This document shows, piece after piece, positions 1-64,000 of a DNA stretch of 64,000 nucleotides. The notes under the pieces were generated by a model, which saw only the letters and a list, made by a program, of their open reading frames with translations, was not told the DNA's origin and made no database searches. This DNA is from Phycisphaerales bacterium. Its GTDB lineage: Bacteria > Planctomycetota > Phycisphaerae > Phycisphaerales > JAGLTS01. Location: assembly GCA_023135165.1 (NCBI GenBank), contig JAGLTS010000060.1, positions 166 to 64,165 on the forward strand, given 5' to 3'. Numbering within the stretch: position 1 is the first letter of the stretch; each line of letters begins with the position of its first letter. The position numbers were made by a program, and so were the translations under genes.

Positions 1-35
1 GTCGTAGGTGTTGCTGGGATGAAACCCGCTGGTGC

Positions 36-1049
36 TTACATGCCGTCGTACCAGCGAGCGTCTTCGATGAAGCTCGTCACTTCGCTGTGGTCTCGGGACT
101 CACCGCGGTCCGGTCCCTCCATGAACATGCCGAGGACGACGTTGTAGTCGCGCTCGTCTTCTTCAGCGTTACCGTCGAGCACGCCGGGATCGCCCTCATT
201 GAGGAACAGGCCGTCGCCGTACGAGATCTGGGTGGCGGAACCGCTGTTGATGACACTGTAGAGCATGCCATCGGGGTAGGATGTTGTTTCGAAGACCACA
301 TGATTGTCGTTGTAGGCGATGTTGCCCTCCCACGTGTTCTTCGATCCGTGGATCAAGAGCGTGATGCTCTCATCGCCTTCGTCACCATCGGCGAGGATGA
401 CCTTGGTGATGCGGTGACTGTCGCTGGCCCACTCACCCGACTCCTCTCTGGGGCCGCGGTTGCCGAGAACGGCGTAGTTGCTGGAGAGCGAGTTCTTCCA
501 TTCGGACGACCGCTGAAGACCCGCGAGCGCGAGGTGCGCGTATGAGGAATTGCCGATACCTTCGCTCTCGGGGTCATCCGAGTCACCCTTGAGAGCGTCA
601 TCGTCCATCGGCGTGGCGCGGAAATTGGGGTCCCAGCGGGCACGCTTCCCCTCATCGAGCGCCGCGTCCGGCAGTTGATACTCGTAGTTCTCGTCTTCCG
701 CGATCTCGCTGCTCGCCTCCGACGGGCTGACCAGCACTTCAGGCGTGACGAGGCCAGCGAAGATCATGATCGAGTAGACGGTGCACGACGCATCCTTCTC
801 GGTCTGGTCGGTGAAGCCATCGATCGTCTCATCGCCGCGGTCGATCTTGGAGGCCAGCGGGTAGAAGTCCTTGTTCTGCTGCGCCCACATGATCATGCCC
901 TTTTGGACTTCACGGACCTGGGCGGCATCCTTGATCTGCTTGGCGTTGGCGCGTGCTCGGCCGAGCGCGGGCAGCAGAATACCGATCAGAAGGGCGATGA
1001 TGGCGATGACCACCAACAGTTCGATGAGCGTGAATCCACGCTTTCTCAT
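36..1049 (-). CDS. Prepilin-type N-terminal cleavage/methylation domain protein (planctomycete DUF1559-like)
   Basis: Starts [33 protein letters not shown]. Has a late H-x9-D-like motif ([18 protein letters not shown]). ATG at 1049 with GGAG upstream. Confidence 0.9.
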
Positions 1050-1805
1050 GATGATTGCTCCTGGTTGCATGCCGGACTGATTCATTAATCCATCCATGCG
1101 ACGCACAGTGACTCGCCCATCAACCGGCTGTCTGTCTCGCCCTCATCCCAACCCCCCACGACGCCCCCCCGATCCCCAAGAGCCGATTCAGGACGAGCGA
1201 GAGAAACAACGGGCACGGACGGGCGACCTGTGTCGCCGCAACACCGACCACATGACGCCGAGCGTGGTTTGCTCGGGCAAGACCTCTCCGCAGTGTCGTC
1301 CCGCTTCGGCACCGCACACGCTCGTGCGTCAGTCCGGTGTCGCGCACACGCGCCTGCCGTGCCTGAGAGAGGTCGTCGAGTTGTCGGCTGGATTGCCGAT
1401 CAAAAGATCAGCTTGGCAACCAATAGCTGCCGATGAGAGCGGTATTCCAAGGATGAGCGATCAACGTCTCCAGCCATGCGCACCTGTCATCTGTGCGCCC
1501 TTACCAGTCTATCGTGCCTGACGTGTCAGTCAAGCCAAGAGGCCATACGGATGCTCTTTAGCTTGCCTCAACGTCGTCTCACGAACCTATTCGCACTGGG
1601 CACGGACCGGTTCCACAGTTCGCACGTAGCGACCATGGACAGATCGAGTCATCTCGATATGTCGTGCCGATCGGGAGGTGTTCGGCGGTGCCCCGCATGG
1701 CGCAGGTTTCCCAGGCCCTCGATGGAGCCGATGTGAAGCCGAGGTTCGTTGACGATCGCTGGATTTCAGGTGCGAGAAGGCTCGGCTTGGCGCGGCGCGG
1801 TGTTC

Positions 1806-2603
1806 CTACGAGCCTTCGCCGACGGCGAATCGAAGGAACGCCTCGATCGTGGCGCCACCGATGAGATCCTTGATGCGTTTCTTGTCATCCTTGACGAACG
1901 GTTGCTCGAGCAGGACGACGTCTTCGTAGAACTTGCGGATCTTGCCTTCGACGATCTTCTCGGCGATGCCCTCCGGCTTGCCGGACTCCTTCGCCTGCGC
2001 CGTCGCTAGCTCGCGCTCCTTGCTCACCATCTCCTCGGGGACGTCATCCTTGGTGACAGCGATGGGGCGGGGGACGGCAGCGGTGATGTGCAGGCAGAGA
2101 TCCTTGATGACCTCATCGGAGAGGTCGCCCTGAACCTGGATCAGGACGCCGGTCTTGCCGTCGTGGTGAATGTAGTGCCCGAACGTGCCGCCCTGGAGCA
2201 CGTGCCCGCGGGCGAAGCTGATGTTCTCACCCGTTGAGATGCGGACCTCGTCGATCGCAGCGGTCATCACGTCGGTCACGGACACATCGCCGGGATCACC
2301 TTCGACCGCCAGCTCGGCGATACGCTGCGCCGTCGCGATGAAGGCCTCATTGCGCGCCGTGAAGTCCGTCTCGCTATTGACTTCGACGATTGCCGCCTTG
2401 TCACCGTTCATGGCGACGGCGATTCTGCCTTCGCCGCCGGCGCGGTGCGTGCGCGAATCCATCTTGCTCTTCAGCTTGATGCGCATGGCCTGCTCAGCGG
2501 CGTCGATGTCGCCATCCGCTTCGACGAGCGCCTTCTTGCAGTCCATCATGCCCAGTCCGGTGCGTTCTCGAAGGGCCATCACCTCTTTGGCGCTGATCGC
2601 CAT
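1806..2603 (-). CDS. tsf: Translation elongation factor Ts
   Basis: LRERTGLGMMDCKKAL, EVNSETDF and LLEQPFVKD motifs; lies downstream of rpsB. Start trimmed to MAISAKEV. Confidence 0.97.
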   Translation of the reverse strand: MAISAKEVMALRERTGLGMMDCKKALVEADGDIDAAEQAMRIKLKSKMDSRTHRAGGEGRIAVAMNGDKAAIVEVNSETDFTARNEAFIATAQRIAELAVEGDPGDVSVTDVMTAAIDEVRISTGENISFARGHVLQGGTFGHYIHHDGKTGVLIQVQGDLSDEVIKDLCLHITAAVPRPIAVTKDDVPEEMVSKERELATAQAKESGKPEGIAEKIVEGKIRKFYEDVVLLEQPFVKDDKKRIKDLIGGATIEAFLRFAVGEGS

Positions 2604-2752
2604 GGTCGTCATCTCCGTTTGTGTGTGTTCACTGACGGACTGCGCTGCTTCATGATGAAGCGCCCGCAGCCCGGTGGGTCTGTCTTTCACAACTGCTCGC
2701 CTCGCCGACGGCGCATATCGCGGATCGGCCGGCGTCACTGAAGCGGTTCACG

Positions 2753-3610
2753 TCAGGTCGCGGTCGGCTCGGTCGCCACTGGAGCTGACGCCTCGGTCGG
2801 CTGCCCACCCTCCCCTGTCTCTGGTTCGGGCCTGGCGCTGGCGGACCTGTACTGGGCGCGAGAACTCCGCCGCCGAGTGGATGTCTGCTCGGTCTCGGGC
2901 AGATCTTCACCTTCCGCCTTCTCACGCCGCATCGTCTTGCCCGCGGTGATCGCCTGACACAGTTCACGGACCACCACATCGACGGACCGCATCGAATCAT
3001 CGTTGCCCGGGATCGGGATGTCGATCAGATCCGGGTCGCCATCCGTGTCGATCAGCGCGATCGTCGGGATGCCGAGCTTGCGCGCTTCACGCACCGCATT
3101 GATCTCACGACGTACGTCGATCACGACCAGGCCGCCCGGCAGCGAGGCCATGTTCCGGATACCGCACAGGTTCCGGTAAACCTGACGCTTCTCGCGGAGC
3201 AGTTGGCTCTCCATCTTCTTGGAGTACGTTTTGATCTCGCCCGATTCGACCAGCGCTTCGAGTTCCTCGAGACGCTTGAGACGTGAGCGAATGGTCCGGT
3301 GGTTGGTGAGCGTCCCGCCGAGCCATCGCTCGGTCACCCAGTGCATGCCGACGTCGGCGACGTGCTGTTCCAGGACCGCCTTGGCCTGACGCTTCGTGCC
3401 GACGAAGCAGATGTCCTTGCCGCCTGCGACGGTTCTGGTGATGAACTTCTTTGCCAGCAGGAGTCCCTTGACGGTCTCTTTGATGTCGATGATGTGGATC
3501 TGATTCCGCTTGCCGTAGATGTACGGCTGCATCTTCGGGTTCCAGTTGCTGGCCCGCTGGCCGAAGTGGATGCCCGCCTCGATCAGATCGTGAATGAGTG
3601 ACTCCGCCAT
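2753..3610 (-). CDS. rpsB: 30S ribosomal protein S2
   Basis: EAGIHFGQ, WNPKM, FVGTKRQA, RWLGGTLTN and PIPGNDDS motifs. Start trimmed to ATG 3610. Confidence 0.97.
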   Translation of the reverse strand: MAESLIHDLIEAGIHFGQRASNWNPKMQPYIYGKRNQIHIIDIKETVKGLLLAKKFITRTVAGGKDICFVGTKRQAKAVLEQHVADVGMHWVTERWLGGTLTNHRTIRSRLKRLEELEALVESGEIKTYSKKMESQLLREKRQVYRNLCGIRNMASLPGGLVVIDVRREINAVREARKLGIPTIALIDTDGDPDLIDIPIPGNDDSMRSVDVVVRELCQAITAGKTMRREKAEGEDLPETEQTSTRRRSSRAQYRSASARPEPETGEGGQPTEASAPVATEPTAT

Positions 3611-3782
3611 TTCCGTTGCCTTTCCGTCAGCGACACCGCGGGGCACCGTCCCGCCGGCGGCAGTTCGCCGGCATGCCCCGACCAGGGCGCTTGTGTCCGA
3701 AACGCATGTGGGACCGTTCCCACCGCCCACACGGCACCAACGCCGTGCAGCCAGCCAGCCTGGGACGCAGGCCGAAGCGGGA

Positions 3783-3810
3783 AGTATACGGTGAGTCCGC
3801 CCAGTTTCAA
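3783..3810 (-). promoter_or_regulatory. Putative sigma70 promoter of rpsB-tsf
   Basis: Minus strand reads TTGAAA-16 nt-TATACT, about 170 nt upstream of rpsB. Confidence 0.6.
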
Positions 3811-3941
3811 CCACCAATTCCAAGCCGGCCGGAGCATGCCGCTCCGAGTTCGCGCGACTATCCGCAGCGCCGAAGGCCACGGTCCGCCGTTTGATCCGGA
3901 CATTGCCCGAACGGATGGCGGTTTCTTGCTAGACTGTCGCC

Positions 3942-4600
3942 GTGCTTGCTCACGTCCAGAGCTTTGTTCTCGACGGCATCAACGCCCATCGCTGTGAGGT
4001 CGAGGTCGATATCAGCGAGTCGGGGCTGCCTGCGACGACGATCGTCGGCCTGCCTGACGCGGCGGTAAAGGAGTCGATCGAGCGCGTCCGGGCTGCGATG
4101 CTCAACACGGGCTACCACTTCCCGGTGGGGCGCGTGCTTGTCAACCTCGCCCCGGCCGATGTCCGCAAGGAAGGACCTGTCTACGACCTGCCCATCGCGA
4201 TCGGCCTGCTGCGGGCGCTGGGCGTGATCCGCGATGACACACGCCTTGAGCGCACGGCCATCGCAGGGGAACTGGCGCTGGACGGTCGAGTTCGACGGGT
4301 CGGCGGCATCATCAACATGGCGCTGATGGCGAAAGGCAACGGGGCGGTCTCGGCGATCGTGCCGCGCGCCAACGCCCCGGAGGCTGCCGTCGTCGCGCCG
4401 CTGAGCGTGTACGGCATCGAGACGCTGGCGGATGCGGTGGCGATTCTCAACGCCGAGTCGCCGGTCGGGCCGGAGTCTGCGGTGGATGTCGAGGGGCTGA
4501 TTGCAGCGGCTCAGCCGGAGGTTGACTTCGGCGATATCATCGGTCAGGAAGCGCCCAAGCGCGCCGTGACGATCGCAGCGGCGGGCAGTCACAACATCCT
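3942..4600 (+). pseudogene. comM: comM/YifB Mg-chelatase-like ATPase, 5' part (interrupted by the integrative element)
   Basis: VGLPDAAVKESIERV, NLAPADVRKEG, GELALDG and IIGQE..KRA..IAAAGSHNIL. Homology stops at the attL CT core (4599-4600); the ORF tail KMCPGVGRG comes from the element. Confidence 0.93.
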
Positions 4601-4629
4601 CAAGATGTGTCCGGGTGTCGGTCGCGGCT
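4590..4629. other. attL junction (CT core at 4599-4600, then P' arm CAAGATGTGTCC)
   Basis: 4601-4612 is the exact reverse complement of 58723-58734. Confidence 0.9.
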
Positions 4630-4790
4630 GAGACACCCCGGAGGACGAAGCCCCCCTCGAGTTCGCCCTCCCCAGGAATGTAGTCTCCAAACGACGATCG
4701 GATTCTCGCGCGCATGGACCCAGATCCTGGTCCATTCGGAGAGTGAGGGAATCGAGTAGATTCCGGCCTCTATTGGGGAGGTCGATCAGG

Positions 4791-5005
4791 ATGAAACGGA
4801 AACGGTTCAAGGACGAGCAGATCGCGTTCGCGCTGCGTCGGGCCGAGAGCGGCACGCCGGTGAAGGGGTGTGCCGCAAGATGGGCATCAGCAAGCAGACG
4901 TTCTGCGGGTCGAAGAAGAAGTTCGCCGGGATGGGCGCCGCGGAGGTTCGCCAGCTGAAGCAGTTGGAAGAGGAGAGCCGCAGGCTCAAGCAACTCGTGG
5001 CGGAC
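4791..5005 (+). pseudogene. IS3-family transposase OrfA remnant, frameshifted
   Basis: MKRKRFKDEQIAFALRRAESGTPV continues in another frame as CRKMGISKQTF..KKKFAGMG..EVRQLKQLEEESRRLKQLVAD. Confidence 0.8.
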
Positions 5006-5160
5006 GTGCCCGTGGCCTGCACTGCATCCGCCTCATGCAACTTGGCGATGATCTGTTCAGGACTGTGTCGCTTGCGTTTCATGATCGAGAGTCTCCTTGC
5101 CCCTCAACGGGGCCGTGGTGACTCTCATAACAACTGGATCAGATTTCAGGGAGCAGGCCA
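5006..5160 (-). mobile_element. IS3-family left end plus OrfA start (second remnant, opposite orientation)
   Basis: TGGCCTGCTCCCTGAAATCTGATCCAG followed by MKRKRHSPEQIIAKLHEADA. Near-identical to the IS end at 26681. Confidence 0.75.
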
Positions 5161-5310
5161 GGATGATCCGCAGGAACCCGCTCTTCCAGATCGAACACCA
5201 TGAACATCGATTGTTGTCCGTCAACTTGTCCACGCATCGAGGGACTCCGTGCCAAGTGAGTGCATGCAATATACCACGACGCCCTCGGGATAGAGTTCTT
5301 TAGCGGCCTG

Positions 5311-6288
5311 CTAGCGCACCTCGATGTCACACACAGCCGTCACACTCCACGCGTCCACGATATCGCTGCGAGCGCTACGCTCGCTTATCTTGATCCGCCA
5401 TGAGGTCCTAAGCGTATGTCTACCGACCGCCAGCCCCCGTAGCGTCGTGGCGACCGGATGATCGCTGGCCCCATCGATACCCTCAAGCAGATCCAGCGCC
5501 AGCACTCGTTCGGCCGCCTGCTGTGAGAACGAAAATCTGTTTTGCAGCCCGCCGTAAATGCCGCGCCGCATCAGCATCAGGGGTTCGTTGTCAATCGACG
5601 ATCCTTCATGGCTAAAGTCGAGGAATAAGCTCGTCGACGGGGTAGCGCGCCGATCTATGAGCAAGGGAGGAAGCGTCACATTGCCCCTGTCAAGGACCCA
5701 TGTTCGCGCAAGTCCAACTCGAACGGCAGTTCGCATGTAATCATGCCAGGCGTCATCGCTGACGAGTCCCATACTCCTTGCGGCCTCAACGAAGTCGCCA
5801 TACTCACCGATCCAACGACCCGTCTGATCGCTCTGTAGCTCCACAATATGAGCAGTGATACTCGAAATGTCGTGCCGAGACAGCTCCTCATCAACCAATC
5901 TACTCATGATCTCTTGGGCAGCCGCGACTGCTACCACGTCGCGACTATCGTGAAGCTCACGCTGCAGTAGCCACAGTGGCTTGGCGGATTCCGGTATGAC
6001 GATTACGCGGGCCATCGTCAGGTTCAAGACGGACGCAAGCAGGAGGAGGAGTACTCCGAGTGACACATGGAGCCAACGCATCTGCCGTCTGCCTTGGCGC
6101 AAAGCCCGCCGGCCAGCCAATCCGGCGCCACATTCGGGACAGCGGTCTGGGGAGAGCACGGAAGACACAAGATCGTAGCCACACTTGGCACAATGCGGAT
6201 GGGCATCGATCTGTCGACCACGCAGGCCGACCACCACTGACAGAACTCCAAATGCAGTTGCAGCGATGATGACTATGTCAACCATCAT
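5311..6288 (-). CDS. Membrane protein with CxxCGYDL..CPECG zinc ribbon
   Basis: Two hydrophobic helices flank HCAKCGYDL..RCPECG. Lies directly downstream of the RHS gene. Confidence 0.75.
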   Translation of the reverse strand: MMVDIVIIAATAFGVLSVVVGLRGRQIDAHPHCAKCGYDLVSSVLSPDRCPECGAGLAGRRALRQGRRQMRWLHVSLGVLLLLLASVLNLTMARVIVIPESAKPLWLLQRELHDSRDVVAVAAAQEIMSRLVDEELSRHDISSITAHIVELQSDQTGRWIGEYGDFVEAARSMGLVSDDAWHDYMRTAVRVGLARTWVLDRGNVTLPPLLIDRRATPSTSLFLDFSHEGSSIDNEPLMLMRRGIYGGLQNRFSFSQQAAERVLALDLLEGIDGASDHPVATTLRGLAVGRHTLRTSWRIKISERSARSDIVDAWSVTAVCDIEVR

Positions 6289-6378
6289 ACACCTGCTCTG
6301 CCGCCGATTGCAGTGGAGTGGAAGCGAGGACCGTGGGCACGGGATGCAAGTCGTGGTGTTGGAACATCTGTAGACACA

Positions 6379-9300
6379 CTAGATAATCCCAGTAAGAGGC
6401 TTGACATCGACGGGAGATGGTGGAGAGCCAGCGCCGGGTGCCTGGCCGGCGCCATCACTCTTGGGCACGACACAATCGGCGCAGTAAAGCTGTATGTGGA
6501 GCGTGGATGTCATGCTGTAGTGACCATAACACATCTCACCCACTTTGAGGGTTATCACGGTTTCTACCACCCACTGGAATGGAGTACCGCAGGGATCGGA
6601 GACAGCAGGATCTGTGAAATTCGTGGCGTTAAGTGGGCAGACACAGTTGGCTTGCTCTAGGCACTGGTTGAAAGCCCACGTAAATATAGCAACAGATACG
6701 GTTTCGGTGATCAACCTGGCGCGCATTTGGTCAATGAGGGAGTCCAGGTAGGTCCATTCGGCCGGACTACATATACCGGAAACACTGAAGACCACTTCAC
6801 CGTAAGTTGAGCTCCCCTTGACGAAGGGGACGCCGCATTCACCAGTACATGCTCCGGCCTCGGTGCCATAGGGATCTACCTTTGTCGTCGGCCCTCCCTG
6901 TACATACCCATACAGCCCCATCCCATCGACATATCCAAGCGGATCTCTTCGCGTCCAGCGACCAAGTTCGGTGAGCAGCACGCGATGCCGTGCATGCAGG
7001 ATCACATCGACAGCTTCGTCGTGTCGGTGTCCGGTGTAGCCGAAGAAATTCTGCACATCGGGGTTGCTCAGCGCGCCGCGGCCGAGCGTGACGCCGAGGA
7101 ACGTGCCAGTCAGAAGTGACTGATCGGCAGCGTCCACATCGCCGTCAAGGTCCAGGTCGGCACGCACGTCGTACCCTTCCGCCATGATGATAACAGCGAT
7201 GGCCATCGCATCGCTCGCGTCGCAATCACCGTCGGAGTCGATGTCACCTGCGGGTTGGCCGAAGGGGACGCCGTAGGAGCTGTACTGGACCCATTCGAGC
7301 ATCTTGCCATCGTCGGTGAGGAGTGCAGCCACATCGCCGCGGTAGTTGTGGAAGTAGTACACGCGTTCTTCGAGCGTGCCATCCGCCTCGGCATCCCAGT
7401 CGGTGTTCGCATCCTTGTCACGGCAGATGATCATGTCGATGTATGATGACCCGCCCCGGCCTGAGAGTCCAGCGTTGTGATGGGTGAACTGCTCCTTGGG
7501 GTCATCATCGTCGTTGCGGAACGTGGCGACGATCCGCCAGCGTGTGTCGTAGACGTGGTGGTAGGTGGCGTCGTTGGCATCGACATCGCTGTCACCATCA
7601 GTGTCGTAGTGGACGGTGATGCGGTGTCCCAGGCCGTTGTACGCGTACTCGGCGACTGTGTTCTGGCTTTGGTCGGTGATCTCCACGATTCTGCCGAAGG
7701 CGTCGTACTCGTATTCGTAGTTCTCACCATCGTCGGTGAGGTTGCCGACCGCATCGTAGACGAGCGTGTAGTCGTCGTTGCCATCGTCATCGATATCACG
7801 CGCGGTCAGCTCGTTGGCCGCGTTGAACGTGCCGTCATCGTCGAGTTCATTGGCATCGGTGAAGTCACCATCACCGTTGAGGTCGAGCTGGTGAATGCCC
7901 CAGTTGCCGGTCTGGCTGAGATCCCACAGCTCGTCTTCGGTGGTCCTGGTGATGCTGGACCCGGTCCATTCGCCGCGCTCCGCCTGAATGACGCGGTTCA
8001 GGTCATCCATCGAGTGCTCGACATCCCAGCCATAGTGGACATTGTCGTCGATCACTGTGATGTTGCCGTTGCGATCGTAGCTGATGTCGCGATCGCAAAA
8101 GTCGACATCGGTGGCCAGATCCTTGGTCCAGCGATCAATAATGACGCGATTGAATCGGTCGAACGCCTCGAACGCACTCGACCCTGCGTGCATGTACCGC
8201 TTGACATCGGGTTCTTCGTAGTAGGTGCTCACGACGTGCCCAACGCCGTTGTAGCGGTACCAGGCGAGCGTGGTTCCGCCGTTGACGACGGAAGTGACTC
8301 GGCTGGCATCGGCATCGTGCAGTCCGCTGCTCGAGAGGTAGCCGTAGCTGATGACATCGCCATCGGGGAGCGTCATCGTGCTGATGCGCAATGTGTTGCG
8401 CCCAGCCGTGGCCTTGGCGTACGTCCACTGCACGTCGTAGAGGTAGTCGCCACCCGTCGCGACGGTGGAGTTGTGATCCTGCTGGAAGTTGGTGACGCCG
8501 CCCCAATCGTCGAACGTGTACTTGACCTCATCGACGACCGAGCCGGAGCCGACCGTCGCGTTGTCATACTGCGTGGCCGTCTCAACCTGACCGCGATCGG
8601 TGTAATCCCAGGTGATTCGGCGAACGGCGCCGTCGAAGCCGTTGGCGAGCGTCGTCACGCGCCGATGCTCGATCCGGCCCAGATCGTCGTAGTCCATCTC
8701 GATGATGTTGCCCGCCTGGTCCTTCGCGTAGATCTGCTGGCTCAGCGCGTTGTAGGCGAAGGTGACCAGATCGGTTCCACCGCCCGAGTCGGGGTACTGG
8801 ACGCTGCGCAAGAGGTGTCCGGCGGCGAACTCCGATGGGCCGGGGCTGTCGCTTGCCGTCACGCCGTACGTGTAGGTGGTCTCCTGATCGGTCTGGCCGG
8901 CAGGCAGGTCCGCGGTGACCTTGGTCTTCAGACCGTCGGTGTACTCGTAGGCGATCGTCTGATCTTCATCGTCATTCGTCCCGCCGCCTGGTGTGCCATC
9001 CGTGTAGTTGGCGACCACCTTCGTGACGCGACCGACATCGTCGTAGGTCGTCCTCGTCTCGATATTCATCGGGTCGGTGACCGACAGGCGCGTTCCGTCA
9101 TCGTTGTAGGCGTACGTCGCCACCAGGACGGTGTCTGAGCGTGATGGCGCACTGAGCCCATCGCGATCGAAGGTGCCGACGTTGTCCGTGGCGTGGTTCG
9201 TGCCGTAGCGCGCGACGGTCGTGACGCGATTGAGCGTGTCGTACCACATCGCGTTGATCTGGATGCGTCCCTCGATGTTCGCGGCGGTGTACTGCAGCAC

Positions 9301-12300
9301 ATCGCCATCGGCGTTCGTGTCGAGCGCCCCGGTCGTCTCACCACCATCCTTGTCGTCGAAGAGTCGATCGATCCGTGCCGTCATGAGCACGAGCGAACTG
9401 TCACTCGACTCGTAGGTCGTCTGCATCTCCGTGAGGACGATGTCACCCGTGACGTCGTCTGCATCGGCGTAGACGGAGTCGTTGTCGACAGCCAGGACGA
9501 ACTGGTGCGTCCGACGCCCGAGCCGGTCGTAGGCGTACTTGACGAGTTGCTCACCATCCTGCTTGATGAGTCGGCCCGCCGCGTCGAACCACGTCTCGGT
9601 GACAAGCGTGTCGTCATCCGAGCCGTCGGCATCGTCGATCTTGTGGCGTGTCGTCTCCCACACACGGCCGAGCTGGTCATGGTCGTTTTCGACCAGGCCG
9701 ATGCGATTGGTCGTCACCGTCGTCGGATCGCTCGAAGCGCTCAGACCGCCTGCGGAACTGTACTGTCCGACGGCGATCACTCGTCCGCGATTGTCGTACT
9801 TGGTCAGGATATGCGGCGGCTCTTCGTTGGTCACCAGCACGGCTCGGCCGCGTTCATTGTTCGTGTAGGTCGTCTCCCGCTTGTCCGTGTCGCTGTCCTG
9901 AACGTAGCGGGTGCGTGTGGTGATGTAGCTGTTCCCGCCGTCGCTGCCCGAGTCGTACTCGATAGCGCTGACCTTGACCATGTCATCCGTGCCGGAGGAT
10001 TCACCACCGTCAAAGCTCGAGTCGTTCGTGCCGATGTGCGTCTCGATCGGCCGGCTGATGTCGTCAAAGACCGTGCGTGTGATCGTGCCCACAGCCGTCT
10101 TGACGCGCCATCGGCGTCCAGAGTCGTCGTAACCGTAGGTGGTCTGGTCGTAGTGCGTCCCATCCGTCCCGGGCAGACTCGATGGGGTATCGAAGTAGGT
10201 CCTCGATGCATCCAACGTGGTCCCCGCTTCGTTGTAGCTGCTCGTTGCCAAGCGGGAGAGCGTCCCTGTGTTCACCGCCAGGACGGCATCGGAGTCCGTC
10301 TCGTCGATGTGGCTGGTGATCGCCGTCGTCGTCGAGCCGCCCGAGAAGGCGATGATCCCCGACGCCTCGACCTTCCCCGCATGGTTGGTCACCGTGTACG
10401 AGACCGGGCCGTAGTACGTGCCCGTGCCCGAGACGTACTTGGGGTATCGCAGTACGACCAGACGCCGATCAGCCAGCGCCGTGTAGTAGCTCAGCGTGAC
10501 CGTCCCGTCAGGAAGCGTCGTCGTCGTGGTGCGCCCCTGATCGTCGTGGGCGTACTCGATGATCACACGCTCGCCATCACCTGACTCGTCAATGTCGAAG
10601 TCGGTGTTCGGGTCATCACCTGACGCGAAGTCGGACCCGTGATTCGTCTGGCAGTCGACGATCCGCTTGACGGGCAGACCCTCATCGTACTGCATGTAGT
10701 CGTGATGCCCCTCGGTGGACTCGACAAACGCCGTCGTCCCATCCTTGCGCGTGTAGCGCGTCGTCGTCGTCGCCGAGCCCGAGCCGTTCTTCGCCGCCGA
10801 CACGGCCACGTTCTCCGTCTCGACATCCTTGTACGTCAGCACCGCCGTCCCGCCCGTGTTGTACGTCGGCGTCAACTCGAAGTCCGCCTGACCGGCGTGG
10901 GGATTGCTGATGAAGTTCGCGTTGACCGTTCGCTCATCGACCATCGCCCGTGTGATGCTCACATTACCCACAGTCAGGCTCGCCGACGTGTACGCCAGCT
11001 CGATGTCGTAGTACGATGTCCCGCTGGTCCCCGTCCGGTGCCGGTGGTTGGTGATGAACCCGGTCATGTCACCGCTGCTCACCAGGTCGAATGTCCTGAC
11101 AAGGCCCACCGACGCCGACGCGGTGAACGATGCGCTGCTGTGCGTGTACCCCGTCACGTTCGCAGGTGTGTGGATCTCCGTGATGATCCCGCTTGAGTTG
11201 CGAACCACCTGCATCGCCCAGAAGTCCGGCGCCGGATCCGTGTTCGCCGGATCGTCATCGGTCAGAACGTGGCTGATCGGCTGATGCGTCTCGTCGAAGT
11301 ACTGCGTCTCGTACGCGCCATCCGGACGCTTGGTGATCACACGGAACGCCCACGTCTGGTCATACCCAGACCCGTCGCTGTAGCTGCCGTTCGCCGCGTA
11401 GGTGTACTCGAACGTCCCGTTGCCCGCGCCGGAGCACCCGCAGGCGCCGTTGAAGTACGCCTCGTTCACCTCATGGGCCGAGTTGTACTCAAAGTACGCC
11501 GACGAGTACGGCTTGAGGCTCTCCTCCGTCGCCGTCAGGTAGTCCGCGTCGAACGTCGAGTCCGACCAGTCGAAGTTCCGCGTCCCTTCGAAGTCCACCA
11601 CGTACTGCAATCCGTGATCGTGCCCGGGATTCGTCGTCGCGTTGTATGTCCCCGACCAGTACCGGTAGTACTGCACACGCACATCGTTGATACCCGAGTC
11701 GGTCAGCGGGATCGTGATCGTCACCGTCGCCAGGTCGCCCGTGCTCCCGTAGGTCGTACCCGCCGGTTGGCCGCTGCCGTAGTACCCGTACTGCACCTTC
11801 CCGACCTCGGTCCAGCCGCCATCGTCGATCTCCGCCTTCACCTCCGTGAGACGGTCCGTTCCATTCAGCGTCGTGTAGGTGTAGCTGAACCTCCGCCCGG
11901 CGCTGTCGTACGTCTCATCAATCCGGCCCGACCCATCGTAACCATCGCTGATCGCCGTGCTTGCCGTGTCTTCATCACCTGCGTACGCCGTGTTCCCAGC
12001 CGCGTCGGTGACCTTCCAGATCTGACCTTCCGCTGGATTGGCATCGCCGTCGAACCCGAAGAAGACCGTCACCATCCCGTGCGGATCGGTGTACGTGTAC
12101 GTGTCCGGCTCGTTGCCGCTCCCCGCCACGTACTGCATCACGCCCGCAGCGCCGTTCTTCGCCTTGAACTCAACGCTGTTGACGTCATGGCGGCGGAACT
12201 CGATGAACCGGTCAGCGCCATAGATCAGGTAGACGACATCCTCATCGTCCGTATCCCCTTCGTACAACATGATTTCCGGCTGGCTCATCTGGAACCAGTT

Positions 12301-12747
12301 GTTGCCCTGATACCCATCGCTGTCGTAGTGCGAGCTGTCGTACTCCTGCAGCGCGTTGTAGCTGCGACCAATCAACCACGGCACGTTCGCCGCGAATGCA
12401 AGATCCACATCCGTGAATGAGTACGCACCCATGTCAAGACGCAAGCCGCCCGCGTTCATCTTGCCGTTCCACGGCCACACACCGGGGTTGCCGGCAAGCG
12501 CCCACGGATGTGTTGCGCGGGCGCGCAGTGACCCGTCAAGACTGACACCACGTTGGCCGTGCGTCGCGCGAACATCCTGCACCGTCGTTGGAAGCGCGCA
12601 CAGGTTCTGCGTGAGCGTGTCGCTGTCGATCTCGAGGATCTGATCAGCACAAACATCACCGACCTGCGCCGCAAACATGCACGTTGCAGCGATCGCAACG
12701 ACTGCTGACCGACGCAACATGAGCGTACCGATTTCGCACCGGGTCAT
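6379..12747 (-). CDS. Large RHS/YD-repeat protein with signal peptide, dockerin-like insert and Cys-rich C-terminal tip
   Basis: Many YD repeats (YDDLGR, YDAVGNL, YDAFGR) and the core RDPLGYVDG..LYGY..DPYG. Hydrophobic N-terminus. ATG 12747 preceded by GGAGG. Confidence 0.93.
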   Translation of the reverse strand: MTRCEIGTLMLRRSAVVAIAATCMFAAQVGDVCADQILEIDSDTLTQNLCALPTTVQDVRATHGQRGVSLDGSLRARATHPWALAGNPGVWPWNGKMNAGGLRLDMGAYSFTDVDLAFAANVPWLIGRSYNALQEYDSSHYDSDGYQGNNWFQMSQPEIMLYEGDTDDEDVVYLIYGADRFIEFRRHDVNSVEFKAKNGAAGVMQYVAGSGNEPDTYTYTDPHGMVTVFFGFDGDANPAEGQIWKVTDAAGNTAYAGDEDTASTAISDGYDGSGRIDETYDSAGRRFSYTYTTLNGTDRLTEVKAEIDDGGWTEVGKVQYGYYGSGQPAGTTYGSTGDLATVTITIPLTDSGINDVRVQYYRYWSGTYNATTNPGHDHGLQYVVDFEGTRNFDWSDSTFDADYLTATEESLKPYSSAYFEYNSAHEVNEAYFNGACGCSGAGNGTFEYTYAANGSYSDGSGYDQTWAFRVITKRPDGAYETQYFDETHQPISHVLTDDDPANTDPAPDFWAMQVVRNSSGIITEIHTPANVTGYTHSSASFTASASVGLVRTFDLVSSGDMTGFITNHRHRTGTSGTSYYDIELAYTSASLTVGNVSITRAMVDERTVNANFISNPHAGQADFELTPTYNTGGTAVLTYKDVETENVAVSAAKNGSGSATTTTRYTRKDGTTAFVESTEGHHDYMQYDEGLPVKRIVDCQTNHGSDFASGDDPNTDFDIDESGDGERVIIEYAHDDQGRTTTTTLPDGTVTLSYYTALADRRLVVLRYPKYVSGTGTYYGPVSYTVTNHAGKVEASGIIAFSGGSTTTAITSHIDETDSDAVLAVNTGTLSRLATSSYNEAGTTLDASRTYFDTPSSLPGTDGTHYDQTTYGYDDSGRRWRVKTAVGTITRTVFDDISRPIETHIGTNDSSFDGGESSGTDDMVKVSAIEYDSGSDGGNSYITTRTRYVQDSDTDKRETTYTNNERGRAVLVTNEEPPHILTKYDNRGRVIAVGQYSSAGGLSASSDPTTVTTNRIGLVENDHDQLGRVWETTRHKIDDADGSDDDTLVTETWFDAAGRLIKQDGEQLVKYAYDRLGRRTHQFVLAVDNDSVYADADDVTGDIVLTEMQTTYESSDSSLVLMTARIDRLFDDKDGGETTGALDTNADGDVLQYTAANIEGRIQINAMWYDTLNRVTTVARYGTNHATDNVGTFDRDGLSAPSRSDTVLVATYAYNDDGTRLSVTDPMNIETRTTYDDVGRVTKVVANYTDGTPGGGTNDDEDQTIAYEYTDGLKTKVTADLPAGQTDQETTYTYGVTASDSPGPSEFAAGHLLRSVQYPDSGGGTDLVTFAYNALSQQIYAKDQAGNIIEMDYDDLGRIEHRRVTTLANGFDGAVRRITWDYTDRGQVETATQYDNATVGSGSVVDEVKYTFDDWGGVTNFQQDHNSTVATGGDYLYDVQWTYAKATAGRNTLRISTMTLPDGDVISYGYLSSSGLHDADASRVTSVVNGGTTLAWYRYNGVGHVVSTYYEEPDVKRYMHAGSSAFEAFDRFNRVIIDRWTKDLATDVDFCDRDISYDRNGNITVIDDNVHYGWDVEHSMDDLNRVIQAERGEWTGSSITRTTEDELWDLSQTGNWGIHQLDLNGDGDFTDANELDDDGTFNAANELTARDIDDDGNDDYTLVYDAVGNLTDDGENYEYEYDAFGRIVEITDQSQNTVAEYAYNGLGHRITVHYDTDGDSDVDANDATYHHVYDTRWRIVATFRNDDDDPKEQFTHHNAGLSGRGGSSYIDMIICRDKDANTDWDAEADGTLEERVYYFHNYRGDVAALLTDDGKMLEWVQYSSYGVPFGQPAGDIDSDGDCDASDAMAIAVIIMAEGYDVRADLDLDGDVDAADQSLLTGTFLGVTLGRGALSNPDVQNFFGYTGHRHDEAVDVILHARHRVLLTELGRWTRRDPLGYVDGMGLYGYVQGGPTTKVDPYGTEAGACTGECGVPFVKGSSTYGEVVFSVSGICSPAEWTYLDSLIDQMRARLITETVSVAIFTWAFNQCLEQANCVCPLNATNFTDPAVSDPCGTPFQWVVETVITLKVGEMCYGHYSMTSTLHIQLYCADCVVPKSDGAGQAPGAGSPPSPVDVKPLTGII

Positions 12748-13013
12748 GGCAACCTCCAGATCACTACGGGAACATCTCACCTTTGTCCGCAACGAGGCCC
12801 CGTCTGTACCGGCCCCACATCACCCACCAGGGTGTGCACCTCCAGCCTACACGCGAATCACGCTGCGTCTAATAACATCTGCATTTTTTCGCGCTGTTTC
12901 TTGGGTATTACTGGACACACACCAATCACGATGGATACTGAACCGCGCAACGCGATGAATGCATTGCTGAACGATTCACCTCTTTGGTTCACGTATCTCT
13001 GGAGGTCCATGCC

Positions 13014-13772
13014 ATGAGCGAGTTCATCTCAAAGCCGCGCAACGTCTTGCTCTCTCTTGTGTTGCTCTGCGCCGTCGTCATCACTGCAGCGCTCGTCACG
13101 CGCAACACGACACACGCACTGCTGCAAGACCCACCCGTCGACTCCCATGAGCTTGCCGCCGCGCTTGTTCGAGTCGGGTTCGATGTCGATGCGCTCGCCG
13201 CCGCCGGGCTTGACGGGCAGGATGTCGAAGATGTCGTCGATGCTGTGCGCGCTTACTTGACCCAGCACGATGGCGAGCTCGACGATGCCGATGACGCGTA
13301 TGCCCAGGCGCGCCGTGAAGCGGACATGCTCCGCAGGCTCATCCGAAGCGGATGCGCAACTGGCGAGCAGGTCAGTGCCTACGCGCAGGCCAAGGTCGAT
13401 CTGGACGATGCAGCGGCTGCACGCGATGATGTCCTCGATGCGATCTATGGCGTGGGGGTGGGCGTGGGGGTGGGGGCGCTGACTCAGACGCAGCAGAGCA
13501 TCCTCAGCACCATCCGCGCCAATGCCGCCTGGCGATCGCCGCACAACCTGCAGTTCCTCGCCGATGATTGGACGCAGCAGGAATGGGTCGATCTGCGCGA
13601 CGCACTGGCCAACGAACGCATCGCACAGAAGAACGGCGAATACGCCGATGCCGGCTGCCAGACGTTCCTTGCCGTCAAACGCGCCGATGCGGATGTCACC
13701 GCTGCTCGCACCAACCATGCGGCCTACATCAGTACCGTCGACTCGGCCTGGAATGATGCGATCGATGGGTAA
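13014..13772 (+). CDS. Exported helical hypothetical protein, divergent from the RHS gene
   Basis: GGAGG RBS, N-terminal hydrophobic segment, Ala/Asp-rich helices and host-like codon usage. Confidence 0.75.
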   Translation: MSEFISKPRNVLLSLVLLCAVVITAALVTRNTTHALLQDPPVDSHELAAALVRVGFDVDALAAAGLDGQDVEDVVDAVRAYLTQHDGELDDADDAYAQARREADMLRRLIRSGCATGEQVSAYAQAKVDLDDAAAARDDVLDAIYGVGVGVGVGALTQTQQSILSTIRANAAWRSPHNLQFLADDWTQQEWVDLRDALANERIAQKNGEYADAGCQTFLAVKRADADVTAARTNHAAYISTVDSAWNDAIDG

Positions 13773-14184
13773 GAGGCGATCCCTGGCCATCGCCGATTGG
13801 GTCTTTTTCTCAGTTTCTGTGCAAATGCGGCTCTGGGCGGCGTAGTAGTGATAGGGAGGGTGTGCCTTCTGTCAGTGCATCGATCTCCACGCATGCCCAT
13901 CGCCCGCCAAGAGAGGCGCTTGTTTGAGAGTGGTGATGAACGCCAGTACTTCAGTGTCGACAGTCCAACAACCCGTCGCGTTTGCGGCCTCAACACCCAA
14001 CAAAAGGCGAAGAAAGCCAAATGACCGACTTCATGGCCAACCCGGCTGCGGCTATCGTCTGACCCAGGTGGGCTCCAATTGCGCGCCGGGGTGGGTCCCT
14101 CTTACACGCCGATTACCACCCTGTGATGCCCTAGCTTCCCGTCCCAGCAAGGGTAGGGCCGGGAAGCCACGCCCTTGGGCTCGC

Positions 14185-14330
14185 CCAACAAGACCCGGCC
14201 GGTGGTCAGCGTGGACACCAGCCAGCGGCTCCAGCACACGATCGCGTTCGCCGACGCGCAAGGCTAAGCCAGCCAGCGTGATGGGGACCGAAACCTGGGT
14301 CAAGGTCGGCGACCCGCCCCAGCGAGTTAG
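14185..14330 (+). pseudogene. Fragment of a hypothetical gene
   Basis: RPVVSVDTSQRLQHTIAFADA and KAKPASVMGTETWVKVGDPP occur in different frames. Resembles a hypothetical family I recall from planctomycetes (unverified). Confidence 0.35.
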
Positions 14331-14532
14331 GCTTTCTGTTAGTTGACGTTTGCACGCTGTATGTGGTAGACTGCCTTGGCGTAGTTGGCGGCAAGACCGC
14401 CAACTACATGCTCGCTGGGTCGCCACGACCGGCGAAAAGGGGCCGTGGAGCGAAACAGCGAGCGCGACGATTGGACCTTGGTTATTCACGCCGCAAGTGA
14501 CGCGGCACAACCATCCAACTCTGAGGTGAAGC

Positions 14533-14925
14533 ATGGCCAAGAACAACCGGATTTTCATCAGCTTCGCGATCGAAGACAAAGACTCTCGGAACCTCCTGGT
14601 AGGGCAGGCCAAGAACGACAAGAGCCCCTTCTCGTTCGTTGACATGTCCGTCAAGGAGCCGTGGGACGAGAAGTGGAAGACGAACTGCCGAACGAAGATC
14701 AAGGGATGTGACGGAATGATCGCGCTGGTCAGCACGAAGACGACCAATGCTGATGGCGCCCTGTGGGAAGTAAAATGCGGCAAAGAGGAATTGGGGGCGT
14801 CGCGAATTCGAGGGATCTACGTTGACTCGAAGAACAAGCCCGCGAGTCTACCACCTGAGTTTGCAGGCATACGCGTGGTTGAGTGGTCGTGGGCCAATAT
14901 CAAGAGCTTCCTTGATTCGCTCTAA
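14533..14925 (+). CDS. TIR-domain protein (ThsB/MTH538-like)
   Basis: RIFISFAIED, IKGCDGMIALVS and WEV with the catalytic Glu. GAGGTG RBS. Confidence 0.85.
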   Translation: MAKNNRIFISFAIEDKDSRNLLVGQAKNDKSPFSFVDMSVKEPWDEKWKTNCRTKIKGCDGMIALVSTKTTNADGALWEVKCGKEELGASRIRGIYVDSKNKPASLPPEFAGIRVVEWSWANIKSFLDSL

Positions 14926-15029
14926 CCGGAAGCGACTGTCTTCAATGACGCCTAGGCCACCAGGTGGTGCCGCGCAACCGGCTAATAGCATGGCTGCGCA
15001 AGTAACTGCGCTATGGCGGAGGAACGGTA

Positions 15030-16004
15030 ATGCGAAAGGCCCTTGTCGTAGGCATCAATTACTATGAGCACGGCTCCTCTTTGTTTGGGTGCGTGGACGA
15101 TGCCAGTTCGGTACAGAGCGTCCTTGAAAGAAACAGCGACGGCACGGTGAACTTCGACGTCAAGTTGCTGACTGCCGCCAGTCCCACAAGTACTGTGTCC
15201 AAGTCGGACTTGAAAGGATTGATTGAGGACTTATTCGCAGACGACAGTGAGGTCGCCCTCTTCTACTTCGCAGGACACGGACACATCGAGGTGACGGGTG
15301 GCTACCTTCTGACGAGCGACTCCAAAACCGGCGATGAGGGCATGCCGCTGGCCGATGTGCTCCTTTTTGCCCACAACTCCAAGGCCAAGAATAAGATCAT
15401 CGTGCTCGATAGCTGTCATTCAGGCATTGCGGGCAACCCGCCGTCCGCTGCGCAGGAAGCTCACTTATCAGAAGGCATCACAATTCTCACCGCGTCCACC
15501 AAGGACCAGTATGCGACTGAGCAGGACGGCTGTGGTGTTTTCACAACGCTCTTCGTCGACGCCCTCAACGGCCCCGCGGCCAACCTCGTCGGAGACGTCA
15601 CACTTGGTGGGGTCTACGCGCACATCGACCAGTCTCTCGGCCCGTGGGAACAGCGCCCAGTCTTCAAGACGAACGTAAAGAACTTCGTATCGCTGCGCAA
15701 GGTCCAACCTGCCATCTTGTTGGCGGAGCTTCAACGCATCACCGAGTTCTTCCCATCTCCTGGGTTCCAGTTCAAGCTTGACCCATCTTTCGAGCCAGAG
15801 CTCAAGGGGCGTGACCCCGGCATGCCACCACCCGACCCCGAGAAGACGCTCAAGTTTGCCGTGCTCCAAAAGTACAACCGCGTGAACCTTGTGGTTCCGG
15901 TGGATGCGCTGCACATGTGGCATGCTGCGATGGCGAGCAAATCGTGCGAGCTCACGGTGCTCGGCGAGCACTACCGGCGACTGGTCGAGCGAGGACGGGT
16001 TTAG
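15030..16004 (+). CDS. Caspase-like (peptidase C14) protease; effector of a TIR-caspase (type IV Thoeris-like) system
   Basis: [11 protein letters not shown], catalytic His in FYFAGHG and catalytic Cys in VLDSCHSG. Follows the TIR gene. Confidence 0.9.
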
Positions 16005-16049
16005 CCGGCATACTGCATGAGTGGTTGTCGAGCGGTCATTGATTCTGCG

Positions 16050-16160
16050 CCGGTCATGGCGGCTGCTGAGAACCTCGCCCTCCGCCACCAACTCGCTGTG
16101 CTCCGGCGATCAAGTAGGCGTCCACGGCTGCGGCAGTGCGATTGGCTCCTTGTTGCCATC
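16050..16160 (+). pseudogene. Integrase-core IS transposase N-terminal remnant
   Basis: AAENLALRHQLAVLRRSSRRPRLRQCD. Confidence 0.6.
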
Positions 16161-16374
16161 ACGCAGCGCGCTGATCTTCCCCTCCGACGTCGCATGTGCC
16201 GTCGTCGTATCCGACAGCGGCCCACGCTGCAGCGGCCCGTCCGATGCGGCATCGACTGAAAGCTCGCGCAAGCATCTGCGGTCGCAGGTGTGCGATCTCT
16301 GCACCGTCAGTGCAATCTCGCCCGTCACTGACTGCCAGCGCAGCATTTATATAGCTGCGGCGCCTCCAAGGGCG

Positions 16375-16629
16375 ATGAGAATACTGCGAACAGACATCGA
16401 GGGTGATTGCGAGGGACATTATGCGACAATAGCGAGAAGGACCGGAAGCGAGTACATTGACGTGCACGTCCTCACGCCGACGCTCGACAGAGAGCATCAA
16501 GTTCAGGCAGATGATCGGGATGATCGGTGGAGCATGGCCGAGTGCTTGCAGGAGACACTCGATGGAACGCGGGGGACAAACAGCATGATTCATGAGTACT
16601 TCCGAGAGATTGAGCGTCTTGCGTGGTGA
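16375..16629 (+). CDS. Small acidic hypothetical protein (84 aa)
   Basis: MRILRTDIEG..IERLAW; protein-like composition; upstream of the integrase. Confidence 0.5.
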   Translation: MRILRTDIEGDCEGHYATIARRTGSEYIDVHVLTPTLDREHQVQADDRDDRWSMAECLQETLDGTRGTNSMIHEYFREIERLAW

Positions 16630-16820
16630 CTGTACGTCTGACGCCGCGAAACGAACCGAGAAGCCAACATCGACGACGTGCCTATTAAGACGAGCGGTCT
16701 ACGGGGCCAGTCATCAAATCTGACTGCTGGGCAAACAGTATGTCTGTCACGCCCGCACAGATAGGTTCATGACAAGGGCAGTGGAAAGTACATAAACCTT
16801 TCGGACAGATCAAAGGAACA

Positions 16821-18005
16821 ATGGTAGAGGAAGAAGAGTACATTGACATCAAGAACAACAAGAGGAATCTGGAGCTGACGCTAGCGAGGCTGCGAGCTGA
16901 TGGGCGAATCAGCGAAACGAACAAGGAGATCATCCAGCAGTTCTTGAGGGACGCGGCGCTGGGAAAGACAGTCATCGGACGACGCAAGAAGAAGATCTCA
17001 GATGCGACGCTCATCACCTACATCCTACATCTCTACCCAGTGATGCTCTTTCTCCGCAAGGACCTAGACAAGATCGGCCAGGATGAGCTTGAGCGGTTCG
17101 TCGAGGCTCTGGAGGGTGGTGCCGTTCGATCGAGGTCACCGCGCTTGTCGGGGTCGAGGGTGGCGAGCAGTGGGGCACCGTTGAGCGAGCGATACCAAGT
17201 CAATGTGAAGAAGACGATCAAGAAGTTCTACAAGTGGCTCCTCGGTAGCCCGAAAGAGTACCCGCCCTTGGTGAGCTGGATCGATACCTACGTGCAGGAT
17301 AAGGAGGTGGCGGCCCTCTCCGAGCAGGAGATTGGGCGGATGCTGGACAGGGCAAAGACAGTCCTGCAGCGGGCGTTGATCCAGGTGCTGTTTGATGGCG
17401 GGTTCCGGATCGGTGAACTGCTCAACATCCGCCTGAAGCATGTGCGGCTGGCTCGCTTCGATCCGCGCGAGCCGGAGAAGAAGTGCTTCGTGGTCAGGGT
17501 GCCCTTCTCCAAGACCATGCCGCGCACAGTGGCATTGCCCATGCCCGCGTCCACCAAATGGCTCACGCTCTGGCTTGAGGATCACCCAGCCAGAGCCGAA
17601 ATCGCCGATGACGGATCAGTTCAGGCGAGGAACATCGATGCCCAGCTCTTCCCAACGACTGCTAACGCAGTGAGGCTCGTCGTCGGACGATTGGGCCGTA
17701 GCGTTCTAAACCAGCGTGTCTACCCACACCTCATCCGACACTCCTCCGCTACCTTCTGGGCCAATCGGCTGCCTTACTTCAAGATCTGCAAGCGCTTCGG
17801 CTGGACGATGACCAGTCAGATGCCGCAGAGGTACATCGATCGTGCTGGCATTGATGAGCTGTCAGTTGCCCGGATCTACAGCGAAGGCCAGCCACAGACA
17901 CTGCCAGGGGCAGGGTCGGAATCGAGAGGTGATGCAGACCTGTATCAGAGAGGTGCAGCGGCCGGGCGATGCGGCGATAGACGGATAGCCGCAGACGTGG
18001 CCTAA
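16821..18005 (+). CDS. Tyrosine recombinase/integrase
   Basis: Complete catalytic set: GFRIGE (R), SKT (K), HLIRH (HxxR), GW and QRY (Y). Has an N-terminal core-binding region. Confidence 0.9.
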   Translation: MVEEEEYIDIKNNKRNLELTLARLRADGRISETNKEIIQQFLRDAALGKTVIGRRKKKISDATLITYILHLYPVMLFLRKDLDKIGQDELERFVEALEGGAVRSRSPRLSGSRVASSGAPLSERYQVNVKKTIKKFYKWLLGSPKEYPPLVSWIDTYVQDKEVAALSEQEIGRMLDRAKTVLQRALIQVLFDGGFRIGELLNIRLKHVRLARFDPREPEKKCFVVRVPFSKTMPRTVALPMPASTKWLTLWLEDHPARAEIADDGSVQARNIDAQLFPTTANAVRLVVGRLGRSVLNQRVYPHLIRHSSATFWANRLPYFKICKRFGWTMTSQMPQRYIDRAGIDELSVARIYSEGQPQTLPGAGSESRGDADLYQRGAAAGRCGDRRIAADVA

Positions 18006-18628
18006 TCTCACGGAGGTCGCCCACCTGCTCGGTGTGAGAAAACCCCGCCAGCGCATCTCGGGGACGTGCCGGCAGGGCTCGTGGGGGTCTCTAGAAGCGC
18101 GTACGCTACGGACGTTAGTTTGTCCCCGGACTTCCCAAGTGTCAAGAGACAATGTGCTGAATTCGGTCAGATAGCCGGGCTGATCGCTGGCGACACCCTT
18201 CTCTCGTCGCCGGCTCACAGAGCGACGGTCCCCTACCAGGGGAGGAGGTGCCGAGATCCTGGAGGGAATCCTGTTCCTACCGCGTATGGTTTCTGGGCGC
18301 GATGTGATTACCGAGCGGGACATCCGTCCAATCGTGGCTGAATTGGACTGGAACAAGCAGCGTAAGGCTTGGTGTGCTCTCTGCGACGGGGGCAGGCCAC
18401 AGGCTCTCTCCGCAGCCTTCTCGGCCACGCTCCACTTGAGCGGCCCCGATCCTTAACGTGTGGGACGTTTGTGCCTGCATCTGCCGCTCCCAGATGGTAA
18501 CATGCGTCTATACGCCTCGATAGACGCGCGGACTTTCCCATGCAGGCCACATGATGACTCACGTGCCAGCTGCCGAGGCCATCGTTCTTCAGGAATTCGC
18601 CAATGGCATTCGACCAGAGAGTGACAGT

Positions 18629-19273
18629 ATGAACGACGACGTATGGTATGCCTGCTACGGTTCCAATCTGCGGCGCAGCCGCTTTATGTGCTACATCTTG
18701 GGCGGCACTCCGAAGGGGGCATCGGCAGCAAACCCCGGCGCTCGCAACACGACGCCGCCCAGCGACGCCAGGCCATTTCGATTGCCACACCGTCTCTACT
18801 TTGCTGAACGATCAGCCCGATGGCAACACTTGGGGATAGCGTTTCTCGAGACGAGTCGGTCAGCTAGATACAGCGCGCTCAGCCGAATATACCGCCTAAC
18901 GCGCAAACAATTTTTAGACGTCTTTGCCCAAGAGAACAGGCTGCCACTCGGTGAAGCCTCTATCGACTTTGCTGAGCTGCACCGCCGCGGATCATTGGTC
19001 GTATCAGAAAGCCTCTACGGGAACTGTCTGTATGTTGCGGATGTCGACGGGCTGCCCGTATACAGCTTTACGCGTCAAGCCGACGTGGCACCAAGCGCGC
19101 GCGTGCCGCCGGGAGAGGCCTACCTAAAGACGATAATCATGGGAGTACTGGAGACGTTTCCCGGACTAGATGCCATGCGCGACCTCGTTCCGTACCTTAC
19201 CCAAGCAACATCGGGCGAGATCAGCCAACCACTGCTGCGCAAATGGACGGTTGCCTGCATGCGGCAAGCCTAG
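18629..19273 (+). CDS. Gamma-glutamylcyclotransferase-like fold protein
   Basis: VWYACYGSNL N-terminal signature and P..AYLKTI near the C-terminus. Confidence 0.7.
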   Translation: MNDDVWYACYGSNLRRSRFMCYILGGTPKGASAANPGARNTTPPSDARPFRLPHRLYFAERSARWQHLGIAFLETSRSARYSALSRIYRLTRKQFLDVFAQENRLPLGEASIDFAELHRRGSLVVSESLYGNCLYVADVDGLPVYSFTRQADVAPSARVPPGEAYLKTIIMGVLETFPGLDAMRDLVPYLTQATSGEISQPLLRKWTVACMRQA

Positions 19274-19349
19274 CATTCGTCAACGACCTCCAAACAAGCC
19301 CGCCTCCGGGCACGACCCGGCTCGCTCGCAATCTTCTTGCCAGGTACTG

Positions 19350-20621
19350 CTAGTCCCATTTCCACTTAATGTATAGCGCTGCCCCTCTCTCTGGATGGAG
19401 GCACTGCGCGTAGTAGCATCGGTCACTTGCTCGTTTCAACGGCATCGTCTGTGACTCATCGTTCGAGCGTAGCTCTGCAACTACGTCAGTCGGTACTACA
19501 TCCAGCCTGCTGAAGTCGACCTTTAACATGAGGTCCTCAACTGGCTGGCTTGCCCGTATTCCACACTCGCGATTATCATCGCTATCGCTTATTTGAAAAC
19601 CATTAAGATACGTTAGCGTTCGCTCGACCAACACGGGCAGTGGAGCATCGCTCCGCACGGCTATTTCATAGTCGAGTGCACCTCCACCAGACGTTTTGTA
19701 ATACTTCTGAGCACTCGACGGAACGCTGCACCTGTACTTGTCAGTTTCCATCTCGTGTAGCACAATCACACCAGTCGACCGTGCGGTAAACGTCGCCTTC
19801 TGCAATTTTTGCGCGAGGATATAGTCAACATACACGGCTTCATCAAAGACATCAATCGTCTTGTCGAGCGAGTGTATGTGTCTTTTGGCTGCGGGAGTTG
19901 CGCCCTCCTCCTTGCATCGCCACGTAAGGAAGGTCACTGTTCGATGCAGTTGTCGCAGCCAGACCGGTTCACTGAGCGAACGCGATACACCCTCAAGGTA
20001 GTTGCCAACCCACTCCTGGACTTGTCGTAGTACGGTTGACTGATGTGCATCGAGTTCACTAGTGTCGATCAGCAGATCGAGCAGTGAAGCATATTGGCAG
20101 TCTGCCTGATATAATTGAGACATGGCCCGCTCGAGAGCACTCGGCGTGAGCATGCCACACTTCACTGCCAATTGGCCAACTTCTAGATCACGTGGCGCAT
20201 CCTTGCTAGGCTGGGACTTCTTGTCGTTGAGCGTATCGATGACGCCCTGAAGCGCATCTGCGAGTGGACTTTTTATGTCTGTCGGGTTATCGTATTTGAG
20301 CTGCATCCAGTGCACAAGATCGAATGGAATTGCGGCACCACGGCGAGCAAGAAGAATGACTGGCTTGCGATTTGCGTGCGCGAGGCCCAGTTCGTAGTAG
20401 ACGTTGGCATTTCCATCCGAGATGTCGGCAACTAGGACGGCGGCCGATGAAAGCAATTGCTGAATTCGAGTCGGCACGGTCTCCGGTGAGTAGTGCTCAT
20501 CGGATCGTTCGGTTGCAAAGCCTGCGAACTCACCCGCGAGCTTGATCATCTGATAAACGTCGTCATATGCCTCAGCAAACGGCATAATGACAAAACAGAG
20601 CGGTTCACTCCGAGGTGCCAT
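19350..20621 (-). CDS. Nucleoside 2-deoxyribosyltransferase/TIR-like N-terminal domain fused to an unknown C-terminal domain
   Basis: CFVIMPF, ADISDGNANVYYELGLAHA and IPFD motifs. Confidence 0.8.
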   Translation of the reverse strand: MAPRSEPLCFVIMPFAEAYDDVYQMIKLAGEFAGFATERSDEHYSPETVPTRIQQLLSSAAVLVADISDGNANVYYELGLAHANRKPVILLARRGAAIPFDLVHWMQLKYDNPTDIKSPLADALQGVIDTLNDKKSQPSKDAPRDLEVGQLAVKCGMLTPSALERAMSQLYQADCQYASLLDLLIDTSELDAHQSTVLRQVQEWVGNYLEGVSRSLSEPVWLRQLHRTVTFLTWRCKEEGATPAAKRHIHSLDKTIDVFDEAVYVDYILAQKLQKATFTARSTGVIVLHEMETDKYRCSVPSSAQKYYKTSGGGALDYEIAVRSDAPLPVLVERTLTYLNGFQISDSDDNRECGIRASQPVEDLMLKVDFSRLDVVPTDVVAELRSNDESQTMPLKRASDRCYYAQCLHPERGAALYIKWKWD

Positions 20622-20907
20622 AGGGCAACCCTCCCTCTATGTCAAAACGCGATGTCTCCGCCAACTGGTGGTGTATTCGCAGCACACTGCGTGCAGAGTA
20701 CCTGTCGGGGCGACTGCAATCACTGTCTTGCTCGGCTAACAGCGTCGCGACGGCAGACCAAGAGTGCGTGGCCGTTAAGTGGCGTGGTCGACGATAGCCT
20801 CGATCGGGTGTCAAGGAGCGGTGGTGATGGCCGAGCAAGGCGGCCAAAGGTCGTGTAGGCCACGGCAGGTTGCGCAAAACGTCATCGTACGACCGCAGGT
20901 GGCTCAT
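20605..20907 (-). CDS. Hypothetical protein (100 aa), possibly translationally coupled
   Basis: ATG lies 3 nt after the radical SAM stop and the end overlaps the next gene's start. No recognisable motif. Confidence 0.35.
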   Translation of the reverse strand: MSHLRSYDDVLRNLPWPTRPLAALLGHHHRSLTPDRGYRRPRHLTATHSWSAVATLLAEQDSDCSRPDRYSARSVLRIHHQLAETSRFDIEGGLPYGTSE

Positions 20908-20910
20908 CCT

Positions 20911-21876
20911 CTATCTAGCGCCCCGATTCATGCTGCAATGACAGTCCGTACACTGAGCGATCGCCGTCCGGCCCGCCGCGCTGCAAAGAGGTGCCTCCAT
21001 GTCCGCCAACTGGCGTGCCCTCTCTGACAACCAGACCGATTTGAATGACCGGTCTCGCACGTTTCCAAGGATCGCCTCTGGTGCCATGCTACAGGCCAGC
21101 ACATTGAAATCTGCATCGATATCGCATCTGGTAATGCCGGCTAGGCAACCAGGCGCAGACCACCGGGGGACGTCGTCGACTTCTCGCACATAGTCCGCGC
21201 ACCCACTAACGTGTAGGTCGGATGGCAGCCCACTCACCTTCTCCTCGAGAGCATCAAAGAAGTTCTTCAGCTGGATGTCGTCCACGCATAGCTCGTCCGC
21301 TGTTCGTCGATTGTCCCTGAGCTTGGTTGACGGCATTAGGTTCATAAAATGGAAATTCTTGACGCGTGGATAGAATTCATCGATTATCTGACCAGCGACA
21401 GCGATATTGTGCTTGTGGACCACGGCGGCAATCTGAAGATCGACTTCCGTCGACGCCAGCCTCTCGATGGCATTCACTGTTAAATCGGTGCATCCTCGGA
21501 CTGCGTTGTTTATATGTCCCTGTATGGCATCGAGTGATACCTGGACCCTCATATGCAATCGCTTGGAGCTGTATGCTGCCAGACGACGACAAGCGATCTC
21601 ATTGAGAAGAGTTCCGTTTGTCAGGACACTAACCCGCTCGCGAAACTCGAAGATCCCGTCGAGTATGTTGAAGATCTCTGGATGGGTAAACGGCTCGCCG
21701 CCGCCCAACACAATTTCAAACACACCAAGGTCGTGGAGTTCGCGAACTAGCCGGAGCACGTCACTTGTGGGAACATGCTGACCGGTCAGCGGGTGTGCAT
21801 AGCAGTAAACACAGTTGAGGTTGCACTGGCCTGTGATCGAAACGACCGTAATGAACGGGGCACTCAATCGATGCAT
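20911..21876 (-). CDS. Radical SAM enzyme with SPASM/twitch domain (PqqE/MftC-like peptide maturase)
   Basis: CNLNCVYC (CX3CX2C), GGGEP, TNGTL and VSLD, plus C-terminal CLAG..C.ID.D..V.AC and LGNV. Confidence 0.9.
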   Translation of the reverse strand: MHRLSAPFITVVSITGQCNLNCVYCYAHPLTGQHVPTSDVLRLVRELHDLGVFEIVLGGGEPFTHPEIFNILDGIFEFRERVSVLTNGTLLNEIACRRLAAYSSKRLHMRVQVSLDAIQGHINNAVRGCTDLTVNAIERLASTEVDLQIAAVVHKHNIAVAGQIIDEFYPRVKNFHFMNLMPSTKLRDNRRTADELCVDDIQLKNFFDALEEKVSGLPSDLHVSGCADYVREVDDVPRWSAPGCLAGITRCDIDADFNVLACSMAPEAILGNVRDRSFKSVWLSERARQLADMEAPLCSAAGRTAIAQCTDCHCSMNRGAR

Positions 21877-22277
21877 ATGCCGTAAGTCTCCAACTGATCC
21901 AGAAAAGCAACACATGCATCATGATCCAGCCCCAGAGTCGCAGCGGCAGCAAGTGGGGGTTCGTGTGCACTCAACTTCCTAAAGTATGCTGCCCCAGTGT
22001 GATTGAGCCTAAACACGGAGACTCCTGGGTGGTACGCAAGGGCGCCAAAGCTCTCGCGACGTATCACAAATGACTGTGCTGGAATCCTACTGCTCGGAGA
22101 TACTCTCTTGGGGTCGCTGGAAGGACCGTGCCATTGGCAATCGCACCAGGTAGGTCCAGTGTCCTGGTTCCAGTCATGTGACCAGTTTCGCCATTGATCA
22201 CCTCTGCTAGCCGGCGCGAATTCGGCAGTAAGTGATCTGACGAAGATGTCAATCGACGGGGAGGGATTTGCCGTCAT
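21864..22277 (-). CDS. Trp-rich peptide fused to a PqqD/MftB-like RiPP recognition element
   Basis: N-terminal WRNWSHDWNQDTGPTWCDCQW and C-terminal RRESFGALAYHP..FRLNHTGA..FLDQLETYGI. GAGGTG RBS. Overlaps the radical SAM start. Confidence 0.7.
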   Translation of the reverse strand: MTANPSPSIDIFVRSLTAEFAPASRGDQWRNWSHDWNQDTGPTWCDCQWHGPSSDPKRVSPSSRIPAQSFVIRRESFGALAYHPGVSVFRLNHTGAAYFRKLSAHEPPLAAAATLGLDHDACVAFLDQLETYGICID

Positions 22278-22513
22278 GGGATTCACCTCGCTGAAAGCGG
22301 CCTCTACGTGTTGCAAATTCTGCGGTTGATGAAGAACACTCACGCGCCCATACAACCCCCGGCCCAGGCATTGCCAGCATTCACTGGCACACGAATGAGC
22401 ACATCAGGGTGCGTAAGTGAGTCTATCAGCAACAGCAAGAGCGCGTCAAGTGGAAGGTGTGGGCCAGTCCAAGTCGAGGTGGCCTGCCGTCCGCCGAACG
22501 GATGGCCGATGAC

Positions 22514-22669
22514 TCAGGGCTTGACGGCGCCGATGTCGCGGAGCCTCCGCCCGAGTGCGGGACGCTCCATGCTCCCGCCGGAGAACCCGCCATCGTCGTA
22601 GTGGTCAGGCAGGACGATCCAGCCTTCGGCCTTCTGGCTTGCGATGAACGCCTCGGCGCTCTCACGCTG
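22514..22669 (-). pseudogene. Serine recombinase (resolvase domain) fragment
   Basis: Minus strand reads QRESAEAFIASQKAEGWIVLPDHYDDGGFSGGSMERPALGRRLRDI (my translation; not in the ORF track). Confidence 0.75.
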
Positions 22670-24496
22670 ATCGAAGATGCGTTCTTCGATGACGACGGAT
22701 GGGACCTTGAATACAGCATCGACGACCTGAATCGCGTCATCCAGGCGGAGCGAGGCGAGTGGGGAGGATCAAGCATCACGACGACCCACGAGGATGAGGT
22801 CTGGACGCTTGATCAAGTCGGCAACTGGGACATCCACCAACTCGACCTCAACGGCGATGGTGATTTCACCGACGCGGATGAACTCGATGATGATGGCACG
22901 TTCAACGCGGTCAACGAGCTGACCGCACGTGACACCGATGACGATGGCAACGACGACTACACGCTCGTCTACGATGCGGTCGGCAACCTCACCGACGACG
23001 ACGAGAACTACGAGTACATCTACGATGCTTTCGGCCGCCTCGTTGAAATCACTGACCAGAGCCAGGATACGGTCACTGAGTACGCCTACAACGGTCTTGG
23101 CTACCGTATCAGCGTCCACTACGACACCGACATTGACGGGGATGTCGATGCCAACGACGCCACCTACCATCACGTCTATGACACGCACTGGCAGGTCGTG
23201 GGAACCTACCGCAATGACGACGATGACCCGAAGGAGCAGTTCACGCATCACAGCGCTGGGGTCTCCTCCGGCCAAGGCGGATCATCCTACATCGACATGA
23301 TCATCTGCCGTGACAAGGATGCGAACACGGACTGGGATGCCGAGGCCGACGGCACACTTGAGAAGCGCACATATTACTTCCAGAACTACCACGGCGATGT
23401 GGTCGCCCTTCTGACGGATTCCGGCGCACTGGAAGAGCGCGTCTTCTACTCGCCGTACGGCGTCCCGTTCGCGAGCAGAGTCGGTGATGCGGATGCGGAT
23501 GGCGATGTGGATCAGTCCGATCTCGGCATCGTCCTCGCGGCTCTGAGCGGGCCATACAATGCCCGTTGCGACTTCGACCTTGATGGCGATGTTGATCAGT
23601 CCGACCTGGGAATACATCTCGCAACGAGTGGTTCCAGCTTGGGCAGGGGTGTCCTTTCCTCAGACGATGTCCAGAACTTCTTCGGCTACGCCGGCTACCG
23701 ACACGACGAGGCCATCGACGTCATCTGTCACGTCCGGTACCGCGTCTACCTCGCCGAGCTGGGCCGATGGACAAGAAGAGATCCACTTGGGTACGTTGAT
23801 GGAATGAACCTGTATGAGTACGCATGTGACAGCCCATTGGTCAACTATGACCCGTTCGGACTCATGTGCGGACCTGGAATGTGGTGTTATTATGGCTTGG
23901 CTCCTGCTCCAGGTCCCAAGATACCCGGCTGTCCGACGCGACAGCCCTCTGGTCCCGGACTTCTCTACAGGCTAGACGGTTGGTGCTCCGAGGGCAAATC
24001 CAAGTTCCACTGTAACAACCGCTGCTACCGATCCTACGGTAGTGGCACGACATCGGTGGGGCAGCAATGCTGTTATAGCCCGAATGGTAAACTTGATACG
24101 AGGCCGGGCTGCGCGGGTACAATTGACGGTAAAAAGGTACCATTCGGTGAGTACTTCACTGGACGCTGCATGTGGGGTCTCACGGTCGCACACGCTGGTC
24201 GCCGTATCCTCGCACATTATATTGAGGACGTGAGTCCCTATAAGCGCGACCCGAAACGGTATGAAGAGGTACAATGTTGCATCCGTGAGTTCGCTCCAAG
24301 TGGAACCCCTGGTTCGGGCATCACAGAACGTGAGTACCACCAGATCAAGCGATACTGCGAGCGCCAGGTCACGCTCGGGGGAACGTTCTGCAAGACCCCT
24401 CCTATCCTGCCACCAAGACCAGCAAGGCCTCTAGAACGCTGGCCGGGAGAGCGTGAAGGAAGGCCTCGTCCAGGATCACCCGGTCGTATGTGGTAG
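22670..24496 (+). pseudogene. Orphan RHS core plus alternative C-terminal tip (AMOP-like)
   Basis: Close paralogue of RHS segment 6865-8031 in inverted orientation, ending RDPLGYVDG..DPFG followed by a different tip. No credible start codon. Confidence 0.85.
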
Positions 24497-25406
24497 TGCA
24501 CCAGATGGCGAGCCAGGCTGTTGTCTGAAGGAGATTGCCCCCGCCGTGCCCTGTGCCCACGTCACAGATGTGCGGCATTGATTGAACCGCGGTAATCGTT
24601 GTGGACGTGCCGATACGCTACTGGAGAGTGCACGGCCCTCCAGTGTCATCCGTGAGTGCACGCGGATGCTCCCCAGACCCCTCCTGGGACCTGTCGAAGC
24701 AGAAGGATGGTGCATCCGAGAATGAAGACAGGCATGACACAACACGGCCGACCTCTCCTTGCGGATGGACCGTTGCCCCAAGTGCTGAATGCACACGACC
24801 GTTCGTTCCACCGCCCATCGTCGATTGCAGCGGTGGCGTTGTCGGCGGTCCTGCGTTCTGTTCTCCGGTATATAACTCGATCGGCGCGGCGCGATCAGGG
24901 CGATACTTGCTTTGAGCACTTCCGGATTGAGTTGATCGCTGTCGAAGAACCCGTCGTCGACTCCATCCGCGGCCGGTTCTGTCGTCGGGAGGGAGTCAAG
25001 CATGTCCTGCACAAGTCGGCTATCATCTCCGTTCGCTGGCGAGGTGTCGACGGTCTCTGGAGGGCCGCGTGTGTCCACCAAGAGCATGGATTTTTCGCCT
25101 TTGCTGAAGCTGAGGCGTCATCTTCACCGCTATCCTTGTCAGACATTCCGTCGGTGGAGGAGTCGCAGACACTGCTCCAGTCGCGCTCCTCGATGAGGCG
25201 GCCGACGGGCCTTAGAGCTTCACGGAGAACAGAGCGTCCGATCACACGACTGACTCGAATGGAACTCCATGGATGTTAACTCGAGATGCTATCACATCTG
25301 CCACTTCGGATTGGTCTCTTGCAGAGTTGTGTGTCCACGTCGAGGAATGATGTATGGAATGGGTACCTCATGATCATGTGAGTACTACTGAACCGCGAGA
25401 GAACCA

Positions 25407-26516
25407 ATGAGAATCAATCGTAGACGAACTGCCGTGAGTCTGGGCGCCTCTTTCCCTCTCCTGATCGCAGCTATCTTGCTCGCCCGCTGGGGGATCGCCA
25501 GTTGGCAAGAGAGGGCGTTCTTTGGTGCAGCCGAGCGCGGGGACGTAGTGGCCGTGCAGACAGCGCTTGATCGGGGCATAAATGTCAACACTGTGCGTTC
25601 ATACACAGAAGGCTGGACGCGCGGCGAACCGTTGCGCGTGACAGAGACAGCCCTTGAGCTTGCAGCTCGCGAGGGGCAGTTGGAGGTCGTCAGGCTGCTC
25701 CTCGACCATGGCGCGGATCCAAACATCCGATGCACGTTCAATGCGACAGCCTTGACGAGCGCCGCGATGCGCTCCGGACAGGCCGAGATCATTCGACTCC
25801 TGATTGACGCGGGCGCCGATCTCACCGTCGTTGGAGGTAATCCTGCTTTTCCATCTTCCGCGCTGGGATGGGCGGTCGGGAGGTCTGACTACGAGACATT
25901 CCGTGTTCTTTTGCGCGCATCACTGGATCAACGGTGCTTCAAGACGCTTCAGCCCGGCGCTCTGTCAGAGCTGCAGTGGCGGAGCCCGCACTCAATGAAC
26001 CGACGTTTCGCCAAGGGTCTGACAGCGGAGTACCCCGAGGGAACCATTCTGTGGGCAGCGATGCAAGGTGACTCGACATCGCTCCAGCAACTTGTCAGCG
26101 AGGCCGGCGACGTTTCGAGGGTTGGAGATGCGGATGGCTGGACGCCCTTGCATTGGAGTTCGGGTATCGAAGGCAGCCTTACAGATGTTCAGGTGCTCCT
26201 TGCCCACGGCATCGATCCGAACGTAGCAACTGTGCACGGGTATACGCCACTCATGGCGGCGGCGGAGGCAGCAGACACCGAGAAGATTCGGCTCTTGCTG
26301 CAGGCCGGCGCGGATGTCTCGCTGACAGACGAGGATGGCGATACAGCGCTTCACGCTGCTTGCCAGTACGCGCCGATCGAGGCTGTCTCGCTTCTTGTGA
26401 AGGCCGGCGCTGACGGCCGTGTCCACGCAAACGACCAAGTGAGGCCGCTGGATATAGCGAGGGAACGAGCACGAATGGGAGGCACGGACGTTACCGACCT
26501 CGTCAAGGGCCGTTAG
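25407..26516 (+). CDS. Membrane-anchored ankyrin-repeat protein
   Basis: TALELAA, GWTPLHW, GYTPLMAA and GDTALHAA repeats; N-terminal TM segment. Confidence 0.9.
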   Translation: MRINRRRTAVSLGASFPLLIAAILLARWGIASWQERAFFGAAERGDVVAVQTALDRGINVNTVRSYTEGWTRGEPLRVTETALELAAREGQLEVVRLLLDHGADPNIRCTFNATALTSAAMRSGQAEIIRLLIDAGADLTVVGGNPAFPSSALGWAVGRSDYETFRVLLRASLDQRCFKTLQPGALSELQWRSPHSMNRRFAKGLTAEYPEGTILWAAMQGDSTSLQQLVSEAGDVSRVGDADGWTPLHWSSGIEGSLTDVQVLLAHGIDPNVATVHGYTPLMAAAEAADTEKIRLLLQAGADVSLTDEDGDTALHAACQYAPIEAVSLLVKAGADGRVHANDQVRPLDIARERARMGGTDVTDLVKGR

Positions 26517-26680
26517 GACGGGTGTTGTCCCTTGTCCGTGGCGAAAGCACCATCCCATCCTGTCGCAACTCTCCGCATGACGCTAAGTCGCTAGCCAGTC
26601 AGGAGATCTGACGCCGAACGCCGCTTGTTCTCAGAGCACCGTGCCGGGTTCTGGAACGGCTAAACTGGCGTCGTGCTGAC

Positions 26681-27390
26681 TGGTCTGCTCCCCGAAATCT
26701 GATCCAGTAGGTATGAGGGTCGCAACGGCCCTGTTGAGGGGCAAGGAGACTCTCGATCATGAAGCGAAAGCGACACAGCCTTGAACAGATCATCACCAAG
26801 TTGCGTGAGGCGGACGTCATGCTGGCCACGTGCCCCACGATCGCCCAGGTCGGGCAGCGTCTGGAGGTCAGCGAGTCCGCCTGAGGAGGACTCGCGGAAT
26901 CAGTACGGGGGCATGAAGTCGTCCGACGCCAAGCGTCTGAAGGGACTCAAGCAAGAGAACACGCGGCTGAAGAGAGCGGTCGCGGAGTTGACGCTGGACA
27001 AGCAGATCCTCCGGGAGGCGGTGGACTTCCTGGGAAAGGCATGAACCCGGCCCGTCGGCGCGAGACGACGCGGCGCGTGCAGCGGATCGTGCCCACCGTC
27101 TCGCAGCGTCAGGCGTGACGGGTATTGGATCAGCCCCGTTCGACGCAGCGATACGAATCGAAGCGACCCAACAATGAGGAGATGCGTTTCGTGAAACGCA
27201 TGCACGAACTGGTTCGACAACATCCGCGTTACGGCTACCGGCGGATCTGGGCGTTGCTTCGTCTCGATGGTTGGCGTGTGAACCGCAAGCGAGTGCATCG
27301 TCTGTGGAGGCAGGAGCAGTTCGAAGTGCCGAGCGAATGGCACAAAAAGCGTTATCTCGGGTGCAGCGCGAACTCGATTGTCAGACACAT
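26681..27390 (+). mobile_element. Degenerate IS3-family element (left end, broken orfA, truncated orfB)
   Basis: Starts TGGTCTGCTCCCCGAAATCTGATCCAG. Encodes MKRKRHSLEQII, QYGGMK..RLK.L.QEN.RLK and HPRYGYRRIWALLR..VNRKRVHRLW. Confidence 0.85.
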
Positions 27391-27509
27391 ATGGTCAAAC
27401 ACGATATCATGGGTTTGAGCGATTTCGTCGCTAATCAACTCGCTGGAGAGTGGGGTTCGGAGCGCTGGCTCCCTCTTCAGCCAATACGCACGGAGGCACC
27501 ACGCTGGCA

Positions 27510-29267
27510 GTGACTCCAAATGAGTTCTGGCTCGACCTCACCAACTTCCTCAACCTTTTTCCGCATCGAGGGCTGCACCTCATGTGGTTTCTTGGGGCGG
27601 GAGCTTCTGTTGGTGCCGGTCTACCCACCGCAGGAACGCTCACATGGGAGTTCAAGCGAGAGCTGTACTGCAACGCCCAGCGGCTTCCACCGTCTCGATT
27701 CCCCGACCTCCATGAGCCAGGGTTTCAGCGACTCGTTCAGGCGTATTTCGACTCGAAAGCAGGCTTCCCAAAGCTCGGCGACGATGAGGAGTACTCTGCC
27801 TACATTGAGGAGTATTTGCCCGATGAGCGTGACCGTCGCCGCTTCCTGGATTCGAGACTCCAAGGCTGCAAGCCATCCTACGGACACCTTTGCTTTGCAG
27901 CATTGATGAGCCTCGGTCGGATTCGACTGGCTTGGACGACAAACTTTGACCATCTCATCGAGAAGGCGTGTGCGTATCCCGTTATCGAGGAGAAACTGGC
28001 CCGCTCTCTTGCTATCGTTGGGCTGGAGCAGCCGGACAAGGCAGGCGACCTCATCCGTGATGAGGCCTGGCCATTGCTCGTGAAGATGCATGGAGATTTC
28101 CTCTACCGGAAACTCAAGAATACCACGCCCGAGCTTCAATCCCAGGATTCGACTCTCCGACATCACCTCACAGAAGAGTGTGGCAGGTGTGGCCTCGCCG
28201 TTGTCGGCTACAGCGGACGCGATGTCTCGGTCATGAGCACGCTGACCAACGCTCTACAGGCCAAGGCCCCTTTTCCTCACGGGCTATTCTGGTTTGTTCG
28301 TCCTGGCGAGCAGCCGATTGCCGCCGTCCAGAGCCTCATCGTTCAGGCTCAGAGAGCCGGGGCTCAAGCCGTATTCGTAAAGGTGAACACGTTCGACGAG
28401 CTCATGGCGGACCTGTTCCTGCCGCATCAGGATTCCCTCGCTGAGGTCTGCGATCTGGTTAGGGTTGCTAGGCCAGCCAGGCGGGCAATGCCCATCAGTT
28501 ACAGCGCCTCTGCTCCTTGGCCCGTCCTGAGAACTAACGCTCTGCACATCACCACGTATCCCGCCACCTGCACTGTCTTCCAGTCGACGGTGGGCAAGAC
28601 CAGCGAGGTAAAGGCCCTGACGCGCCCGCACTCGGCCGAGATGGTGGCTTTCCGTCGGAGGGTGGGTGTCGTCGCCTTCGGCACACGAGATCGGCTCAGC
28701 GAAGTGTTCGACCAGTTCGACGCCAAGGAATTTGACCGTCACAGCATCGAGGAGCGTCGCCTCCGCTACGACTGCCCCGAACTTGGGCTTCTTTACCACG
28801 CACTCGTGCAGGGGATCGCCAACAAGACGGGTTTGCTCAGATCGCAGAACGCGAAGGGCAGATTCCTTTTCGCCGCGGACACCCAAGCGTTCACGCCTGA
28901 GGAGTTGAGGGTCTTTCGCGGACTAAGGTCAAAAGGCGTCTGGACCCTTCGACCAGGAGTAGTTCTCCATGAGGGATTCGAGCTCTCGCTCGACTTCCGG
29001 GACAACCGCTTCTGGATGCTCTTGGACCCCACCATCGTTGTGACCGCCGACGGCCGAGTCCCGTACAAAGGGACTGACCGCTCGGAGATTGCACGTGAAC
29101 CACTCGTGACACGGTACAACAAGCAAAGGAACGCAACGCTTCAGCTGTGGATTGGGTTTCTGCAAAGGCATTGCGGAACACCTCTCAAAGCAGCGTTTCC
29201 ATCTGACGCCCAACGGGAAGCGGAGTTCACTATCTCGACGGTCACTGCGTATGCGAGGAAGGCATGA
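27510..29267 (+). CDS. SIR2-APAZ NADase of a short prokaryotic Argonaute system (SPARSA-like)
   Basis: FLGAGAS..AGLPT, WTTNFD, KMHGDF and VVGYSGRD sirtuin motifs. Overlaps the pAgo start by ATGA. Confidence 0.88.
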   Translation: MTPNEFWLDLTNFLNLFPHRGLHLMWFLGAGASVGAGLPTAGTLTWEFKRELYCNAQRLPPSRFPDLHEPGFQRLVQAYFDSKAGFPKLGDDEEYSAYIEEYLPDERDRRRFLDSRLQGCKPSYGHLCFAALMSLGRIRLAWTTNFDHLIEKACAYPVIEEKLARSLAIVGLEQPDKAGDLIRDEAWPLLVKMHGDFLYRKLKNTTPELQSQDSTLRHHLTEECGRCGLAVVGYSGRDVSVMSTLTNALQAKAPFPHGLFWFVRPGEQPIAAVQSLIVQAQRAGAQAVFVKVNTFDELMADLFLPHQDSLAEVCDLVRVARPARRAMPISYSASAPWPVLRTNALHITTYPATCTVFQSTVGKTSEVKALTRPHSAEMVAFRRRVGVVAFGTRDRLSEVFDQFDAKEFDRHSIEERRLRYDCPELGLLYHALVQGIANKTGLLRSQNAKGRFLFAADTQAFTPEELRVFRGLRSKGVWTLRPGVVLHEGFELSLDFRDNRFWMLLDPTIVVTADGRVPYKGTDRSEIAREPLVTRYNKQRNATLQLWIGFLQRHCGTPLKAAFPSDAQREAEFTISTVTAYARKA

Positions 29268-30712
29268 GCAACGATAACCAAGACCTTCTTCCAGCATTCG
29301 ACGGGTTGACTGAGCCCACCTTGCTCTTCCATCCTGACCGCGACGGAGATGTGGATGTTCACCCGCTCCGCGGCCTTCAGCAGTTTGGGCCGTACTCCAG
29401 AAGCCATAACTTCATGCTCCGAGATCCTCTTCATGTCGCCGTTCTCTGTCCTGCCGGAGCACTACCGAAGATCGTGCAGTTGTTCAGCGAACTTCGCTCC
29501 ACGCAGCGCCCGCGGGAGCGTCGGCACTACCTTCAGGATTTCGACGGCTTCTCGAAGGTGTTCGGTATCGGTCTCGACTGTCCTCTCCATCCGGAAGACG
29601 AGCGTGTTTGCGAGCTTCCAACCAGCCAACTTGAATCCGCGCTTAAGAGCACTGAGCCACAGCAACAGGTCGCCGAAATGGTCTTGTCTGGCGTACGCCA
29701 CCTCGCCGCCAAGAAGCACCTCTACGACGTGCTCGTGGTTTATCTCCCAAACTGGCTTTCGCTGGCGTTTCGCAGTCCGCCGGAGGACCTCGAAAGCGAT
29801 TTTGATCTCCATGACACTCTCAAGGCCGTATGTGCAGCTCAAGGCGTTCCGGTCCAAGTTCTTAATGACAACGCCCTTACGTACTTCTGCAGATGCAGTG
29901 TCGCATGGAGGCTCTCGCTAGCTATGTATACGAAAGTCGGTGGCGTTCCTTGGAAGCTTGCTGGCTTTGAGAGCCGACACGCCTACGTTGGTCTGTCCTA
30001 CTGCCTCCGCAAGGGCGCTCCAGCTCAGTTCGTGACCTGCTGCAGCCAGATATTCGATGCCGAAGGCACGAATCTCCGGTTCCTCCTGTATGAGAGCCAG
30101 GACGGCCTCTATGAAGGGGACAACCCATACCTTCGTCGTCAAGACATGCGGCGGGTGATGGCTCGGACTATCGACCTGTACCAGAGGCAAAAGGGCGCAC
30201 CGCCGACTCGGTTGGTGGTGCACAAGACCACGCAGTTCCGGCCTGACGAGATTGATGGCTGCGTCGATGCGCTCGGTTCGGTGGACGACTTGGAGCTCTT
30301 GACTGTTTCGGCAAGAACACCGTGGCACGCCATCCGTATTGACGCCCCGAAGACGCGCGGCCCGAAGGGCGTGCCAGCCAATTACCCCGTTGAACGCGGC
30401 ACCGTGCTTCCGCTCGGTGCCTACGAGTACGCCCTCTGGACCCAGGGCAACGCTTCGAGTATCGGCACTGGCAGCTACTTCAAAGAGGGCAAGGGTATTC
30501 CACACCCGCTTCTGGTGACCAGGCATCTCGGAACGGGTGGAACTCATTCGTCTGCCCGCGAGCTACTGGGCCTCACCAAGATGAACTGGAACAACGACTC
30601 CCTCTATGACCGCCTGCCCGTCACGCTGAGCTATGCATCGGTGCTCGCTCGTGTCGTCAAGCGGCTCGGCACGCTGAGTAGCACGCCCTACGACTTCCGT
30701 TTCTTCATGTAG
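29264..30712 (+). CDS. Short prokaryotic Argonaute (MID-PIWI, no intact DEDX tetrad seen)
   Basis: LHDTLKA, YTKVGGVPWKL, RLVVHK..F and LGLTKMNWN..LPVT; ends YDFRFFM. Confidence 0.92.
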   Translation: MSNDNQDLLPAFDGLTEPTLLFHPDRDGDVDVHPLRGLQQFGPYSRSHNFMLRDPLHVAVLCPAGALPKIVQLFSELRSTQRPRERRHYLQDFDGFSKVFGIGLDCPLHPEDERVCELPTSQLESALKSTEPQQQVAEMVLSGVRHLAAKKHLYDVLVVYLPNWLSLAFRSPPEDLESDFDLHDTLKAVCAAQGVPVQVLNDNALTYFCRCSVAWRLSLAMYTKVGGVPWKLAGFESRHAYVGLSYCLRKGAPAQFVTCCSQIFDAEGTNLRFLLYESQDGLYEGDNPYLRRQDMRRVMARTIDLYQRQKGAPPTRLVVHKTTQFRPDEIDGCVDALGSVDDLELLTVSARTPWHAIRIDAPKTRGPKGVPANYPVERGTVLPLGAYEYALWTQGNASSIGTGSYFKEGKGIPHPLLVTRHLGTGGTHSSARELLGLTKMNWNNDSLYDRLPVTLSYASVLARVVKRLGTLSSTPYDFRFFM

Positions 30713-30724
30713 GCAGGAGTAGCG

Positions 30725-31393
30725 ATGACGGCACTGCTTTTCTTCCTGGAGCCCGAGCGTGTCTGCATCGCAATGGACACGTGCAGCCTCAGCATCGAGG
30801 ACGACGGGGAGCACCTGCCCGGACCCTTCTGTTCCAAAATGCTCCTCCTCCCGCACCTCCAGATCGTTGTTTGCGGGACCGGCATCCGGTCGCTCATTTA
30901 CTACTGGAGTGCCTTCCTGCAGCAGAACGCCGTAGCCCGAGACGTCACAGAGCTCGACAACATCGCCCGGGCTAAGCTCCCCGAACTCGCCGACGAGTGT
31001 GGCGTCACTGAGAGCCTCACGAGCACCATTTACCACTTCGGGTACTGGCCCGCTGAAAAGCGGATGCGCGGCTTCGCGTACCGGAGCGCCAACGGCTTCG
31101 AAACCGAGCAGCTGAAGAACCCGGGCTTCGGCATCAAGCCGCCCGATGGCATCGACCTGGAGCAGGCGCTCAACACGTGCACCGAGAAGGGCCTCCCGGC
31201 CGGCTTCGTCGAGGTGATGAAGCGCCAGAAAGCGTTCGACGACGCCCGGCCGCCGAAGGAGCAGGTCGGCATCGGCGGAGAGGTACAGTTTCTCGTGATG
31301 ACGGCGGAGGGCTATTCGCTTAGCACTTGCTATCGCTTCGACGACTACGACCGCCACTCCGAGGCGGTCCGTGCCATGACCGTGCCTCCGTGA
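30725..31393 (+). CDS. Proteasome-beta-like Ntn-hydrolase fold protein
   Basis: Thr follows the start Met. IAMDT, K..LLPH..IVVCGTG and IGGEVQFLVMT..G. AGGAG RBS; starts 12 nt after the pAgo stop. Confidence 0.65.
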   Translation: MTALLFFLEPERVCIAMDTCSLSIEDDGEHLPGPFCSKMLLLPHLQIVVCGTGIRSLIYYWSAFLQQNAVARDVTELDNIARAKLPELADECGVTESLTSTIYHFGYWPAEKRMRGFAYRSANGFETEQLKNPGFGIKPPDGIDLEQALNTCTEKGLPAGFVEVMKRQKAFDDARPPKEQVGIGGEVQFLVMTAEGYSLSTCYRFDDYDRHSEAVRAMTVPP

Positions 31394-31653
31394 GCAGCTT
31401 GAACGGGTCGGCCCACTCTCTGACTCGTCATGCACCTCAGGACGGGTCCGCAAACGCCGATACGACGAGGTCCCGTCGTCCAAGCGCTGTGAGGCGCTCG
31501 TGCATTAGGTTCCAAGCATCTATCCCAATGTCTATTCGCCCGGCGAACATGCGATGGAGCATGAGGACCTTCCAAATGAACAGAAGTTCGCCCGACTCAA
31601 GTGCAAATGTCAGAGCGGGGTCGAGCAAGTCCCGAGCGAGCTTGAAATCCCCG

Positions 31654-32028
31654 TCATCGATTGCATGCTGGATTGAGACGGCCCAGACGTCTGCCTTTGT
31701 ACTTGCCGCCGCTCCGGCGGCCGTCTGGCTCAGCCTTGGACGTGCGTTGGGAAGCAGGGCTCTTCTTTGCTCTCGGTCCGGCAGGTGAGCCAGGCAGGAT
31801 ACGATGCTCGCCGGGCGTGAGCTTCTCGTAGACATCCTTGTGCGTCTTGGCGAACTTGGCCGCATTGAAGAGCCCGTTGTTCTCCGGCTGCTTCTGCTTG
31901 ATGATGTCAGCCTGAATCGTGACGCCGAGGTGGTTCGCCTGGTCGACCGAGCTGCACGTGATCTGGGCGTAGGTGTCCGGGAGTGTCACCAACTCCTTGT
32001 GATTGACCTTGACGAGGAAGGGGATCAT
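31654..32028 (-). CDS. Hypothetical protein or gene fragment
   Basis: The first ~75 codons show strong GC3 bias and the rest degenerates. An overlapping frame (31437-31865) may hold another fragment. Confidence 0.3.
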   Translation of the reverse strand: MIPFLVKVNHKELVTLPDTYAQITCSSVDQANHLGVTIQADIIKQKQPENNGLFNAAKFAKTHKDVYEKLTPGEHRILPGSPAGPRAKKSPASQRTSKAEPDGRRSGGKYKGRRLGRLNPACNR

Positions 32029-32589
32029 GTGGGTGTACTTACGTGAGCAGGCGGCGAGGATGTCAAGCGTCCGGTGTGCTCGATGCCTTGGTCAACAGGC
32101 AGCAGCGACAGGTGGCTGGCGGGCCCCGCACCCACGGAGCGGTCACGGCACGGGCTGGGCACTATTCGCTACGACCCTGATCCACACGTACCTCAACGTG
32201 CTGTTGGTGCTCGAGAGAGGCTCCTTGCGGCCGACCTGGTTCGCGGAAAAGGAGCCCCCAGACGACCATTCCAAGCAAGATCAAGAGTCCCATGGCGAGG
32301 ATGAACAGCCGTATGTCACTCGGTGGAGAGTCTCTGCGGTCGCTCTGACATGCCCGACCCACGGCATCACACACTGTAGTGATTGGGTCGCGTAACCTAT
32401 TCGTCCAATTGCTCATGCTGTGATCTCCGGCCATCGGCTAATAGCGTTCGGTATGCCCCCTGTTGAAGCTCAGAAACAGTCATAAGGTATATGAATGAGT
32501 TCTATTTATATAAAGCTATCGGCTTCGAGTTGCAGGGTCGATCGGAAGCTGCCATGGCGAAGGCGCCGGTTGGTCAGGACGGCGAACCA

Positions 32590-32680
32590 GCTCTCGCCAG
32601 GTTAATCCAGGACGTGTACGTCGGTGTGTAGTGCACGTGGAAGTGAGGGTGGCGCGCGATCCAGCGTTTGACACGCCGGA
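32590..32680 (-). pseudogene. IS630-family transposase remnant
   Basis: VKRWIARHPHFHVHYTPTYTSWINL. Confidence 0.75.
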
Positions 32681-33162
32681 TGGAGTTTCTGCCATGGAGA
32701 GGTGGCTGGACACAGTCGCCGCGGCGGCAGGGCCAAGGGCGTGAGGCTTGTGCGGGACGAGTCTCCAGAACGATAGCCGTCCGTCGAAACAACCGAGACG
32801 AGGCTCAGGTGGGCAGCGCGGACTGAGCGCACGCTCCCAAGGCTATTATATGTACGCGGCGCGCGAATTCGTCCGGACAAGTGGCGGCAAAGGCAAGAAG
32901 CCCCTGATTGGGGGGTGTTGTCGAAGCGGGCTACGGCGGCACCCAGAAGACGTTCTCGACGGCGCATTCGTCGCGGGTCTCGAGGAGCTGTTCGGTCTGG
33001 TTGCCCTCGAACGTCGTCACGCCCGCAGATGCCTGCAACTGCTACCGACACTGCGGATACCCGCTACATGTCAACTGGAAGTGCCCGGTTGCCCCGCCAG
33101 CATGGGGGTTTACGAACAGCAAGGCCGCATCGTATACCGCGGTGCGGGGTGTTACAGCCCCC

Positions 33163-34230
33163 TCACTGATCCGCCACGCTTTCTGGTCTCTCCGAGTCCA
33201 GCGTCGTTCGAAGGCCCGCGGCGAGTTTCTCGACCAGCTCGCTCAGGCGGAGTACGTCCAGATCGCGCACGACCAGGCGCTGCCCTGGGCGAAACCGACG
33301 ATCTCCCGATTTCGCAATGTACGCTTCGTCAAGGATCCCTTGCTTGTGCCCAAGAACATGCCGCTGCTGCACGAAGCGAGCCAACTCCCCGAGTTCACTC
33401 TCTGAGAGGAACGAGTCATAGCCCCTCCCCGTCGCGGCCTTCCAGAGTGCCGAAGCATCTCCGATGCGTTGGAACACGTTTTTCTGTCGCGGGTGCTCCT
33501 CTTCGTTGGGCAGCTGCTCGAATAGAGCCTCGCACACTCGCTCGAAGGCCCCAACTACCCGCCCGAACTGGTCCTCAAGCAGTTGACGCACAGTGTCTTC
33601 TGCGACATCTGCATTATGCAGCTCGGTGAGCGTTTGCCTGAGTGCCCCAACGGATGCGACGAAGTTCCGGACCGTTTCGATCGTCGATGCGAATGCCGAC
33701 TCGGCCGAGTTGTGACCGCAGGCCGGACAGAAAAAAGACGCCCCAAGCGATGACCAGCGGCACTCGCAACGCTCGCAGTTGAACTCTTGGCGCAAGGCCT
33801 CTGCCGCCGCTGGGGGGACAGGAACCGGCCGACGGTCCGGCCGGTAGCTCATGGACATCGAAAAGTTGCTTAGTCCATCCCTTGGCTGTAACCGTTGTTG
33901 CCGATTGAACTTGCGAGCGTCGCTCCCCAGGGACTCGTCCAACATCCGTGAGATGTGGGCGATACCGGCAGCCTCGATGTGCTCCACCTGGCTCGGGGTG
34001 TTCCACTCTGTTGTCTCTTCCACGTGGCCGCAGAATGGGCAGTATGCTCGTTCGTCGGAGACTTTGTCTCGCCAGTCCTCGAAGACCACCTTGAAATCGC
34101 GCCCACAGGCTTTGCTTGGGCAACGACGGTCCATGCAGCTGTGTTCATCGAGCGGCAGCTCAACCGAAACGCGGATGCCGCGCTCAAGCCGTTTCAATTC
34201 TCGGAGCGTTTTGTCGAACATGTCAATCAT
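33163..34230 (-). CDS. Zinc-ribbon plus HEPN-like protein
   Basis: CPSKAC, CPFC, CERC and CPAC pairs; NVFQR; Rx4H motif RHVLGH. Confidence 0.75.
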   Translation of the reverse strand: MIDMFDKTLRELKRLERGIRVSVELPLDEHSCMDRRCPSKACGRDFKVVFEDWRDKVSDERAYCPFCGHVEETTEWNTPSQVEHIEAAGIAHISRMLDESLGSDARKFNRQQRLQPRDGLSNFSMSMSYRPDRRPVPVPPAAAEALRQEFNCERCECRWSSLGASFFCPACGHNSAESAFASTIETVRNFVASVGALRQTLTELHNADVAEDTVRQLLEDQFGRVVGAFERVCEALFEQLPNEEEHPRQKNVFQRIGDASALWKAATGRGYDSFLSESELGELARFVQQRHVLGHKQGILDEAYIAKSGDRRFRPGQRLVVRDLDVLRLSELVEKLAAGLRTTLDSERPESVADQ

Positions 34231-34602
34231 CCGTGCGTTGCAGGAGCCCTATATCTCCCAGAAGATGTTCCCGTCATTTCGCGTTGTAACCACCTTGCGG
34301 AGCTCGCGGCCCCCCGCCGTCCTGAACCACTCTCCAGTCGCATGCTGCGCGTAAGTGCTGGCTCCATCCAGTGGCCCAATGGGAGCACGCAAACCAAACG
34401 CAATCTGTTCCAATGCCGGGACAGCGAACTTACTGTTGGATACCGGATTCTACGTGCTGTGAAACGATTCTCCGCGAAGGAAGAGCGGCGTCGCATCGTA
34501 GCGGCCGTGTTCGCCCCCTCTTGTGTCAAGGCGAACCGTGTAGGCTTCGAGAGTCACCTCAACTACCTCCCGAGTCCCCAATGCTCCGCCGTGACCGTCG
34601 CA

Positions 34603-35040
34603 CTAGGTAGCATCGCTCGGCTCAAGGTAGTCACGGCACCTTGCCCGCACTCTCTCCAGTGCCTTCGTCGCCTCCTCGCGCCGCGCCGCGGCCCACTCCC
34701 CGTCTTCGGCGGTCTCGCGCGGCAGCGCCAACTCAAGGTCACAAATAACCCCGTCGATCATCGCCCGAGCCTTACACACCCAGCTGGCACTCACGTGCGA
34801 GATGACCGGTCTCATCGCCCCCGCGTCTTGGCGCACTTGTATCGCCGCATCCAGCAAGTAGCCCACCGCCTCCTCGCGATATAGGCTCGTGCCATCCTTG
34901 GCGAGTCGAGCGACCTCCCTCATCAACTGCCGTCGCTCAGCGTCCTCCTTCCTCCGCATTCGTCTGTAGTCCGTCAGCCAACCCGTCACGAAGCCAACTA
35001 TGCCCGTGATCACATACGACACCACGTTCCATCCGTTCAT
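34603..35040 (-). CDS. Small protein with an N-terminal TM helix
   Basis: MNGWNVVSYVITGIVGFVTGWLT followed by charged helices. Starts 13 nt after the NTPase stop. Confidence 0.65.
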   Translation of the reverse strand: MNGWNVVSYVITGIVGFVTGWLTDYRRMRRKEDAERRQLMREVARLAKDGTSLYREEAVGYLLDAAIQVRQDAGAMRPVISHVSASWVCKARAMIDGVICDLELALPRETAEDGEWAAARREEATKALERVRARCRDYLEPSDAT

Positions 35041-35053
35041 GCCACCCACTCTT

Positions 35054-37258
35054 TCATGAAGGAAGCCCCCCTTTGATGTCCTTGACACCCTCCCTTACTC
35101 GAGGTATGGAGAAATCACGCCAGTTCACCAACTCGGCATAGGCCGCACCTTGAAGTTCCACTCCCACTCCGTCAAGCCGCCGAGCGTCGAGAATCCTCTG
35201 CGCACTTCTCCATGCGGCAAACATAATATCAGCCGAGAACATCGACCTCCCGTATACGTGCGTGTACTGCGCCCCGCACGAACGTAACAGCGCGTGCCCG
35301 ACCTCCAGTTTGTCCTGGTCGAAAAGGGCATCCAAGAAGTGCCTTACATCCGCCATCCGCCTCGCGACGTCGCCCTCGTCGCTTAGCGAAAGCCCCACGT
35401 CACTGCTCGGGATCATCTCCTGGATATAGTCGATGTTCTGTGCCAGACTATCAGCACAAAACCGCCCAATGGCACTGATACATAATAGCGCGTTCATTTG
35501 CGGTTGTATTGGGGTTGCTACCACTCGTACGGTGTCACAGCAGATAAGCCGCCGGGCATCGGCCAACATATGGTTCAATGCGTGCACTATCGTGCGCTCG
35601 CGATAACCGAAACACGACAGCCATGATAGCAGCTCGCGCAGCTGGATCGGCTCTCTGCCCGCTTGTTTCAAATAATGCAATATCCTCAACTTACATGTGA
35701 GACTGCCAGCCTGAGCACAGGCGGTGCTGAACAAATTGTCAAAGATGCGCCGCTCGTTTGGACGAAAATGCTGGTGATTCTGCAACAGCATCGCTCGCAC
35801 CGCCGCGCGATGCGGCAGTGCTTCGGCCACCCCTTCATCGGGTGCCGGCAATAGATCGTATAGGGTGCCCTCAGCCAGAATCTGCCTTGGCTTGCGCCCT
35901 GCAATGCCCAGGGTCTTCTCAAGGCGCACAACGTTAGCCGGCCCACGGACCACCTTGTCGTATAGGAGCATACCAGTGCGCAAGCTGCCCCCCGCAACCC
36001 CGGCAAGAACGTCACGTGTCCGTCCCGGTTCAAAGAGCGTGTCTCTAGTTGCCGTGAGCCAACGACGTACGCATGACAATGGAATCGCCTTGTGTCCAAT
36101 TGCAAGAGCCGGCTCGTGAGTATCAGGCGCGGTGATGATCCGTCGTAGTCCACCATGCTTCTGGTCGTGTGATGAGAAGCAGCGATTAAGACGGGTAGAG
36201 AGTTCTGCATCCGTCAGGCCGAGGATGTGATTATTAAGGCGACTGCGCAAGAGATGTTCGAGCGACGGCCCGCAATGCTCGACATAGAAAAACACAGTAG
36301 TGCCCGCTCCGCCCTGAAGAGTAGCATAAGAAGAGGTGTACGTGAGCGGCCGCATGGCGATAATGACTTTACAGCGGGCGTTTGTGGTAATCCAGGTCGC
36401 TATGTCTAAGGCAGTCGTATGGAAAGCCCACGGAAGCGGATCGAGATTGTCAAATACAAAAACTACGGACCGAGAGTCGCCACTGTAATGATGAGATACG
36501 AAATAATCGAGACAGAGGATGTAGTACAACAGGCGATCCTCGACGAGCACAGCCGATAGAAATCGGCGTATTGTTGCAACTCGGACATCCAGGGGCACAG
36601 CAACAACGTCTGCGCTGGCATCGGGGGGCAGGTGGTCCCACACGCGCTGCATGATTGCTGCTGCCGGATGGGCACCAAGCTCGGGCCGAACAGAGTTTGC
36701 CCAGTCCCACATCCGTGTGGCCTGCGTGCGCAGCGGGAGTTTGTCCTCGTGAGTCACGAAGCGCGAAATTTCATCACAGAGGCGGCGTTGGAAACCGAGC
36801 GTATCAAGCGGCGCTGCGATCTGCCAGGTCTGTTCGTCGGGTGTGGGCGCCGGTGACGGCGATGGTGGCTGAGCAGCATGGAAATCTACGTACGCCACCT
36901 GGGCCCGCTGTTTCAGATACTGGTTGATCAGATAGCGAAGTGTCGTCGTCTTACCACAGCCGAGGGGGCCAACCAATGCAAGGAGACATGTATCGGGGTC
37001 ATCGAATGCGAATTGCAGGATCTCGCTCTCTGCGGGTCCTAGATCGGCGCGGGCTTCTCCTGACGCTTGGTACCTGGGGCACGCGTCTAACAGCGCGCAG
37101 CGTGTATGCAGGCGAGTGCTTTGGATGTAGTCGAAGTCAGAGATATCTTGGACGGCGGGGGGGGCGAACGACAGGATGTGTTGGACAAGATACGGGGCAA
37201 TCGCATCGTACACGGCGTTGTCGCAGACTGGCGTTTCGGAATCAGCTACTGCCGCCAT
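35054..37258 (-). CDS. P-loop NTPase (734 aa, STAND/KAP-like)
   Basis: Walker A GPLGCGKTT, Walker B VVFVFDNLD and IIAMRP. GAGGTG RBS. Confidence 0.8.
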   Translation of the reverse strand: MAAVADSETPVCDNAVYDAIAPYLVQHILSFAPPAVQDISDFDYIQSTRLHTRCALLDACPRYQASGEARADLGPAESEILQFAFDDPDTCLLALVGPLGCGKTTTLRYLINQYLKQRAQVAYVDFHAAQPPSPSPAPTPDEQTWQIAAPLDTLGFQRRLCDEISRFVTHEDKLPLRTQATRMWDWANSVRPELGAHPAAAIMQRVWDHLPPDASADVVAVPLDVRVATIRRFLSAVLVEDRLLYYILCLDYFVSHHYSGDSRSVVFVFDNLDPLPWAFHTTALDIATWITTNARCKVIIAMRPLTYTSSYATLQGGAGTTVFFYVEHCGPSLEHLLRSRLNNHILGLTDAELSTRLNRCFSSHDQKHGGLRRIITAPDTHEPALAIGHKAIPLSCVRRWLTATRDTLFEPGRTRDVLAGVAGGSLRTGMLLYDKVVRGPANVVRLEKTLGIAGRKPRQILAEGTLYDLLPAPDEGVAEALPHRAAVRAMLLQNHQHFRPNERRIFDNLFSTACAQAGSLTCKLRILHYLKQAGREPIQLRELLSWLSCFGYRERTIVHALNHMLADARRLICCDTVRVVATPIQPQMNALLCISAIGRFCADSLAQNIDYIQEMIPSSDVGLSLSDEGDVARRMADVRHFLDALFDQDKLEVGHALLRSCGAQYTHVYGRSMFSADIMFAAWRSAQRILDARRLDGVGVELQGAAYAELVNWRDFSIPRVREGVKDIKGGLPS

Positions 37259-37894
37259 TGGCGCACCTCGCCAGTAGGGTATCTGTTTTCAGTGTCCGTT
37301 GCTCAGGAAGGAGCGGCACCAGGGCAATCGCATTCTCATGGGCTTCAGCCTTTCCGAGGTTATTGATGCTCGCTGGCGCATCAGAAACGGCGGTCGAAAT
37401 TGCGATTGCCTTGGGAGCGGCACCAGACATGGCAGGCTGTGAGCGCGGCCGTCGGGGGTGTCCGAGAACGTCCTTGGGCGACAGTGGTCCTGCTCGCCGT
37501 CTCGGAGTGCGGCCGTGGGCGTCGGTGCCGTGCGGTGCGGGACGGGAGACTGTGTGCAGACGGCGAGTCGTGAACGGCTGACCGGGTTGCCTAGGATGTT
37601 ATCGGGCCGGTGCATCCGAGGTCCGGATGAATGCTGAAGCGAGCCCTGAATTGAGTAGTCGGCCCTGACGAGCGGCTGTGCGCCTCAGAGAGTGTTCCTC
37701 CTGAGTGCTGCGCTTGCCTTGTTGGAGGCCTACGGCGCCCGGGAGCTAGTTGACGATCCGCCTGCAACTGCCTGCTCGCCAGAGGCGAGCGGCCACAATC
37801 GCGGTTTGGAGAACTGGGTGAACGGGGTGTCGCGAGTCGTTCCCACCGGGACGCGGTCGCATTTGCCGGTTGATCGACTCGTCAATGTCTCCAG

Positions 37895-38282
37895 AGCATT
37901 CTCAATCCAGAAGTAGCGAGTAGCCACAGTGGCGGAAGCAGTTGATGGCGTCGCTCGACGTCACCGTATCGAGAACCGATTGCATTGCGTGCCATCAGCG
38001 TCCCAGGTGTCGAACAGATCCCACACGGTCGCCCACGGACCGAAGTCATCGGGCAGATCACGCCAGGGCGAACCGGTCCGCAGGATCCACAAGATGCCGT
38101 CCACGATCTGGCGTCGATCACGAGGCGGCCGCCCCGTGCGCTTGGGCTTGGGAAGCAGGTCGGCAATCAACTCCCATTGCTCATCCGTGAGCGATATCGA
38201 ATCATGACGACTCCTTTCGTCAAGAGAATCGTCATTATATCGACGATCCGATCACAAGGAATACATTTTTCCGACAGAGCCC
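37895..38282 (-). mobile_element. Chimeric IS remnant: IS5-family left end and N-terminus joined to an IS630-type C-terminus
   Basis: GGCTCTGTCGG end and LTDEQWELIADLLP..GRPPRD.RQIVDGILWILRTGSPWRDLP, then LDTVTSSDAINCFRHCGY in another frame. Confidence 0.7.
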
Positions 38283-38412
38283 AGTTGAATTGCAGGAGCG
38301 TCGATCGCATCTTCCGCTGTTCGAAGTTGATTGCGCCCGACACGACGCAAATCCACTCGAAATCAATGACCTAAGATCTGGAGTCGTATGGATCGACGCG
38401 CGAAAGACCCCG

Positions 38413-38922
38413 CTATCGGGAGCACGAGAAACCGAGCAAGGGGCTCATTCGCTGGTACCAGCGCCCTTCTCCTCGCAGGGTGACGAGACCCAGCTGAAGC
38501 GCGGTGCACTTTGAAGCGTAGCAGCAAATGCCGAACTGCACCACATGGCTCAATGCACCCGCTTTTCGAAGGGACGGTCTAACTCCCAGATCGGCGATTC
38601 GGCCGCCGGCGATATTGATGAGGCCTATCTGAGTTGAGCGGCTGCCGTGGCCAGCTACGTTTCCGAGACCAACTTGGATCCCACTGGCGTAATCATACAT
38701 GTCGTTCATGATGCCGATCTGATAGGACCGATCTCCCCTTCCTGTGTTTACGAATCCGAGTCTTAGCGGAGGCGGCGAGCGCCTTCCGTATGCCGGTGTC
38801 ACGAGGTTGACGCCCTTGATCGGGCTGCTAGTCTGGCCCGCCACTCTAAGTTTCTGGTGCGAAAGAGCTTCTGTTCCACACCTGCGTGCGCTCATTGCGA
38901 CCTCTTCGAGTTTGGGATTCAT
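38413..38922 (-). CDS. Gly-rich beta-repeat (QxGxxN) surface protein, possibly partial
   Basis: QIGIMN, GIQVGLGN, QIGLIN and LQLGL repeats. Confidence 0.5.
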   Translation of the reverse strand: MNPKLEEVAMSARRCGTEALSHQKLRVAGQTSSPIKGVNLVTPAYGRRSPPPLRLGFVNTGRGDRSYQIGIMNDMYDYASGIQVGLGNVAGHGSRSTQIGLINIAGGRIADLGVRPSLRKAGALSHVVQFGICCYASKCTALQLGLVTLRGEGRWYQRMSPLLGFSCSR

Positions 38923-39281
38923 CCACCTGGGGGGACAGCGTTGTTCTTATATCTTTCGGTCTGGCCCCGCCGGTAGACTGCAGTTAATAGGGTAATCGGC
39001 AACTCGCGAACGCGGACGCGGGGTGAAGCCGTTGTGGTGAGGGGTCGCACCCCTCGTCCTTCCCGTCCTGCGGCCCTCGCCACCCACGAATCCCCCAGGA
39101 CGACCTTGCTCTATGACCGGACGGCCAGCCGTAAGTGGCTGGCCTTCCACGCGTTAGCGAATCGCGGGGGTAGGATTCGAATCCGCGACCTCCGGGTTAT
39201 GCGCACGCCGGACAAGCGAACCGATTCACCTCCCAAACAAACCAGTGGAAAGCATATTTATGGGTACGCCCTGGTATATGC

Positions 39282-39857
39282 ATGGATACTGAAAGTACTC
39301 TCTCATGGCTTGAAGGAAGCGAGGTCCGCCGCACGATTCTGAGTCAGCTCACGCAGCCGATGACAGCCCGGCAGCTGTGTCGCCGCACGGGCGTGCTCCT
39401 CGATCGGGGCTGCCGAGCACTGTGGGAGCTCGCCGTCTACATGCTGGTCTCCTGTCTGAACGTAAGCGCCCGTAGAGGAAGAGTGTACTGGTTGACAGAT
39501 GCCGGCACAGAGTGCCAGCGGATGCTGCGCGAGCACGGGGGCCTACGTCCGGTCGAGCACGTATTCCCCGAGGTTGACTGGCACCTCTACGGGTGGGTCT
39601 GCTTCAGGCATCGGACGACCATCATCAGAGCACTCGTGAGCCCCATGTATCCGGCCGAGATCAAGCGAAAAGCACTGTCACAGGATCCAGAGCTGCGCAT
39701 CAGCACCAACAATGTGCGTGATGTGATTCGACTGTTTCTGGCGAGGGGAATCGTCGCTCCTGTCCGGATTAGAGGAAGGACGCACCCACGCTACGAACTC
39801 ACCGATCTGGGATCGAAGCTGCAGATTCTCCTGAATCAGGCGGAGGTGCGACAATGA
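39282..39857 (+). CDS. Tandem winged-helix DNA-binding protein
   Basis: Two similar units, ending VYWLTDAG and RYELTDLG. Confidence 0.7.
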   Translation: MDTESTLSWLEGSEVRRTILSQLTQPMTARQLCRRTGVLLDRGCRALWELAVYMLVSCLNVSARRGRVYWLTDAGTECQRMLREHGGLRPVEHVFPEVDWHLYGWVCFRHRTTIIRALVSPMYPAEIKRKALSQDPELRISTNNVRDVIRLFLARGIVAPVRIRGRTHPRYELTDLGSKLQILLNQAEVRQ

Positions 39858-39984
39858 AACAGGAGCCTCAGCGCGGACCTCTTGACTGCCAGCAAGGGTC
39901 GCTACAGCACTTCTACTTATCACCAGACATCCCCTACCAGGGGATGCAGCGAGCACGAGGGCTTGCCGCCCGTCGTGGGGATCC

Positions 39985-40761
39985 ATGCTGACCGTCAACC
40001 GCATCCATCGAGGGGATGCGATCGAGGGCCTGAGCAAGCTGGAGGATGAATCCGTGGATCTCGTGGTGACGGACCCTCCCTACAACATCGCCGACTCGAA
40101 CAAGAAGACCATTCGCAATGGCGAGGTGATGACCACCAAGAAGGCCTGGGGAAGTTGGGACTCACGTCATCCCTTCGACCACGACCTCCTGATCATGAAG
40201 GTCATCAGCGAGTGCTACCGCGTGCTCAAGCCCGGTGGCGCCCTCTACATGTTCACAGCCCGCCAGGACAACGGCTTCTTCGTCCGCCACGCTCTCGCGA
40301 GGGGGTTCACCTACCGCACCCAGCTTGTCATGATCAAGACCCCTGCGCTTCCCAGCATCTACAAGAATGCCTGGAGGAGTGCATTCGAAGTCTGCATGTT
40401 CCTCACCAAGGGACGGCTTGGCACCTTCAACTTCCTCTCGCAGCAGCAGCTTGTCAACGTTTTCCACTACACGATCCGGCATCGGGCCACCTCACACCCG
40501 ACCGAGAAACCGCTCGTCTTCATTGAACGTCTGGTGCAGGTAAGCTCGAATCCTGGGGATCTGGTTCTCGATCCGTTCATGGGATCAGGGACAACCGCTG
40601 TAGCCTGCAAGCGATTCGGACGTCGATTTGTCGGCTTTGAGCTCAACCGGGACTATCTGAAGATGGCCAACCAGCGTCTCCGCCAAACTCCCGATCATCC
40701 AGAATCTGCAAAGGAGGGAGAGAGCGAGGACGATGGGCCTGAGGGATCGGGATCCACGTGA
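39985..40761 (+). CDS. DNA N4-C/N6-A methyltransferase, beta class
   Basis: TDPPY precedes HPTEKP and VLDPFMGSGTT. Confidence 0.93.
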   Translation: MLTVNRIHRGDAIEGLSKLEDESVDLVVTDPPYNIADSNKKTIRNGEVMTTKKAWGSWDSRHPFDHDLLIMKVISECYRVLKPGGALYMFTARQDNGFFVRHALARGFTYRTQLVMIKTPALPSIYKNAWRSAFEVCMFLTKGRLGTFNFLSQQQLVNVFHYTIRHRATSHPTEKPLVFIERLVQVSSNPGDLVLDPFMGSGTTAVACKRFGRRFVGFELNRDYLKMANQRLRQTPDHPESAKEGESEDDGPEGSGST

Positions 40762-41164
40762 CGGAGGCCACGGCGTCAGGTTCGCTGCGTCGCTGGAGGA
40801 GCGAGCCAGGAGGCTTCTCAGAGACCGACGCTTCAGCGACGTTGACGCTCCATTGCTACCCATCATTCGGCACGACATCCAGCTGACCCTGGATCATGTC
40901 AATGGCCTGAGAGGTCTGCAGCGGGAACAGCTGCGGAGCATTCTTCGCATCGAGTGTTACACAGATACAGAGCTCATGAACACCGATCCTAAGCCCTCAC
41001 AGTATTTCTTCACGCGGCGGCCGGATCGCGAGAAGCTCCGCGAGCGTCTGGCCAGGTTGGAGCAGGAACGTCGAAGGCTATCGCTGTCGATGGTGGAACG
41101 CATTCAGACGCTTCATGATCGCTTGCTGATCCTGCTCAATCGCCACGCTCAGTTGACTGGCTAG
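40733..41164 (+). CDS. Coiled-coil hypothetical protein
   Basis: Overlaps the MTase end and stops 1 nt before the ATPase start. Confidence 0.65.
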   Translation: MGLRDRDPRDGGHGVRFAASLEERARRLLRDRRFSDVDAPLLPIIRHDIQLTLDHVNGLRGLQREQLRSILRIECYTDTELMNTDPKPSQYFFTRRPDREKLRERLARLEQERRRLSLSMVERIQTLHDRLLILLNRHAQLTG

Positions 41165-41165
41165 G

Positions 41166-43163
41166 ATGGCTGATACGGCCAGGCTCCTGCGCCTGCTGGA
41201 GCCCCTGATGCCGCAGAAGGTTGCCAGATGGCGCGCGACCTGGGAGGTGGCGGATCCCGAGCTTCGCTCGCTCATCGAACGACACATCAGCTCAGTCGCA
41301 CGGCGCAGATTCGGCGATGTGGAAAAGAGCATCCTGCTTTCCTTGCCGCCGAAGTCGCTCTCTCGCGGGAAGTTCAACCTTGGCGATGTCGTCTACTGCA
41401 ATGTGAAGTGGCCCTTTGGCCTGTCGGCGGAGGAGCTCATGCAGAACGTCGCCATCTTTGGCCGGTCGGGCGCTGGAAAGACCAACGTCGCTTTCCATCT
41501 TCTCGAGCAGCTCACCGAGCGCCGCGTTCCCTGGCTCATGCTTGACTGGAAGAGGACGGGCAGGCACCTGATCCCCAGGATCTCTCGCCGTATCGATGTC
41601 TTTACGCCGGGAAGATCGCTTTCACCATTTCACTTCAACCCGTTCATCGCTCCACCGGGGCTGGAAGAGCGCGTCTACCTGCATCAGGTCGTGGATGTTC
41701 TCGGTGATGCCTTCACACTAGGCGATGGCTCTCGCAGCATCCTTCATCGCGTACTCAACACCTGCTACGAGCAGGGGAGACACGCCCCGACTGTTGCTGA
41801 TCTTCTCGAAGAGTTGGACAAGATCCCTGCCAAGCAGCGTGAGCACGGCTGGAAGATATCGGCTCGGCGCGCCCTTGAGAGCCTGAATCTCTCTGGCATT
41901 GTCTCGAAGGATGCTGCAGCCCAGGAGGAGTTTGCCGCCAGCTTGCTGAGCAGAAACACCGTGGTGGAGCTGGATGGCCTCTCTGACGGCGCCAAGAAGT
42001 TCCTCGTTCCCATACTCTGCCTCTGGCTGTACTCTGCAAGGCTAGGAGCTTCAGATCGTGAGCGACTCCGCTTTGTCATCCTGATCGAAGAGGCTCACCA
42101 CGTCCTCTACCGACAGGAGCGGCGGTCCAAAGAGTCGCTCATGAACAGCTTGATCCGGCAGTTCCGCGAACTGGGTGTTGGTACGGTGATTGTGGATCAG
42201 CATCCGCACCTCATCAGTTCGGCCGCAGTGGGCAACACCTACACCAGCATCTGTCTGAACCTGAAGGATCCGACTGACATCAACAAAGCTGCTGGACTGT
42301 CGCTGCTCGACGAGGATGAGAAGAGATGCCTGACCACATTGCCTGTGGGGCAGGCGATCGTGAAGCTCCAGGACCGGTGGAGGCGGCCATTCCTCGTGCA
42401 GATCCCCCACGTCGCCTTCAGTAAGGGCGCGATGACTGATCCGCGCCTACGTGCCCTCCTTAGGCGGTACAAGGCGCATTCTGACCGGAGACCGGCTCTG
42501 GGGCCGGAATTCCGGCGCGTTCGGCAGGGTCGGTTGGACGATCGAAGCTTAAGTGAGGAAGAAGTGTCGCTGATCGAGGATGCGCAGCAACACCCAGATG
42601 ATGGTGTTCGAGCCAGGTACGAACGCTTGGGCTTGAGTGCAGAGAAGGGCACGAGGTCGAAGGAGGACTTGCTGGACCTTGGCTGGCTGGAGTCGGAGAT
42701 GGTGCCATTGGGCAGGACGCGCCGGCTCATGCTCAGGCTGACGAAGCCAGCGCGTGAAGCGCTCGGGATCCCCTCCCGGGGGGTCTTCCGCGAGTCGATT
42801 GCACATGCTTACTGGAAGCGGTGGTATGCCCGCTGGTACCGGGAGCGAGGATACGCAGTCCAAGTTGAGGCCCCCCGAGTCGGGGGGAGGGTGGACGTTC
42901 TGGCTGAGAAGGACGGTGAGCGGATCGGCATCGAGATCGAGACAGGGAAGTCAGACGTGGTTGCCAACGTGCGGAACTGCCTAGCGGAAGGGTTTGACCG
43001 AGTCATCGTTGTTGTGACACGCGGAGATCGCACACTCCGCATTTCAGACGAGATTCGAGAACTCTCGTCCCCATCTGTTGCCAAGGTCCGGGTCATCCCG
43101 GCGGGCACGCATTGGACGCCTGGTCCTTATCCGTGCGCTGCTCGCGATAGCCACGGATGTTGA
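41166..43163 (+). CDS. HerA/FtsK/VirD4-like ATPase fused to a winged helix and a PD-(D/E)XK nuclease-like domain
   Basis: GRSGAGKT, LDWK, ILIEEAHH and RELG..IVDQHP; C-terminal GRVDVLAEKDGERIGIEIE. Confidence 0.82.
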   Translation: MADTARLLRLLEPLMPQKVARWRATWEVADPELRSLIERHISSVARRRFGDVEKSILLSLPPKSLSRGKFNLGDVVYCNVKWPFGLSAEELMQNVAIFGRSGAGKTNVAFHLLEQLTERRVPWLMLDWKRTGRHLIPRISRRIDVFTPGRSLSPFHFNPFIAPPGLEERVYLHQVVDVLGDAFTLGDGSRSILHRVLNTCYEQGRHAPTVADLLEELDKIPAKQREHGWKISARRALESLNLSGIVSKDAAAQEEFAASLLSRNTVVELDGLSDGAKKFLVPILCLWLYSARLGASDRERLRFVILIEEAHHVLYRQERRSKESLMNSLIRQFRELGVGTVIVDQHPHLISSAAVGNTYTSICLNLKDPTDINKAAGLSLLDEDEKRCLTTLPVGQAIVKLQDRWRRPFLVQIPHVAFSKGAMTDPRLRALLRRYKAHSDRRPALGPEFRRVRQGRLDDRSLSEEEVSLIEDAQQHPDDGVRARYERLGLSAEKGTRSKEDLLDLGWLESEMVPLGRTRRLMLRLTKPAREALGIPSRGVFRESIAHAYWKRWYARWYRERGYAVQVEAPRVGGRVDVLAEKDGERIGIEIETGKSDVVANVRNCLAEGFDRVIVVVTRGDRTLRISDEIRELSSPSVAKVRVIPAGTHWTPGPYPCAARDSHGC

Positions 43164-43709
43164 TCCACAAGCTCCTCCTACTCAAGCCCATCGCCTACCT
43201 TGCTTCTGCGCTCGCTGCCATGGTCTTCCATGCTCGCGTAGCAATTCAGGTGCGCTCATGCCCAACCAGGACAGCAAACCCTGGAGTCAATTCCATACTG
43301 GCATGCACACTACCTAGCGTCCGTCACTTCAAACGGTCTCTGAGCACCCTGCCTGGTGGCATTGCTAAAGTATAGTCAGAACTGTATCGTACGATGATGG
43401 ATTGAGATAGAATACCCCATAGCAGCCTCAGCGAGCTGCTGCGAACATTGACTCTCGCGCTCACCCGGATACGACGTCGACGAGATGCCTGGAAAGCCAT
43501 TACCGGGTCGAATGCGGCAAGTTGATCAACAGAGAGATGTCGAGCATCCAGCGGGCTGATCGCGTGTGACAGAGAGTATGACGAGACGCGTCGAATGATC
43601 GGTGGAGTTGCGCGATCACGTACGGCCTCACGCCCATTCCTCATAGGCACACGTAGAGACGGCTTCTGGGATGAAATCCAATGCATCTAGAAGCAACTGA
43701 CAAGCCGTT

Positions 43710-45155
43710 TCATTCACCGACACGATTCGTGGACCACGAGACTAAGTAACTCACATCCTCCGGGGAGGGTTCGAGGATCCAGCTGCACATGCACGATTTA
43801 CCCAGCTGCTCTTTCCAGACCCTGCACCTCGCATGGGTCCTCGATCCGACTTTGTCAACGAACTCCATCGCCACATCGTATAATCGGCTCTCTGGGTAAT
43901 ACAGCACGACCGTAAGCAGTTCTGTCTTCATGCGTCCAACTGGTGAGAAGACAAGCTCACGCAGTGTCTTCTCTTTCCACCTCGCCCTGTACGTGAGGCA
44001 GACTGATACCGTTCCTGAGGTCTTGACAAGTATCTTGCCCAGATTCACCTGGGCGCTCACGGACTGACCTCGGGAGGTCAGCTTTTGTCCATTGCTTTCG
44101 CACGCAACTGCGGTTGTGCACTTGAGTTCTTCGATGCGTGCTCCCGACACGGCAAGCTCGAACCGTGTTGTCTTCGGCAGATAACGACTGCATAAGACAA
44201 ACCGCTCGACGACGAGCGGGAGTTCATTCGGGTCGTGAGCGTAGATCACAGTGACATTGCGAGCAACAACATCATATTTGCCGCGTCTCTGCAATGCCAA
44301 TTCGTTGACTCTCTCCTTATCGTCCGGATGGATCTCGAACACATGTGGTAGTGAGCGAGGCTCATCTTTGCCAACAGAACGGTATTTGAAACCGACGAGC
44401 GCAGCGCGATGATCGCTAGTGACGTCTGTATTAGACATGGCGATCAGTGTTTGCACATATTTCGCTTGCGTAGGGGTTCTTGGACAGCACTGCAACCAAA
44501 TCGCGTCGCACTTATCTGAGAAGAGCCAGTCCGTTATGGCGTTTCGTGCTTTCCACACCTCTCGATTCTCTGTGTACTGCTTGGTCTTCAAGTCCATACA
44601 CAATTGCGGTGCGCGTCTGCCACTTGCGTCCAGCATATCCGCGAGCCGAAACAGTCCGGCCAGACTCGGAGGAAAGACGACTTGGCCGTCAAATGAGCGA
44701 GATTCCTTGAGATTCGCGAAGTTACCATCGTCGTGACACTGAATCAGCGTGGCAATGAGTTCGCGATACTCAGCGTGTCTTATCAACTTGGCGAAGGCTT
44801 CATAGTCTCTGATCCATTCTGCGGCCTGGCGGCCATGAGGGAGACCGGTCCGAAGGAACGAATCGTCTGCTAGTTCCACCTTATCAATATCGTGCAAGGC
44901 GGCAGCGGCAGAGAGAACATACGCCGCGGCTGGGCAGCATGCCTCCTCAATCTTAGCTTGCTTGAACAACCTGCCAATATTGCGTTCGACTCGCTGGCAA
45001 TGCTCCCGACCCTGTTCGGTCTTGCCCTTCTGAAATGGCTGCAGTTCGCGCGCCCAAGACCATATCGTGTCAAGAGTCGCGCCAGCAACGTCTTGAACCT
45101 CACGAGCCCGGTCGCGCAGAAACTGACTGTGCAAATCGCCTGTGATCGTACGCAC
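43710..45155 (-). CDS. HD-domain protein with a C-terminal beta-rich domain
   Basis: EHCQRV, AALHDIDK, PHG, QCHD and RLADMLD. Confidence 0.78.
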   Translation of the reverse strand: MRTITGDLHSQFLRDRAREVQDVAGATLDTIWSWARELQPFQKGKTEQGREHCQRVERNIGRLFKQAKIEEACCPAAAYVLSAAAALHDIDKVELADDSFLRTGLPHGRQAAEWIRDYEAFAKLIRHAEYRELIATLIQCHDDGNFANLKESRSFDGQVVFPPSLAGLFRLADMLDASGRRAPQLCMDLKTKQYTENREVWKARNAITDWLFSDKCDAIWLQCCPRTPTQAKYVQTLIAMSNTDVTSDHRAALVGFKYRSVGKDEPRSLPHVFEIHPDDKERVNELALQRRGKYDVVARNVTVIYAHDPNELPLVVERFVLCSRYLPKTTRFELAVSGARIEELKCTTAVACESNGQKLTSRGQSVSAQVNLGKILVKTSGTVSVCLTYRARWKEKTLRELVFSPVGRMKTELLTVVLYYPESRLYDVAMEFVDKVGSRTHARCRVWKEQLGKSCMCSWILEPSPEDVSYLVSWSTNRVGE

Positions 45156-45189
45156 TCCTTGAGAGGCAGAGAGGCATCAGCACAAGCCC

Positions 45190-46320
45190 CTATATGGCCT
45201 GGGCGTAACCAGCCTCCGCCGGGCGTATCAAGCGCGAGTAGTGGGCACTACTATCGAGAATCATCTGTCGATTGGCAGGGCTATATGCCGCGACGCCCCA
45301 TGCGTTCTCCAGCTTTTCAAGTTGATCCAGCATCTCCGCCACAGGAGCATCTGCCAGGAAGATATCACGCTCCTTGCCACCGGATGATGCGAATATGTCT
45401 AGTGCTTTGATGCCGAGGCGGCCGAACGCGAGCGCTAGCAATGCAGGAACGAGCGAGCTCGTTCCCCAGCAGCAGTAGCGTGCAGCACGGACGGCGTGGC
45501 GATCGCCGTTGAAACTGATAGGAGCGCCGCCTGCCGTCTTCAGAGATCGAAGAACCTCTACGTCAGTGATACTATCACCGATGTAGGCACAGTGTCGCAT
45601 CGTCGTGCCCGATCGACTTGCGGCGTGCCGCAGTGCCATGGCCTTATAATCGCCACCCATCGCGCGCACACATCCGAGGATGGAGCGCGCGGACAGTGAT
45701 CGATTAGGAAGCTCGTGCCAGATGAGTCGCTCTAAACGGTGGATATGTTGGCGTGTTGACTGGGACAATCGTTGTTCAGAGGCCTCCATCGCATCAGCAC
45801 CAAGGGAGGGCAGTGGACCCGACGACAGGATACCGCGAGCAACGTGACGGACGCGAGAGGACTCGCCTTGGGACATCCTGATCGGTTCCCTAGGAATATC
45901 GGTGCAGTAGACATGTGACAAGGGAACGCCGACGGCATTTGCCACACGTAGCGCGATTGGACGATAGGTGACAGTGATTTCATACACTGGCAGGCCAGCA
46001 GAGGCAATGTGCGAAACCGCATCGGCGGCGTCATCAATGAGAGTTAATGGTTTCGTTGCTGCCCAGGCCGAAAACCAGTCTTCCGTAAACCCGTAGGCGT
46101 AGAGAAATGGCTGGATGAGCCGTAGCGTGTCGCCTGCGTTGTAGTCAGGCCGTCGATAGACGTAAGCGATATAATCGTCGAAGCGGCTAAGTGTAGTAAA
46201 CAAGGTATCCCCGTCTGGAATGACAGCACTCGCAAGTTCCTTAGCGTTGTCATTGACGACGGTTGTGCCTTCGCAATCTGTTCCCACGACGGCTGGGACT
46301 GGTTCGATCAGAGTGTCCAC
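45190..46320 (-). CDS. HAD-superfamily hydrolase (EhaR/COG4030-like)
   Basis: TDCEG...NDNA.EL, SRFDD, YNAGDTL.LI.PFL, YIGDSITD and ISFNG. Confidence 0.8.
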   Translation of the reverse strand: MDTLIEPVPAVVGTDCEGTTVVNDNAKELASAVIPDGDTLFTTLSRFDDYIAYVYRRPDYNAGDTLRLIQPFLYAYGFTEDWFSAWAATKPLTLIDDAADAVSHIASAGLPVYEITVTYRPIALRVANAVGVPLSHVYCTDIPREPIRMSQGESSRVRHVARGILSSGPLPSLGADAMEASEQRLSQSTRQHIHRLERLIWHELPNRSLSARSILGCVRAMGGDYKAMALRHAASRSGTTMRHCAYIGDSITDVEVLRSLKTAGGAPISFNGDRHAVRAARYCCWGTSSLVPALLALAFGRLGIKALDIFASSGGKERDIFLADAPVAEMLDQLEKLENAWGVAAYSPANRQMILDSSAHYSRLIRPAEAGYAQAI

Positions 46321-46810
46321 GGCGGCACCTCTGGGTTAGAAACATATATGGTTGTGTTCCGGCAGGCAGGCTCGTCGAATCGATCTGACGACGGAAAACC
46401 AAACTGTACGGGCGGGGGCGTAGTCGCGCGGCGATTGGCGGGCGCTGGGTTTGAATCATTGGATCTGGCGATCGTGCCGAATAGGCGGTGGGGTGGTGGG
46501 GGCGATCGCGGGGAGGAGAATGGAGAGGACAGGCAGCGGGGTAAATGAATGATGATGGTTGCTGTTGGCTGACTGACGTGTGGTACCGGCAGTGCAGGCA
46601 AGGGTGGAGCAGCGTGAGGATGGACGCTGTCGATGCGCGATCTCAGAGTACCTCCAATGCTGACGATGTCGTAGAGGAGGTGCATGGCTGTTGGGCATGG
46701 CCGCCGAAGCAAGATAGCATCTCCTCCGAATACTACTGTCACCATAAGGGCCCGAGGTGACAGATGTTAATAAACCCATCGACGACTAGGGGAACAGTGA
46801 CAGTCGTTGT

Positions 46811-47020
46811 CTACTGCTCCAGGAACTCTCGAAGGTCTTGGGCGGAAACTCTCCATTCTGTTCGTAGTCCCTTGATCCGGACCTTTAGGGCTGGCAGACG
46901 GCCGCTTCTCACCCATCGGGCCGCAGTTTCGTAGGATACATCCGCGCGCTGTGCCACGTCGCGTAATGACAACCGCGGATCGTGGTCGGTATCTGTTCGG
47001 GGCACTACATCAACTCGCAT
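46811..47020 (-). CDS. Excisionase-like HTH DNA-binding protein
   Basis: LSLRDVAQRADVSYETAARWVRSGRLPALK..WRVSAQDLREFL. Start uncertain. Confidence 0.75.
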   Translation of the reverse strand: MRVDVVPRTDTDHDPRLSLRDVAQRADVSYETAARWVRSGRLPALKVRIKGLRTEWRVSAQDLREFLEQ

Positions 47021-47450
47021 GTGACAATGAACTACTACAACATGTGACAGTATATGACATCGGCAGTGCCTGTCAATCTGTGTCAAGAGCATCAGTGCGA
47101 AACAGCAGTGCGACTGCGGGTGACTGGCCCAGAGCCCGCAGGTCGGAGAGGGGCTTGTGCGGCCTTGCTGGATCAAAGCAAGTGGTTGAGCTGCGAGAGG
47201 AAGATAGGAGTATGTTAGGCCACACGGCAAGTGCCGCTGTCCGGAGTGTGACAACGACAAGTGGGAGTGGCTTGGGGCAGTCCAAGTCAGCGTTCAGGGA
47301 CTTGAACAGTATCTCCTGGTGCGTTATCGATGTCGGAGGTGCGGCACCGAGTTTCTCGTGGAGGAGGCCAGCTGGAACTTGCCTGGAGATGTGACTAACG
47401 TCGTCGATGAGGTTGGCTGGGCGGGGCGATAGTACGCTCGGGATTCCAAC

Positions 47451-47774
47451 ATGGCTAGAGTATCCGCTCATTCGAAACGACGCTGCCCGCACTGCGGCAG
47501 CAGCCATTGGGTGTGGCTCGGTGCGGTCCCAACGACTCCTGAGGAGCTCGAGAAGTACCTGTTGACTCGGTACCGCTGCCAGAACTGTGGCCAAGAGTTC
47601 CTCGCGGAGGAGGCGAAGCGGGTGAGACTGGCCACAGAGACCAGTCGCTGTATCCACTGTGCAAGCAAGAAGATACAGAGGACGTCCAAGCCGGGGGCTG
47701 ACCTGGAGATCTACCAATGCCAGCAATGCCACGGGTACATGGCCCGAAAGCCCGATTCCAGCGATCCTGGCTAA
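47451..47774 (+). CDS. Double zinc-ribbon protein
   Basis: CPHC, CQNC, CIHC and CQQC. Confidence 0.65.
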   Translation: MARVSAHSKRRCPHCGSSHWVWLGAVPTTPEELEKYLLTRYRCQNCGQEFLAEEAKRVRLATETSRCIHCASKKIQRTSKPGADLEIYQCQQCHGYMARKPDSSDPG

Positions 47775-48006
47775 TGACCGACAGGCGAGTTGACGAGTGC
47801 CTGGGCAGGATGTGCGGTTTACCGTTGACCCAGGGGAGTGGCGACGGATAGACTTGTTCCAGACATTTGGAGATTGTCTGGGTCCGGCGTAGGTCACCAG
47901 ACGCGTCGCTGTTGGCGGCGTGCCCCGGCAACGCCCAAGGGCTGACTCGCACCAGGTGATGGTGTGTGTTGGCCCGTTATTTTTATAAACACAGCATCAC
48001 CAGTGC

Positions 48007-48951
48007 GTGCAGATGAAGCTCATGCCGAAGGGCGCACGCATGAAGGCACGGCGCAAGACCACGCCTGAACCGCAGGAATGCAGGTTGTCGCAGACACCCG
48101 TTGGGCAGTTCCATCGTGAGTGTTGCGCTTCTTCCGTCGTCGTGACGAAGTGGGGAGACCTCGACCCGTTGCTCGTTGGGATCGCGGCGCTGTGCACCCG
48201 ATTGGATCTCTCCACGAGGCAGCGTAATCAAGGTGCGAATGTCGAAGCAGGTGAGTTCCGGAAACTGCTGCAGGAGGCAGTCGATACTCTTCCTGGTACT
48301 TGTTGCGACTCAGATCGTATCCACGAGTTTGCGGCGCTGTTGGTGAGATTGATCTGCGACTCCGCCGCCGACAGTGACTCTGAGGGGAGTGAGTTCTTCA
48401 GCGAGGATCTAGGCGTTCGAGAGGACACCGTCTGGATCGAATGGAACATCAAGAGCAGACTGGACAAGCAGACCGATGTTGGGGCTCACAGAATCCCGCG
48501 CAAGCGGCTCGACGAATGGCTGCGTGCCCGACGCAGTGGGCTTGAACTCATCGTGGATGAGCGGCTTTCACATCTGGAAGTCCGACCGTCGTTCGAGCGA
48601 GCAGGCCGCAGGAGGCAGCTAATCCGCGTCATCTGGCCATCGCTTTCGTCCTCGCATAAGCGTTTGCTTGGCCTCCTCCTCCAGTCGTTCCGAACGCTGG
48701 CACCCATTCAGCAAGAGACGATCAGTGAGTACGTCCTCGGTCAGGACCAGAAGATCCCAGCTCTACTCCGACGCCCGGCAATCTACAAGGTCAAGAGCGA
48801 GCTGAACCAAACGCTGTTTGGCTTCCTCGGTGATGTCGTTGAGGCCGAGAAGGGCATGCAGCAGTACCTAGTCGCGCGCGTTCCTCGCTACGTCTGGATC
48901 AAACCGAGCCAGAGCGAATCGCGCCTCCTTCGGTCAGCGAGGCAGCGGTAG
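48007..48951 (+). CDS. Hypothetical protein, possible C-terminal winged helix
   Basis: Long ORF with RLLGLLL..ETISEYVLG..IYKVKSELN. Start uncertain. Confidence 0.55.
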   Translation: MQMKLMPKGARMKARRKTTPEPQECRLSQTPVGQFHRECCASSVVVTKWGDLDPLLVGIAALCTRLDLSTRQRNQGANVEAGEFRKLLQEAVDTLPGTCCDSDRIHEFAALLVRLICDSAADSDSEGSEFFSEDLGVREDTVWIEWNIKSRLDKQTDVGAHRIPRKRLDEWLRARRSGLELIVDERLSHLEVRPSFERAGRRRQLIRVIWPSLSSSHKRLLGLLLQSFRTLAPIQQETISEYVLGQDQKIPALLRRPAIYKVKSELNQTLFGFLGDVVEAEKGMQQYLVARVPRYVWIKPSQSESRLLRSARQR

Positions 48952-49254
48952 CGTGACTGTCGCAGTTGACATCCACCGTCGAGATCACAGAAGGCGGACA
49001 TGCCTACTCCAAGACGCAGCACCGGCCTCCTCGAAACGTCCGGGTATCTTGCCCCCCACTTCTGGGCGCTTCTCACCCCTTTGTGCACCGTCATCGCCGA
49101 CGAATGCGGCAAGACCCCAGAAGCTTGGAGAAAGATCGCTCAAGTTACCAGATTCACCTTGATGATCCCGCAAATCCAAGGCTTATACGTGTTGCCATGC
49201 CGGATGAAGCGTTTATCCGGCCCAGTCGACACCCCAATTAAGAGGAGCAGAACA

Positions 49255-49683
49255 ATGTCGACACGTAAGAGCTCGAAGAGCACCCCGCGAAAGAAGACAC
49301 CCAACCTCACCACGCGAAAGCGCACTGCGAAGAAGTCACCGTCTCGAAAGTCAACCGCCAAGACGACGACCGCGAAGAAAAAGACGGCAAGTAAGAAGAA
49401 GCCGCAACGACCTCGTCGACAGACTTCCGGTCCGTCGACGAGCAAGGACAAGCGTCTGGGAGTTCTCGCTGCTGCTGAGCAGGTGCTGCGGAGGAGCAAG
49501 ACGCCGATGCGTTGCAGGGAGATCATCGCCGCGATCCTCAAGCAGTCGCTATGGACGACCTCGGGCAAGACGCCGGAGGCCACGCTTCACGCCGCCATTA
49601 TCCGAGAGATTGCGAACAAGGGAAAGGACTCCCGGTTCGAGAAGACGGGTCGTGGGCTGTTCCGCGTGAAGAAGGGAGCGTAG
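49255..49683 (+). CDS. HARE-type winged HTH with a histone-H1-like basic tail
   Basis: K/T/S-rich N-terminus, then AAEQVL..PMRCREII..LW..GKTPEATL.AAI.REI..RFEKTGRGLF. GAGGAG RBS. Confidence 0.85.
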   Translation: MSTRKSSKSTPRKKTPNLTTRKRTAKKSPSRKSTAKTTTAKKKTASKKKPQRPRRQTSGPSTSKDKRLGVLAAAEQVLRRSKTPMRCREIIAAILKQSLWTTSGKTPEATLHAAIIREIANKGKDSRFEKTGRGLFRVKKGA

Positions 49684-49705
49684 ATCAGCATTGGCTGTCT
49701 CACCT

Positions 49706-49734
49706 GCCTCGGCATTGGCCGGGGCTTTCTCGTT
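49706..49734 (+). terminator. Putative intrinsic terminator
   Basis: GCCTCGGC-ATTG-GCCGGGGC hairpin followed by TTTCTCGTT. Confidence 0.55.
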
Positions 49735-49989
49735 CGAGGGCCTTGAACAGCCTGCAACGTCCAATGTCAATGATGCGGATTATGAAGAACTCGAACAGGC
49801 ACTCGACGAAGACCCGATTCCCACGGCACCAGACAGTCTCGGCCCGAAAGCCTCGGCGTGAACGGGCAAGATGATTGGCAAGGCCGCCAGCGGCATCTGG
49901 GAGGCGGGCATCGCAGGCGCTGGAGCGCTGCAAGCCAAAGCGCTCGCCAAGTATTATGCTCTGGAGGGGCTGATGGCAGGAGCGCGACG

Positions 49990-50229
49990 GTGAATCAGCG
50001 ATGTGCCTACTACCGCGTTGAGACCAAGCAGCTAGAAAGCAACCGGATTCGGCCAGATCGACAACGGCCGGCTCCCCAGATCATCAGATGCCCTTGGTGT
50101 TCACACAAGCACTCACCCGTCCATCGAGATGACACGAGGGTTGTCGGCGGTGGCAATCTGCTCAAGTGCGAAGGCGATTGCCCAGCGAAGTGCCCGCTGA
50201 CGCCCGAGCAACTCGCGGGTGCTTCTTGA
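49990..50229 (+). CDS. Small Cys-rich protein
   Basis: GTG after AGGAG; CPWC and C..DCP.KCP. Confidence 0.45.
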   Translation: MNQRCAYYRVETKQLESNRIRPDRQRPAPQIIRCPWCSHKHSPVHRDDTRVVGGGNLLKCEGDCPAKCPLTPEQLAGAS

Positions 50230-50245
50230 TGGTGGAGGAGCCACG

Positions 50246-50473
50246 GTGGAAGACTTGAAGTTTGTTCGGCTCATTTCGTGCAAAGGGGCATCGGATCAGG
50301 CGGTCTTTCTGACCAAGGAGGAATACGAGAACCTCATCAAGCGTTTTGATGACGGGGAAGGGCGTGTCGCAATCCGCTATCAACGAACACCCGAAGATCG
50401 ACAAGTACATTACTTGCGGATAGATCTGCGAGAATGGGGCATCGACAGCGAGAACGACATGCCTGCCGATTGA
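50246..50473 (+). CDS. Small hypothetical protein
   Basis: GGAGGAG RBS followed by GTG. Confidence 0.55.
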   Translation: MEDLKFVRLISCKGASDQAVFLTKEEYENLIKRFDDGEGRVAIRYQRTPEDRQVHYLRIDLREWGIDSENDMPAD

Positions 50474-50973
50474 CGCTTGACCCCGTGGGAGCAGCTCATC
50501 TAAGGGGATTCCTGTCGAATATCGACCGCAACGGGGCGGACGCGCTGGCCAAGCTGCCATTCGAGCCAAGGGCCAGGTTTCACAGGCGCAAAGTCAGGGC
50601 TCGCTCCGGCGACTCCTGCCACTCGCTGCGGTATTGCTCCGTCGGTGATTCGGGTTCTAGGTAGCCGCCCGTGAGCATGAGGAAGTACGGCGTCGCCGTC
50701 TTGGTTGCCCAAGCAATGCCTACGAGACGGTTTTCTCCTTATAAGTGCTGCGACTTGGACGTCTTACGGATGAACAAAGAAAGGTACTTACCGGGGTAGC
50801 TCTGGGGGTATATCCCTCCGTCACGATGGGTCCGTCTTCAGGGGCCGAAGCCATGTCACCTGGAGGCAGAGAGGACCTCTTCGTTGACATCGTCGTCCCC
50901 AACTCGATCCAGCCACCTCAGCGCTGTCCGTCGCATGCAGGCTTCGGCAACCCAGCAGGAAGAGCAGTAGGCC

Positions 50974-51150
50974 ATGGCCTGGAAGCACGACATCATGCAG
51001 TTGTCCGCTGATGTGCTCCGTTTTGTCTCTCGGGGTGCGATGCTCATCGCCGTGATCGCTCTCTCTCTAGCTGGGACCTACGTGATCGTGAAGCTTGCCT
51101 TTTTCGCTGCGCGTTTTCTGGACCGAACACTCTTTGCAGAACCGTGGTGA
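50974..51150 (+). CDS. 58-aa membrane peptide
   Basis: MAWKHDIMQLSADVLRFVSRGAMLIAVIALSLAGTYVIVKLAFFAARFLDRTLFAEPW. Below the ORF-track cutoff; stops 2 nt before the next ATG. Confidence 0.6.
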   Translation: MAWKHDIMQLSADVLRFVSRGAMLIAVIALSLAGTYVIVKLAFFAARFLDRTLFAEPW

Positions 51151-51152
51151 CC

Positions 51153-51677
51153 ATGGATGCCTACGACGACAACCAGTTGGATTCGCAGCAGCGACCGCGT
51201 GTACTTCGGCGCGTCGTGCGGGTCACTGTCGCCGAGGATCCGGAGACCGGCCTGCCAATGGTTATCCCGGTGGAGCACGAGCGTCTCGCCTTCGCCACCG
51301 ATGGCGCTCTGGAAACCACTCTCGTTCACCATCAGCGATTCTACAAATGTGGCTGCGACACCAGGAACCCTCCGGGGAGCCGCTGCGTCGAGTGCGGCGG
51401 CGTCTCCTGCGCCCGCTGCCAGGAGCGCTTCGGCCGCTGCTGTCTCTGCCTCTCGCCGGTCTGCCCGGAGCACGCCAAGCTTCTCTCTCTCGGTGGCCAA
51501 CGACAACAGGTCGTCTGCCGACAGTGTCTTGATGCCATTCAGAGACGTCGGCGTTTGAAGGGGCTGGTTCGCACAGCCCTCTCGCCCTTCATCCGTTTCA
51601 CCCCCACGACCCCCACCTCCACGACCCCCAAGAGATCCGCCTCGAGTTTTCCTGGGAGTCAACGAGGTACGCCATGA
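51153..51677 (+). CDS. Multi-Cys zinc-finger protein
   Basis: CGC, CVEC, CARC, CCLC, CPEH and CRQC. Overlaps the ATPase start by ATGA. Confidence 0.75.
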   Translation: MDAYDDNQLDSQQRPRVLRRVVRVTVAEDPETGLPMVIPVEHERLAFATDGALETTLVHHQRFYKCGCDTRNPPGSRCVECGGVSCARCQERFGRCCLCLSPVCPEHAKLLSLGGQRQQVVCRQCLDAIQRRRRLKGLVRTALSPFIRFTPTTPTSTTPKRSASSFPGSQRGTP

Positions 51678-53488
51678 CTCCTCACCACATCGCTACAGGT
51701 AGCTTCACTCGCCGAGTCCGGTCAGCTGCCTCACAGCCCAGGGGATCCGGGCTTGGCGCTGGTGGACAGCGCGACCTGCTGAGTGATGTTGCCTACTGTC
51801 TGGAGCACGATCTGTGCCGCGACCGCTTTGGCCACCGCTGCCTGGAGCTCTACGGCTTAGGCAGCGCTGATTCACAGATCGCTGCCGAACTGCATCGCCG
51901 TGCCGCTCGACACCAGTACGAGGCGGCGCTTGGCATGGCTGGACCCTTCCGTGATCCGCATCTGCCAAGTCGCGAGTTGATTCTGAGCGCTCGAGACGGA
52001 GCGCCGAGCGCGGGCATCCCCTTGTCACTGCTCCTGGCCGGAACCCTTCTCATTGCCACGACCGGCGGAGGGAAGACGACGCTGATTGAATTCCTGCTGC
52101 TGCAGATCACCGCTTTCGTTGATTCCATCTGGATGACTGATCTCTACAAGAAGCGGCTGCGGCACCTGCGACCTTTCTTGGGTCGTGTGGGCAAGGACCT
52201 GGTGATACTCAACCATGAGACACTTCGTCTCAATCCCTTGCAGGCGGAGGGCTGCGACCCCCGCACGCACTTGACGCTTGTCGTCGATCTCCTGCAGCGC
52301 TCGCTCGATCTACCCCCACGAGCTGTGACGATCATCCGGCAAGCTTGTCTGGAACTCTACGATCGTTTCGGCGTGTTCCGGCAGGAGCGGCCGCTGTATC
52401 CAACGCTCTTTGATCTCTACGAGCATGTTCGGAGTGCACCCCGGCTGAACCCTGCGGCGAGAGAGGCGATCCTTGACAGGCTGGGAGCCCTTCTCACTTC
52501 GCTCTCGGCCGAGTGCCTGGCTTACAGGAGAGCGTGGTCGCCTCTTGACCTATCTCGTCGCATGATCGTCTTCGAGCTGCGCGGACTGAGTGAGCCCGCC
52601 AAGTCGCTGGTTCTCAGCCACTGCATCTTCAGCGTCTTCCATGCCGCCTTGGAACGGGGCCGACGGGCATCGGGCTTGGAGCAACTGATCGTTCTGGAAG
52701 ACGCTCAGCGAATCCTGGCTGGCAGAGCTTCGACCAGCGCCGATTTGCCTCCTCTTGAAGAGCTCGTGGGGGTTGTGCGTGAGTCGGGACGCGGTCTGCT
52801 CTTCAGCGCCCAGACCATGGCAGGCTTGCCGCGCGGCATCGCGGCCAACACCAACCTCAAGATCATGGGAGCACTTGGCCGGTCGGAGGATTACGCCGCC
52901 CTCGGTGGCGACATGGGGATGGATCGCGAGCAGATTGCCTGGGCTAAACAGAACTTGCGTCCTGGACGCTTCATCGGCCAAGTGGGTCTGGGCAACTGGC
53001 GGAGACCGTTCCTCCTGGAGATCCCGCCAGTCCATGTGCCGGCAACGGTGAGCGACGAAGATGCCAGAGACAGCGTGCAAGCCCTGGCGGATCTGGAACT
53101 GGTCCCTGCGACCGAGTTCATGAATTGGACGCCGTATGCGTCGGTCTCTGTCGACACCAACCAGTCGCCCGCGCCAGCCGCAAGCAACGGTGATGCGGAG
53201 GAGGGACCGGACACGGGCGGGAATGATGATCTGGAACTGGATGAGGCGGAGCTGCGATTCCTGCGCGCCGTTGTGGAGCATCCAGGCGAGCCCTCCAGCC
53301 ATTACGCCAAGTATGCCCATCTGAACACGAGCCGAGCCGCCGCTATCCGCAAGCGGCTGGTGGAGCGTGGTTACCTGCGCCTTCATTCGGTGGCGACCGG
53401 TCGGCGAGGTCGTAAGTCGCTCGTCGTTGAACCGCTTGAGCCCGCCCTCCGTGGAGTTGAGGCCAACGCAGACCAGGGAGGCAACTGA
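51674..53488 (+). CDS. HerA/FtsK/VirD4-like ATPase with a C-terminal winged helix
   Basis: ATTGGGKTT, LNPL, PTLFDL, IVLEDAQR and RESG..FSAQ. Confidence 0.8.
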   Translation: MTPHHIATGSFTRRVRSAASQPRGSGLGAGGQRDLLSDVAYCLEHDLCRDRFGHRCLELYGLGSADSQIAAELHRRAARHQYEAALGMAGPFRDPHLPSRELILSARDGAPSAGIPLSLLLAGTLLIATTGGGKTTLIEFLLLQITAFVDSIWMTDLYKKRLRHLRPFLGRVGKDLVILNHETLRLNPLQAEGCDPRTHLTLVVDLLQRSLDLPPRAVTIIRQACLELYDRFGVFRQERPLYPTLFDLYEHVRSAPRLNPAAREAILDRLGALLTSLSAECLAYRRAWSPLDLSRRMIVFELRGLSEPAKSLVLSHCIFSVFHAALERGRRASGLEQLIVLEDAQRILAGRASTSADLPPLEELVGVVRESGRGLLFSAQTMAGLPRGIAANTNLKIMGALGRSEDYAALGGDMGMDREQIAWAKQNLRPGRFIGQVGLGNWRRPFLLEIPPVHVPATVSDEDARDSVQALADLELVPATEFMNWTPYASVSVDTNQSPAPAASNGDAEEGPDTGGNDDLELDEAELRFLRAVVEHPGEPSSHYAKYAHLNTSRAAAIRKRLVERGYLRLHSVATGRRGRKSLVVEPLEPALRGVEANADQGGN

Positions 53489-54006
53489 TGCGGGGAGGCT
53501 TCCTGCACAACACGGTCCTGATTACACCAATCGAGCAGTTCTTCTGCGAGCTTGCCGCTTGTGTCTCGAGGGAACATCCGATTCGCCCGGGTCGAGGTGC
53601 GCCTGCGGTTGACCTCTTCATTGAACTTCAGCACGAGCGGATCGTGGTGGAAGCGGAGCTCACGGCAAGGCGAATCACCGTCGCCTTGAAGAAGGCCCAG
53701 ACCCTCGAAGCGACCCATCTTCTCATCATCACCCCCACGAGCAGGACCGCTGAGAGGGCGAGGTACTTGCTGGTCGAAGCGGATCCCAAATGGTTGCCAA
53801 AGCGTCTTTGGATTCTGCCGCTGGGGCCTGCATTGCAAGCACTTCGGGATTGTTATCTGCATCCACCAGTCGCGAACTACACAACCCCAACCCCCACGAC
53901 CCCCACCTCCACGACCCTCACGAGTTCCACGAGTCCCACCCTCGCGAGTCCTCAAGTAGCCGCAGCGGATCTCTTCACCGGCAAGCAGAGGAGGACTCGG
54001 CAATGA
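53488..54006 (+). CDS. PD-(D/E)XK nuclease-like protein
   Basis: H..REHP..AVDLFIE..RIVVEAE; parallels the C-terminus of the 41166 ATPase. TGATG coupling. Confidence 0.6.
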   Translation: MRGGFLHNTVLITPIEQFFCELAACVSREHPIRPGRGAPAVDLFIELQHERIVVEAELTARRITVALKKAQTLEATHLLIITPTSRTAERARYLLVEADPKWLPKRLWILPLGPALQALRDCYLHPPVANYTTPTPTTPTSTTLTSSTSPTLASPQVAAADLFTGKQRRTRQ

Positions 54007-54269
54007 TCATCCGCTGGCGGCGCATCCTGGGACTGCTGATCTTCGCAGCGATCGTGACGATCGTGGTGAGGAAGTGGGATCGGCTCGGCCTTGCCTTCGG
54101 ATCGATCACGCTCACCGAACTGGGATACCGCTACGGACGTGGAGGTCTGCCCGATCAGCTGACGCTGCTGGTGTGGGCACTCGTGCTCGTTCTCGTGGGG
54201 GTGCTCATTGGGAAGGCCGCCTGGGGTGGTCACGCGACGCGCCAAGGTCGCCGGGGGACTTCGAAGTGA
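54003..54269 (+). CDS. Small two-TM membrane protein
   Basis: MIIRWRRILGLLIFAAIVTIVV and LLVWALVLVLVGVLI. ATGA overlap and GAGGA RBS. Confidence 0.7.
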   Translation: MIIRWRRILGLLIFAAIVTIVVRKWDRLGLAFGSITLTELGYRYGRGGLPDQLTLLVWALVLVLVGVLIGKAAWGGHATRQGRRGTSK

Positions 54270-54317
54270 TTCTCGTGGGGGTTGTGTCGGTTTGGATTCA
54301 TGTCAAGGAGATTCATC

Positions 54318-54572
54318 ATGAGACGAGTATTTGTGAACGGACAAGAAGTGACTGTGCCTGTGGACTACGACGGTTGCATTGACGCGGACGAACTGCGTGA
54401 ACTCGCAGGCATCGAGCGCAGCAGGCCGTTGCTGCTCAAACGGCTGGATGGCGGTAACGAGGTCATCAATCCTGGCGAGACGGTATCGGTGCGTCCGGGC
54501 CAGCACTTCCAGGACATGCCGCTGCACAAGCGAGGGGTCGGCCATGAGACCATTGCCGCATCTGCTGCATGA
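54318..54572 (+). CDS. Ubiquitin-like (beta-grasp) protein with a C-terminal extension
   Basis: VFVNGQEV..DELRELAGI..LLL..V.PGE.V.V..G.HF..HKRG plus 11 further residues. AAGGAG RBS. Adjacent to E2 and JAB-E1 genes. Confidence 0.75.
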   Translation: MRRVFVNGQEVTVPVDYDGCIDADELRELAGIERSRPLLLKRLDGGNEVINPGETVSVRPGQHFQDMPLHKRGVGHETIAASAA

Positions 54573-54927
54573 CCTGGAGGCGCTCAGTCTGGGCTATCGC
54601 TTGTCTGTCGCTCGCGATTACCGTTCGGTGATCGCCCACGGCTTCAAGCTGCCGCCTGGATACGGCAGGTCAACCGTTGATGTGCTTTTTGAGGTGCCCC
54701 GTCGCTATCCGCGTCGGCCCCCAGGTGTGGCTTCGAGGGTGTACCTGCCACCTGACCTGCGCTTCCACGGTCGCACGCTCAAAGACGTGCACCCGGGAGT
54801 TACGCCAGGCTGGGGCAACTGGGCCTGGCTCTGTTACGAGTGGATTCGTTGGGATCCTCGGACAGATGACCTGATCAAGTTCCTGGAGATGGTCCGGGCG
54901 GATCTGACGAATCCATCCACGAAGTGA
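54544..54927 (+). CDS. Prokaryotic E2/UBC-fold protein
   Basis: FKLPPGY..VDVLFEVP..YP..PP and WAWLC..WDP..DDL.KFL. Contains a single Cys. Confidence 0.78.
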   Translation: MRPLPHLLHDLEALSLGYRLSVARDYRSVIAHGFKLPPGYGRSTVDVLFEVPRRYPRRPPGVASRVYLPPDLRFHGRTLKDVHPGVTPGWGNWAWLCYEWIRWDPRTDDLIKFLEMVRADLTNPSTK

Positions 54928-54946
54928 CTCAAGGAGGATACTTACG

Positions 54947-56767
54947 ATGAAAGAGCATTCAGAAGAGCAGTGTTCAGCACTGAAAGACCAGGTGATCGTG
55001 CGGATCGGCAAGTGCCACAGCGACATCCTGACGGAGCATCTGCGGCGGGATCCCCACACGGAGCAGTTCGCGTTCCTGCTGGCGAGCCGGGTAGAGGGTC
55101 CCGAACTGACGATTCTCATCGTCCGAGATGTGCTTCTGCCCGGCCCAGGTGACCTCAGCGAGCAGAGCGCGGGGGGCGTGGCTCCAACGCCTGCCTTCCA
55201 ACGTCTTGTGTACACCATGGCCGAGGCCGTGGGGCTCAACATCATTGATGTGCACACGCACCTCCATCCGGGACGACCTCGCTTCAGCAGCATTGATACG
55301 ACGGTTGCTGCCGCCAACGGCCGTTACATCGGCGAGCACTTTGAGGATGATCGGATAACCCACGTCATGATCGTCTTCGGCAACGACGTGCGGTTCCACG
55401 ATGCGGTGATCTTCGACCGATCCACAGGCAAGCGCTGCAAATGTGAGATTGATCATGGAGGAGGGAGCGACGAACTGATCTGCGGATCGAGTCATGCCCG
55501 AGCTGCTCGCCGCTGCACGGGGGTTCGGTGTCGCGGGCAGGCTCGGCAGGAGCGCAGATGCACTCGCAGGGCTCGTGGGGCTCGTGAAGGTCGTGGGGGT
55601 CGTGGAGGTGGGGGTCGGTACCGCACGATTGATCGGATCGAGATCCTGGGCCGGGGGATGGAGTTGCGGGAGACGAAGGCACGGAGAGAAGCTGTGGGCA
55701 AGAAGGGAGAGCTGTCGGAGCGATTCGCTCGGCAGAGGCTCGTTCCCGGCTGGGAGCAGGAGTGCCTTGCGAAGCAACGGATCGTGATCGTGGGTGCGGG
55801 CGGTAACGGGGCACCGCTTTACCAGACGCTGCTCTCGCTTGGCGCAGGATCGGAGGGGTGGCTGGCAGTTGTTGATCCGGATGTGATCGAAGCCTCCAAC
55901 TTGCCCCGGATCCCCTACGCAACGACCGATGTCGTCGCAGAGACGGGGGCCGCATCGGCGCAGGATCTTGCGGGACTCGTGGGAGTGGGGGGTGTGGGGG
56001 TCGTGGGTGTCGTGGGGGTGGGGAAGGTGGAGATGGCGGCGCGATACGCCCGAGTGCGTGCCCCTGGGACACGAGTGCTGACATATGCAGTCGAAGCAGC
56101 GGATGAGGCGGTGCTGGCGCGGATCAAGGAAGCGACGCTGCTGATTGGAGCCGCCGACAACGATGGGGTGAGGGAGCTCTTGAACGAGTGCTCGGTTCGC
56201 TATCTCATCCCGTACATTGATCTGGGCTGTGACATCCAGGTTGATGATGCAGGTTGGATCGTTGGTGGCCAGGTGCGTGTAGTCATCCCCGGTGAGACGG
56301 CTTGCCTGCTTTGCTGTGATGGGTATGACCCAGCGCAGGCAGCACTGGACACGATGGATCCGAAGAGACGGGCCGAGCATGCTTCGATCGGGTATGTGCG
56401 TGGGTCTGATGCTCAGGCCCCTACTCCCTCGATCGCCAACCTCAATGCGATGACCGCCCAGCTCGGCGTCGCGGCTGTGCTGTCGCTGGTGCACGGCCCT
56501 GAGTTCGGTGCCTGGGATTACGTCCACTTCGATCCGGTGAAGGGGGAGATGGTCTCGGCGAGCAGCAAGCCCCGGCCGGATTGCCCGCTGTGCGGTGCTC
56601 ATGGTCTTCTTGGCGCTGGGGACTGTGGCGACGAATCGGAGGAGGCTAACGCCGCCGCCGCAGATGACATAGCCGATGGAACTGCGATGGCGCCATGGCC
56701 GGTTGGATCGTCGCTGTCTCATGAGGCAGCGGGAGCTACCGAGGAACAAGAGCATGACGAGTGCTGA
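54947..56767 (+). CDS. JAB peptidase-ThiF/E1 fusion
   Basis: JAB: E.FAFL, DVHTH, FSSID. E1: RFARQ, VGAGGNG, DPD.IEASNLPR, GKV, AADN..R, CLLC, CPLC. Confidence 0.87.
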   Translation: MKEHSEEQCSALKDQVIVRIGKCHSDILTEHLRRDPHTEQFAFLLASRVEGPELTILIVRDVLLPGPGDLSEQSAGGVAPTPAFQRLVYTMAEAVGLNIIDVHTHLHPGRPRFSSIDTTVAAANGRYIGEHFEDDRITHVMIVFGNDVRFHDAVIFDRSTGKRCKCEIDHGGGSDELICGSSHARAARRCTGVRCRGQARQERRCTRRARGAREGRGGRGGGGRYRTIDRIEILGRGMELRETKARREAVGKKGELSERFARQRLVPGWEQECLAKQRIVIVGAGGNGAPLYQTLLSLGAGSEGWLAVVDPDVIEASNLPRIPYATTDVVAETGAASAQDLAGLVGVGGVGVVGVVGVGKVEMAARYARVRAPGTRVLTYAVEAADEAVLARIKEATLLIGAADNDGVRELLNECSVRYLIPYIDLGCDIQVDDAGWIVGGQVRVVIPGETACLLCCDGYDPAQAALDTMDPKRRAEHASIGYVRGSDAQAPTPSIANLNAMTAQLGVAAVLSLVHGPEFGAWDYVHFDPVKGEMVSASSKPRPDCPLCGAHGLLGAGDCGDESEEANAAAADDIADGTAMAPWPVGSSLSHEAAGATEEQEHDEC

Positions 56768-57047
56768 GCCCAACTCGAGCCGGTTTGCCGAGGAGTTGCT
56801 CGAACAAGCCGAAGCGATCGAACGAGCCGAGCATGAGATCCGTCAGGAGGTGCTGCGCTTGGCCCGTCAGGGCGATGTTGAGGACATCGAGCGCCTGGTG
56901 TTGCGTTGGTGCGAGGGACCGGTTGAGAAGGTACTCGCCCAGCCTGAGAGAAGCCCGTCCAAGTGCCAGAGGAGGGCTACACGCCGCAAGGACGCGGCTG
57001 GACGGCCCCCACGGCCCCCACGGCCCCCAGGTGCCCCCACGGCTTGA
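56754..57047 (+). CDS. Small helical hypothetical protein upstream of the recombinase
   Basis: Overlaps the E1 end. Acidic helices with a repeat-derived Pro/Arg tail. Confidence 0.55.
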   Translation: MTSAEPNSSRFAEELLEQAEAIERAEHEIRQEVLRLARQGDVEDIERLVLRWCEGPVEKVLAQPERSPSKCQRRATRRKDAAGRPPRPPRPPGAPTA

Positions 57048-57178
57048 AGGTGGCCCACGGAGCCCCCTTCCGGCGGCTTGTAGGCGTTCGTCGGGTAGGT
57101 CCTTGACTTCCTGGGCGAACTAAGCGTCTTGGTAGCCAAACGGCCCTCACGAATTGGGCTGAAACCGGAGCGATCGAG

Positions 57179-58741
57179 ATGCGCGTTGTGGCGATGTTCA
57201 GGGTGTCTACCGAGCAGCAGGCAGAGCAGGGAGCCTCGCTCGACGCCCAGGAACGCCACTACCGACAGCTTGCCCAGCGGGAGAGATGGGAGACGGTCGC
57301 CACCTTCCGCGGCTGCGAGTCCGCCACTCAGGCTGCGAAGGAGAGGGACGTTCTGCAGCAGGTGTTGGCCTGCATTCGGGCCGAAAAGCCGGACGCAGTC
57401 TACATCCATGAGCAGTCGCGCCTGACGCGTGGGGATGAGCTGGACGCCGCTCTGCTCTTCCGCGAGTTACGGGAGCAACGAACCAAGGTCATCATAGGCG
57501 GTGTGGTACGAGACCTAGAGAGCATCGATGAACGCTTTATGCTCGGCATTCAGAGCTTGGTCGATCGGACTGAGTCGGAGCGGATCCGCGAGCGCATGGA
57601 CCGGGGCAAGCGCGAGAAGGCCAGACAGGGAAGACGAGGAAGCGGCTTTGCCCCCTATGGCTACCACAATCCACTTCGCGGTGATCCGGAACACGGCAAG
57701 CTGAAGATGGTGTTGGAGGAGGTAGCAGTCGTTCGACGCATCTTCGAGCTTGCTGCCAAAGGGCTGAGCACCCTGAGCATCGCTCGGACTCTGAATGCTG
57801 AGAGCGTCCGCGCTCCTCGCGGAGGTACTTGGGGAAAGACGACGATCAGGCGAATCCTCGACAATCCGAGCTACCTCGGGGTGCTGGCCAGCTTTGCCTG
57901 GAAGCCGATGAGGAAAGGAAGCCGCTGCTACAAGCTGGACCTGGGGAGCACGGACGCCATCATCGTCCCCGATGCACACGAAGCCATCATCGATCGCGAG
58001 CTCTGGGACGCGGTCCACGCCCTGCCCAAGGTTAGGCAAACGAAGCGGGCCTACATGCTGACAGGGCTACTCCACGTCGACGGCCGCCGTCTGGCCTGCG
58101 ACTCGTCACGTGGTCGGTCCTTCTACCGGAGCCGTGATGGGCGGGGTCCTGGTCCCTGGCTTCCTGCCAAGGAAACTGAGGATGCCATCTGGAAGGCATT
58201 CGTCTCCTTGACAACTGGTCCTGAGTTCGTGGCGAGCATGATCAAGACGGCGCAGCGGCGACAGCCGCTCCAGGAGTTGAACGAGCAGATCCGCAGGCAG
58301 GAGAAACAGGTCCCTCGTTTGCGAAGGCGCCTGGACCGCCTCATCGACATGCGAGCCGACGGCGAGATCTCCAAGGACGTGTTCCAGCACAAGAGCCGTG
58401 AGGCGGAGGAAGCGCTGAAGAGCGCCGAGGAAATACTCCGTGAGCTCCGACGACGGATTGCTTCCACCGATAGCTCACAGGCGGAACGCGTGGTCAAGGC
58501 AATCAGGCTCCTGATCGGTGATCCTCGCAGACTCAGCGTCAAGGAAAAGAAGAACCTACTTCACGCCATGGTGAACCGCATCGACATCCAAGCGGAGCGG
58601 GTCATCCGCACGCAATCTCGCAACTCAAAGGGCAGCTTCGGACCGGGACCGCATGCCAAGTGGATCGTCAGAGACATCACCTTCGAGCTCCAACTGCCCG
58701 GCGATGACCGTAGCCGAGGAGTGGACACATCTTGCTCATGA
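57179..58741 (+). CDS. Large serine recombinase (integrase)
   Basis: RVSTEQQ..SLDAQ, SRLTR, APYGY, IARTLN, ILDNPSYLG, HEAII..W and a coiled coil. The stop codon is supplied by comM sequence across attR. Confidence 0.93.
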   Translation: MRVVAMFRVSTEQQAEQGASLDAQERHYRQLAQRERWETVATFRGCESATQAAKERDVLQQVLACIRAEKPDAVYIHEQSRLTRGDELDAALLFRELREQRTKVIIGGVVRDLESIDERFMLGIQSLVDRTESERIRERMDRGKREKARQGRRGSGFAPYGYHNPLRGDPEHGKLKMVLEEVAVVRRIFELAAKGLSTLSIARTLNAESVRAPRGGTWGKTTIRRILDNPSYLGVLASFAWKPMRKGSRCYKLDLGSTDAIIVPDAHEAIIDRELWDAVHALPKVRQTKRAYMLTGLLHVDGRRLACDSSRGRSFYRSRDGRGPGPWLPAKETEDAIWKAFVSLTTGPEFVASMIKTAQRRQPLQELNEQIRRQEKQVPRLRRRLDRLIDMRADGEISKDVFQHKSREAEEALKSAEEILRELRRRIASTDSSQAERVVKAIRLLIGDPRRLSVKEKKNLLHAMVNRIDIQAERVIRTQSRNSKGSFGPGPHAKWIVRDITFELQLPGDDRSRGVDTSCS

Positions 58742-58746
58742 TCGGC
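58706..58746. other. attR junction (P arm GGACACATCTTG, CT core at 58735-58736)
   Basis: Reverse complement of the attL arm; comM resumes at CTC ATG ATC GGC. Confidence 0.9.
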
Positions 58747-59595
58747 CCGGCGGGGACGGGCAAGACGATGCTCGCCAAGGCGCTGCCCGGCATCCTGCCT
58801 CCCATGACGCGACACGAAGCGATCGACGTCACACGCATCTGGTCAACCGTCGGCCTCATCAGCGACGGCGAGTCGATCGTTCGACGCAGACCCGTCCGTG
58901 CGCCGCACCACACCGCATCGGCCGTCGCCATCGTCGGCGGCGGGTCGATTCCCAGGCCCGGTGAGGTGAGCCTGGCGCACCACGGCGTCCTGTTCCTCGA
59001 CGAGTTGCCCGAGTTCGGCAGGGGCGTCCTTGAAACGCTTCGTCAGCCGCTCGAAGACCGCACCGTCACCGTGGCGCGTGCGCATTCGACCGCACGCTTC
59101 CCCGCCGGCTTCATGCTTGTCGCGGCGATGAACCCCACCGCGCGCGGCGACCTGCCCAGCCCGAACGATACAGCTGGCCTGCGCGAGATGGAGCGGTACC
59201 TGGGCAAGCTGAGCGGACCGTTGCTGGATCGCATCGACATTCACATCGAAGTCCCGCGCGTCCCGTTCGCAACACTGCGACGCCGGGCAGGCGGCGCGAC
59301 GACCGCCGAGCTGCGCGAGCGCGTCCTCGCTGCACGCCGGGCGCAACGAGAGCGTCAGGGCGAGCAGCCCAACGCATTCCTCACAGGCAAGCAACTCAAC
59401 ACGCTCGCAGCGTTTGACGGTGAGGCGGAGCGTCTGCTCGGTCAAGCGATGACGGAGATGCGCCTTTCAGCACGCGCCTACGACAAGATCCGCCGAATCG
59501 CACGCACGATCGCCGACCTTGGCGGCGAGGAGGCGATCGGCATGTCGCATGTCGCCGAGGCAGTGCAGTACCGTCTGCTGGACCGGCAGTTCTGA
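58735..59595 (+). pseudogene. comM: comM 3' part (AAA+ domain)
   Basis: MIGPAGTGKT, RAPHHTAS, PGEVSLAHHGVLFLDELPEF, LRQPLE, SGPLLDRID and ARTIADL. Confidence 0.93.
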
Positions 59596-59678
59596 ACAGC
59601 GGTGCGCCGCGCAATCTGTTGTTTTTGAGTCAACATCAAAGCCCAGGAAAAGCCCCTCCTGGACTTGTGTCATCGGGC

Positions 59679-61034
59679 TCACGGTTGCCGAAGTGTGGAA
59701 GCCAGCACCGGATGACCCTCCGCCTCGGCAACGTCGGCGGGTGTCTGTCCATCGTCGTTGCGCAGCGCCGGGTCAGCCCCGGCGGCGAGCAGAGCTTCGG
59801 CCACTTCGGATCGCCCCATTCGAGCGGCGCCGTGTAATGGCGTGTTGCCGCTTGCCGTCCTCGCGTCGATCGCCGCCCCTCGCTCGATGAGAAGCTCGAC
59901 CGTGGCGACGCGCCCGGGCATCGTGAAACGCGTTCCGACGGCGGCGTAGAAGAGCGGTGTGGAGCCAACACCCGTCGGTCGATCAAGCTCGGCGCCGTGA
60001 TCGAGCAGGAAGGCTGCCAGCGCAGCGTTGCCGTGCATCGCGGCGAAGTGCAGCGGCGATTCCCCGTCGGCACTCGGCTCATCAATCGCGAAGCTTCGCC
60101 GGATCAGGTCCCCGGCGAGGCCGACGCGGTCCTCCCCGGTCAGCGGCGAATTTGCTGCGCAGTGCATGAGTGTGTGCCCGCAGTCGCTTACGGCATACAG
60201 ATCAGCGCCTCGCTCGATGAACGGGTCGAGCGTGCCGAGCGACCCTTCAACGACTGCGTAGTGGATCGGCGTAAACCCGTCGTTGTTCCGGGCGTTGATA
60301 TCGGCTCCGAGTTCGAGGAGGTGATCGAAGTTGCCAAGCATCTCGGCTGCTTCGCCAAGGTGAAGCGTGGCGCCGAGAAAGCTCGCGGCAAGGTGCAGCC
60401 CGGTCTGCCCAAGATCGTCGCGGCTGTTGATGTCCGCGCCGTGCTCCACAAGGATGGGCGCGACCTCCAGGAGGGACGCAGCAGCTATGAAGATCGGTGT
60501 TCTTTCACCCCCACCGCGCGCGCTGACATCCGCGCCGGCGTTGAGCAGGAGCTTCACGAGTTCGACGTCGCCGGACGCCGTCGCTTGGTGCAACGCTGTC
60601 TGGCCGTGCGCGCTGGGCGTGTCTGGATCTGCGCCGCCTTCGAGGAGTGCGCGCATCACATCCACATGCTTGTTCTCCGTCGCCCAGTACAGCGGTGTAT
60701 AGTTGTGCAGTTCACCGTCATCTTCGTTGAGAACCAGCTCCGGATCGGCCCCCGCGTCAAGCAGCAGACGCACGATGTCGGCGTGGCCGTTCGCAGCCGA
60801 GCCGTGCAGCGGCGTTGCGCCGAAGAAACCTCGCGCGTTTGGGTCCGCACCGCGACCAAGCAGGCGAGCGACCTTGCCTGCATCGCCGGTCTTTGCGGCG
60901 AGGTGCAGCGGCGTATCCGTTCGGCCGGACGTTGGTTGAGCAGGCTGCCGAGCCCACCAGATGAGGATGATCGCAACGATCACGACAGCATCGAACACAA
61001 GGACCGGCACAAGCCAGCGACGACGGCGAGTCAT
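59679..61034 (-). CDS. Membrane-anchored ankyrin-repeat protein
   Basis: About 11 TPLH-type repeats after an N-terminal TM. Start trimmed to MTRRRRW. Confidence 0.9.
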   Translation of the reverse strand: MTRRRRWLVPVLVFDAVVIVAIILIWWARQPAQPTSGRTDTPLHLAAKTGDAGKVARLLGRGADPNARGFFGATPLHGSAANGHADIVRLLLDAGADPELVLNEDDGELHNYTPLYWATENKHVDVMRALLEGGADPDTPSAHGQTALHQATASGDVELVKLLLNAGADVSARGGGERTPIFIAAASLLEVAPILVEHGADINSRDDLGQTGLHLAASFLGATLHLGEAAEMLGNFDHLLELGADINARNNDGFTPIHYAVVEGSLGTLDPFIERGADLYAVSDCGHTLMHCAANSPLTGEDRVGLAGDLIRRSFAIDEPSADGESPLHFAAMHGNAALAAFLLDHGAELDRPTGVGSTPLFYAAVGTRFTMPGRVATVELLIERGAAIDARTASGNTPLHGAARMGRSEVAEALLAAGADPALRNDDGQTPADVAEAEGHPVLASTLRQP

Positions 61035-61107
61035 GGCGACCCCCTTTCGCCGCCAGTGTAGGGGAAGCGGCTGCGCGATGCCCGGCAAGCCGGTGGACGA
61101 TGATCGG

Positions 61108-63798
61108 TCAGGCCAGCACTTTCTCGACGACGACAAGGTCATCCTCATCGTCGCGACTGACTTGGAATCCAAGTTCCGTGAAGATCTTCACCATGCGCGA
61201 GTTCGTTGAACTCGTCACCGCAGTGACCCGTTTAATGTGCCAACTGTCCGCGATTTCGACACAGTACGCAGTCAGGAGCCTGCCGACGCCTTGGTTCTGC
61301 CATTCATCCGCGATGAGTATGGCATACTCCGCGGTGTCGTGATCGGGGTCTGCGACGAGTCGCCCGACGCCGATCAGCCGCCGATCATCGTCACGCGTCT
61401 CAAGTTCCGCGACGATGCCGATCTCGCGGTCGTAGTCGATGAAGCAGTAGCGGGCAGCCATGTCGTGCGACGTGTCGGTGAAGAGATAGCTGAATCTGCT
61501 GCGGATCGACTCGGGCGAGCAGGACGCGAGCAGTTCGTGCCACATCGGCTCGTCTTCGGGTTTGATCGGGCGGAGGACGATCGGCGTGCCGTCGCGCATC
61601 TTCGCATCGCGGATGTATTGTTCCGGGTACGGCCGAATCGCGAGATGTGCGTAGGGCCGAACCGGTTTCTCCGCCAGCTCCCGGTTGATGATGACGCGCG
61701 CATCGAGGGCGGTGACCTCGTCGGGTGTGACAAGCAGCGGGTTGATGTCGAGTTCTTCGATCTCCGGATAGTCAGCCACGAGGTACGACAGGCGCAGGAG
61801 GATTTCGATGAGCTTGTCGATGTTCATGGGCGGCTTGCCGCGGTAGCCCTCAAGGATGGGCCAGCACGTGAGCGATTCGAGCATGCGTCGTGCGAGCCGT
61901 TCGGTGAGCGGTGGAAGCCCCAGTGTGCGATCGCCGTAGAGTTCAGCCGTCACGCCGCCGCTGCCGACCATGATGACCGCGCCGAAGACAGGGTCCTTCT
62001 TAGCGCCGAGGATCAGCTCGAAGCCGGCCTTGGTGTCAATCATCTTCTGAACCGTGACACCCTCGATCGTGGCGTCCGGCCGATGGGTGGCGGCGTCATC
62101 GACGATGCGCTGATAGGCGGCGCGGACTTCAGCGTCATCGCGCAGATTCAGCACCACCCCACCGACATCCGTCTTGTGTGTGATCTGCGGGGAGAGGATC
62201 TTGAGCACAACAGGATGGCCGACGCGCCGCGCCGCCTGCACGGCCTCATCCGCCGAGTGCGCGGACCTCGGCCGCGTCGTCGGAATCTCGTACGCATCGA
62301 GCATCGCCTTGGAGAACGACTCGGACAGCGTTTCACCGGCGGAAAGCAGGACCGTATCGAAGATGTCGCGCAGCTTGTCGCGGTCCAGGGCGAACGACAC
62401 GGGCATCTCGCGCGGCGTGTCGTAGAGCACGTCGATGTTCCTCGAGTATGAGACAAGGTACATGAACGCAGCCACGGCGCGCTCGGGCGAAGTATAGGTT
62501 GGGATTCCTGCTTGATTGAAAACCTGAATGCCTTCGGCAACGGCGTCGGCGCCCATCCATGCGGCGAGGACCGGTTTGCGCGATTTGCGCGCTATTGCAG
62601 CCACCGCCTCCGCCGTCGCGGTTGGGTCGGTCATGGACTGCGGCGTGAGGACGACCAGTGCGGCATTGACCGCCTTGTCGGCGAGCACGATCTCCGCAGC
62701 CTCGGCGTATCGTGCCGCGGGGGCATCTCCCAGAATGTCCACGGGGTTGTTGTGCGACCAGAACGGCGGGAGTACTGCGTTCAGCTTCTCCATCGTCTCG
62801 TCGGAGAGCGTTGCGAGCACGCCGTGACGCTCGACTAGCGTGTCGGTCGCCATCACGCCAGGCCCGCCCGCGTTCGTGATGATCGCCAGATGCGGCCCGG
62901 TCGGGATGCGTCCGCGTGCGAGCAGTTCCGCGCACTCGAACATGTCGCCGACTTCAAACACGCGAACGATGCCAGCCCTTTGCATCGCCGCGTCGTAGAC
63001 ATCATCCTCCGCCGCCATGGCGCCCGTGTGCGATGCCGCCGCCTTTGCTGACTCGGCGAACCGACCGGCTTTGTACGCGACGATCGGCTTGGTCCGGGCG
63101 AACGCACGTCCAGCCGACATGAACTGCCTTGCATCCGTGACCGACTCGGCGTAGAGGATGATCGAACTCGTCTCCGCATCCTGGCCGAAGTAGTCGATCA
63201 AGTCGCCGATGCTCACATCCAATGCGTTGCCGATCGATACGAAGTGCGAGAACCCGATGTCCTCCTTGATGGCCCAGTCCAGGACGGAAGTACACAAAGC
63301 GCCCGATTGGGACAGAAACGCGACGTGGCCGGCCTTGGGCGTGGCGGCGGCGAAGCTCGCGTTGACGCCGAGTGATGGCACGATGACGCCCAGGCAGTTC
63401 GGCCCGACGATACGCATGCCCGGGTATTTCTTCTGCTCAGCGAGGATCTCCGCCTCGAGCGCCTTGCCATCCTCACCCACCTCGCGGAATCCCGCGGAGA
63501 TGATGAGCAGGCCGAGGATTCCCGCCTCGCCGCATTCGCGCACGACGCTTGGGATGAACTTCGCCGGGATGCAGATCACCGCAAGGTCCGGCGTGCGGGG
63601 CAGGCTCGCTACGTCGGGGTACGCCTGGATGCCGTGGATCGCCTCGCGCTTGGGATTCACCGGGTACACGACGCCGTCGTAGCCCGCGGTGATCATGTTG
63701 CGCAGGACGGTGTAGCCGACGCTGTCGGTCCGCTCGCTGGCGCCGATGACGGCGACACGCTTAGGCTTGAAGATCATGTCGAGGTTGCGAACAGTCAT
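61108..63798 (-). CDS. Bifunctional acyl-CoA synthetase (ADP-forming)-like/GNAT acetyltransferase (Pat/Pka type)
   Basis: VAVIGAS, GPNCLG, SQSGA, TNAGGPG, NNPVD, HKTDVGGV and ELDINPL; C-terminal GNAT (QNQGVG). Confidence 0.93.
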   Translation of the reverse strand: MTVRNLDMIFKPKRVAVIGASERTDSVGYTVLRNMITAGYDGVVYPVNPKREAIHGIQAYPDVASLPRTPDLAVICIPAKFIPSVVRECGEAGILGLLIISAGFREVGEDGKALEAEILAEQKKYPGMRIVGPNCLGVIVPSLGVNASFAAATPKAGHVAFLSQSGALCTSVLDWAIKEDIGFSHFVSIGNALDVSIGDLIDYFGQDAETSSIILYAESVTDARQFMSAGRAFARTKPIVAYKAGRFAESAKAAASHTGAMAAEDDVYDAAMQRAGIVRVFEVGDMFECAELLARGRIPTGPHLAIITNAGGPGVMATDTLVERHGVLATLSDETMEKLNAVLPPFWSHNNPVDILGDAPAARYAEAAEIVLADKAVNAALVVLTPQSMTDPTATAEAVAAIARKSRKPVLAAWMGADAVAEGIQVFNQAGIPTYTSPERAVAAFMYLVSYSRNIDVLYDTPREMPVSFALDRDKLRDIFDTVLLSAGETLSESFSKAMLDAYEIPTTRPRSAHSADEAVQAARRVGHPVVLKILSPQITHKTDVGGVVLNLRDDAEVRAAYQRIVDDAATHRPDATIEGVTVQKMIDTKAGFELILGAKKDPVFGAVIMVGSGGVTAELYGDRTLGLPPLTERLARRMLESLTCWPILEGYRGKPPMNIDKLIEILLRLSYLVADYPEIEELDINPLLVTPDEVTALDARVIINRELAEKPVRPYAHLAIRPYPEQYIRDAKMRDGTPIVLRPIKPEDEPMWHELLASCSPESIRSRFSYLFTDTSHDMAARYCFIDYDREIGIVAELETRDDDRRLIGVGRLVADPDHDTAEYAILIADEWQNQGVGRLLTAYCVEIADSWHIKRVTAVTSSTNSRMVKIFTELGFQVSRDDEDDLVVVEKVLA

Positions 63799-64000
63799 GG
63801 TTGGCTCCCTTCGATTGAGTCCCCCTAAACTGCGATCGGTCGGTTTCGCCCACCGCTCCGCAGGTTCCGATGTTTCCACATGATTCTATCTCCTTTTCAC
63901 GAAGGACGCTGTTCGGTGCGGGGATCGCGCCGAACCAGCACCGGCCGACTCGTCTGGCGCACGGGTGGCAGTGGGGCGGTCATCTTGCTGGCATGACGCC

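Follow-up and report, generated by a model that had tools for sequence, protein, structure and literature searches.

A self-addressed candidate RiPP substrate: a Trp-rich core fused to its own RRE beside a radical SAM enzyme in a Phycisphaerales bacterium

The locus lies within the window, i.e., the whole 64,000-nucleotide stretch analysed here, inside a host element that splits comM (halves at 3942-4631 and 58732-59595), contains a serine recombinase (57179-58741) and carries several defence genes. The frames of the cassette region have a G+C content of 0.53-0.55 vs 0.63 for the genome. The features discussed below are as follows.

4600-58735, no strand assigned: host element, about 54 kb in comM, boundaries approximate (Pfam/PADLOC scans)
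19350-20621, minus strand: NDT/TIR-like protein, 423 aa, own strong ribosome-binding site (N-terminal domain by the PADLOC TIR effector model, E 3e-7)
20605-20907, minus strand: 100-aa open frame, outside the system, probably no gene (no family, no well-spaced ribosome-binding site)
20911-21876, minus strand: radical SAM enzyme P0002, 321 aa, CxxxCxxC and twitch-like C-terminal domain (PF04055, PF13186)
21864-22277, minus strand: leader-core-RRE fusion protein P0001, 137 aa, predicted substrate (ORF, family HMM, structure model)
21867-22082, minus strand: P0001 RRE, PqqD/MftB-like winged helix, residues 66-137 (AlphaFold model, structural match)
22122-22193, minus strand: P0001 Trp-rich core, residues 29-52 (conservation; low model confidence)
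22218-22256, minus strand: P0001 leader, residues 8-20 (modelled strand and short helix)
22284-22289, minus strand: ribosome-binding site GAGGTG, 6 nt ahead of the P0001 ATG (sequence)

An earlier note on this DNA had described a 137-aa gene with five Trp in its N-terminal half overlapping a SPASM/twitch radical SAM gene, and both genes are borne out. The Trp residues of P0001 are at positions 29, 32, 36, 44, and 49, which are the predicted modification sites (W29, W32, W36, W44, W49). The overlap with the enzyme gene is 13 nt. P0002 combines the CxxxCxxC motif (cysteines 18/22/25; PF04055, 71 bits) with a SPASM/twitch extension (PF13186, 30 bits), in which three auxiliary cysteines (244, 262, and 298) are conserved. 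One assembled contig of run X1, which may be the DNA's own source, covers 19300-22450 with zero differences or gaps; given this clean coverage by a single contig, and an intact fusion in the family at large, we reject a frameshift or assembly artefact. No RNA data set was listed as containing the sequence. Promoter and terminator scans of the locus were uninformative.

The C-terminal half of P0001, which had been called MftB/PqqD-like, scores weakly against the MftB model (TIGR03967, 17.1 bits; cutoff 33), and its neighbours in the Atlas, at 0.90, belong to PqqD/MftB clusters. The likeness holds at the level of the fold. In the AlphaFold model, residues 66-137 adopt the PqqD-like arrangement of three strands and three helices, the top structural match among 48,161 chains is the lasso RRE TbiB1 (Z 8.8, rmsd 2.0, 71 residues aligned), and RiPP proteins fill five of the six top rows, aligned over the same residues; Foldseek with this model returned nothing at E≤0.001. 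R73, E75, and G78 of the RRE are near-invariant. The leader is modelled with a strand at residues 9-13 (block pLDDT 88 and 81) and follows the family consensus I-E-L-(Y/F)-(L/M)-x-S-(I/L)-x-Q-E-F, while residues 21-60, spanning the core, have pLDDT values of 52-58.

A word-index search with P0001 alone gave no match, and its relatives were reached via the neighbours of enzyme homologues. One search gave 94 family matches, and the profile-defined family comprises 229 clusters (50% identity, E≤1e-3), 108 of them at E≤1e-10, so that what had been noted as one precursor fused to its own RRE proves to be a large and widespread family in which leader, variable core, and RRE form one ORF throughout. 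A family HMM made without P0001 and its orthologue P0150 scores P0001 at 70 bits (E 6e-19) over its full length. Counted against this, a leader-only HMM missed P0001 in its own genome, and one built solely on the Cys-core subclade reached 10.8 bits (E 0.83). Between P0001 and P0150, 20 of 24 core residues are identical, which supports conservation of the Trp motif, a check that had been suggested. The count is 30 of 69 for the RRE and 6 of 24 for spacer and linker combined; the core is thus conserved above the RRE (Fisher p 8e-4) and above spacer and linker (1e-4), with boundaries for these tests that were picked after viewing the alignment. Across the family, the leader is conserved and the cores are hypervariable, built of W-x-x-(D/N/Q) and W-x-N units or of Cys pairs. 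Leader, middle, and RRE could be parsed in 118 of 151 fusion sequences, of which 113 carry one or more Trp in the middle region, and Trp makes up 6.0% of the middle vs 1.1% of the RRE. Trp-Trp spacings of 4 and 3 occur 130 and 61 times vs 30.6 and 36.7 in shuffles, and of the 144 units with spacing 4, 97 have D/N/Q (background 0.19) at position +3, as do 50 of the 63 units with spacing 3 at position +2; family p-values are overstated because the members are related. The direction of bonding from Trp is tentative: D/N/Q is also enriched directly before the first Trp (42/158), if less so than after the last (46/124; non-CC members).

Sixteen clade loci reached through the enzyme have 400 bp or more of upstream DNA, and at all 16 the fusion gene overlaps the enzyme gene or lies within about 55 bp directly upstream of it. 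The fusion-linked enzymes, which are of the three-cysteine twitch-like kind, form one clade (SH-aLRT 92 in a quick tree, SH-like 99 in FastTree), which supports the linkage to the radical SAM gene. At one locus found from the fusion side (L231), the enzyme is present with the same 13-nt overlap, and on a Polaromonas plasmid the two genes (proteins WP_181375059.1 and WP_181375060.1) are 12 bp apart. Enzyme distances track fusion distances (Mantel rho 0.81, 15 pairs). One enzyme inside the clade (L017) shows no fusion within 218 bp upstream, which is all that its contig shows. The family thus shows the conserved leader and variable core of a precursor, co-inherited with the enzyme and here fused to the RRE.

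The cassette is scattered over bacteria, archaea, and plasmids, and the fusion family is rare in the phyla searched. In 401 genomes of its own phylum, P0001 gave weak matches only (E 7e-4 to 0.01), and profile A2 found a fusion in genome G000 alone, alongside one RRE-rSAM fusion and one stand-alone RRE. Profile A3 detected a fusion in one of 301 genomes of another phylum and recovered the seed alone in 401 genomes of a further phylum; P0144 as a query found none in seven genomes. A scan of viral contigs yielded 55 distant rSAM loci and no fusion match, tblastn of the fusion proteins P0014 and P0145 against plasmids gave no match, and the Klebsiella cassette found no match in 5,426 E. coli genomes. 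Twelve plasmid rSAM loci (of 41 matches) comprise one full fusion, two mini forms, and nine other systems.

Among NCBIfam models, P0002 matches MftC best (TIGR03962, 102.9 bits; cutoff 265), and it stays far below the cutoffs for WgkB (72 bits; 650), DynA (52.5 bits; 450), and AmcB (44.3 bits; 425), scoring higher for MftC, WgkB, AlbA, and SkfB than for DynA and AmcB. In 24 clade members, DynA never scores better than E 6e-21, a weaker match than AlbA and MftC give, and the closest solved relative of P0002 by profile is the thioether-forming SkfB (E 9e-31). Our complex model of the fusion with the enzyme scored 0.74 vs 0.01 for the best control, with runs sharing at least 40% of contacts and a partner pLDDT of at least 67. 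Of 157 solved complexes, 116 attain the mark for this score, vs 2 of 215 mismatched pairs; because RRE-enzyme complexes have already been solved, the pass may come from likeness to them. The confident interface residues include none of the core residues 29-52. Separate leaders bind separate RREs by strand pairing with β3. Secondary structure, pLDDT, and covariation suggest that the leader strand of the fusion pairs with β3 of its own RRE: the pairs 7-92, 10-90, and 14-87 follow an antiparallel register, of which the top pair, 7-92, may reflect subclade structure.

On these grounds, the small gene encodes leader, Trp-rich core, and RRE in one chain, and its product is likely the substrate of the adjoining radical SAM enzyme, which would cross-link the core Trp residues; we give this reading a probability of roughly 0.55. 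The leader strand would pair with β3 of the same protein's RRE, looping the core out, and the leader-RRE unit would dock on the N-terminal face of the enzyme via R73/E75 and leader residues 13-18, thereby holding the core near the active site. There, the 5'-deoxyadenosyl radical would take a hydrogen from residue 2 or 3 after each Trp, mostly Asp, Asn, or Gln, and the resulting carbon radical would bond to the indole; the outcome would be a series of rings of three and four residues, each with a shift of -2 Da. The clearest candidates in P0001 are W29-N31, W32-D35, and W44-D46. In Cys-core members, a Cys sulfur could act instead of the indole. The weakest step of the proposal is the last, in which the product would remain intracellular, as the intact cross-linked protein or after trimming by housekeeping proteases. 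Retention is likely because no protease or exporter is conserved: neither recurs beside the fusion loci, where M48, S9, and M28 peptidases each occur near one, although a protease encoded far from the cassette may release the core. The locus had earlier been said to have neither protease nor transporter; a Pfam scan of 30 window ORFs showed no transporter, and the one protease in it was a caspase-like gene (15030-16004) paired with a TIR gene.

The proposed Trp registers have precedents. In triceptides the bond joins Trp(i) to Asn/Asp(i+2), and in dynobactin it joins Trp(i) to Asn(i+3) (PMC11002830); the aromatic-x-X and aromatic-x-x-X motifs that mark triceptide, dynobactin, and darobactin cores are present in our family. 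As far as the account in PMC11002830 goes, the XncB, OscB, and MscB systems as well as those of dynobactin/darobactin share with the fusion family the Trp-x-Asn/Asp and Trp-x-x-Asn registers and repeated motifs per core; however, their precursors are free peptides, P0002 falls outside those maturase families by sequence, and the present cross-links are predicted only. WprABC/WgkABC, as presented in PMC11851443, likewise combine a twitch-type rSAM enzyme and repeated Trp motifs per precursor with the need for a small chaperone, but their motif is WPR, compared with WxxD/WxN here, and a gene of its own encodes their chaperone; P0002's WgkB score also sets the two apart.

A rather unlikely alternative retains the substrate and the docking in cis and changes the chemistry, to Cys thioethers or to oxidation, epimerisation, or cleavage of the core, with Trp serving recognition or product function. 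The SkfB, MftC, and AlbA matches of the enzyme point this way, as do its three auxiliary cysteines, which would, judging from known thioether-forming enzymes, leave one iron site open; C45 of the P0001 core is kept in P0150, and cores of the form W-x-K-(S/E)-C-C or C-C-D-G-F-C-C occur in a large subclade. At least two Cys are present in 44 of the 118 cores and five cores lack Trp, therefore Trp cross-linking cannot be the sole chemistry. However, 68 cores have at least two Trp and fewer than two Cys, several lack the Cys expected in each core of a sacti- or ranthipeptide of the SkfB or AlbA type (e.g., P0144 and P0158 have Cys-free cores; UVT16042.1 is a Cys-free member), and the strict 3/4 periodicity of Trp with D/N/Q partners coincides with known Trp cross-link registers. 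Less probable is that the fusion serves solely as an RRE-type accessory subunit, its Trp loop taking part in binding or regulation, while the true substrate (a peptide, protein, or small molecule) is encoded elsewhere. This would account for the absence of the core from the confident modelled interface, and for a core that is flanked on both sides, so that release would require two cuts, with no protease conserved. Related systems with separate precursor genes exist, such as mycofactocin, which consists of the precursor MftA, the RRE MftB, and the rSAM-SPASM enzyme MftC. The present cassette resembles it in placing an RRE gene directly ahead of the rSAM gene, in the MftB-like R-x-E-x-F-G strand of the RRE, and in the best NCBIfam match of its enzyme. 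In contrast, both proteins miss the mycofactocin cutoffs (17 vs 33 bits for the fusion, 103 vs 265 for the enzyme), precursor and RRE share one chain with an internal Trp- or Cys-rich core, the enzyme keeps three conserved auxiliary cysteines, and neither a peptidase nor any further mft gene is conserved in the vicinity. Nor does a small ORF recur that could act as a separate MftA: within 1 kb, 501 ORFs at 18 loci gave no cross-locus match. The leader, modelled and covarying as if it filled the RRE's own peptide site, and the pairing of an unchanging leader with hypervariable repeat cores, as is usual for precursors, also argue against a mere subunit, as does the identity of the first 39 residues, core included, between the Klebsiella and E. 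marmotae mini-proteins, whose cassette DNA is only 77.6% identical.

The earlier note had raised the possibility that the peptide acts inside the cell with the NDT-like effector, for defence or signalling. In this version, the fusion, its enzyme, the effector, and the 100-aa ORF would be a single system, with the effector under control of the modified peptide. The four frames are indeed co-directional and close together, with low G+C inside a defence-rich element, and the NDT-like gene lies near the cassette as described. Yet this reading is very improbable, since the partnership finds no echo elsewhere: tblastn of the NDT domain against 17 fusion loci, nine with more than 800 bp downstream and the context of P0150 not among them, gave only a 22-residue match (E 0.045), which leaves the gene beside the fusion at none of the nine informative loci, and none is annotated alongside the Polaromonas and enterobacterial plasmid copies. 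A link confined to the subclade of P0150, the closest orthologue, may still exist. With its own ribosome-binding site, the NDT-like gene appears from sequence to be an island neighbour outside the cassette system. The 100-aa ORF is open throughout but probably does not represent a gene; it is likely intergenic, because profile searches assign it no family, its exact sequence is absent from the protein collection, no plasmid matches it, and it has no well-spaced ribosome-binding site.

For the reading as a self-addressed substrate, the claim of a new cis-RRE arrangement is supported, in that no Pfam or NCBIfam model covers the fusion family at cutoff and the literature surveyed describes neither a precursor-RRE fusion nor six member accessions; members may be listed in the supplementary tables of RRE-Finder or the rSAM atlas. 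Burpitides also have a substrate fused to a biosynthetic domain. Borosins carry substrate and part of the machinery in one chain (described in 10.1101/2024.01.09.574750); in both, however, the fused domain is catalytic or borosin-specific, whereas here it is an RRE adaptor and the radical SAM enzyme is separate. The natural precursor-RRE fusion reverses the logic of RREs described as discrete proteins or enzyme-fused (PMC7470986), and pipelines seeking a short free precursor would miss it. The cores amount to a naturally occurring repertoire of Trp and Cys repeats served by a single clade of enzymes; this suggests that the cross-linking catalyst is tolerant and offers an engineering scaffold in which the loop is exchanged while leader and RRE are retained. 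Chemistry and function are directly testable because two genes suffice and copies exist in cultured strains.

An accessory role in conflict or defence fits the mobile, patchy distribution. Lanthivirins, anti-phage lanthipeptides, are a precedent for a defensive RiPP and, as described in 10.64898/2026.08.26.747419, likewise have a cluster without its own protease and a mature product that was not isolated; they differ in their lanthipeptide chemistry, and the defence role of the present family is conjectural. We tentatively entertain, as a possibility that is itself rather unlikely, a self-addressed RiPP class in which a promiscuous enzyme clade, directed by each substrate's own leader-loaded RRE, staples hypervariable poly-Trp or poly-Cys cores with as many as 19 Trp, some with selenocysteine, and the retained stapled protein acts as a two-gene anti-phage or anti-competitor agent spread via islands and small plasmids. 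No SECIS-like signal stood out after the UGA of locus L009 (z 0.02 and -0.35). In PADLOC 2.0, no fusion protein matched below E 0.009, and the enzymes match viperin models only, over the rSAM core, at 58-89 bits.

The earlier note described a 137-residue gene with five tryptophans in its N-terminal half that overlaps a radical SAM gene, and both features are seen in the open reading frame of the fusion protein, P0001, which shares 13 nt with the gene of the 321-residue radical SAM enzyme, P0002:

21864-22277, minus strand: P0001 ORF, 137 aa, five Trp within residues 29-49, good ribosome-binding site

A single contig of a sequencing run, possibly the source of this DNA, covers the locus of this two-gene cassette with zero differences. 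For the C-terminal half, which had been called MftB/PqqD-like, no Pfam match was obtained and the MftB match among the NCBIfam models fell below cutoff; the assignment is borne out by its RRE fold. In the AlphaFold2 model (104-row alignment), residues 61-137 form three strands and three helices at a pLDDT of about 95, an N-terminal strand (9-13) and helix (16-19) are modelled confidently, and residues 21-60 are a low-confidence stretch. The top structural match of the model is the lasso-peptide RRE TbiB1 (Z 8.8, rmsd 2.0, 71 residues aligned), and a Foldseek search returned no significant match.

P0001 alone retrieved zero relatives, and the family was reached via the enzyme, by an enzyme search followed by retrieval of loci with the enzyme alignment. 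Immediately upstream of the enzyme, these loci carry an ORF of 120-230 aa with the same plan as P0001, namely a leader, I-E-L-(Y/F)-(L/M)-x-S-(I/L)-x-Q-E-F, then a variable middle rich in aromatic residues or Cys, then the RRE. Of the clade loci found through the enzyme, all 16 whose contig extends 400 bp or more upstream have the fusion; in L010 the contig ends before the start of the fusion is reached, and the L013 contig begins within the enzyme. Searching with profiles brought up 94 proteins, and 229 clusters at 50% identity, of which 108 lie at E<=1e-10. On 16 aligned members, every Pfam and NCBIfam model stayed below its cutoff, as did all NCBIfam models on 12 further ones. When P0001 and its orthologue P0150 are left out of the HMM, P0001 still scores 70 bits over its full length (next genome segment, 12). 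An HMM from the Cys-core subclade alone barely detects it, which by sequence places P0001 on the Trp-rich side of the family. Named hosts include Acidobacteriota, Nitrospinota, Scalindua, Methanothrix, Bathyarchaeota, a nanoarchaeon, Nitrospira (one protein) and Polaromonas (on a plasmid), and within phyla the fusion is rare (1/401, 1/301 and 1/401 genomes searched). The literature searches, with PMC7470986, PMC10288494, PMC12452194, PMC11002830, PMC13692751 and PMC11851443 among the sources consulted, turned up no description of a precursor-RRE fusion. The member at L009:583-1284 has an in-frame TGA exactly at the position of a Cys in its relative L010, and the frame continues into the RRE; either core selenocysteine or a naturally split gene is possible, and no clear SECIS fold was found there. 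Directly after the enzyme of one locus only, a Cys-rich ORF (L011:6540-6998) repeats C-x-C-x-x-C units.

Conservation of the Trp segment, on which the earlier note had made its proposal depend, is seen in P0150, which is 50% identical to P0001 overall: 20 of the 24 core residues are kept, all five Trp among them, versus 30/69 in the RRE and 6/24 in the flanking spacer and linker, a pattern indicating that the core is under selection. Among the 118 of 151 sequences in which leader, middle and RRE could be told apart (the other 33 being fragments or missed by the patterns), Trp accounts for 6.0% of the residues in the middle, versus 1.1% in the RRE. From one Trp to the next, a spacing of four is seen 130 times (shuffles: 30.6) and a spacing of three 61 times (36.7), spacings of 1 and 2 are depleted, and D, N or Q directly precedes the next Trp in 97/144 and 50/63 cases at spacings 4 and 3, respectively, counts that are not independent because the members are related. 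These units have the same registers as the bonds of dynobactin (Trp i to Asn i+3) and the triceptides (Trp i to Asn/Asp i+2) (PMC11002830). A second large group of the family has W-x-K-(S/E)-C-C or C-C-D-G-F-C-C cores.

Leader positions 7, 10 and 14 covary with RRE positions 92, 90 and 87; the pairs run antiparallel along strand beta3, the leader-binding site of RREs (PMC7470986). The covariation is modest, and its top pair may reflect subclades. The modelled fusion-enzyme complex scores 0.74 (best control 0.01), with at least 40% of contacts shared between runs and a partner pLDDT of at least 67, a mark reached by 116/157 solved complexes and 2/215 mismatched pairs; because like complexes are already solved, the score speaks for likeness to them, not for binding. 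The confident interface of this model comprises R73, E75, Y82, V88 and leader residues 13-18, with no core residue placed in it. Near 18 cassettes, no other recurring small ORF was found (0 matches among 501 ORFs). In the simplest reading, the fusion would be a substrate that brings its own leader-loaded adaptor, and the cassette would work like an RRE-dependent radical-SAM RiPP pathway; we put the probability that the fusion is the enzyme's substrate near 0.8. Given that status, cross-linking of Trp to the residue at i+2 or i+3 is the likelier outcome, with appreciable room for another.

The partner enzymes form one clade (SH-aLRT 92 in a quick tree of 67 rows; SH-like 99 with 47 rows), carry no built-in RRE and share three conserved auxiliary Cys (244, 262, 298), most proteins ending soon after the last. 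Every curated maturase model scores far below cutoff, MftC, ScmE, WgkB and AlbA outscore DynA, and the best solved relative is SkfB; therefore, the chemistry cannot be read off the enzyme family by sequence. The cassette belongs to no named class tested. Distances between the enzymes correlate with those between the fusions (rho 0.81, 15 pairs), which indicates co-inheritance only. Residues 309-314 of P0002 (20935-20952) include three extra C-terminal Cys, unique among 24 aligned enzymes, which could be a source of a fourth ligand or a remnant. At L017:219-3224, a clade enzyme is followed by a tryptophan halogenase, with no fusion-like frame in the 218 bases available upstream, possibly a tailoring variant.

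The NDT-like gene and the 100-aa ORF, both previously proposed to belong with the cassette, are very probably not part of the system: no homologue of the former lies beside 17 fusion loci (9 with >800 bp downstream), and nothing supports the latter as a real gene. Pfam models run on 73 neighbouring ORFs (72 from the 17 loci, one from L017) matched neither a TIR nor an NDT family. Peptidases (M48, S9, M28) and transporters (ABC-2, twice; EamA; phosphate ABC) turn up at individual loci, with no recurring type. The cassette (G+C 0.55; genome 0.63) lies in an integrative element:

4600-58735: element of about 54 kb splitting comM, serine recombinase at its far end
16821-18005: tyrosine recombinase, the second of the element
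6379-12792 and 22457-24496: 2137-aa RHS protein and inverted RHS C-terminal cassette, 76-84% identical with a different tip
14533-16004: ThsB-like TIR gene, then caspase-like gene
27450-30712: SIR2-APAZ and short prokaryotic Argonaute pair (PADLOC 512 and 544 bits)

The TIR and caspase-like genes are likely a defence pair, and the inverted RHS cassette with the ankyrin protein gene after it resembles an orphan toxin-immunity module. The element also encodes a HerA-like ATPase, a DNA methylase, a STAND-like ATPase and a ThiF protein, around whose gene region (51600-56038) G-rich or C-rich repeats with a 9-nt period are dispersed in both orientations.

Copies also occur on plasmids. Polaromonas pW10NP1 carries a standard pair adjoining a recombinase and a toxin-antitoxin gene. 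A clade enzyme accompanied by a 74-aa gene is found on two others, a Col plasmid of 4,773 bp (five Klebsiella records) and a 7.7-kb plasmid of E. marmotae:

L232:988-2239, divergent: enzyme and 74-aa mini-fusion, small Col plasmid, Klebsiella
L234:2452-3700, divergent: corresponding pair, small Col plasmid, E. marmotae

The 74-aa protein has a leader-like start, a W-x-x-H-W-x-x-Q-W core and the RRE strands with one helix, lacking the last two; because the family HMM gives it 18 bits, its membership is probable rather than certain. The two plasmids encode identical leaders and cores, while at the DNA level their cassettes match at 77.6%. Annotation of these small plasmids shows no transporter, protease or immunity gene, a point in favour of a product that stays inside the cell. 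By analogy, a defence role is plausible because of the mobile, defence-rich settings, the variable cores and the precedent of lanthivirin, an anti-phage RiPP cluster without a protease (10.64898/2026.08.26.747419); several cassette loci are situated among housekeeping genes. The Klebsiella plasmid also has a 97-aa ORF (L232:2774-3067) made of about five 15-residue repeats.

Follow-up and report, generated by a model that had tools for sequence, protein, structure and literature searches.

What is a ubiquitin-like conjugation set doing in an ATPase/nuclease operon that runs into the integrase of a genomic island, and do the genes involved form a single system? We addressed this for the ten-gene module at 50974..58741 of the window, the whole 64,000-nt stretch of DNA, from an uncultured member of the Phycisphaerales, that was analysed.

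The module and its island

All ten ORFs lie on the + strand at the positions first noted, with intergene gaps of, in order, +2, −4, −1, −4, +48, −29, +19, −14 and +131 nt. This agrees with the first-pass annotation, which described ten co-directional genes that mostly overlap or lie less than 50 nt apart (−29 to +48 here, with the recombinase at +131). The module is the right end of a 54-kb island inserted in comM, for which both att sites were mapped. At attL (4599..4612, +), composed of a 2-bp crossover core (4599-4600) and a 12-bp element arm (4601-4612), comM is interrupted, its 5′ part starting at 3942; at attR (58723..58736, +), a 12-bp element arm and the 2-bp core are followed by the 3′ part of comM, which extends to 59595. 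The arms at attL and at 58723-58734 form perfect inverted repeats of each other, crossover at the 2-bp core yields a single open ComM frame of 505 aa, and both comM halves match Mg_chelatase (Pfam). With comM split and inverted-repeat att arms around a 2-bp core, the island fits the serine-integrase-in-comM type. The large serine recombinase itself (57179..58741, +), identified by Pfam Resolvase and Recombinase matches and by the att mapping, has its stop codon outside the element, so that an excised circle would encode 546 aa, not 520. No attP junction of such a circle was found in the contigs of three runs, contigs being apt to drop rare circles. An independent assembly, which may derive from the source run, covers 50500-59600 with zero differences from the window.

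Scanning for promoters and terminators revealed nothing above shuffled sequences, and PADLOC returned only weak, generic matches on the module. Traits of Type II CBASS and Pycsar were absent, as the E2 is separate and no cyclase match was found among the module proteins; E1–E2 (Cap2-type) models gave only partial matches, in the ThiF region. The 97-aa helical protein (56754..57047, +) stands where relatives have YggT-like and Xis genes; it has no Pfam or NCBIfam match and no homologue in the fetched loci (tblastn, self-match only). General defence-type cargo of the island (Sir2, caspase, STAND-like) is located away from the ten-gene module.

A trio related to Type I Bub

The ten genes comprise two units, a five-gene core and a Ubl–E2–JAB/E1 trio, rather than one system. 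On sequence grounds the trio is related to Type I Bub (6E.1; BubAB-BubCD-BubE; Ye et al., bioRxiv 10.1101/2024.11.21.623953; class 6e, Iyer et al. 2006, PMC1779556), with which it has in common the gene order Ubl-E2-JAB/E1, a JAB-E1 fusion matching BubCD over both domains, a crossover Tyr with no catalytic Cys in the E1, a Prok-E2_E-type E2 homologous to BubB, a masked C-terminal Gly and a location on mobile elements. Of the two kinds named in the first-pass annotation, Bil and Bub, it is Bub that is borne out, with matches to BubCD at 1.7e-28 and to BubB at 3e-7.

The Ubl (54318..54572, +) is read as a single beta-grasp from its match to Multi_ubiq (PF14452, 25.8 vs cut-off 24.5 bits). As its profile gave no beta-grasp match in the PDB, this call rests on Pfam, gene context and an invariant RG, R72-G73 being present in 17/17 aligned Ubls. 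The C-terminus consists of K-R-G73 (Gly73 codon 54534-54536) and then an 11-aa tail, in line with the proposal of a Gly masked by an 11-aa extension. The E2 (54544..54927, +) belongs to the Prok-E2_E/BubB family (PF14462, 23.9 bits, just below the cut-off of 25), and its best PDB match is BubB (3e-7). Its Cys97 (54832-54834) falls at the place of BubB Ser333 (HMMER; HHalign 97.7% to four Bub E2s) and is invariant in 20/20 aligned relatives; among the best 150 library representatives, Cys was found in 121, Ser in 10 and other residues in 8, with 11 fragments. The active site reads Cys97-Tyr-Glu, whereas the four control Bub E2s carry W-S-R-H.

The third gene (54947..56767, +) encodes a BubCD-like JAB-E1 fusion, recognised by ThiF (Pfam) and by a BubCD profile match; the best PDB match of its family profile, A1, was full-length Citrobacter BubCD (9ea4, positions 16-420, 1.7e-28). 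An alignment of 66 homologues shows no variation in the JAB motif (E39, H103, H105, S114, D117). The E1 crossover Tyr483 (56393-56395) is in register with BubCD Y370 and is kept in 118/120 sequences, and the E1 loop has no conserved Cys beyond the Zn ligands, a Cys beside CxxC occurring in 59/120. Two in-frame low-complexity repeat insertions of 62 and 26 aa (residues 163-224 and 329-354; about 55433-55618 and 55931-56008) interrupt the protein, the shorter of which sits in the E1 ATP-binding loop, where the spacing measures 35 aa, against 9 aa in 92 relatives, and the JAB-E1 of this window may be impaired as a result. An assembly artefact as their source is unlikely, an independent contig being identical, though probably from the same reads. 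The first-pass annotation's account of the ten genes is confirmed; it had missed these insertions and the Cys-for-Ser E2.

The trio also departs from Type I Bub in several respects. Its E2 has a Cys with no following His, unlike the Ser/His/Asp site of BubB, and PPG replaces the BubB Asp motif; its E1 falls in a clade of its own and carries two Zn pairs of the CxxC type; and the trio is placed consistently in the ATPase/nuclease operon. BubAB-type Ubl-E2 fusions occur in 6/20 relatives, whereas in the window Ubl and E2 are separate, overlapping genes; we rejected a frameshifted BubAB as the explanation, since separate Ubl and E2 genes are found in 14/20 loci. No bubE (DUF6527) was detected in the trio's own genome (0/1, 92% complete), in other trio genomes (0/5, 69-99% complete) or in 23 other trio loci; the profile did detect it in all 4 control Bub loci, of which 3 had gone into its construction.

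Type I/II Bil (BilABCD; Chambers et al., PMC10557695) likewise combines a Ubl, a Cys-type E2, a JAB peptidase and an E1 with no E3. In Bil, however, JAB and E1 are encoded by separate genes and the E1 has the IAD-AAD-CYS layout with a catalytic Cys; the protein in the window joins its JAB to a minimal E1 of the Tyr type that has a single adenylation domain. The module's ten proteins gave one weak, generic PRTRC_ThiF match (20 bits vs cut-off 145) and matched no other PRTRC model. PRTRC is a ParB-related, ThiF-related cassette whose Ubl/E1/E2/JAB set is, as here, tied to mobile elements. In a literature search that covered few subscription papers, we did not find either the element backbone or a Cys-type Prok-E2_E operon described (Table S1 of Ye et al. 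could list such operons).

The core operon

Five genes make up the core, encoding a membrane peptide, a FYVE-like Zn finger, a HerA/VirD4-like ATPase-wHTH, a PD-(D/E)XK nuclease and a 2-TM protein; Xis and an integrase usually come next. Found widely among Planctomycetota, the core keeps its gene order throughout the phylum and is nearly always adjoined by Xis-Int. The first gene (TM1; 50974..51150, +) specifies a 58-aa peptide with one TM by hydropathy, whose place before the Zn finger is conserved among related elements. The Zn finger protein (51153..51677, +) has a beta-hairpin region, a binuclear Zn finger and a C-terminal helix (alignments A6/A8), and its tail contains a repeat with a 9-bp period. 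All of the top 10 VIA rows for its model (pLDDT 87.5) were of FYVE/Rab-effector type, at a middling score (Z 4.1-5.1); Foldseek gave no match at E ≤ 0.001 and the Atlas only matches under 0.9. Cores whose slot is empty or filled by DnaK or kinase cassettes have the finger too; it is not specific to E1/E2 genes and belongs to the core, rather than being an E3 peculiar to the trio. Its suggested role as an E3-like adaptor is accordingly weakened, as it travels with the core regardless of the Ubl cassette and its model, at the middling scores given, looks more like FYVE-type than RING fingers, RING being the fold of the E3 in prokaryotic tri-ligase Ub systems.

The ATPase (51674..53488, +), with a C-terminal winged helix, has intact Walker A (residues 129-136) and Walker B (338-345) motifs. 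It has no Pfam match; the Atlas placed it with DUF87/HerA clusters (0.98), and also with TrwB_AAD and CedB clusters, and the nearest annotated families of these ATPases are the DNA-transfer ATPases CedD, CedB, VirB4 and TrwB. We collected 30 homologues, several of them fused to a nuclease; the family is present in 30/401 sampled genomes of the class, outlining a common Planctomycetota element backbone. It occurs twice in this genome, both copies lying inside this island. The paralogue (41166..43163, +; Pfam DUF87, NCBIfam CedD at 1e-21, below cut-off) is fused to a wHTH and a PD-(D/E)XK domain, folds that a search with its modelled C-terminal 230 aa confirmed, and it lacks neighbouring Zn finger and TM genes. 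In the ATPase tree, a quick tree with SH-aLRT support only and several long branches, it belongs to a separate clade, 'para' (13 rows, support 100). The PD-(D/E)XK nuclease (53488..54006, +), with H7, D42, E55-x-E57 and K69 (alignments A5 and A7) and a weak Cas4 match (E 0.009), is fused to the ATPase-wHTH in many relatives. The 88-aa protein TM2 (54003..54269, +; two TMs by hydropathy) forms the left border of the cassette slot, and most relatives have a small 2-TM gene at this position.

MOB_C relaxases have a wHTH + PD-(D/E)XK architecture (PMC12857230), and MOB_C relaxase and coupling modules (pAD1 TraX and CloDF13 MobC/MobB, PMC12857230; phage 0305phi8-36 operon, PMC3357382) share with the core a wHTH followed by PD-(D/E)XK, an adjoining VirD4/HerA-like ATPase and small membrane proteins. 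In the core, however, the wHTH, and often the nuclease too, is fused to the ATPase, and a FYVE-like Zn finger is added. The match to Replic_Relax (MOB_C family) was a mere trace (1/15 members, E 0.21), and no shared oriT-like motif above background was found upstream of TM1 in 21 loci.

An exchangeable cassette slot

The ATPase family lies within about 6 kb of the trio in 18/19 informative loci, by a broad profile built partly from trio loci, and in 15 of these it is directly upstream and co-directional; the link is backed independently by profile A2, which matched 9 trio loci other than the window's (E ≤ 1e-3), and by Pfam DUF87/FtsK matches. This neighbourhood check, named beforehand, shows that the link between trio and ATPase/nuclease is not chance cargo. 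In the one exception, L016, the trio stands beside a TrwC relaxase and a helicase. The proposed tie to element biology also holds, with an integrase in the fetched flank of 18/24 trio loci and a mobile-element context in 19/19 informative ones; ArdC genes lie near the trio in 4 loci. The serine recombinase proved incidental to the system of which it had been thought a part, as tyrosine integrases take its place in most relatives, in many cases at a tRNA gene. Viral contigs contained no relative of the JAB-E1, E2 or ATPase, so that nothing, at the sensitivity of this search, points to a prophage module. Searching plasmids for the E2 yielded a single match, in a canonical BubAB-BubCD-BubE operon that then served as a control.

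The notion of a fixed ten-gene system did not survive comparison with independently found cores, as the trio is absent from all 26 informative ones and other cassettes fill its slot: GrpE-DnaK-vWA in 9, kinase/PP2C/vWA in 5 and other E1 cassettes in 5, with nothing recognised in 7. A co-directional protein-handling cassette thus lies in or just before the core operon in 19 of the 26, and the seven cores lacking a recognised one imply that no cassette is essential. On the same quick ATPase tree, the Ubl label needs 8 changes, 6 of them forced by strong branches, and the three trios of this window's ATPase clade fall at three places on the E1 tree. This disagreement between the trees marks the trio as an exchangeable cassette, and the filling of the slot by kinase/phosphatase or Hsp70 cassettes in related islands suggests that it likely modifies the island's own predicted transfer machine. 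Similar themes are known from GAP1-N2 GTPase systems, in which an NTPase core near the membrane is accompanied by mutually exclusive Hsp70+GrpE or kinase+PP2C+vWA genes (Kaur et al. 2020, PMC7159879); the present core is instead built on a HerA-like ATPase-nuclease next to Xis/Int, and its cassettes add Ubl conjugation to these themes.

Proposed mechanism and alternative explanations

The explanation we favour, to which we give slightly less than an even chance, is that the trio is a Bub-related cassette in an exchangeable slot and would tag the element's own predicted transfer complex via a predicted Tyr-then-Cys relay. Gene order, homology, conserved residues, att sites and slot exchange are established at the sequence level; the chemistry is modelled on Bub biochemistry. 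The JAB domain would trim the 11-aa Ubl tail, exposing Gly73; the E1 would adenylate the Ubl and hold it as a Tyr483 ester; the E2 would take it as a Cys97 thioester and hand it to a lysine with no E3; and, BubE being absent, the JAB domain would also remove Ubl from targets. Judged by its architecture, in which an ATPase of coupling type is linked to a wHTH-nuclease resembling MOB_C, the core may be a minimal mobilisation module; we identified no mating-pair genes. The target, the least secure step, would be the core complex, the assembly or activity of which would be gated by reversible tagging, and kinase/PP2C/vWA or GrpE/DnaK/vWA cassettes would do the same job in sister elements. Movement of the trio between ATPase clades without following them speaks against this target, and one outside the core would fit equally. 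Also telling against the explanation as a whole are the linkage of canonical Bub operons to defence regulators (Ye et al.), the seven cores with no recognised cassette, the trace-level relaxase match, the failure to find a shared oriT-like motif or mating-pair genes, and the insertion in the E1 ATP-binding loop of this copy. The placement of the island's defence-type cargo away from the module, together with ArdC near the trio in the 4 loci, tells in its favour.

Hotspots beside integrases are known in P4-like satellites, and TerY-P is an anti-phage system. The main rival explanation is that the slot is a defence hotspot beside the integrase, in which the trio would attach its tag, by the same chemistry and in the manner of Bil, to phage proteins or those of competing elements and would simply be co-transcribed with the core. 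One alternative cassette resembles TerY-P (vWA-PP2C-kinase), and cassettes swap freely across ATPase clades. We nevertheless consider this rather unlikely, as the 19 filled slots of the 26 cores hold only co-directional protein-handling cassettes, where a hotspot would be expected to contain mixed systems, a mobile-element context surrounds every one of the 19 informative trio loci, and PADLOC matches are weak and generic; moreover, no tested Bub operon protected E. coli from phage, nor was a target found (Ye et al.). The core itself might alternatively be a membrane-anchored HerA-nuclease conflict system riding beside integrases, with Ubl, kinase and Hsp70 cassettes as alternative threshold regulators of the nuclease, which is the version closest to the defence reading of the first-pass annotation. 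Consistent with this, defence HerA models weakly match the ATPase and its paralogue (mad8 9e-10; HerA 1e-7), the nuclease fold matches include Can2/Cdn1 effectors, and the same cassette themes occur around GAP1-N2 conflict GTPases (PMC7159879). However, a core nearly always beside Xis-Int, in an order conserved across the phylum, is what would be expected of backbone genes, and its nearest annotated families are those of DNA transfer, making this version improbable.

Least probable in our estimate is that the family is functional and this copy is decaying, host 9-bp repeats having invaded the operon so that the E1 no longer works. All 5 repeat matches of the 54-kb island lie in this 6.3-kb operon, two of them being the JAB-E1 insertions, and the missing attP junction would also fit. 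Against this, all frames are open, both insertions are in frame, every tested catalytic residue is kept and the att arms are still perfect repeats; rare circles, as mentioned, are dropped from contigs.

Returning to the transfer-complex explanation, its broadest form, which we regard as doubtful, would be an undescribed Planctomycetota element class in which a minimal transfer machine, made up of a FYVE-like adaptor, small membrane proteins and a coupling ATPase with a relaxase-like nuclease fused to it, is controlled by a plug-in post-translational module, with a Ubl Tyr-ester→Cys-thioester relay, phosphorylation and Hsp70 remodelling being interchangeable. If true, a bacterial ubiquitination pathway would regulate horizontal gene transfer instead of attacking phage, by a hybrid chemistry between Bub and canonical cascades. 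Bub catalysis has been called cysteine-free (Ye et al.), and the predicted mixed relay, with a Tyr ester on the E1 and a Cys thioester on the E2, falls outside that scope. As those describing Bub found neither phage protection nor a target, this family gives a lead on the role of Bub-type pathways: it offers a short list of candidate substrates within the same operon, and sister elements with kinase or Hsp70 modules in its place, or with no cassette, provide natural comparisons. The same arrangement, with the ATPase gene split, is found in a cultured strain, Bythopirellula polymerisocia Pla144 (locus L029).

Structure of the operon and its island

The ten plus-strand ORFs that the first-pass annotation had described, from a TM gene (TM1, starting at 50974) to the large serine recombinase (57179–58741), were all found in place, spaced by −29 to +48 nt, apart from a gap of 131 nt ahead of the recombinase. 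Together they occupy the right-hand end of an island that interrupts comM, whose 5′ part begins at 3942 and whose 3′ part extends to 59595. Positions 4601–4612 and 58723–58734 repeat each other perfectly over 12 bp, in inverted orientation, around a 2-bp core, and a simulated crossover at this core yielded a single open ComM frame of 505 aa. A contig from a cold-seep metagenome, possibly the source of this DNA, showed no difference over 50500–59600. Additionally, the att site lies within the 3′ end of the recombinase gene (57179–58741 and 4601 onward), with the stop codon beyond attR, so that the excised circle would encode 546 aa instead of 520; this change of C-terminus on excision is a possible directionality switch.

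The trio as an exchangeable cassette

Our interpretation upholds only part of the earlier one, which had treated the Ubl (54318–54572), E2 (54544–54927) and JAB-E1 (54947–56767) genes, hereafter the trio, as coupled to an ATPase/nuclease core (50974–54269). Twenty-four trio loci were collected (the window, 21 from a GTDB scan and two from genome searches). Five of these were uninformative, their sequence stopping within 1.5 kb upstream. For 18 of the remaining 19, an ATPase/nuclease family gene was located within about 6 kb of the trio, being directly upstream and co-directional in 15, inverted in one, 5.5 kb away in one and downstream in one. In L016, the exception, the trio is preceded by an integrase and followed by a TrwC relaxase and helicase. 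As the E1 family occurred in four and the ATPase family in 30 genomes of a 401-genome class sample, the linkage cannot be ascribed to chance, and this part of the first-pass annotation stands. An integrase was found within the fetched flank of 18/24 trio loci, mostly a tyrosine integrase following a YggT-like gene and an Xis-like HTH. One trio with ATPase-nuclease (L028, 4787–9963) comes from a Methanosarcinales MAG contig, reflecting either transfer to archaea or misbinning.

From the ATPase side, we gathered 14 metagenome loci and 28 regions around class-search matches, and retained 26 after dropping nine of the paralogue clade, in which TM and Zn finger genes are missing, and seven that are cut off too early. 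None of these 26 contained the trio and other cassettes occupied the slot after the second TM gene (TM2), so a fixed ten-gene system is not supported. GrpE-DnaK-vWA cassettes were present at nine loci (seven in the slot, two before TM1), kinase/PP2C/vWA-type cassettes at five and unrelated E1-containing cassettes at another five (three in the slot, two upstream), whilst seven had no recognised cassette. On an ATPase tree of 55 rows, built by a quick method, the Ubl label required eight changes, six of them forced by strong branches. The window's own ATPase clade is a mixture of Ubl, DnaK, kinase and empty slots, and its three trios fall at three separate places on the E1 tree. Collectively, these sequence comparisons indicate that the trio is exchangeable, yet confined to a single class of element.

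At least three further unrelated E1/E2/JAB cassettes adjoin this ATPase family (L040, 12353–17073; L041, 10843–15629; L110, 270–2314; L111, 7753–10203; L029, 11001–14041), including a eukaryote-like Ubl-E2 fusion in L110 and, in L029, a JAB-E1 that precedes a Clp-like AAA protein. The GrpE-DnaK-vWA cassette, in which DnaJ was not recognised, recurs in L085, L087, L089, L090, L092, L098, L114, L031 and L091; our literature search yielded no paper describing it in such elements.

Relationship of the trio to Type I Bub

A JAB-E1 search returned 131 proteins out of 7,999 scored candidates. Among the 120 listed, mostly of 470–530 aa, 118 had the crossover Tyr and all carried the first CxxC and the adenylation residues Arg, Lys and Asp; no Cys of the E1 loop is conserved. 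The best PDB match of a 66-member profile was Citrobacter BubCD, over both domains, with its Gly-Tyr in register with BubCD Y370; the JAB catalytic residues were unchanged across the 66 homologues. On the E1 tree, the trio E1s form their own branch, separate from four canonical BubCDs. For the E2 profile BubB was the best PDB match, with Cys at the place of the BubB catalytic Ser333 in 20/20 aligned E2s. HHalign against four canonical Bub E2s upheld this Cys/Ser register and showed the His and Asp helpers to be absent from the trio E2. The RG at the Ubl end is invariant, whether bare, short-tailed or fused to E2 (the latter in 6/20 loci). The E2 profile matched 395 representatives in a library of 1.84 billion proteins, and since 121 of the best 150 carry Cys (10 Ser, eight another residue, 11 fragments), Cys-type Prok-E2_E proteins constitute a sizeable clade. 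More distant Cys-type Prok-E2_E proteins (library representatives P0205–P0300; L105, 8856–9437) make up a broad clade.

BubE was not found in the window genome, five other trio genomes or 23 other trio loci, whilst control Bub loci were positive. Thus, the trio resembles Type I Bub in its two-domain match to BubCD, E1 Tyr and BubB-type E2, but differs in the E2 Cys, missing helpers and lack of a detected BubE. As Ye et al. (bioRxiv 10.1101/2024.11.21.623953) define Bub by Tyr and Ser esters, with BubE in all operons, the trio is a sister clade outside Type I Bub that likely works in a similar manner. Iyer et al. 2006 (PMC1779556) describe class 6e as a Cys-less E2-like domain with a metal-binding partner, in operons carried on mobile elements, and Gong et al. 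treat Ubl diversity. The trio is Type I Bub-like and lies within an element family for whose backbone, as for a Cys-type, BubE-less Bub form, no description was found in the literature, as far as partial coverage extends.

The conserved core

The core ATPase groups with DUF87/HerA, TrwB-type coupling proteins, CedB and CedD. Many relatives, like the window paralogue (41166–43163), have the wHTH and the following nuclease fused into one polypeptide. A model of the paralogue wHTH-nuclease (pLDDT 82) resembled MarR-type wHTHs (Z 9.6, rmsd 2.2, 75 aligned) and restriction-endonuclease folds (AF1548, Z 8.5, rmsd 3.2, 98 aligned); the nuclease H, D, ExE and K residues are conserved. The same architecture is described for MOB_C relaxases (PMC12857230; PMC3357382), although the family-level sequence match was only a trace. 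A search upstream of TM1 in 21 loci found no shared oriT-like motif. The Zn finger had been proposed as an E3-like adaptor; given that its gene is present across ATPase clades regardless of slot content, and that its model (pLDDT 87.5) comes closest, with middling Z, to FYVE/Rab-effector fingers, a role as core adaptor is more likely than one as E3.

The same islands also contain ATPase-wHTH-nuclease fusions of a second clade (window 39282–43163; L086, L089, L101, L113); the one in the window comes after a double-wHTH-like gene and a DNA methylase. L086 and L101 have another E1 cassette 3–6 kb upstream, in L086 together with a Ubl-like gene.

Possible function

In the mechanism we propose, JAB would trim the Ubl tail, after which the Ubl would be adenylated by E1, held as a Tyr483 ester on E1, passed to E2 as a Cys97 thioester and finally attached to a lysine; aryl esters are, as a matter of general chemistry, able to acylate thiols. 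TerY-P has an anti-phage role and hotspots exist in P4-like satellites. Together with the tagging of phage proteins by Bil, as reported by Chambers et al. (PMC10557695), this makes a defence hotspot beside the integrase the main rival explanation, albeit one we regard as rather unlikely. The slot cassettes share a theme of action on proteins (tagging, phosphorylation, chaperoning) and run in the same direction as the core. Hsp70+GrpE and kinase+PP2C+vWA, alternatives among the slot cassettes here, are likewise alternative themes around GAP1-N2 GTPases, where Kaur et al. (PMC7159879) read them as regulators of complex assembly. On these grounds we favour, tentatively and at somewhat less than even odds, modification by the trio of the element's own complex.

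It is improbable that the core is instead a conflict system in its own right. Decay of the window trio, the least probable reading, would fit the 62-aa and 26-aa stretches inserted in its JAB-E1, which consist of repeats with a 9-bp period; every tested catalytic residue is kept. Such short tandem repeats are dispersed through the genome (93 versus 2–4 in shuffles), often adjoin a GC-rich hairpin and insert in frame in coding genes; five occur in this operon (51598–51640, 53876–53950, 55555–55625, 55970–56025 and 57000–57045).

Other cargo of the island includes an Rhs protein (6379–12792), a caspase (15030), a tyrosine integrase (16821), a radical SAM protein (20911–21915) and a STAND-like NTPase (35054–37258), as well as a Sir2-like gene with a 482-aa ORF after it that has no Pfam match (27450–30712), a pair that by eye looks similar to Sir2-APAZ/short Argonaute systems.

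Follow-up and report, generated by a model that had tools for sequence, protein, structure and literature searches.

A G-rich tandem repeat family of a Phycisphaerales genome and a hot-spot of exact single copies in the codons of an island module

The island module and its repeats

The window, i.e., the whole stretch of 64,000 nucleotides that was analyzed, corresponds to positions 166-64165 of contig C77 from the source genome (G000), a metagenome-assembled Phycisphaerales genome of 3.9 Mb (62.7% GC, 92% complete, 119 contigs). An island (~4600-58727) interrupts comM/YifB and terminates in a serine recombinase. No close relative of the island preserving an earlier state was found, the best proteins being 46-54% identical. 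The module considered here has the gene order Cys-rich small protein, ATPase, nuclease-like protein, small membrane ORF, multi-ubiquitin, E2 and fused JAB-E1, and no Rfam match for a structured RNA was obtained across 45000-59000.

51144-51677, Cys-rich (zinc-finger-like) gene, hosting array A1 in its C-terminal extension
51674-53488, plus strand, HerA/VirB4/FtsK-superfamily ATPase of HerA/VirB4 fold that has, at its C-terminus, a confidently predicted winged helix
53488-54006, nuclease-like gene, labeled from the original prediction and sequence inspection, without a Pfam match
54003-54269, small membrane-protein ORF, no homologue found
54318-56767, plus strand, multi-ubiquitin, prokaryotic E2 family E and fused JAB-E1 (Pfam PF14452, PF14462 and PF00899), hosting arrays A3 and A4
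56754-57047, ORF with array A5 at its 3' end

No FtsK-gamma family match to the ATPase winged helix was present in 30 members, and matches to MarR, HTH_24 and TrmB were weak. Both tandem arrays and isolated exact copies of an 11-mer, ACCCCCACGAG, were located in and around these genes.

51600-51633, plus strand, array A1, C-rich on the plus strand, in the C-terminal extension of the Cys-rich gene, 28 nt identical to A2
52312-52322, plus strand, one exact ACCCCCACGAG within the ATPase coding sequence (LPPRA), ungapped against homologues
52763-52773, minus strand, one exact 11-mer within the ATPase coding sequence (ELVGV), ungapped against homologues
53731-53741, plus strand, one exact 11-mer within the nuclease-like coding sequence (ITPTS), ungapped against homologues
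53880-53955, plus strand, array A2 in the C-terminal extension of the nuclease-like gene, its units drifting 3' toward ..CACGAG
54192-54202, minus strand, single exact 11-mer in the membrane ORF (LVGV)
54272-54282, minus strand, one exact 11-mer in the spacer that separates the membrane ORF from the ubiquitin-like gene
55433-55618, plus strand, insert 1 of 62 aa in the JAB domain, carrying G-rich array A3 (~55563-55617) 3'-terminally, insert boundaries known to within a few codons
55931-56008, plus strand, insert 2 of 26 aa in the E1 (ThiF) domain, with G-rich array A4 (~55967-56023)
57002-57043, plus strand, array A5, built from the variant unit ACGGCCCCC, 3'-terminal in ORF 56754-57047
18078-18088, minus strand, sixth exact 11-mer of the island, directly after a tyrosine integrase gene
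13449-13476, plus strand, hexamer-period family member (GVGVGVG) in ORF 12984-13772
1147-1182, plus strand, intergenic host array outside the island

The original prediction had described a G/C-skewed 9-mer repeat family inside several of these genes. Its arrays at 51600 and 53880, sharing 28 identical bases, are present, as are its outlying sites at 18072-18088, 13449-13476 and 1147-1182, and its RPPRPP array was recovered at 57002-57043 in the form of a rotated variant unit. Five single exact copies between the arrays (52312, 52773, 53731, 54202 and 54282) had been missed, as had the genome-wide extent of the family. The C-terminal extensions that carry A1 and A2 are missing from the homologues (three aligned for A1, which stop at approximately SPFIR, and one for A2).

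JAB-E1 insertions and the hot-spot at 51.6-56 kb

Two inverted arrays had been predicted inside JAB-E1; both are present, and the segments that hold them are true insertions, absent from 95 of 95 homologues having both anchors. The first-anchor spacing (insert 1) was 79 residues compared with 15-23 in homologues, and the second-anchor spacing (insert 2) was 43 residues compared with 17-19. The key residues of JAB and E1 remain intact despite the inserts, and in a structure model both folds are kept, with the inserts appearing as low-confidence loops. The two segments had also been proposed to be homologous to each other, which held for the repeat units and failed for the segments as wholes: alignment of the insert tails scored 14 compared with a shuffle mean of 16 (P = 0.85), leaving no homology beyond the repeat units. 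Insert 1 did not fold into a hairpin (z = +1.5), and neither insert showed clear terminal repeats or target duplications. Because the tails are not homologous and insert 1 lacks a hairpin, the JAB-E1 inserts are not copies of one mini-element. Of the suggested miniature mobile repeat, the gain of short words at unseeded sites was borne out, while a shared body, a hairpin in insert 1 and clear terminal repeats or target duplications were not found.

Nine separate sites fall within 51600-56019 (4.4 kb), compared with 0.115 expected per 5 kb and with 3 sites in the best 5-kb window elsewhere in the genome. After the arrays were cut out, the coding sequence of the module still contained four exact 11-mers versus 0.11 expected from synonymous shuffles (0 of 5000 shuffles); any 11-mer at all reached four copies in 0 of 500 shuffles, and any 10-mer did so in 4 of 500. 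Three of the four coding single copies occupy positions that are ungapped relative to homologues, and the fourth ORF has no homologue for comparison. At 52312, the copy is formed by rare synonymous codons at a conserved LPPRA, which is the family consensus; L213, the nearest of the homologues fetched, has two synonymous differences there. At 52763-52773, the motif needs a Val where 25 of 29 homologues have Ala. Outside the arrays, the mismatch spectrum of the module comprised five exact sites, no one-mismatch site and a single two-mismatch site versus 2.2 expected. The perfect 11-mer ending in G was absent from the module's own arrays. These arrays share variants of 28, 24 and 21 nt in both orientations; sharing of at least 24 nt was seen in 0.07% of distant array pairs, and neighboring arrays elsewhere share at most 13 nt.

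The island holds 6 of the 11 exact 11-mer copies in the genome. Host coding DNA showed no excess of single copies (0 for the 11-mer versus 0-3 per strand), and the 10-mer occurred 9 times in coding DNA outside the module versus 11-21 times in shuffles, i.e., a genome-wide coding excess of the HIP1 or DUS kind was not found. No significant nested or polar arrangement of the nine sites was detected, and their orientations are mixed (P = 0.25). The flanks of the five single copies shared no more sequence than expected by chance (P = 0.15), though copying might leave longer patches. The hot-spot is what is new here: exact single copies lie in codons beside expanded arrays.

A repeat family across the genome and its relatives

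Genome-wide, ACCCCCACGA was the most over-represented 10-mer of the source genome, with 103 copies versus 12.8 expected under an order-5 Markov model and 13 for a reversed-pattern control, placing the motif far above expectation. Approximately 110 arrays were identified, 42 within confidently called genes and 68 elsewhere; the gene and intergenic counts are approximate because genes were called with a home-made hexamer caller. Genic arrays were depleted (42/110 versus 83% coding), and those present use all six frames. The consensus 9-nt unit is stop-free in each frame, translating as PTT, PPR, PHD, RGG, VGV or WGS, and the repeat can therefore enter genes in frame. Spacings were exclusively multiples of three in 36 of 42 genic arrays compared with 30 of 68 elsewhere (P = 2e-5). 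The signal had been predicted to act at the DNA or RNA rather than the protein level; we place it at the DNA level, because all six frames are used, homologues lack the segments, and exact copies arise through rare synonymous codons.

The two strands are used almost equally in genes (22 versus 24). The leading-strand bias of the arrays (52:32) is the same as that of the bare 7-mer (340:211), which together with the mixed orientations of the module sites speaks against the polar loading sites that had been envisaged. Arrays were not clustered outside the module (P = 0.3-0.8). Although the 9-mer unit dominates, units of 6, 8, 10, 11 and 12 also occur, and CCCCA was present in 46 of 170 perfect 9-mer tandem repeats versus a 1.6% background. 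Array-bearing genes include dapA, fabD, uvrB, a DinG/YoaA helicase gene, a DnaJ-family gene, a moaB-like gene and ispH. The UvrB, DapA, FabD and MoaB arrays fall in loops that are already variable in length (19, 19, 19 and 6 orthologues compared, respectively), and in several orthologues of UvrB the loop is longer and lacks the motif. At the FabD array site, orthologues already have PHD or PHE, and at the MoaB site RGGD occurs in one of six orthologues; both arrays begin from compatible codons.

Among 40 relatives, a single one (G027) was similarly rich, with a motif dimer score of 39 compared with 78 in the source genome and 0-6 in the other 39. The exact dimer occurred 33 times in the source genome versus 0-4 times in 300 genomes of the phylum (a draw without G027), and the 103 copies of the 10-mer are the highest count among 401 genomes of the order. 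The G027 arrays are in-frame insertions of 96, 27, 33, 45 and 30 bp at sites that are empty in four congeners, with no clear terminal repeats or target duplications, and heptamer arrays coexist with them. One G027 site, a single case, carries the exact 11-mer at an ungapped position where the congeners differ. No homologue of the module ATPase was found in G027 when that protein served as the query. A dense donor genome of the DUS kind was sought among the 401 genomes of the order and none was present; the 81 copies in G570 are for the most part contributed by a different dispersed element (14 of the 20 sites fetched). In the literature covered, which was mostly open access, no paper on the motif or on such repeats in Phycisphaerae was found.

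Origin of the copies and relation to known repeats

Paralogous sequences within the source genome capture the repeat at different stages. One paralogous site carries 0 to 4 units across 12 copies, and in one REP family 6 copies are filled with GTGGGGG versus 26 that are empty; the filled position has no G-run of its own and offers a few bases of microhomology. Among paralogue indels of 6-30 nt, the core was present in 31 of 164 versus a 2% background, some rows representing the same family counted more than once. Slippage explains expansion and not all gains, because 21 of the 31 core-bearing indels are not simple flank duplications. In the F2 paralogue family, gain and loss were not polarized.

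Our preferred reading, to which we give slightly better than an even chance, is that of a lineage-specific G-rich tandem repeat family with a CCCCCAC core, located in frame within loops and tails of proteins and also in spacers, and spread by short-patch copying and slippage and filtered by reading frame; the repeats are likely self-copying DNA of an already known kind. A word of 7-11 nt would be written at a site offering 2-4 nt of microhomology or a near match, probably through template switching or gene conversion with another copy as donor, and would then expand via unit duplication. In genes, units in multiples of three would survive; the frame bias itself was observed, and selection, its presumed cause, would only purge gene-breaking copies. 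The 51.6-57 kb module would represent a local clone: copies nearby would have been used as templates, whichever way they were oriented, and codon stretches that nearly matched would have been turned into the exact 11-mer. Copying of this local kind explains the variants shared between arrays, the use of both orientations, the all-or-none matches and the fact that the word is also the host's commonest repeat, but offers no reason for the effect being confined to 4.4 kb. Local copying is seen only in the module, because arrays elsewhere are unclustered and neighbors share at most 13 nt.

Several candidate writers and carriers were rejected. No RVT_1 match to a reverse transcriptase was obtained in the source genome, G027 or three congeners (divergent or unassembled enzymes could escape this search), and MutS was present in all five genomes, at odds with a loss of mismatch repair. 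For a phage vector, two patterns gave 4 and 20 viral-contig matches, the 4 being one unrelated sequence context.

The hot-spot might instead reflect selection, the exact 11-mer being a protein-binding site around the ATPase gene (clt/TRS-like or an operator array) and the arrays expanded sites. This would account for the exactness of the copies and their position around a winged-helix ATPase, and it draws on the four exact coding copies versus 0.11 expected, the 6 of 11 genome copies within the island, the HerA/VirB4 fold with its confident C-terminal winged helix, the recognition of 8-bp repeats by TraB through a C-terminal HTH (PMC5365140) and weak repeated words in two homologous loci (a 9-mer five times in L129, an 11-mer three times in L181). 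We nevertheless regard it as unlikely: none of 13 homologous ATPase loci came near the density of the module (best log10 P of -7 to -8 versus -16), one exact 10-mer occurred in 793 kb across 91 JAB-E1 loci, the winged helix has no FtsK-gamma match, the sites show no polarity, array-rich G027 has no ATPase homologue detected with this query, and the second HerA module of the island lacks such a motif. Judged from sequence, the 11-mer may still have a non-polar binding-site role. Slightly less likely is the proposal that the 11-mer is a recognition site that the integrative element has itself written into its own codons around a HerA-type winged-helix translocase, the same word being actively inserted de novo throughout the host by sequence-specific writing; if true, what passes for "junk" repeats in a bacterium would have been left behind by a system for DNA transfer or self-tagging.

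Hairpins offer another route, with the arrays as flanks or footprints of REP/REPIN elements moved by Y1 transposases (TnpA-REP), or as a mini-element resembling Rickettsia palindromes. The source genome contains 48 hairpins of the form GGTCCGCC-NNN-GGCGGA, compared with at most 2 in each of 40 relatives, and a G-run word lies within 45 nt of 33 of the 48 versus a 3% background (nested in arrays), with a GTGG foot in 18; four Y1_Tnp genes are present, and one paralogue family includes members with and without the hairpin right next to the motif. No such hairpin occurs within the window, however, G027 has arrays and yet neither hairpin nor Y1_Tnp match was found there, the four Y1 genes all lack this hairpin in their flanks (in an assembly that is 92% complete), and the inserts have no shared body, insert 1 not folding at all, which makes this explanation improbable. 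More improbable still is a regulatory role that would keep the arrays in place as G-quadruplexes or i-motifs, at the DNA or the mRNA level. The five arrays of the module peak at G4Hunter scores of 2.0-2.5, and related heptamers of Nostoc and Xanthomonas fold into G4 in vitro (PMC4692102), which makes G-quadruplex potential plausible for some arrays, although not for the single copies, which score 0.9-1.3; four G3+ tracts are found in only three of the five arrays, both strands are about equally used in genes, and the sites are not conserved in orthologues or congeners. We give next to no credence to an assembly artefact or GC-driven chance. The genome is metagenome-assembled in 119 contigs and was checked against assembled contigs only, possibly from the source sample: positions 49000-58800 are covered without a single difference by a Logan contig of run X1, and this is not independent support because X1 may be the source sample (runs X2 and X3 did not cover the module). 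Against artefact or chance stand the identical 9.8-kb stretch at even depth given by an independent assembler, the frame bias in genes, the recurrence of the phenomenon in G027 and the reversed-pattern control (13 versus 103).

Whatever the outcome, the source genome offers a natural before/after series in its empty and filled paralogues, in the congener sites that are empty relative to G027, and in the hot-spot operon. The "writing" of the word is therefore separable from its "expansion", and both are testable, making the origin of the 6-11 nt G-rich tandem repeats known from several bacteria approachable. A stop-free 9-mer also gives essential enzymes an easy way of acquiring new loops, and the hot-spot, if it were a binding-site cluster, would tie such repeats to DNA transfer.

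REPs and Rickettsia palindromic elements (RPEs) are found in frame in genes (PMC3733652, PMC6006769), and guide-directed cleavage is treated in PMC8266576. Like REP/REPIN sequences (GT[A/G]G foot) and Rickettsia palindromic elements, the repeats described here lie in frame in housekeeping genes, and their arrays embed hairpins with a GTGG foot; unlike them, the inserts in the window are not palindromic and have no shared body, hairpin or adjacent Y1 transposase. In HIP1 and comparable iterated words (PMC4390886), exact words likewise enter coding sequence by substitution, whereas ACCCCCACGAG is non-palindromic and local in coding DNA, with no matching methyltransferase identified. The Streptomyces TraB clt/TRS repeats and the Thermus TdtA element (PMC3429521, PMC5365140) are similar in pairing an FtsK/HerA-superfamily ATPase that has a C-terminal HTH with a nuclease-like gene and an N4/N6 methylase on an integrative element. 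In contrast to these, the module sites are putative only, are not conserved across homologous elements and show no polarity, and the winged helix is unmatched to FtsK-gamma.

Cyanobacterial small dispersed repeats, attributed to Elhai et al. 2008, are reportedly nested in heptamer arrays. Shared with these are the gain of very short words at new sites and the nesting of small hairpins in tandem arrays; the nested hairpin of the source genome differs in being REP-like and specific to that genome, and the mobile word in being 7-11 nt long. Small dispersed repeats (SDR) are also covered by PMC3116915. Closest in form are the long, G-rich simple sequence repeats described by Rehm et al. 2015 (PMC4692102), namely GGGGA[T/C]T (STRR) in Nostoc/Anabaena and GGGAATC in Xanthomonas, which form ~100 short G/C-skewed arrays per genome, on both strands and with a variable unit number. 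The present repeats are likewise genome-wide over-represented tandem arrays of G-runs, predicted to be G4-prone, on both strands with a variable unit number, and both are mostly intergenic (68% in Anabaena, 62% here). They differ in host phylum and in a main unit of 9 nt that is stop-free in all frames, and a 4.4-kb hot-spot with exact codon copies is not described for the Nostoc and Xanthomonas repeats in the excerpted text of PMC4692102. A strong excess of G-patterns has been reported for another planctomycete, Isosphaera pallida (PMC4060949). Because a 9-mer rather than a heptamer dominates, the family is best regarded as a variant of these repeats and not as a member of the STRR.

Repeat families accompanying the G-rich arrays

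Hairpins resembling REP sequences, specific to the Phycisphaerales genome (48 sites, e.g., C41:87744-87760), were nested in its G-rich 9-mer arrays, and no cognate Y1 transposase was found adjoining this hairpin. Two Y1 transposase genes were flanked by other REP/REPIN families, some REPINs of which have acquired the G-run word (GTGGGGG).

C57:49848-50144, Y1 transposase gene
C51:1554-1847, Y1 transposase gene

At about 35 sites (e.g., C103:3302), the genome carries another long intergenic repeat family and a palindromic one built around AAAGCTTT, and these two dominated its 12- and 14-mer lists. In G570, one of the compared genomes, the most over-represented 10-mer of the Phycisphaerales genome lies in a fixed context within a dispersed intergenic element of that genome's own (L221-L240), at 14 of 20 fetched sites. 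In the second array-rich genome, G027 (L027-L046), the 9-mer arrays are accompanied by heptamer arrays of the GGGCA type and by 21-mer tandem repeats.

The comM/YifB island and its cargo

A 54-kb island (window 4600-58727) interrupts comM/YifB. Short inverted repeats adjoining the HNIL/LMIGP junction form its ends, and a serine recombinase gene lies at the right one. The island carries the following genes besides its ATPase modules, the Rhs-like genes being labelled by inspection.

6379-12792, long Rhs-like gene
22457-24496, second, C-terminal Rhs-like copy with a tip differing from that of the long gene
15030-18005, 35054-37258 and 49000-49683, caspase-domain protein, tyrosine integrase, STAND-like NTPase and HARE-HTH protein
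27450-30712, SIR2-like protein, then short Argonaute-like protein

The SIR2-like and Argonaute-like proteins probably constitute a defence pair. The HARE-HTH protein has a Lys/Arg-rich tail.

ATPase modules and related loci

Two HerA/VirB4-like ATPase modules are present in the island (39282-43163 and 51144-56767). Related Planctomycetota loci (L186, L219, L175, L181, L190 and L213) likewise carried such modules along with an orphan N4/N6 methylase and a Ub-E2-JAB/E1 operon, in differing combinations, and these recurring loci may represent an undescribed family of integrative elements. Near homologous ATPase genes, words were weakly repeated at L129 (a 9-mer, five times) and L181 (an 11-mer, three times), which are possibly sites of those loci's own or due to chance. 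The top NCBIfam match of the first ATPase was CedD, under the cut-off. The layout of ATPase modules, orphan methylase and Ub-E2-JAB/E1 operon resembles that of the Thermus TdtA element.
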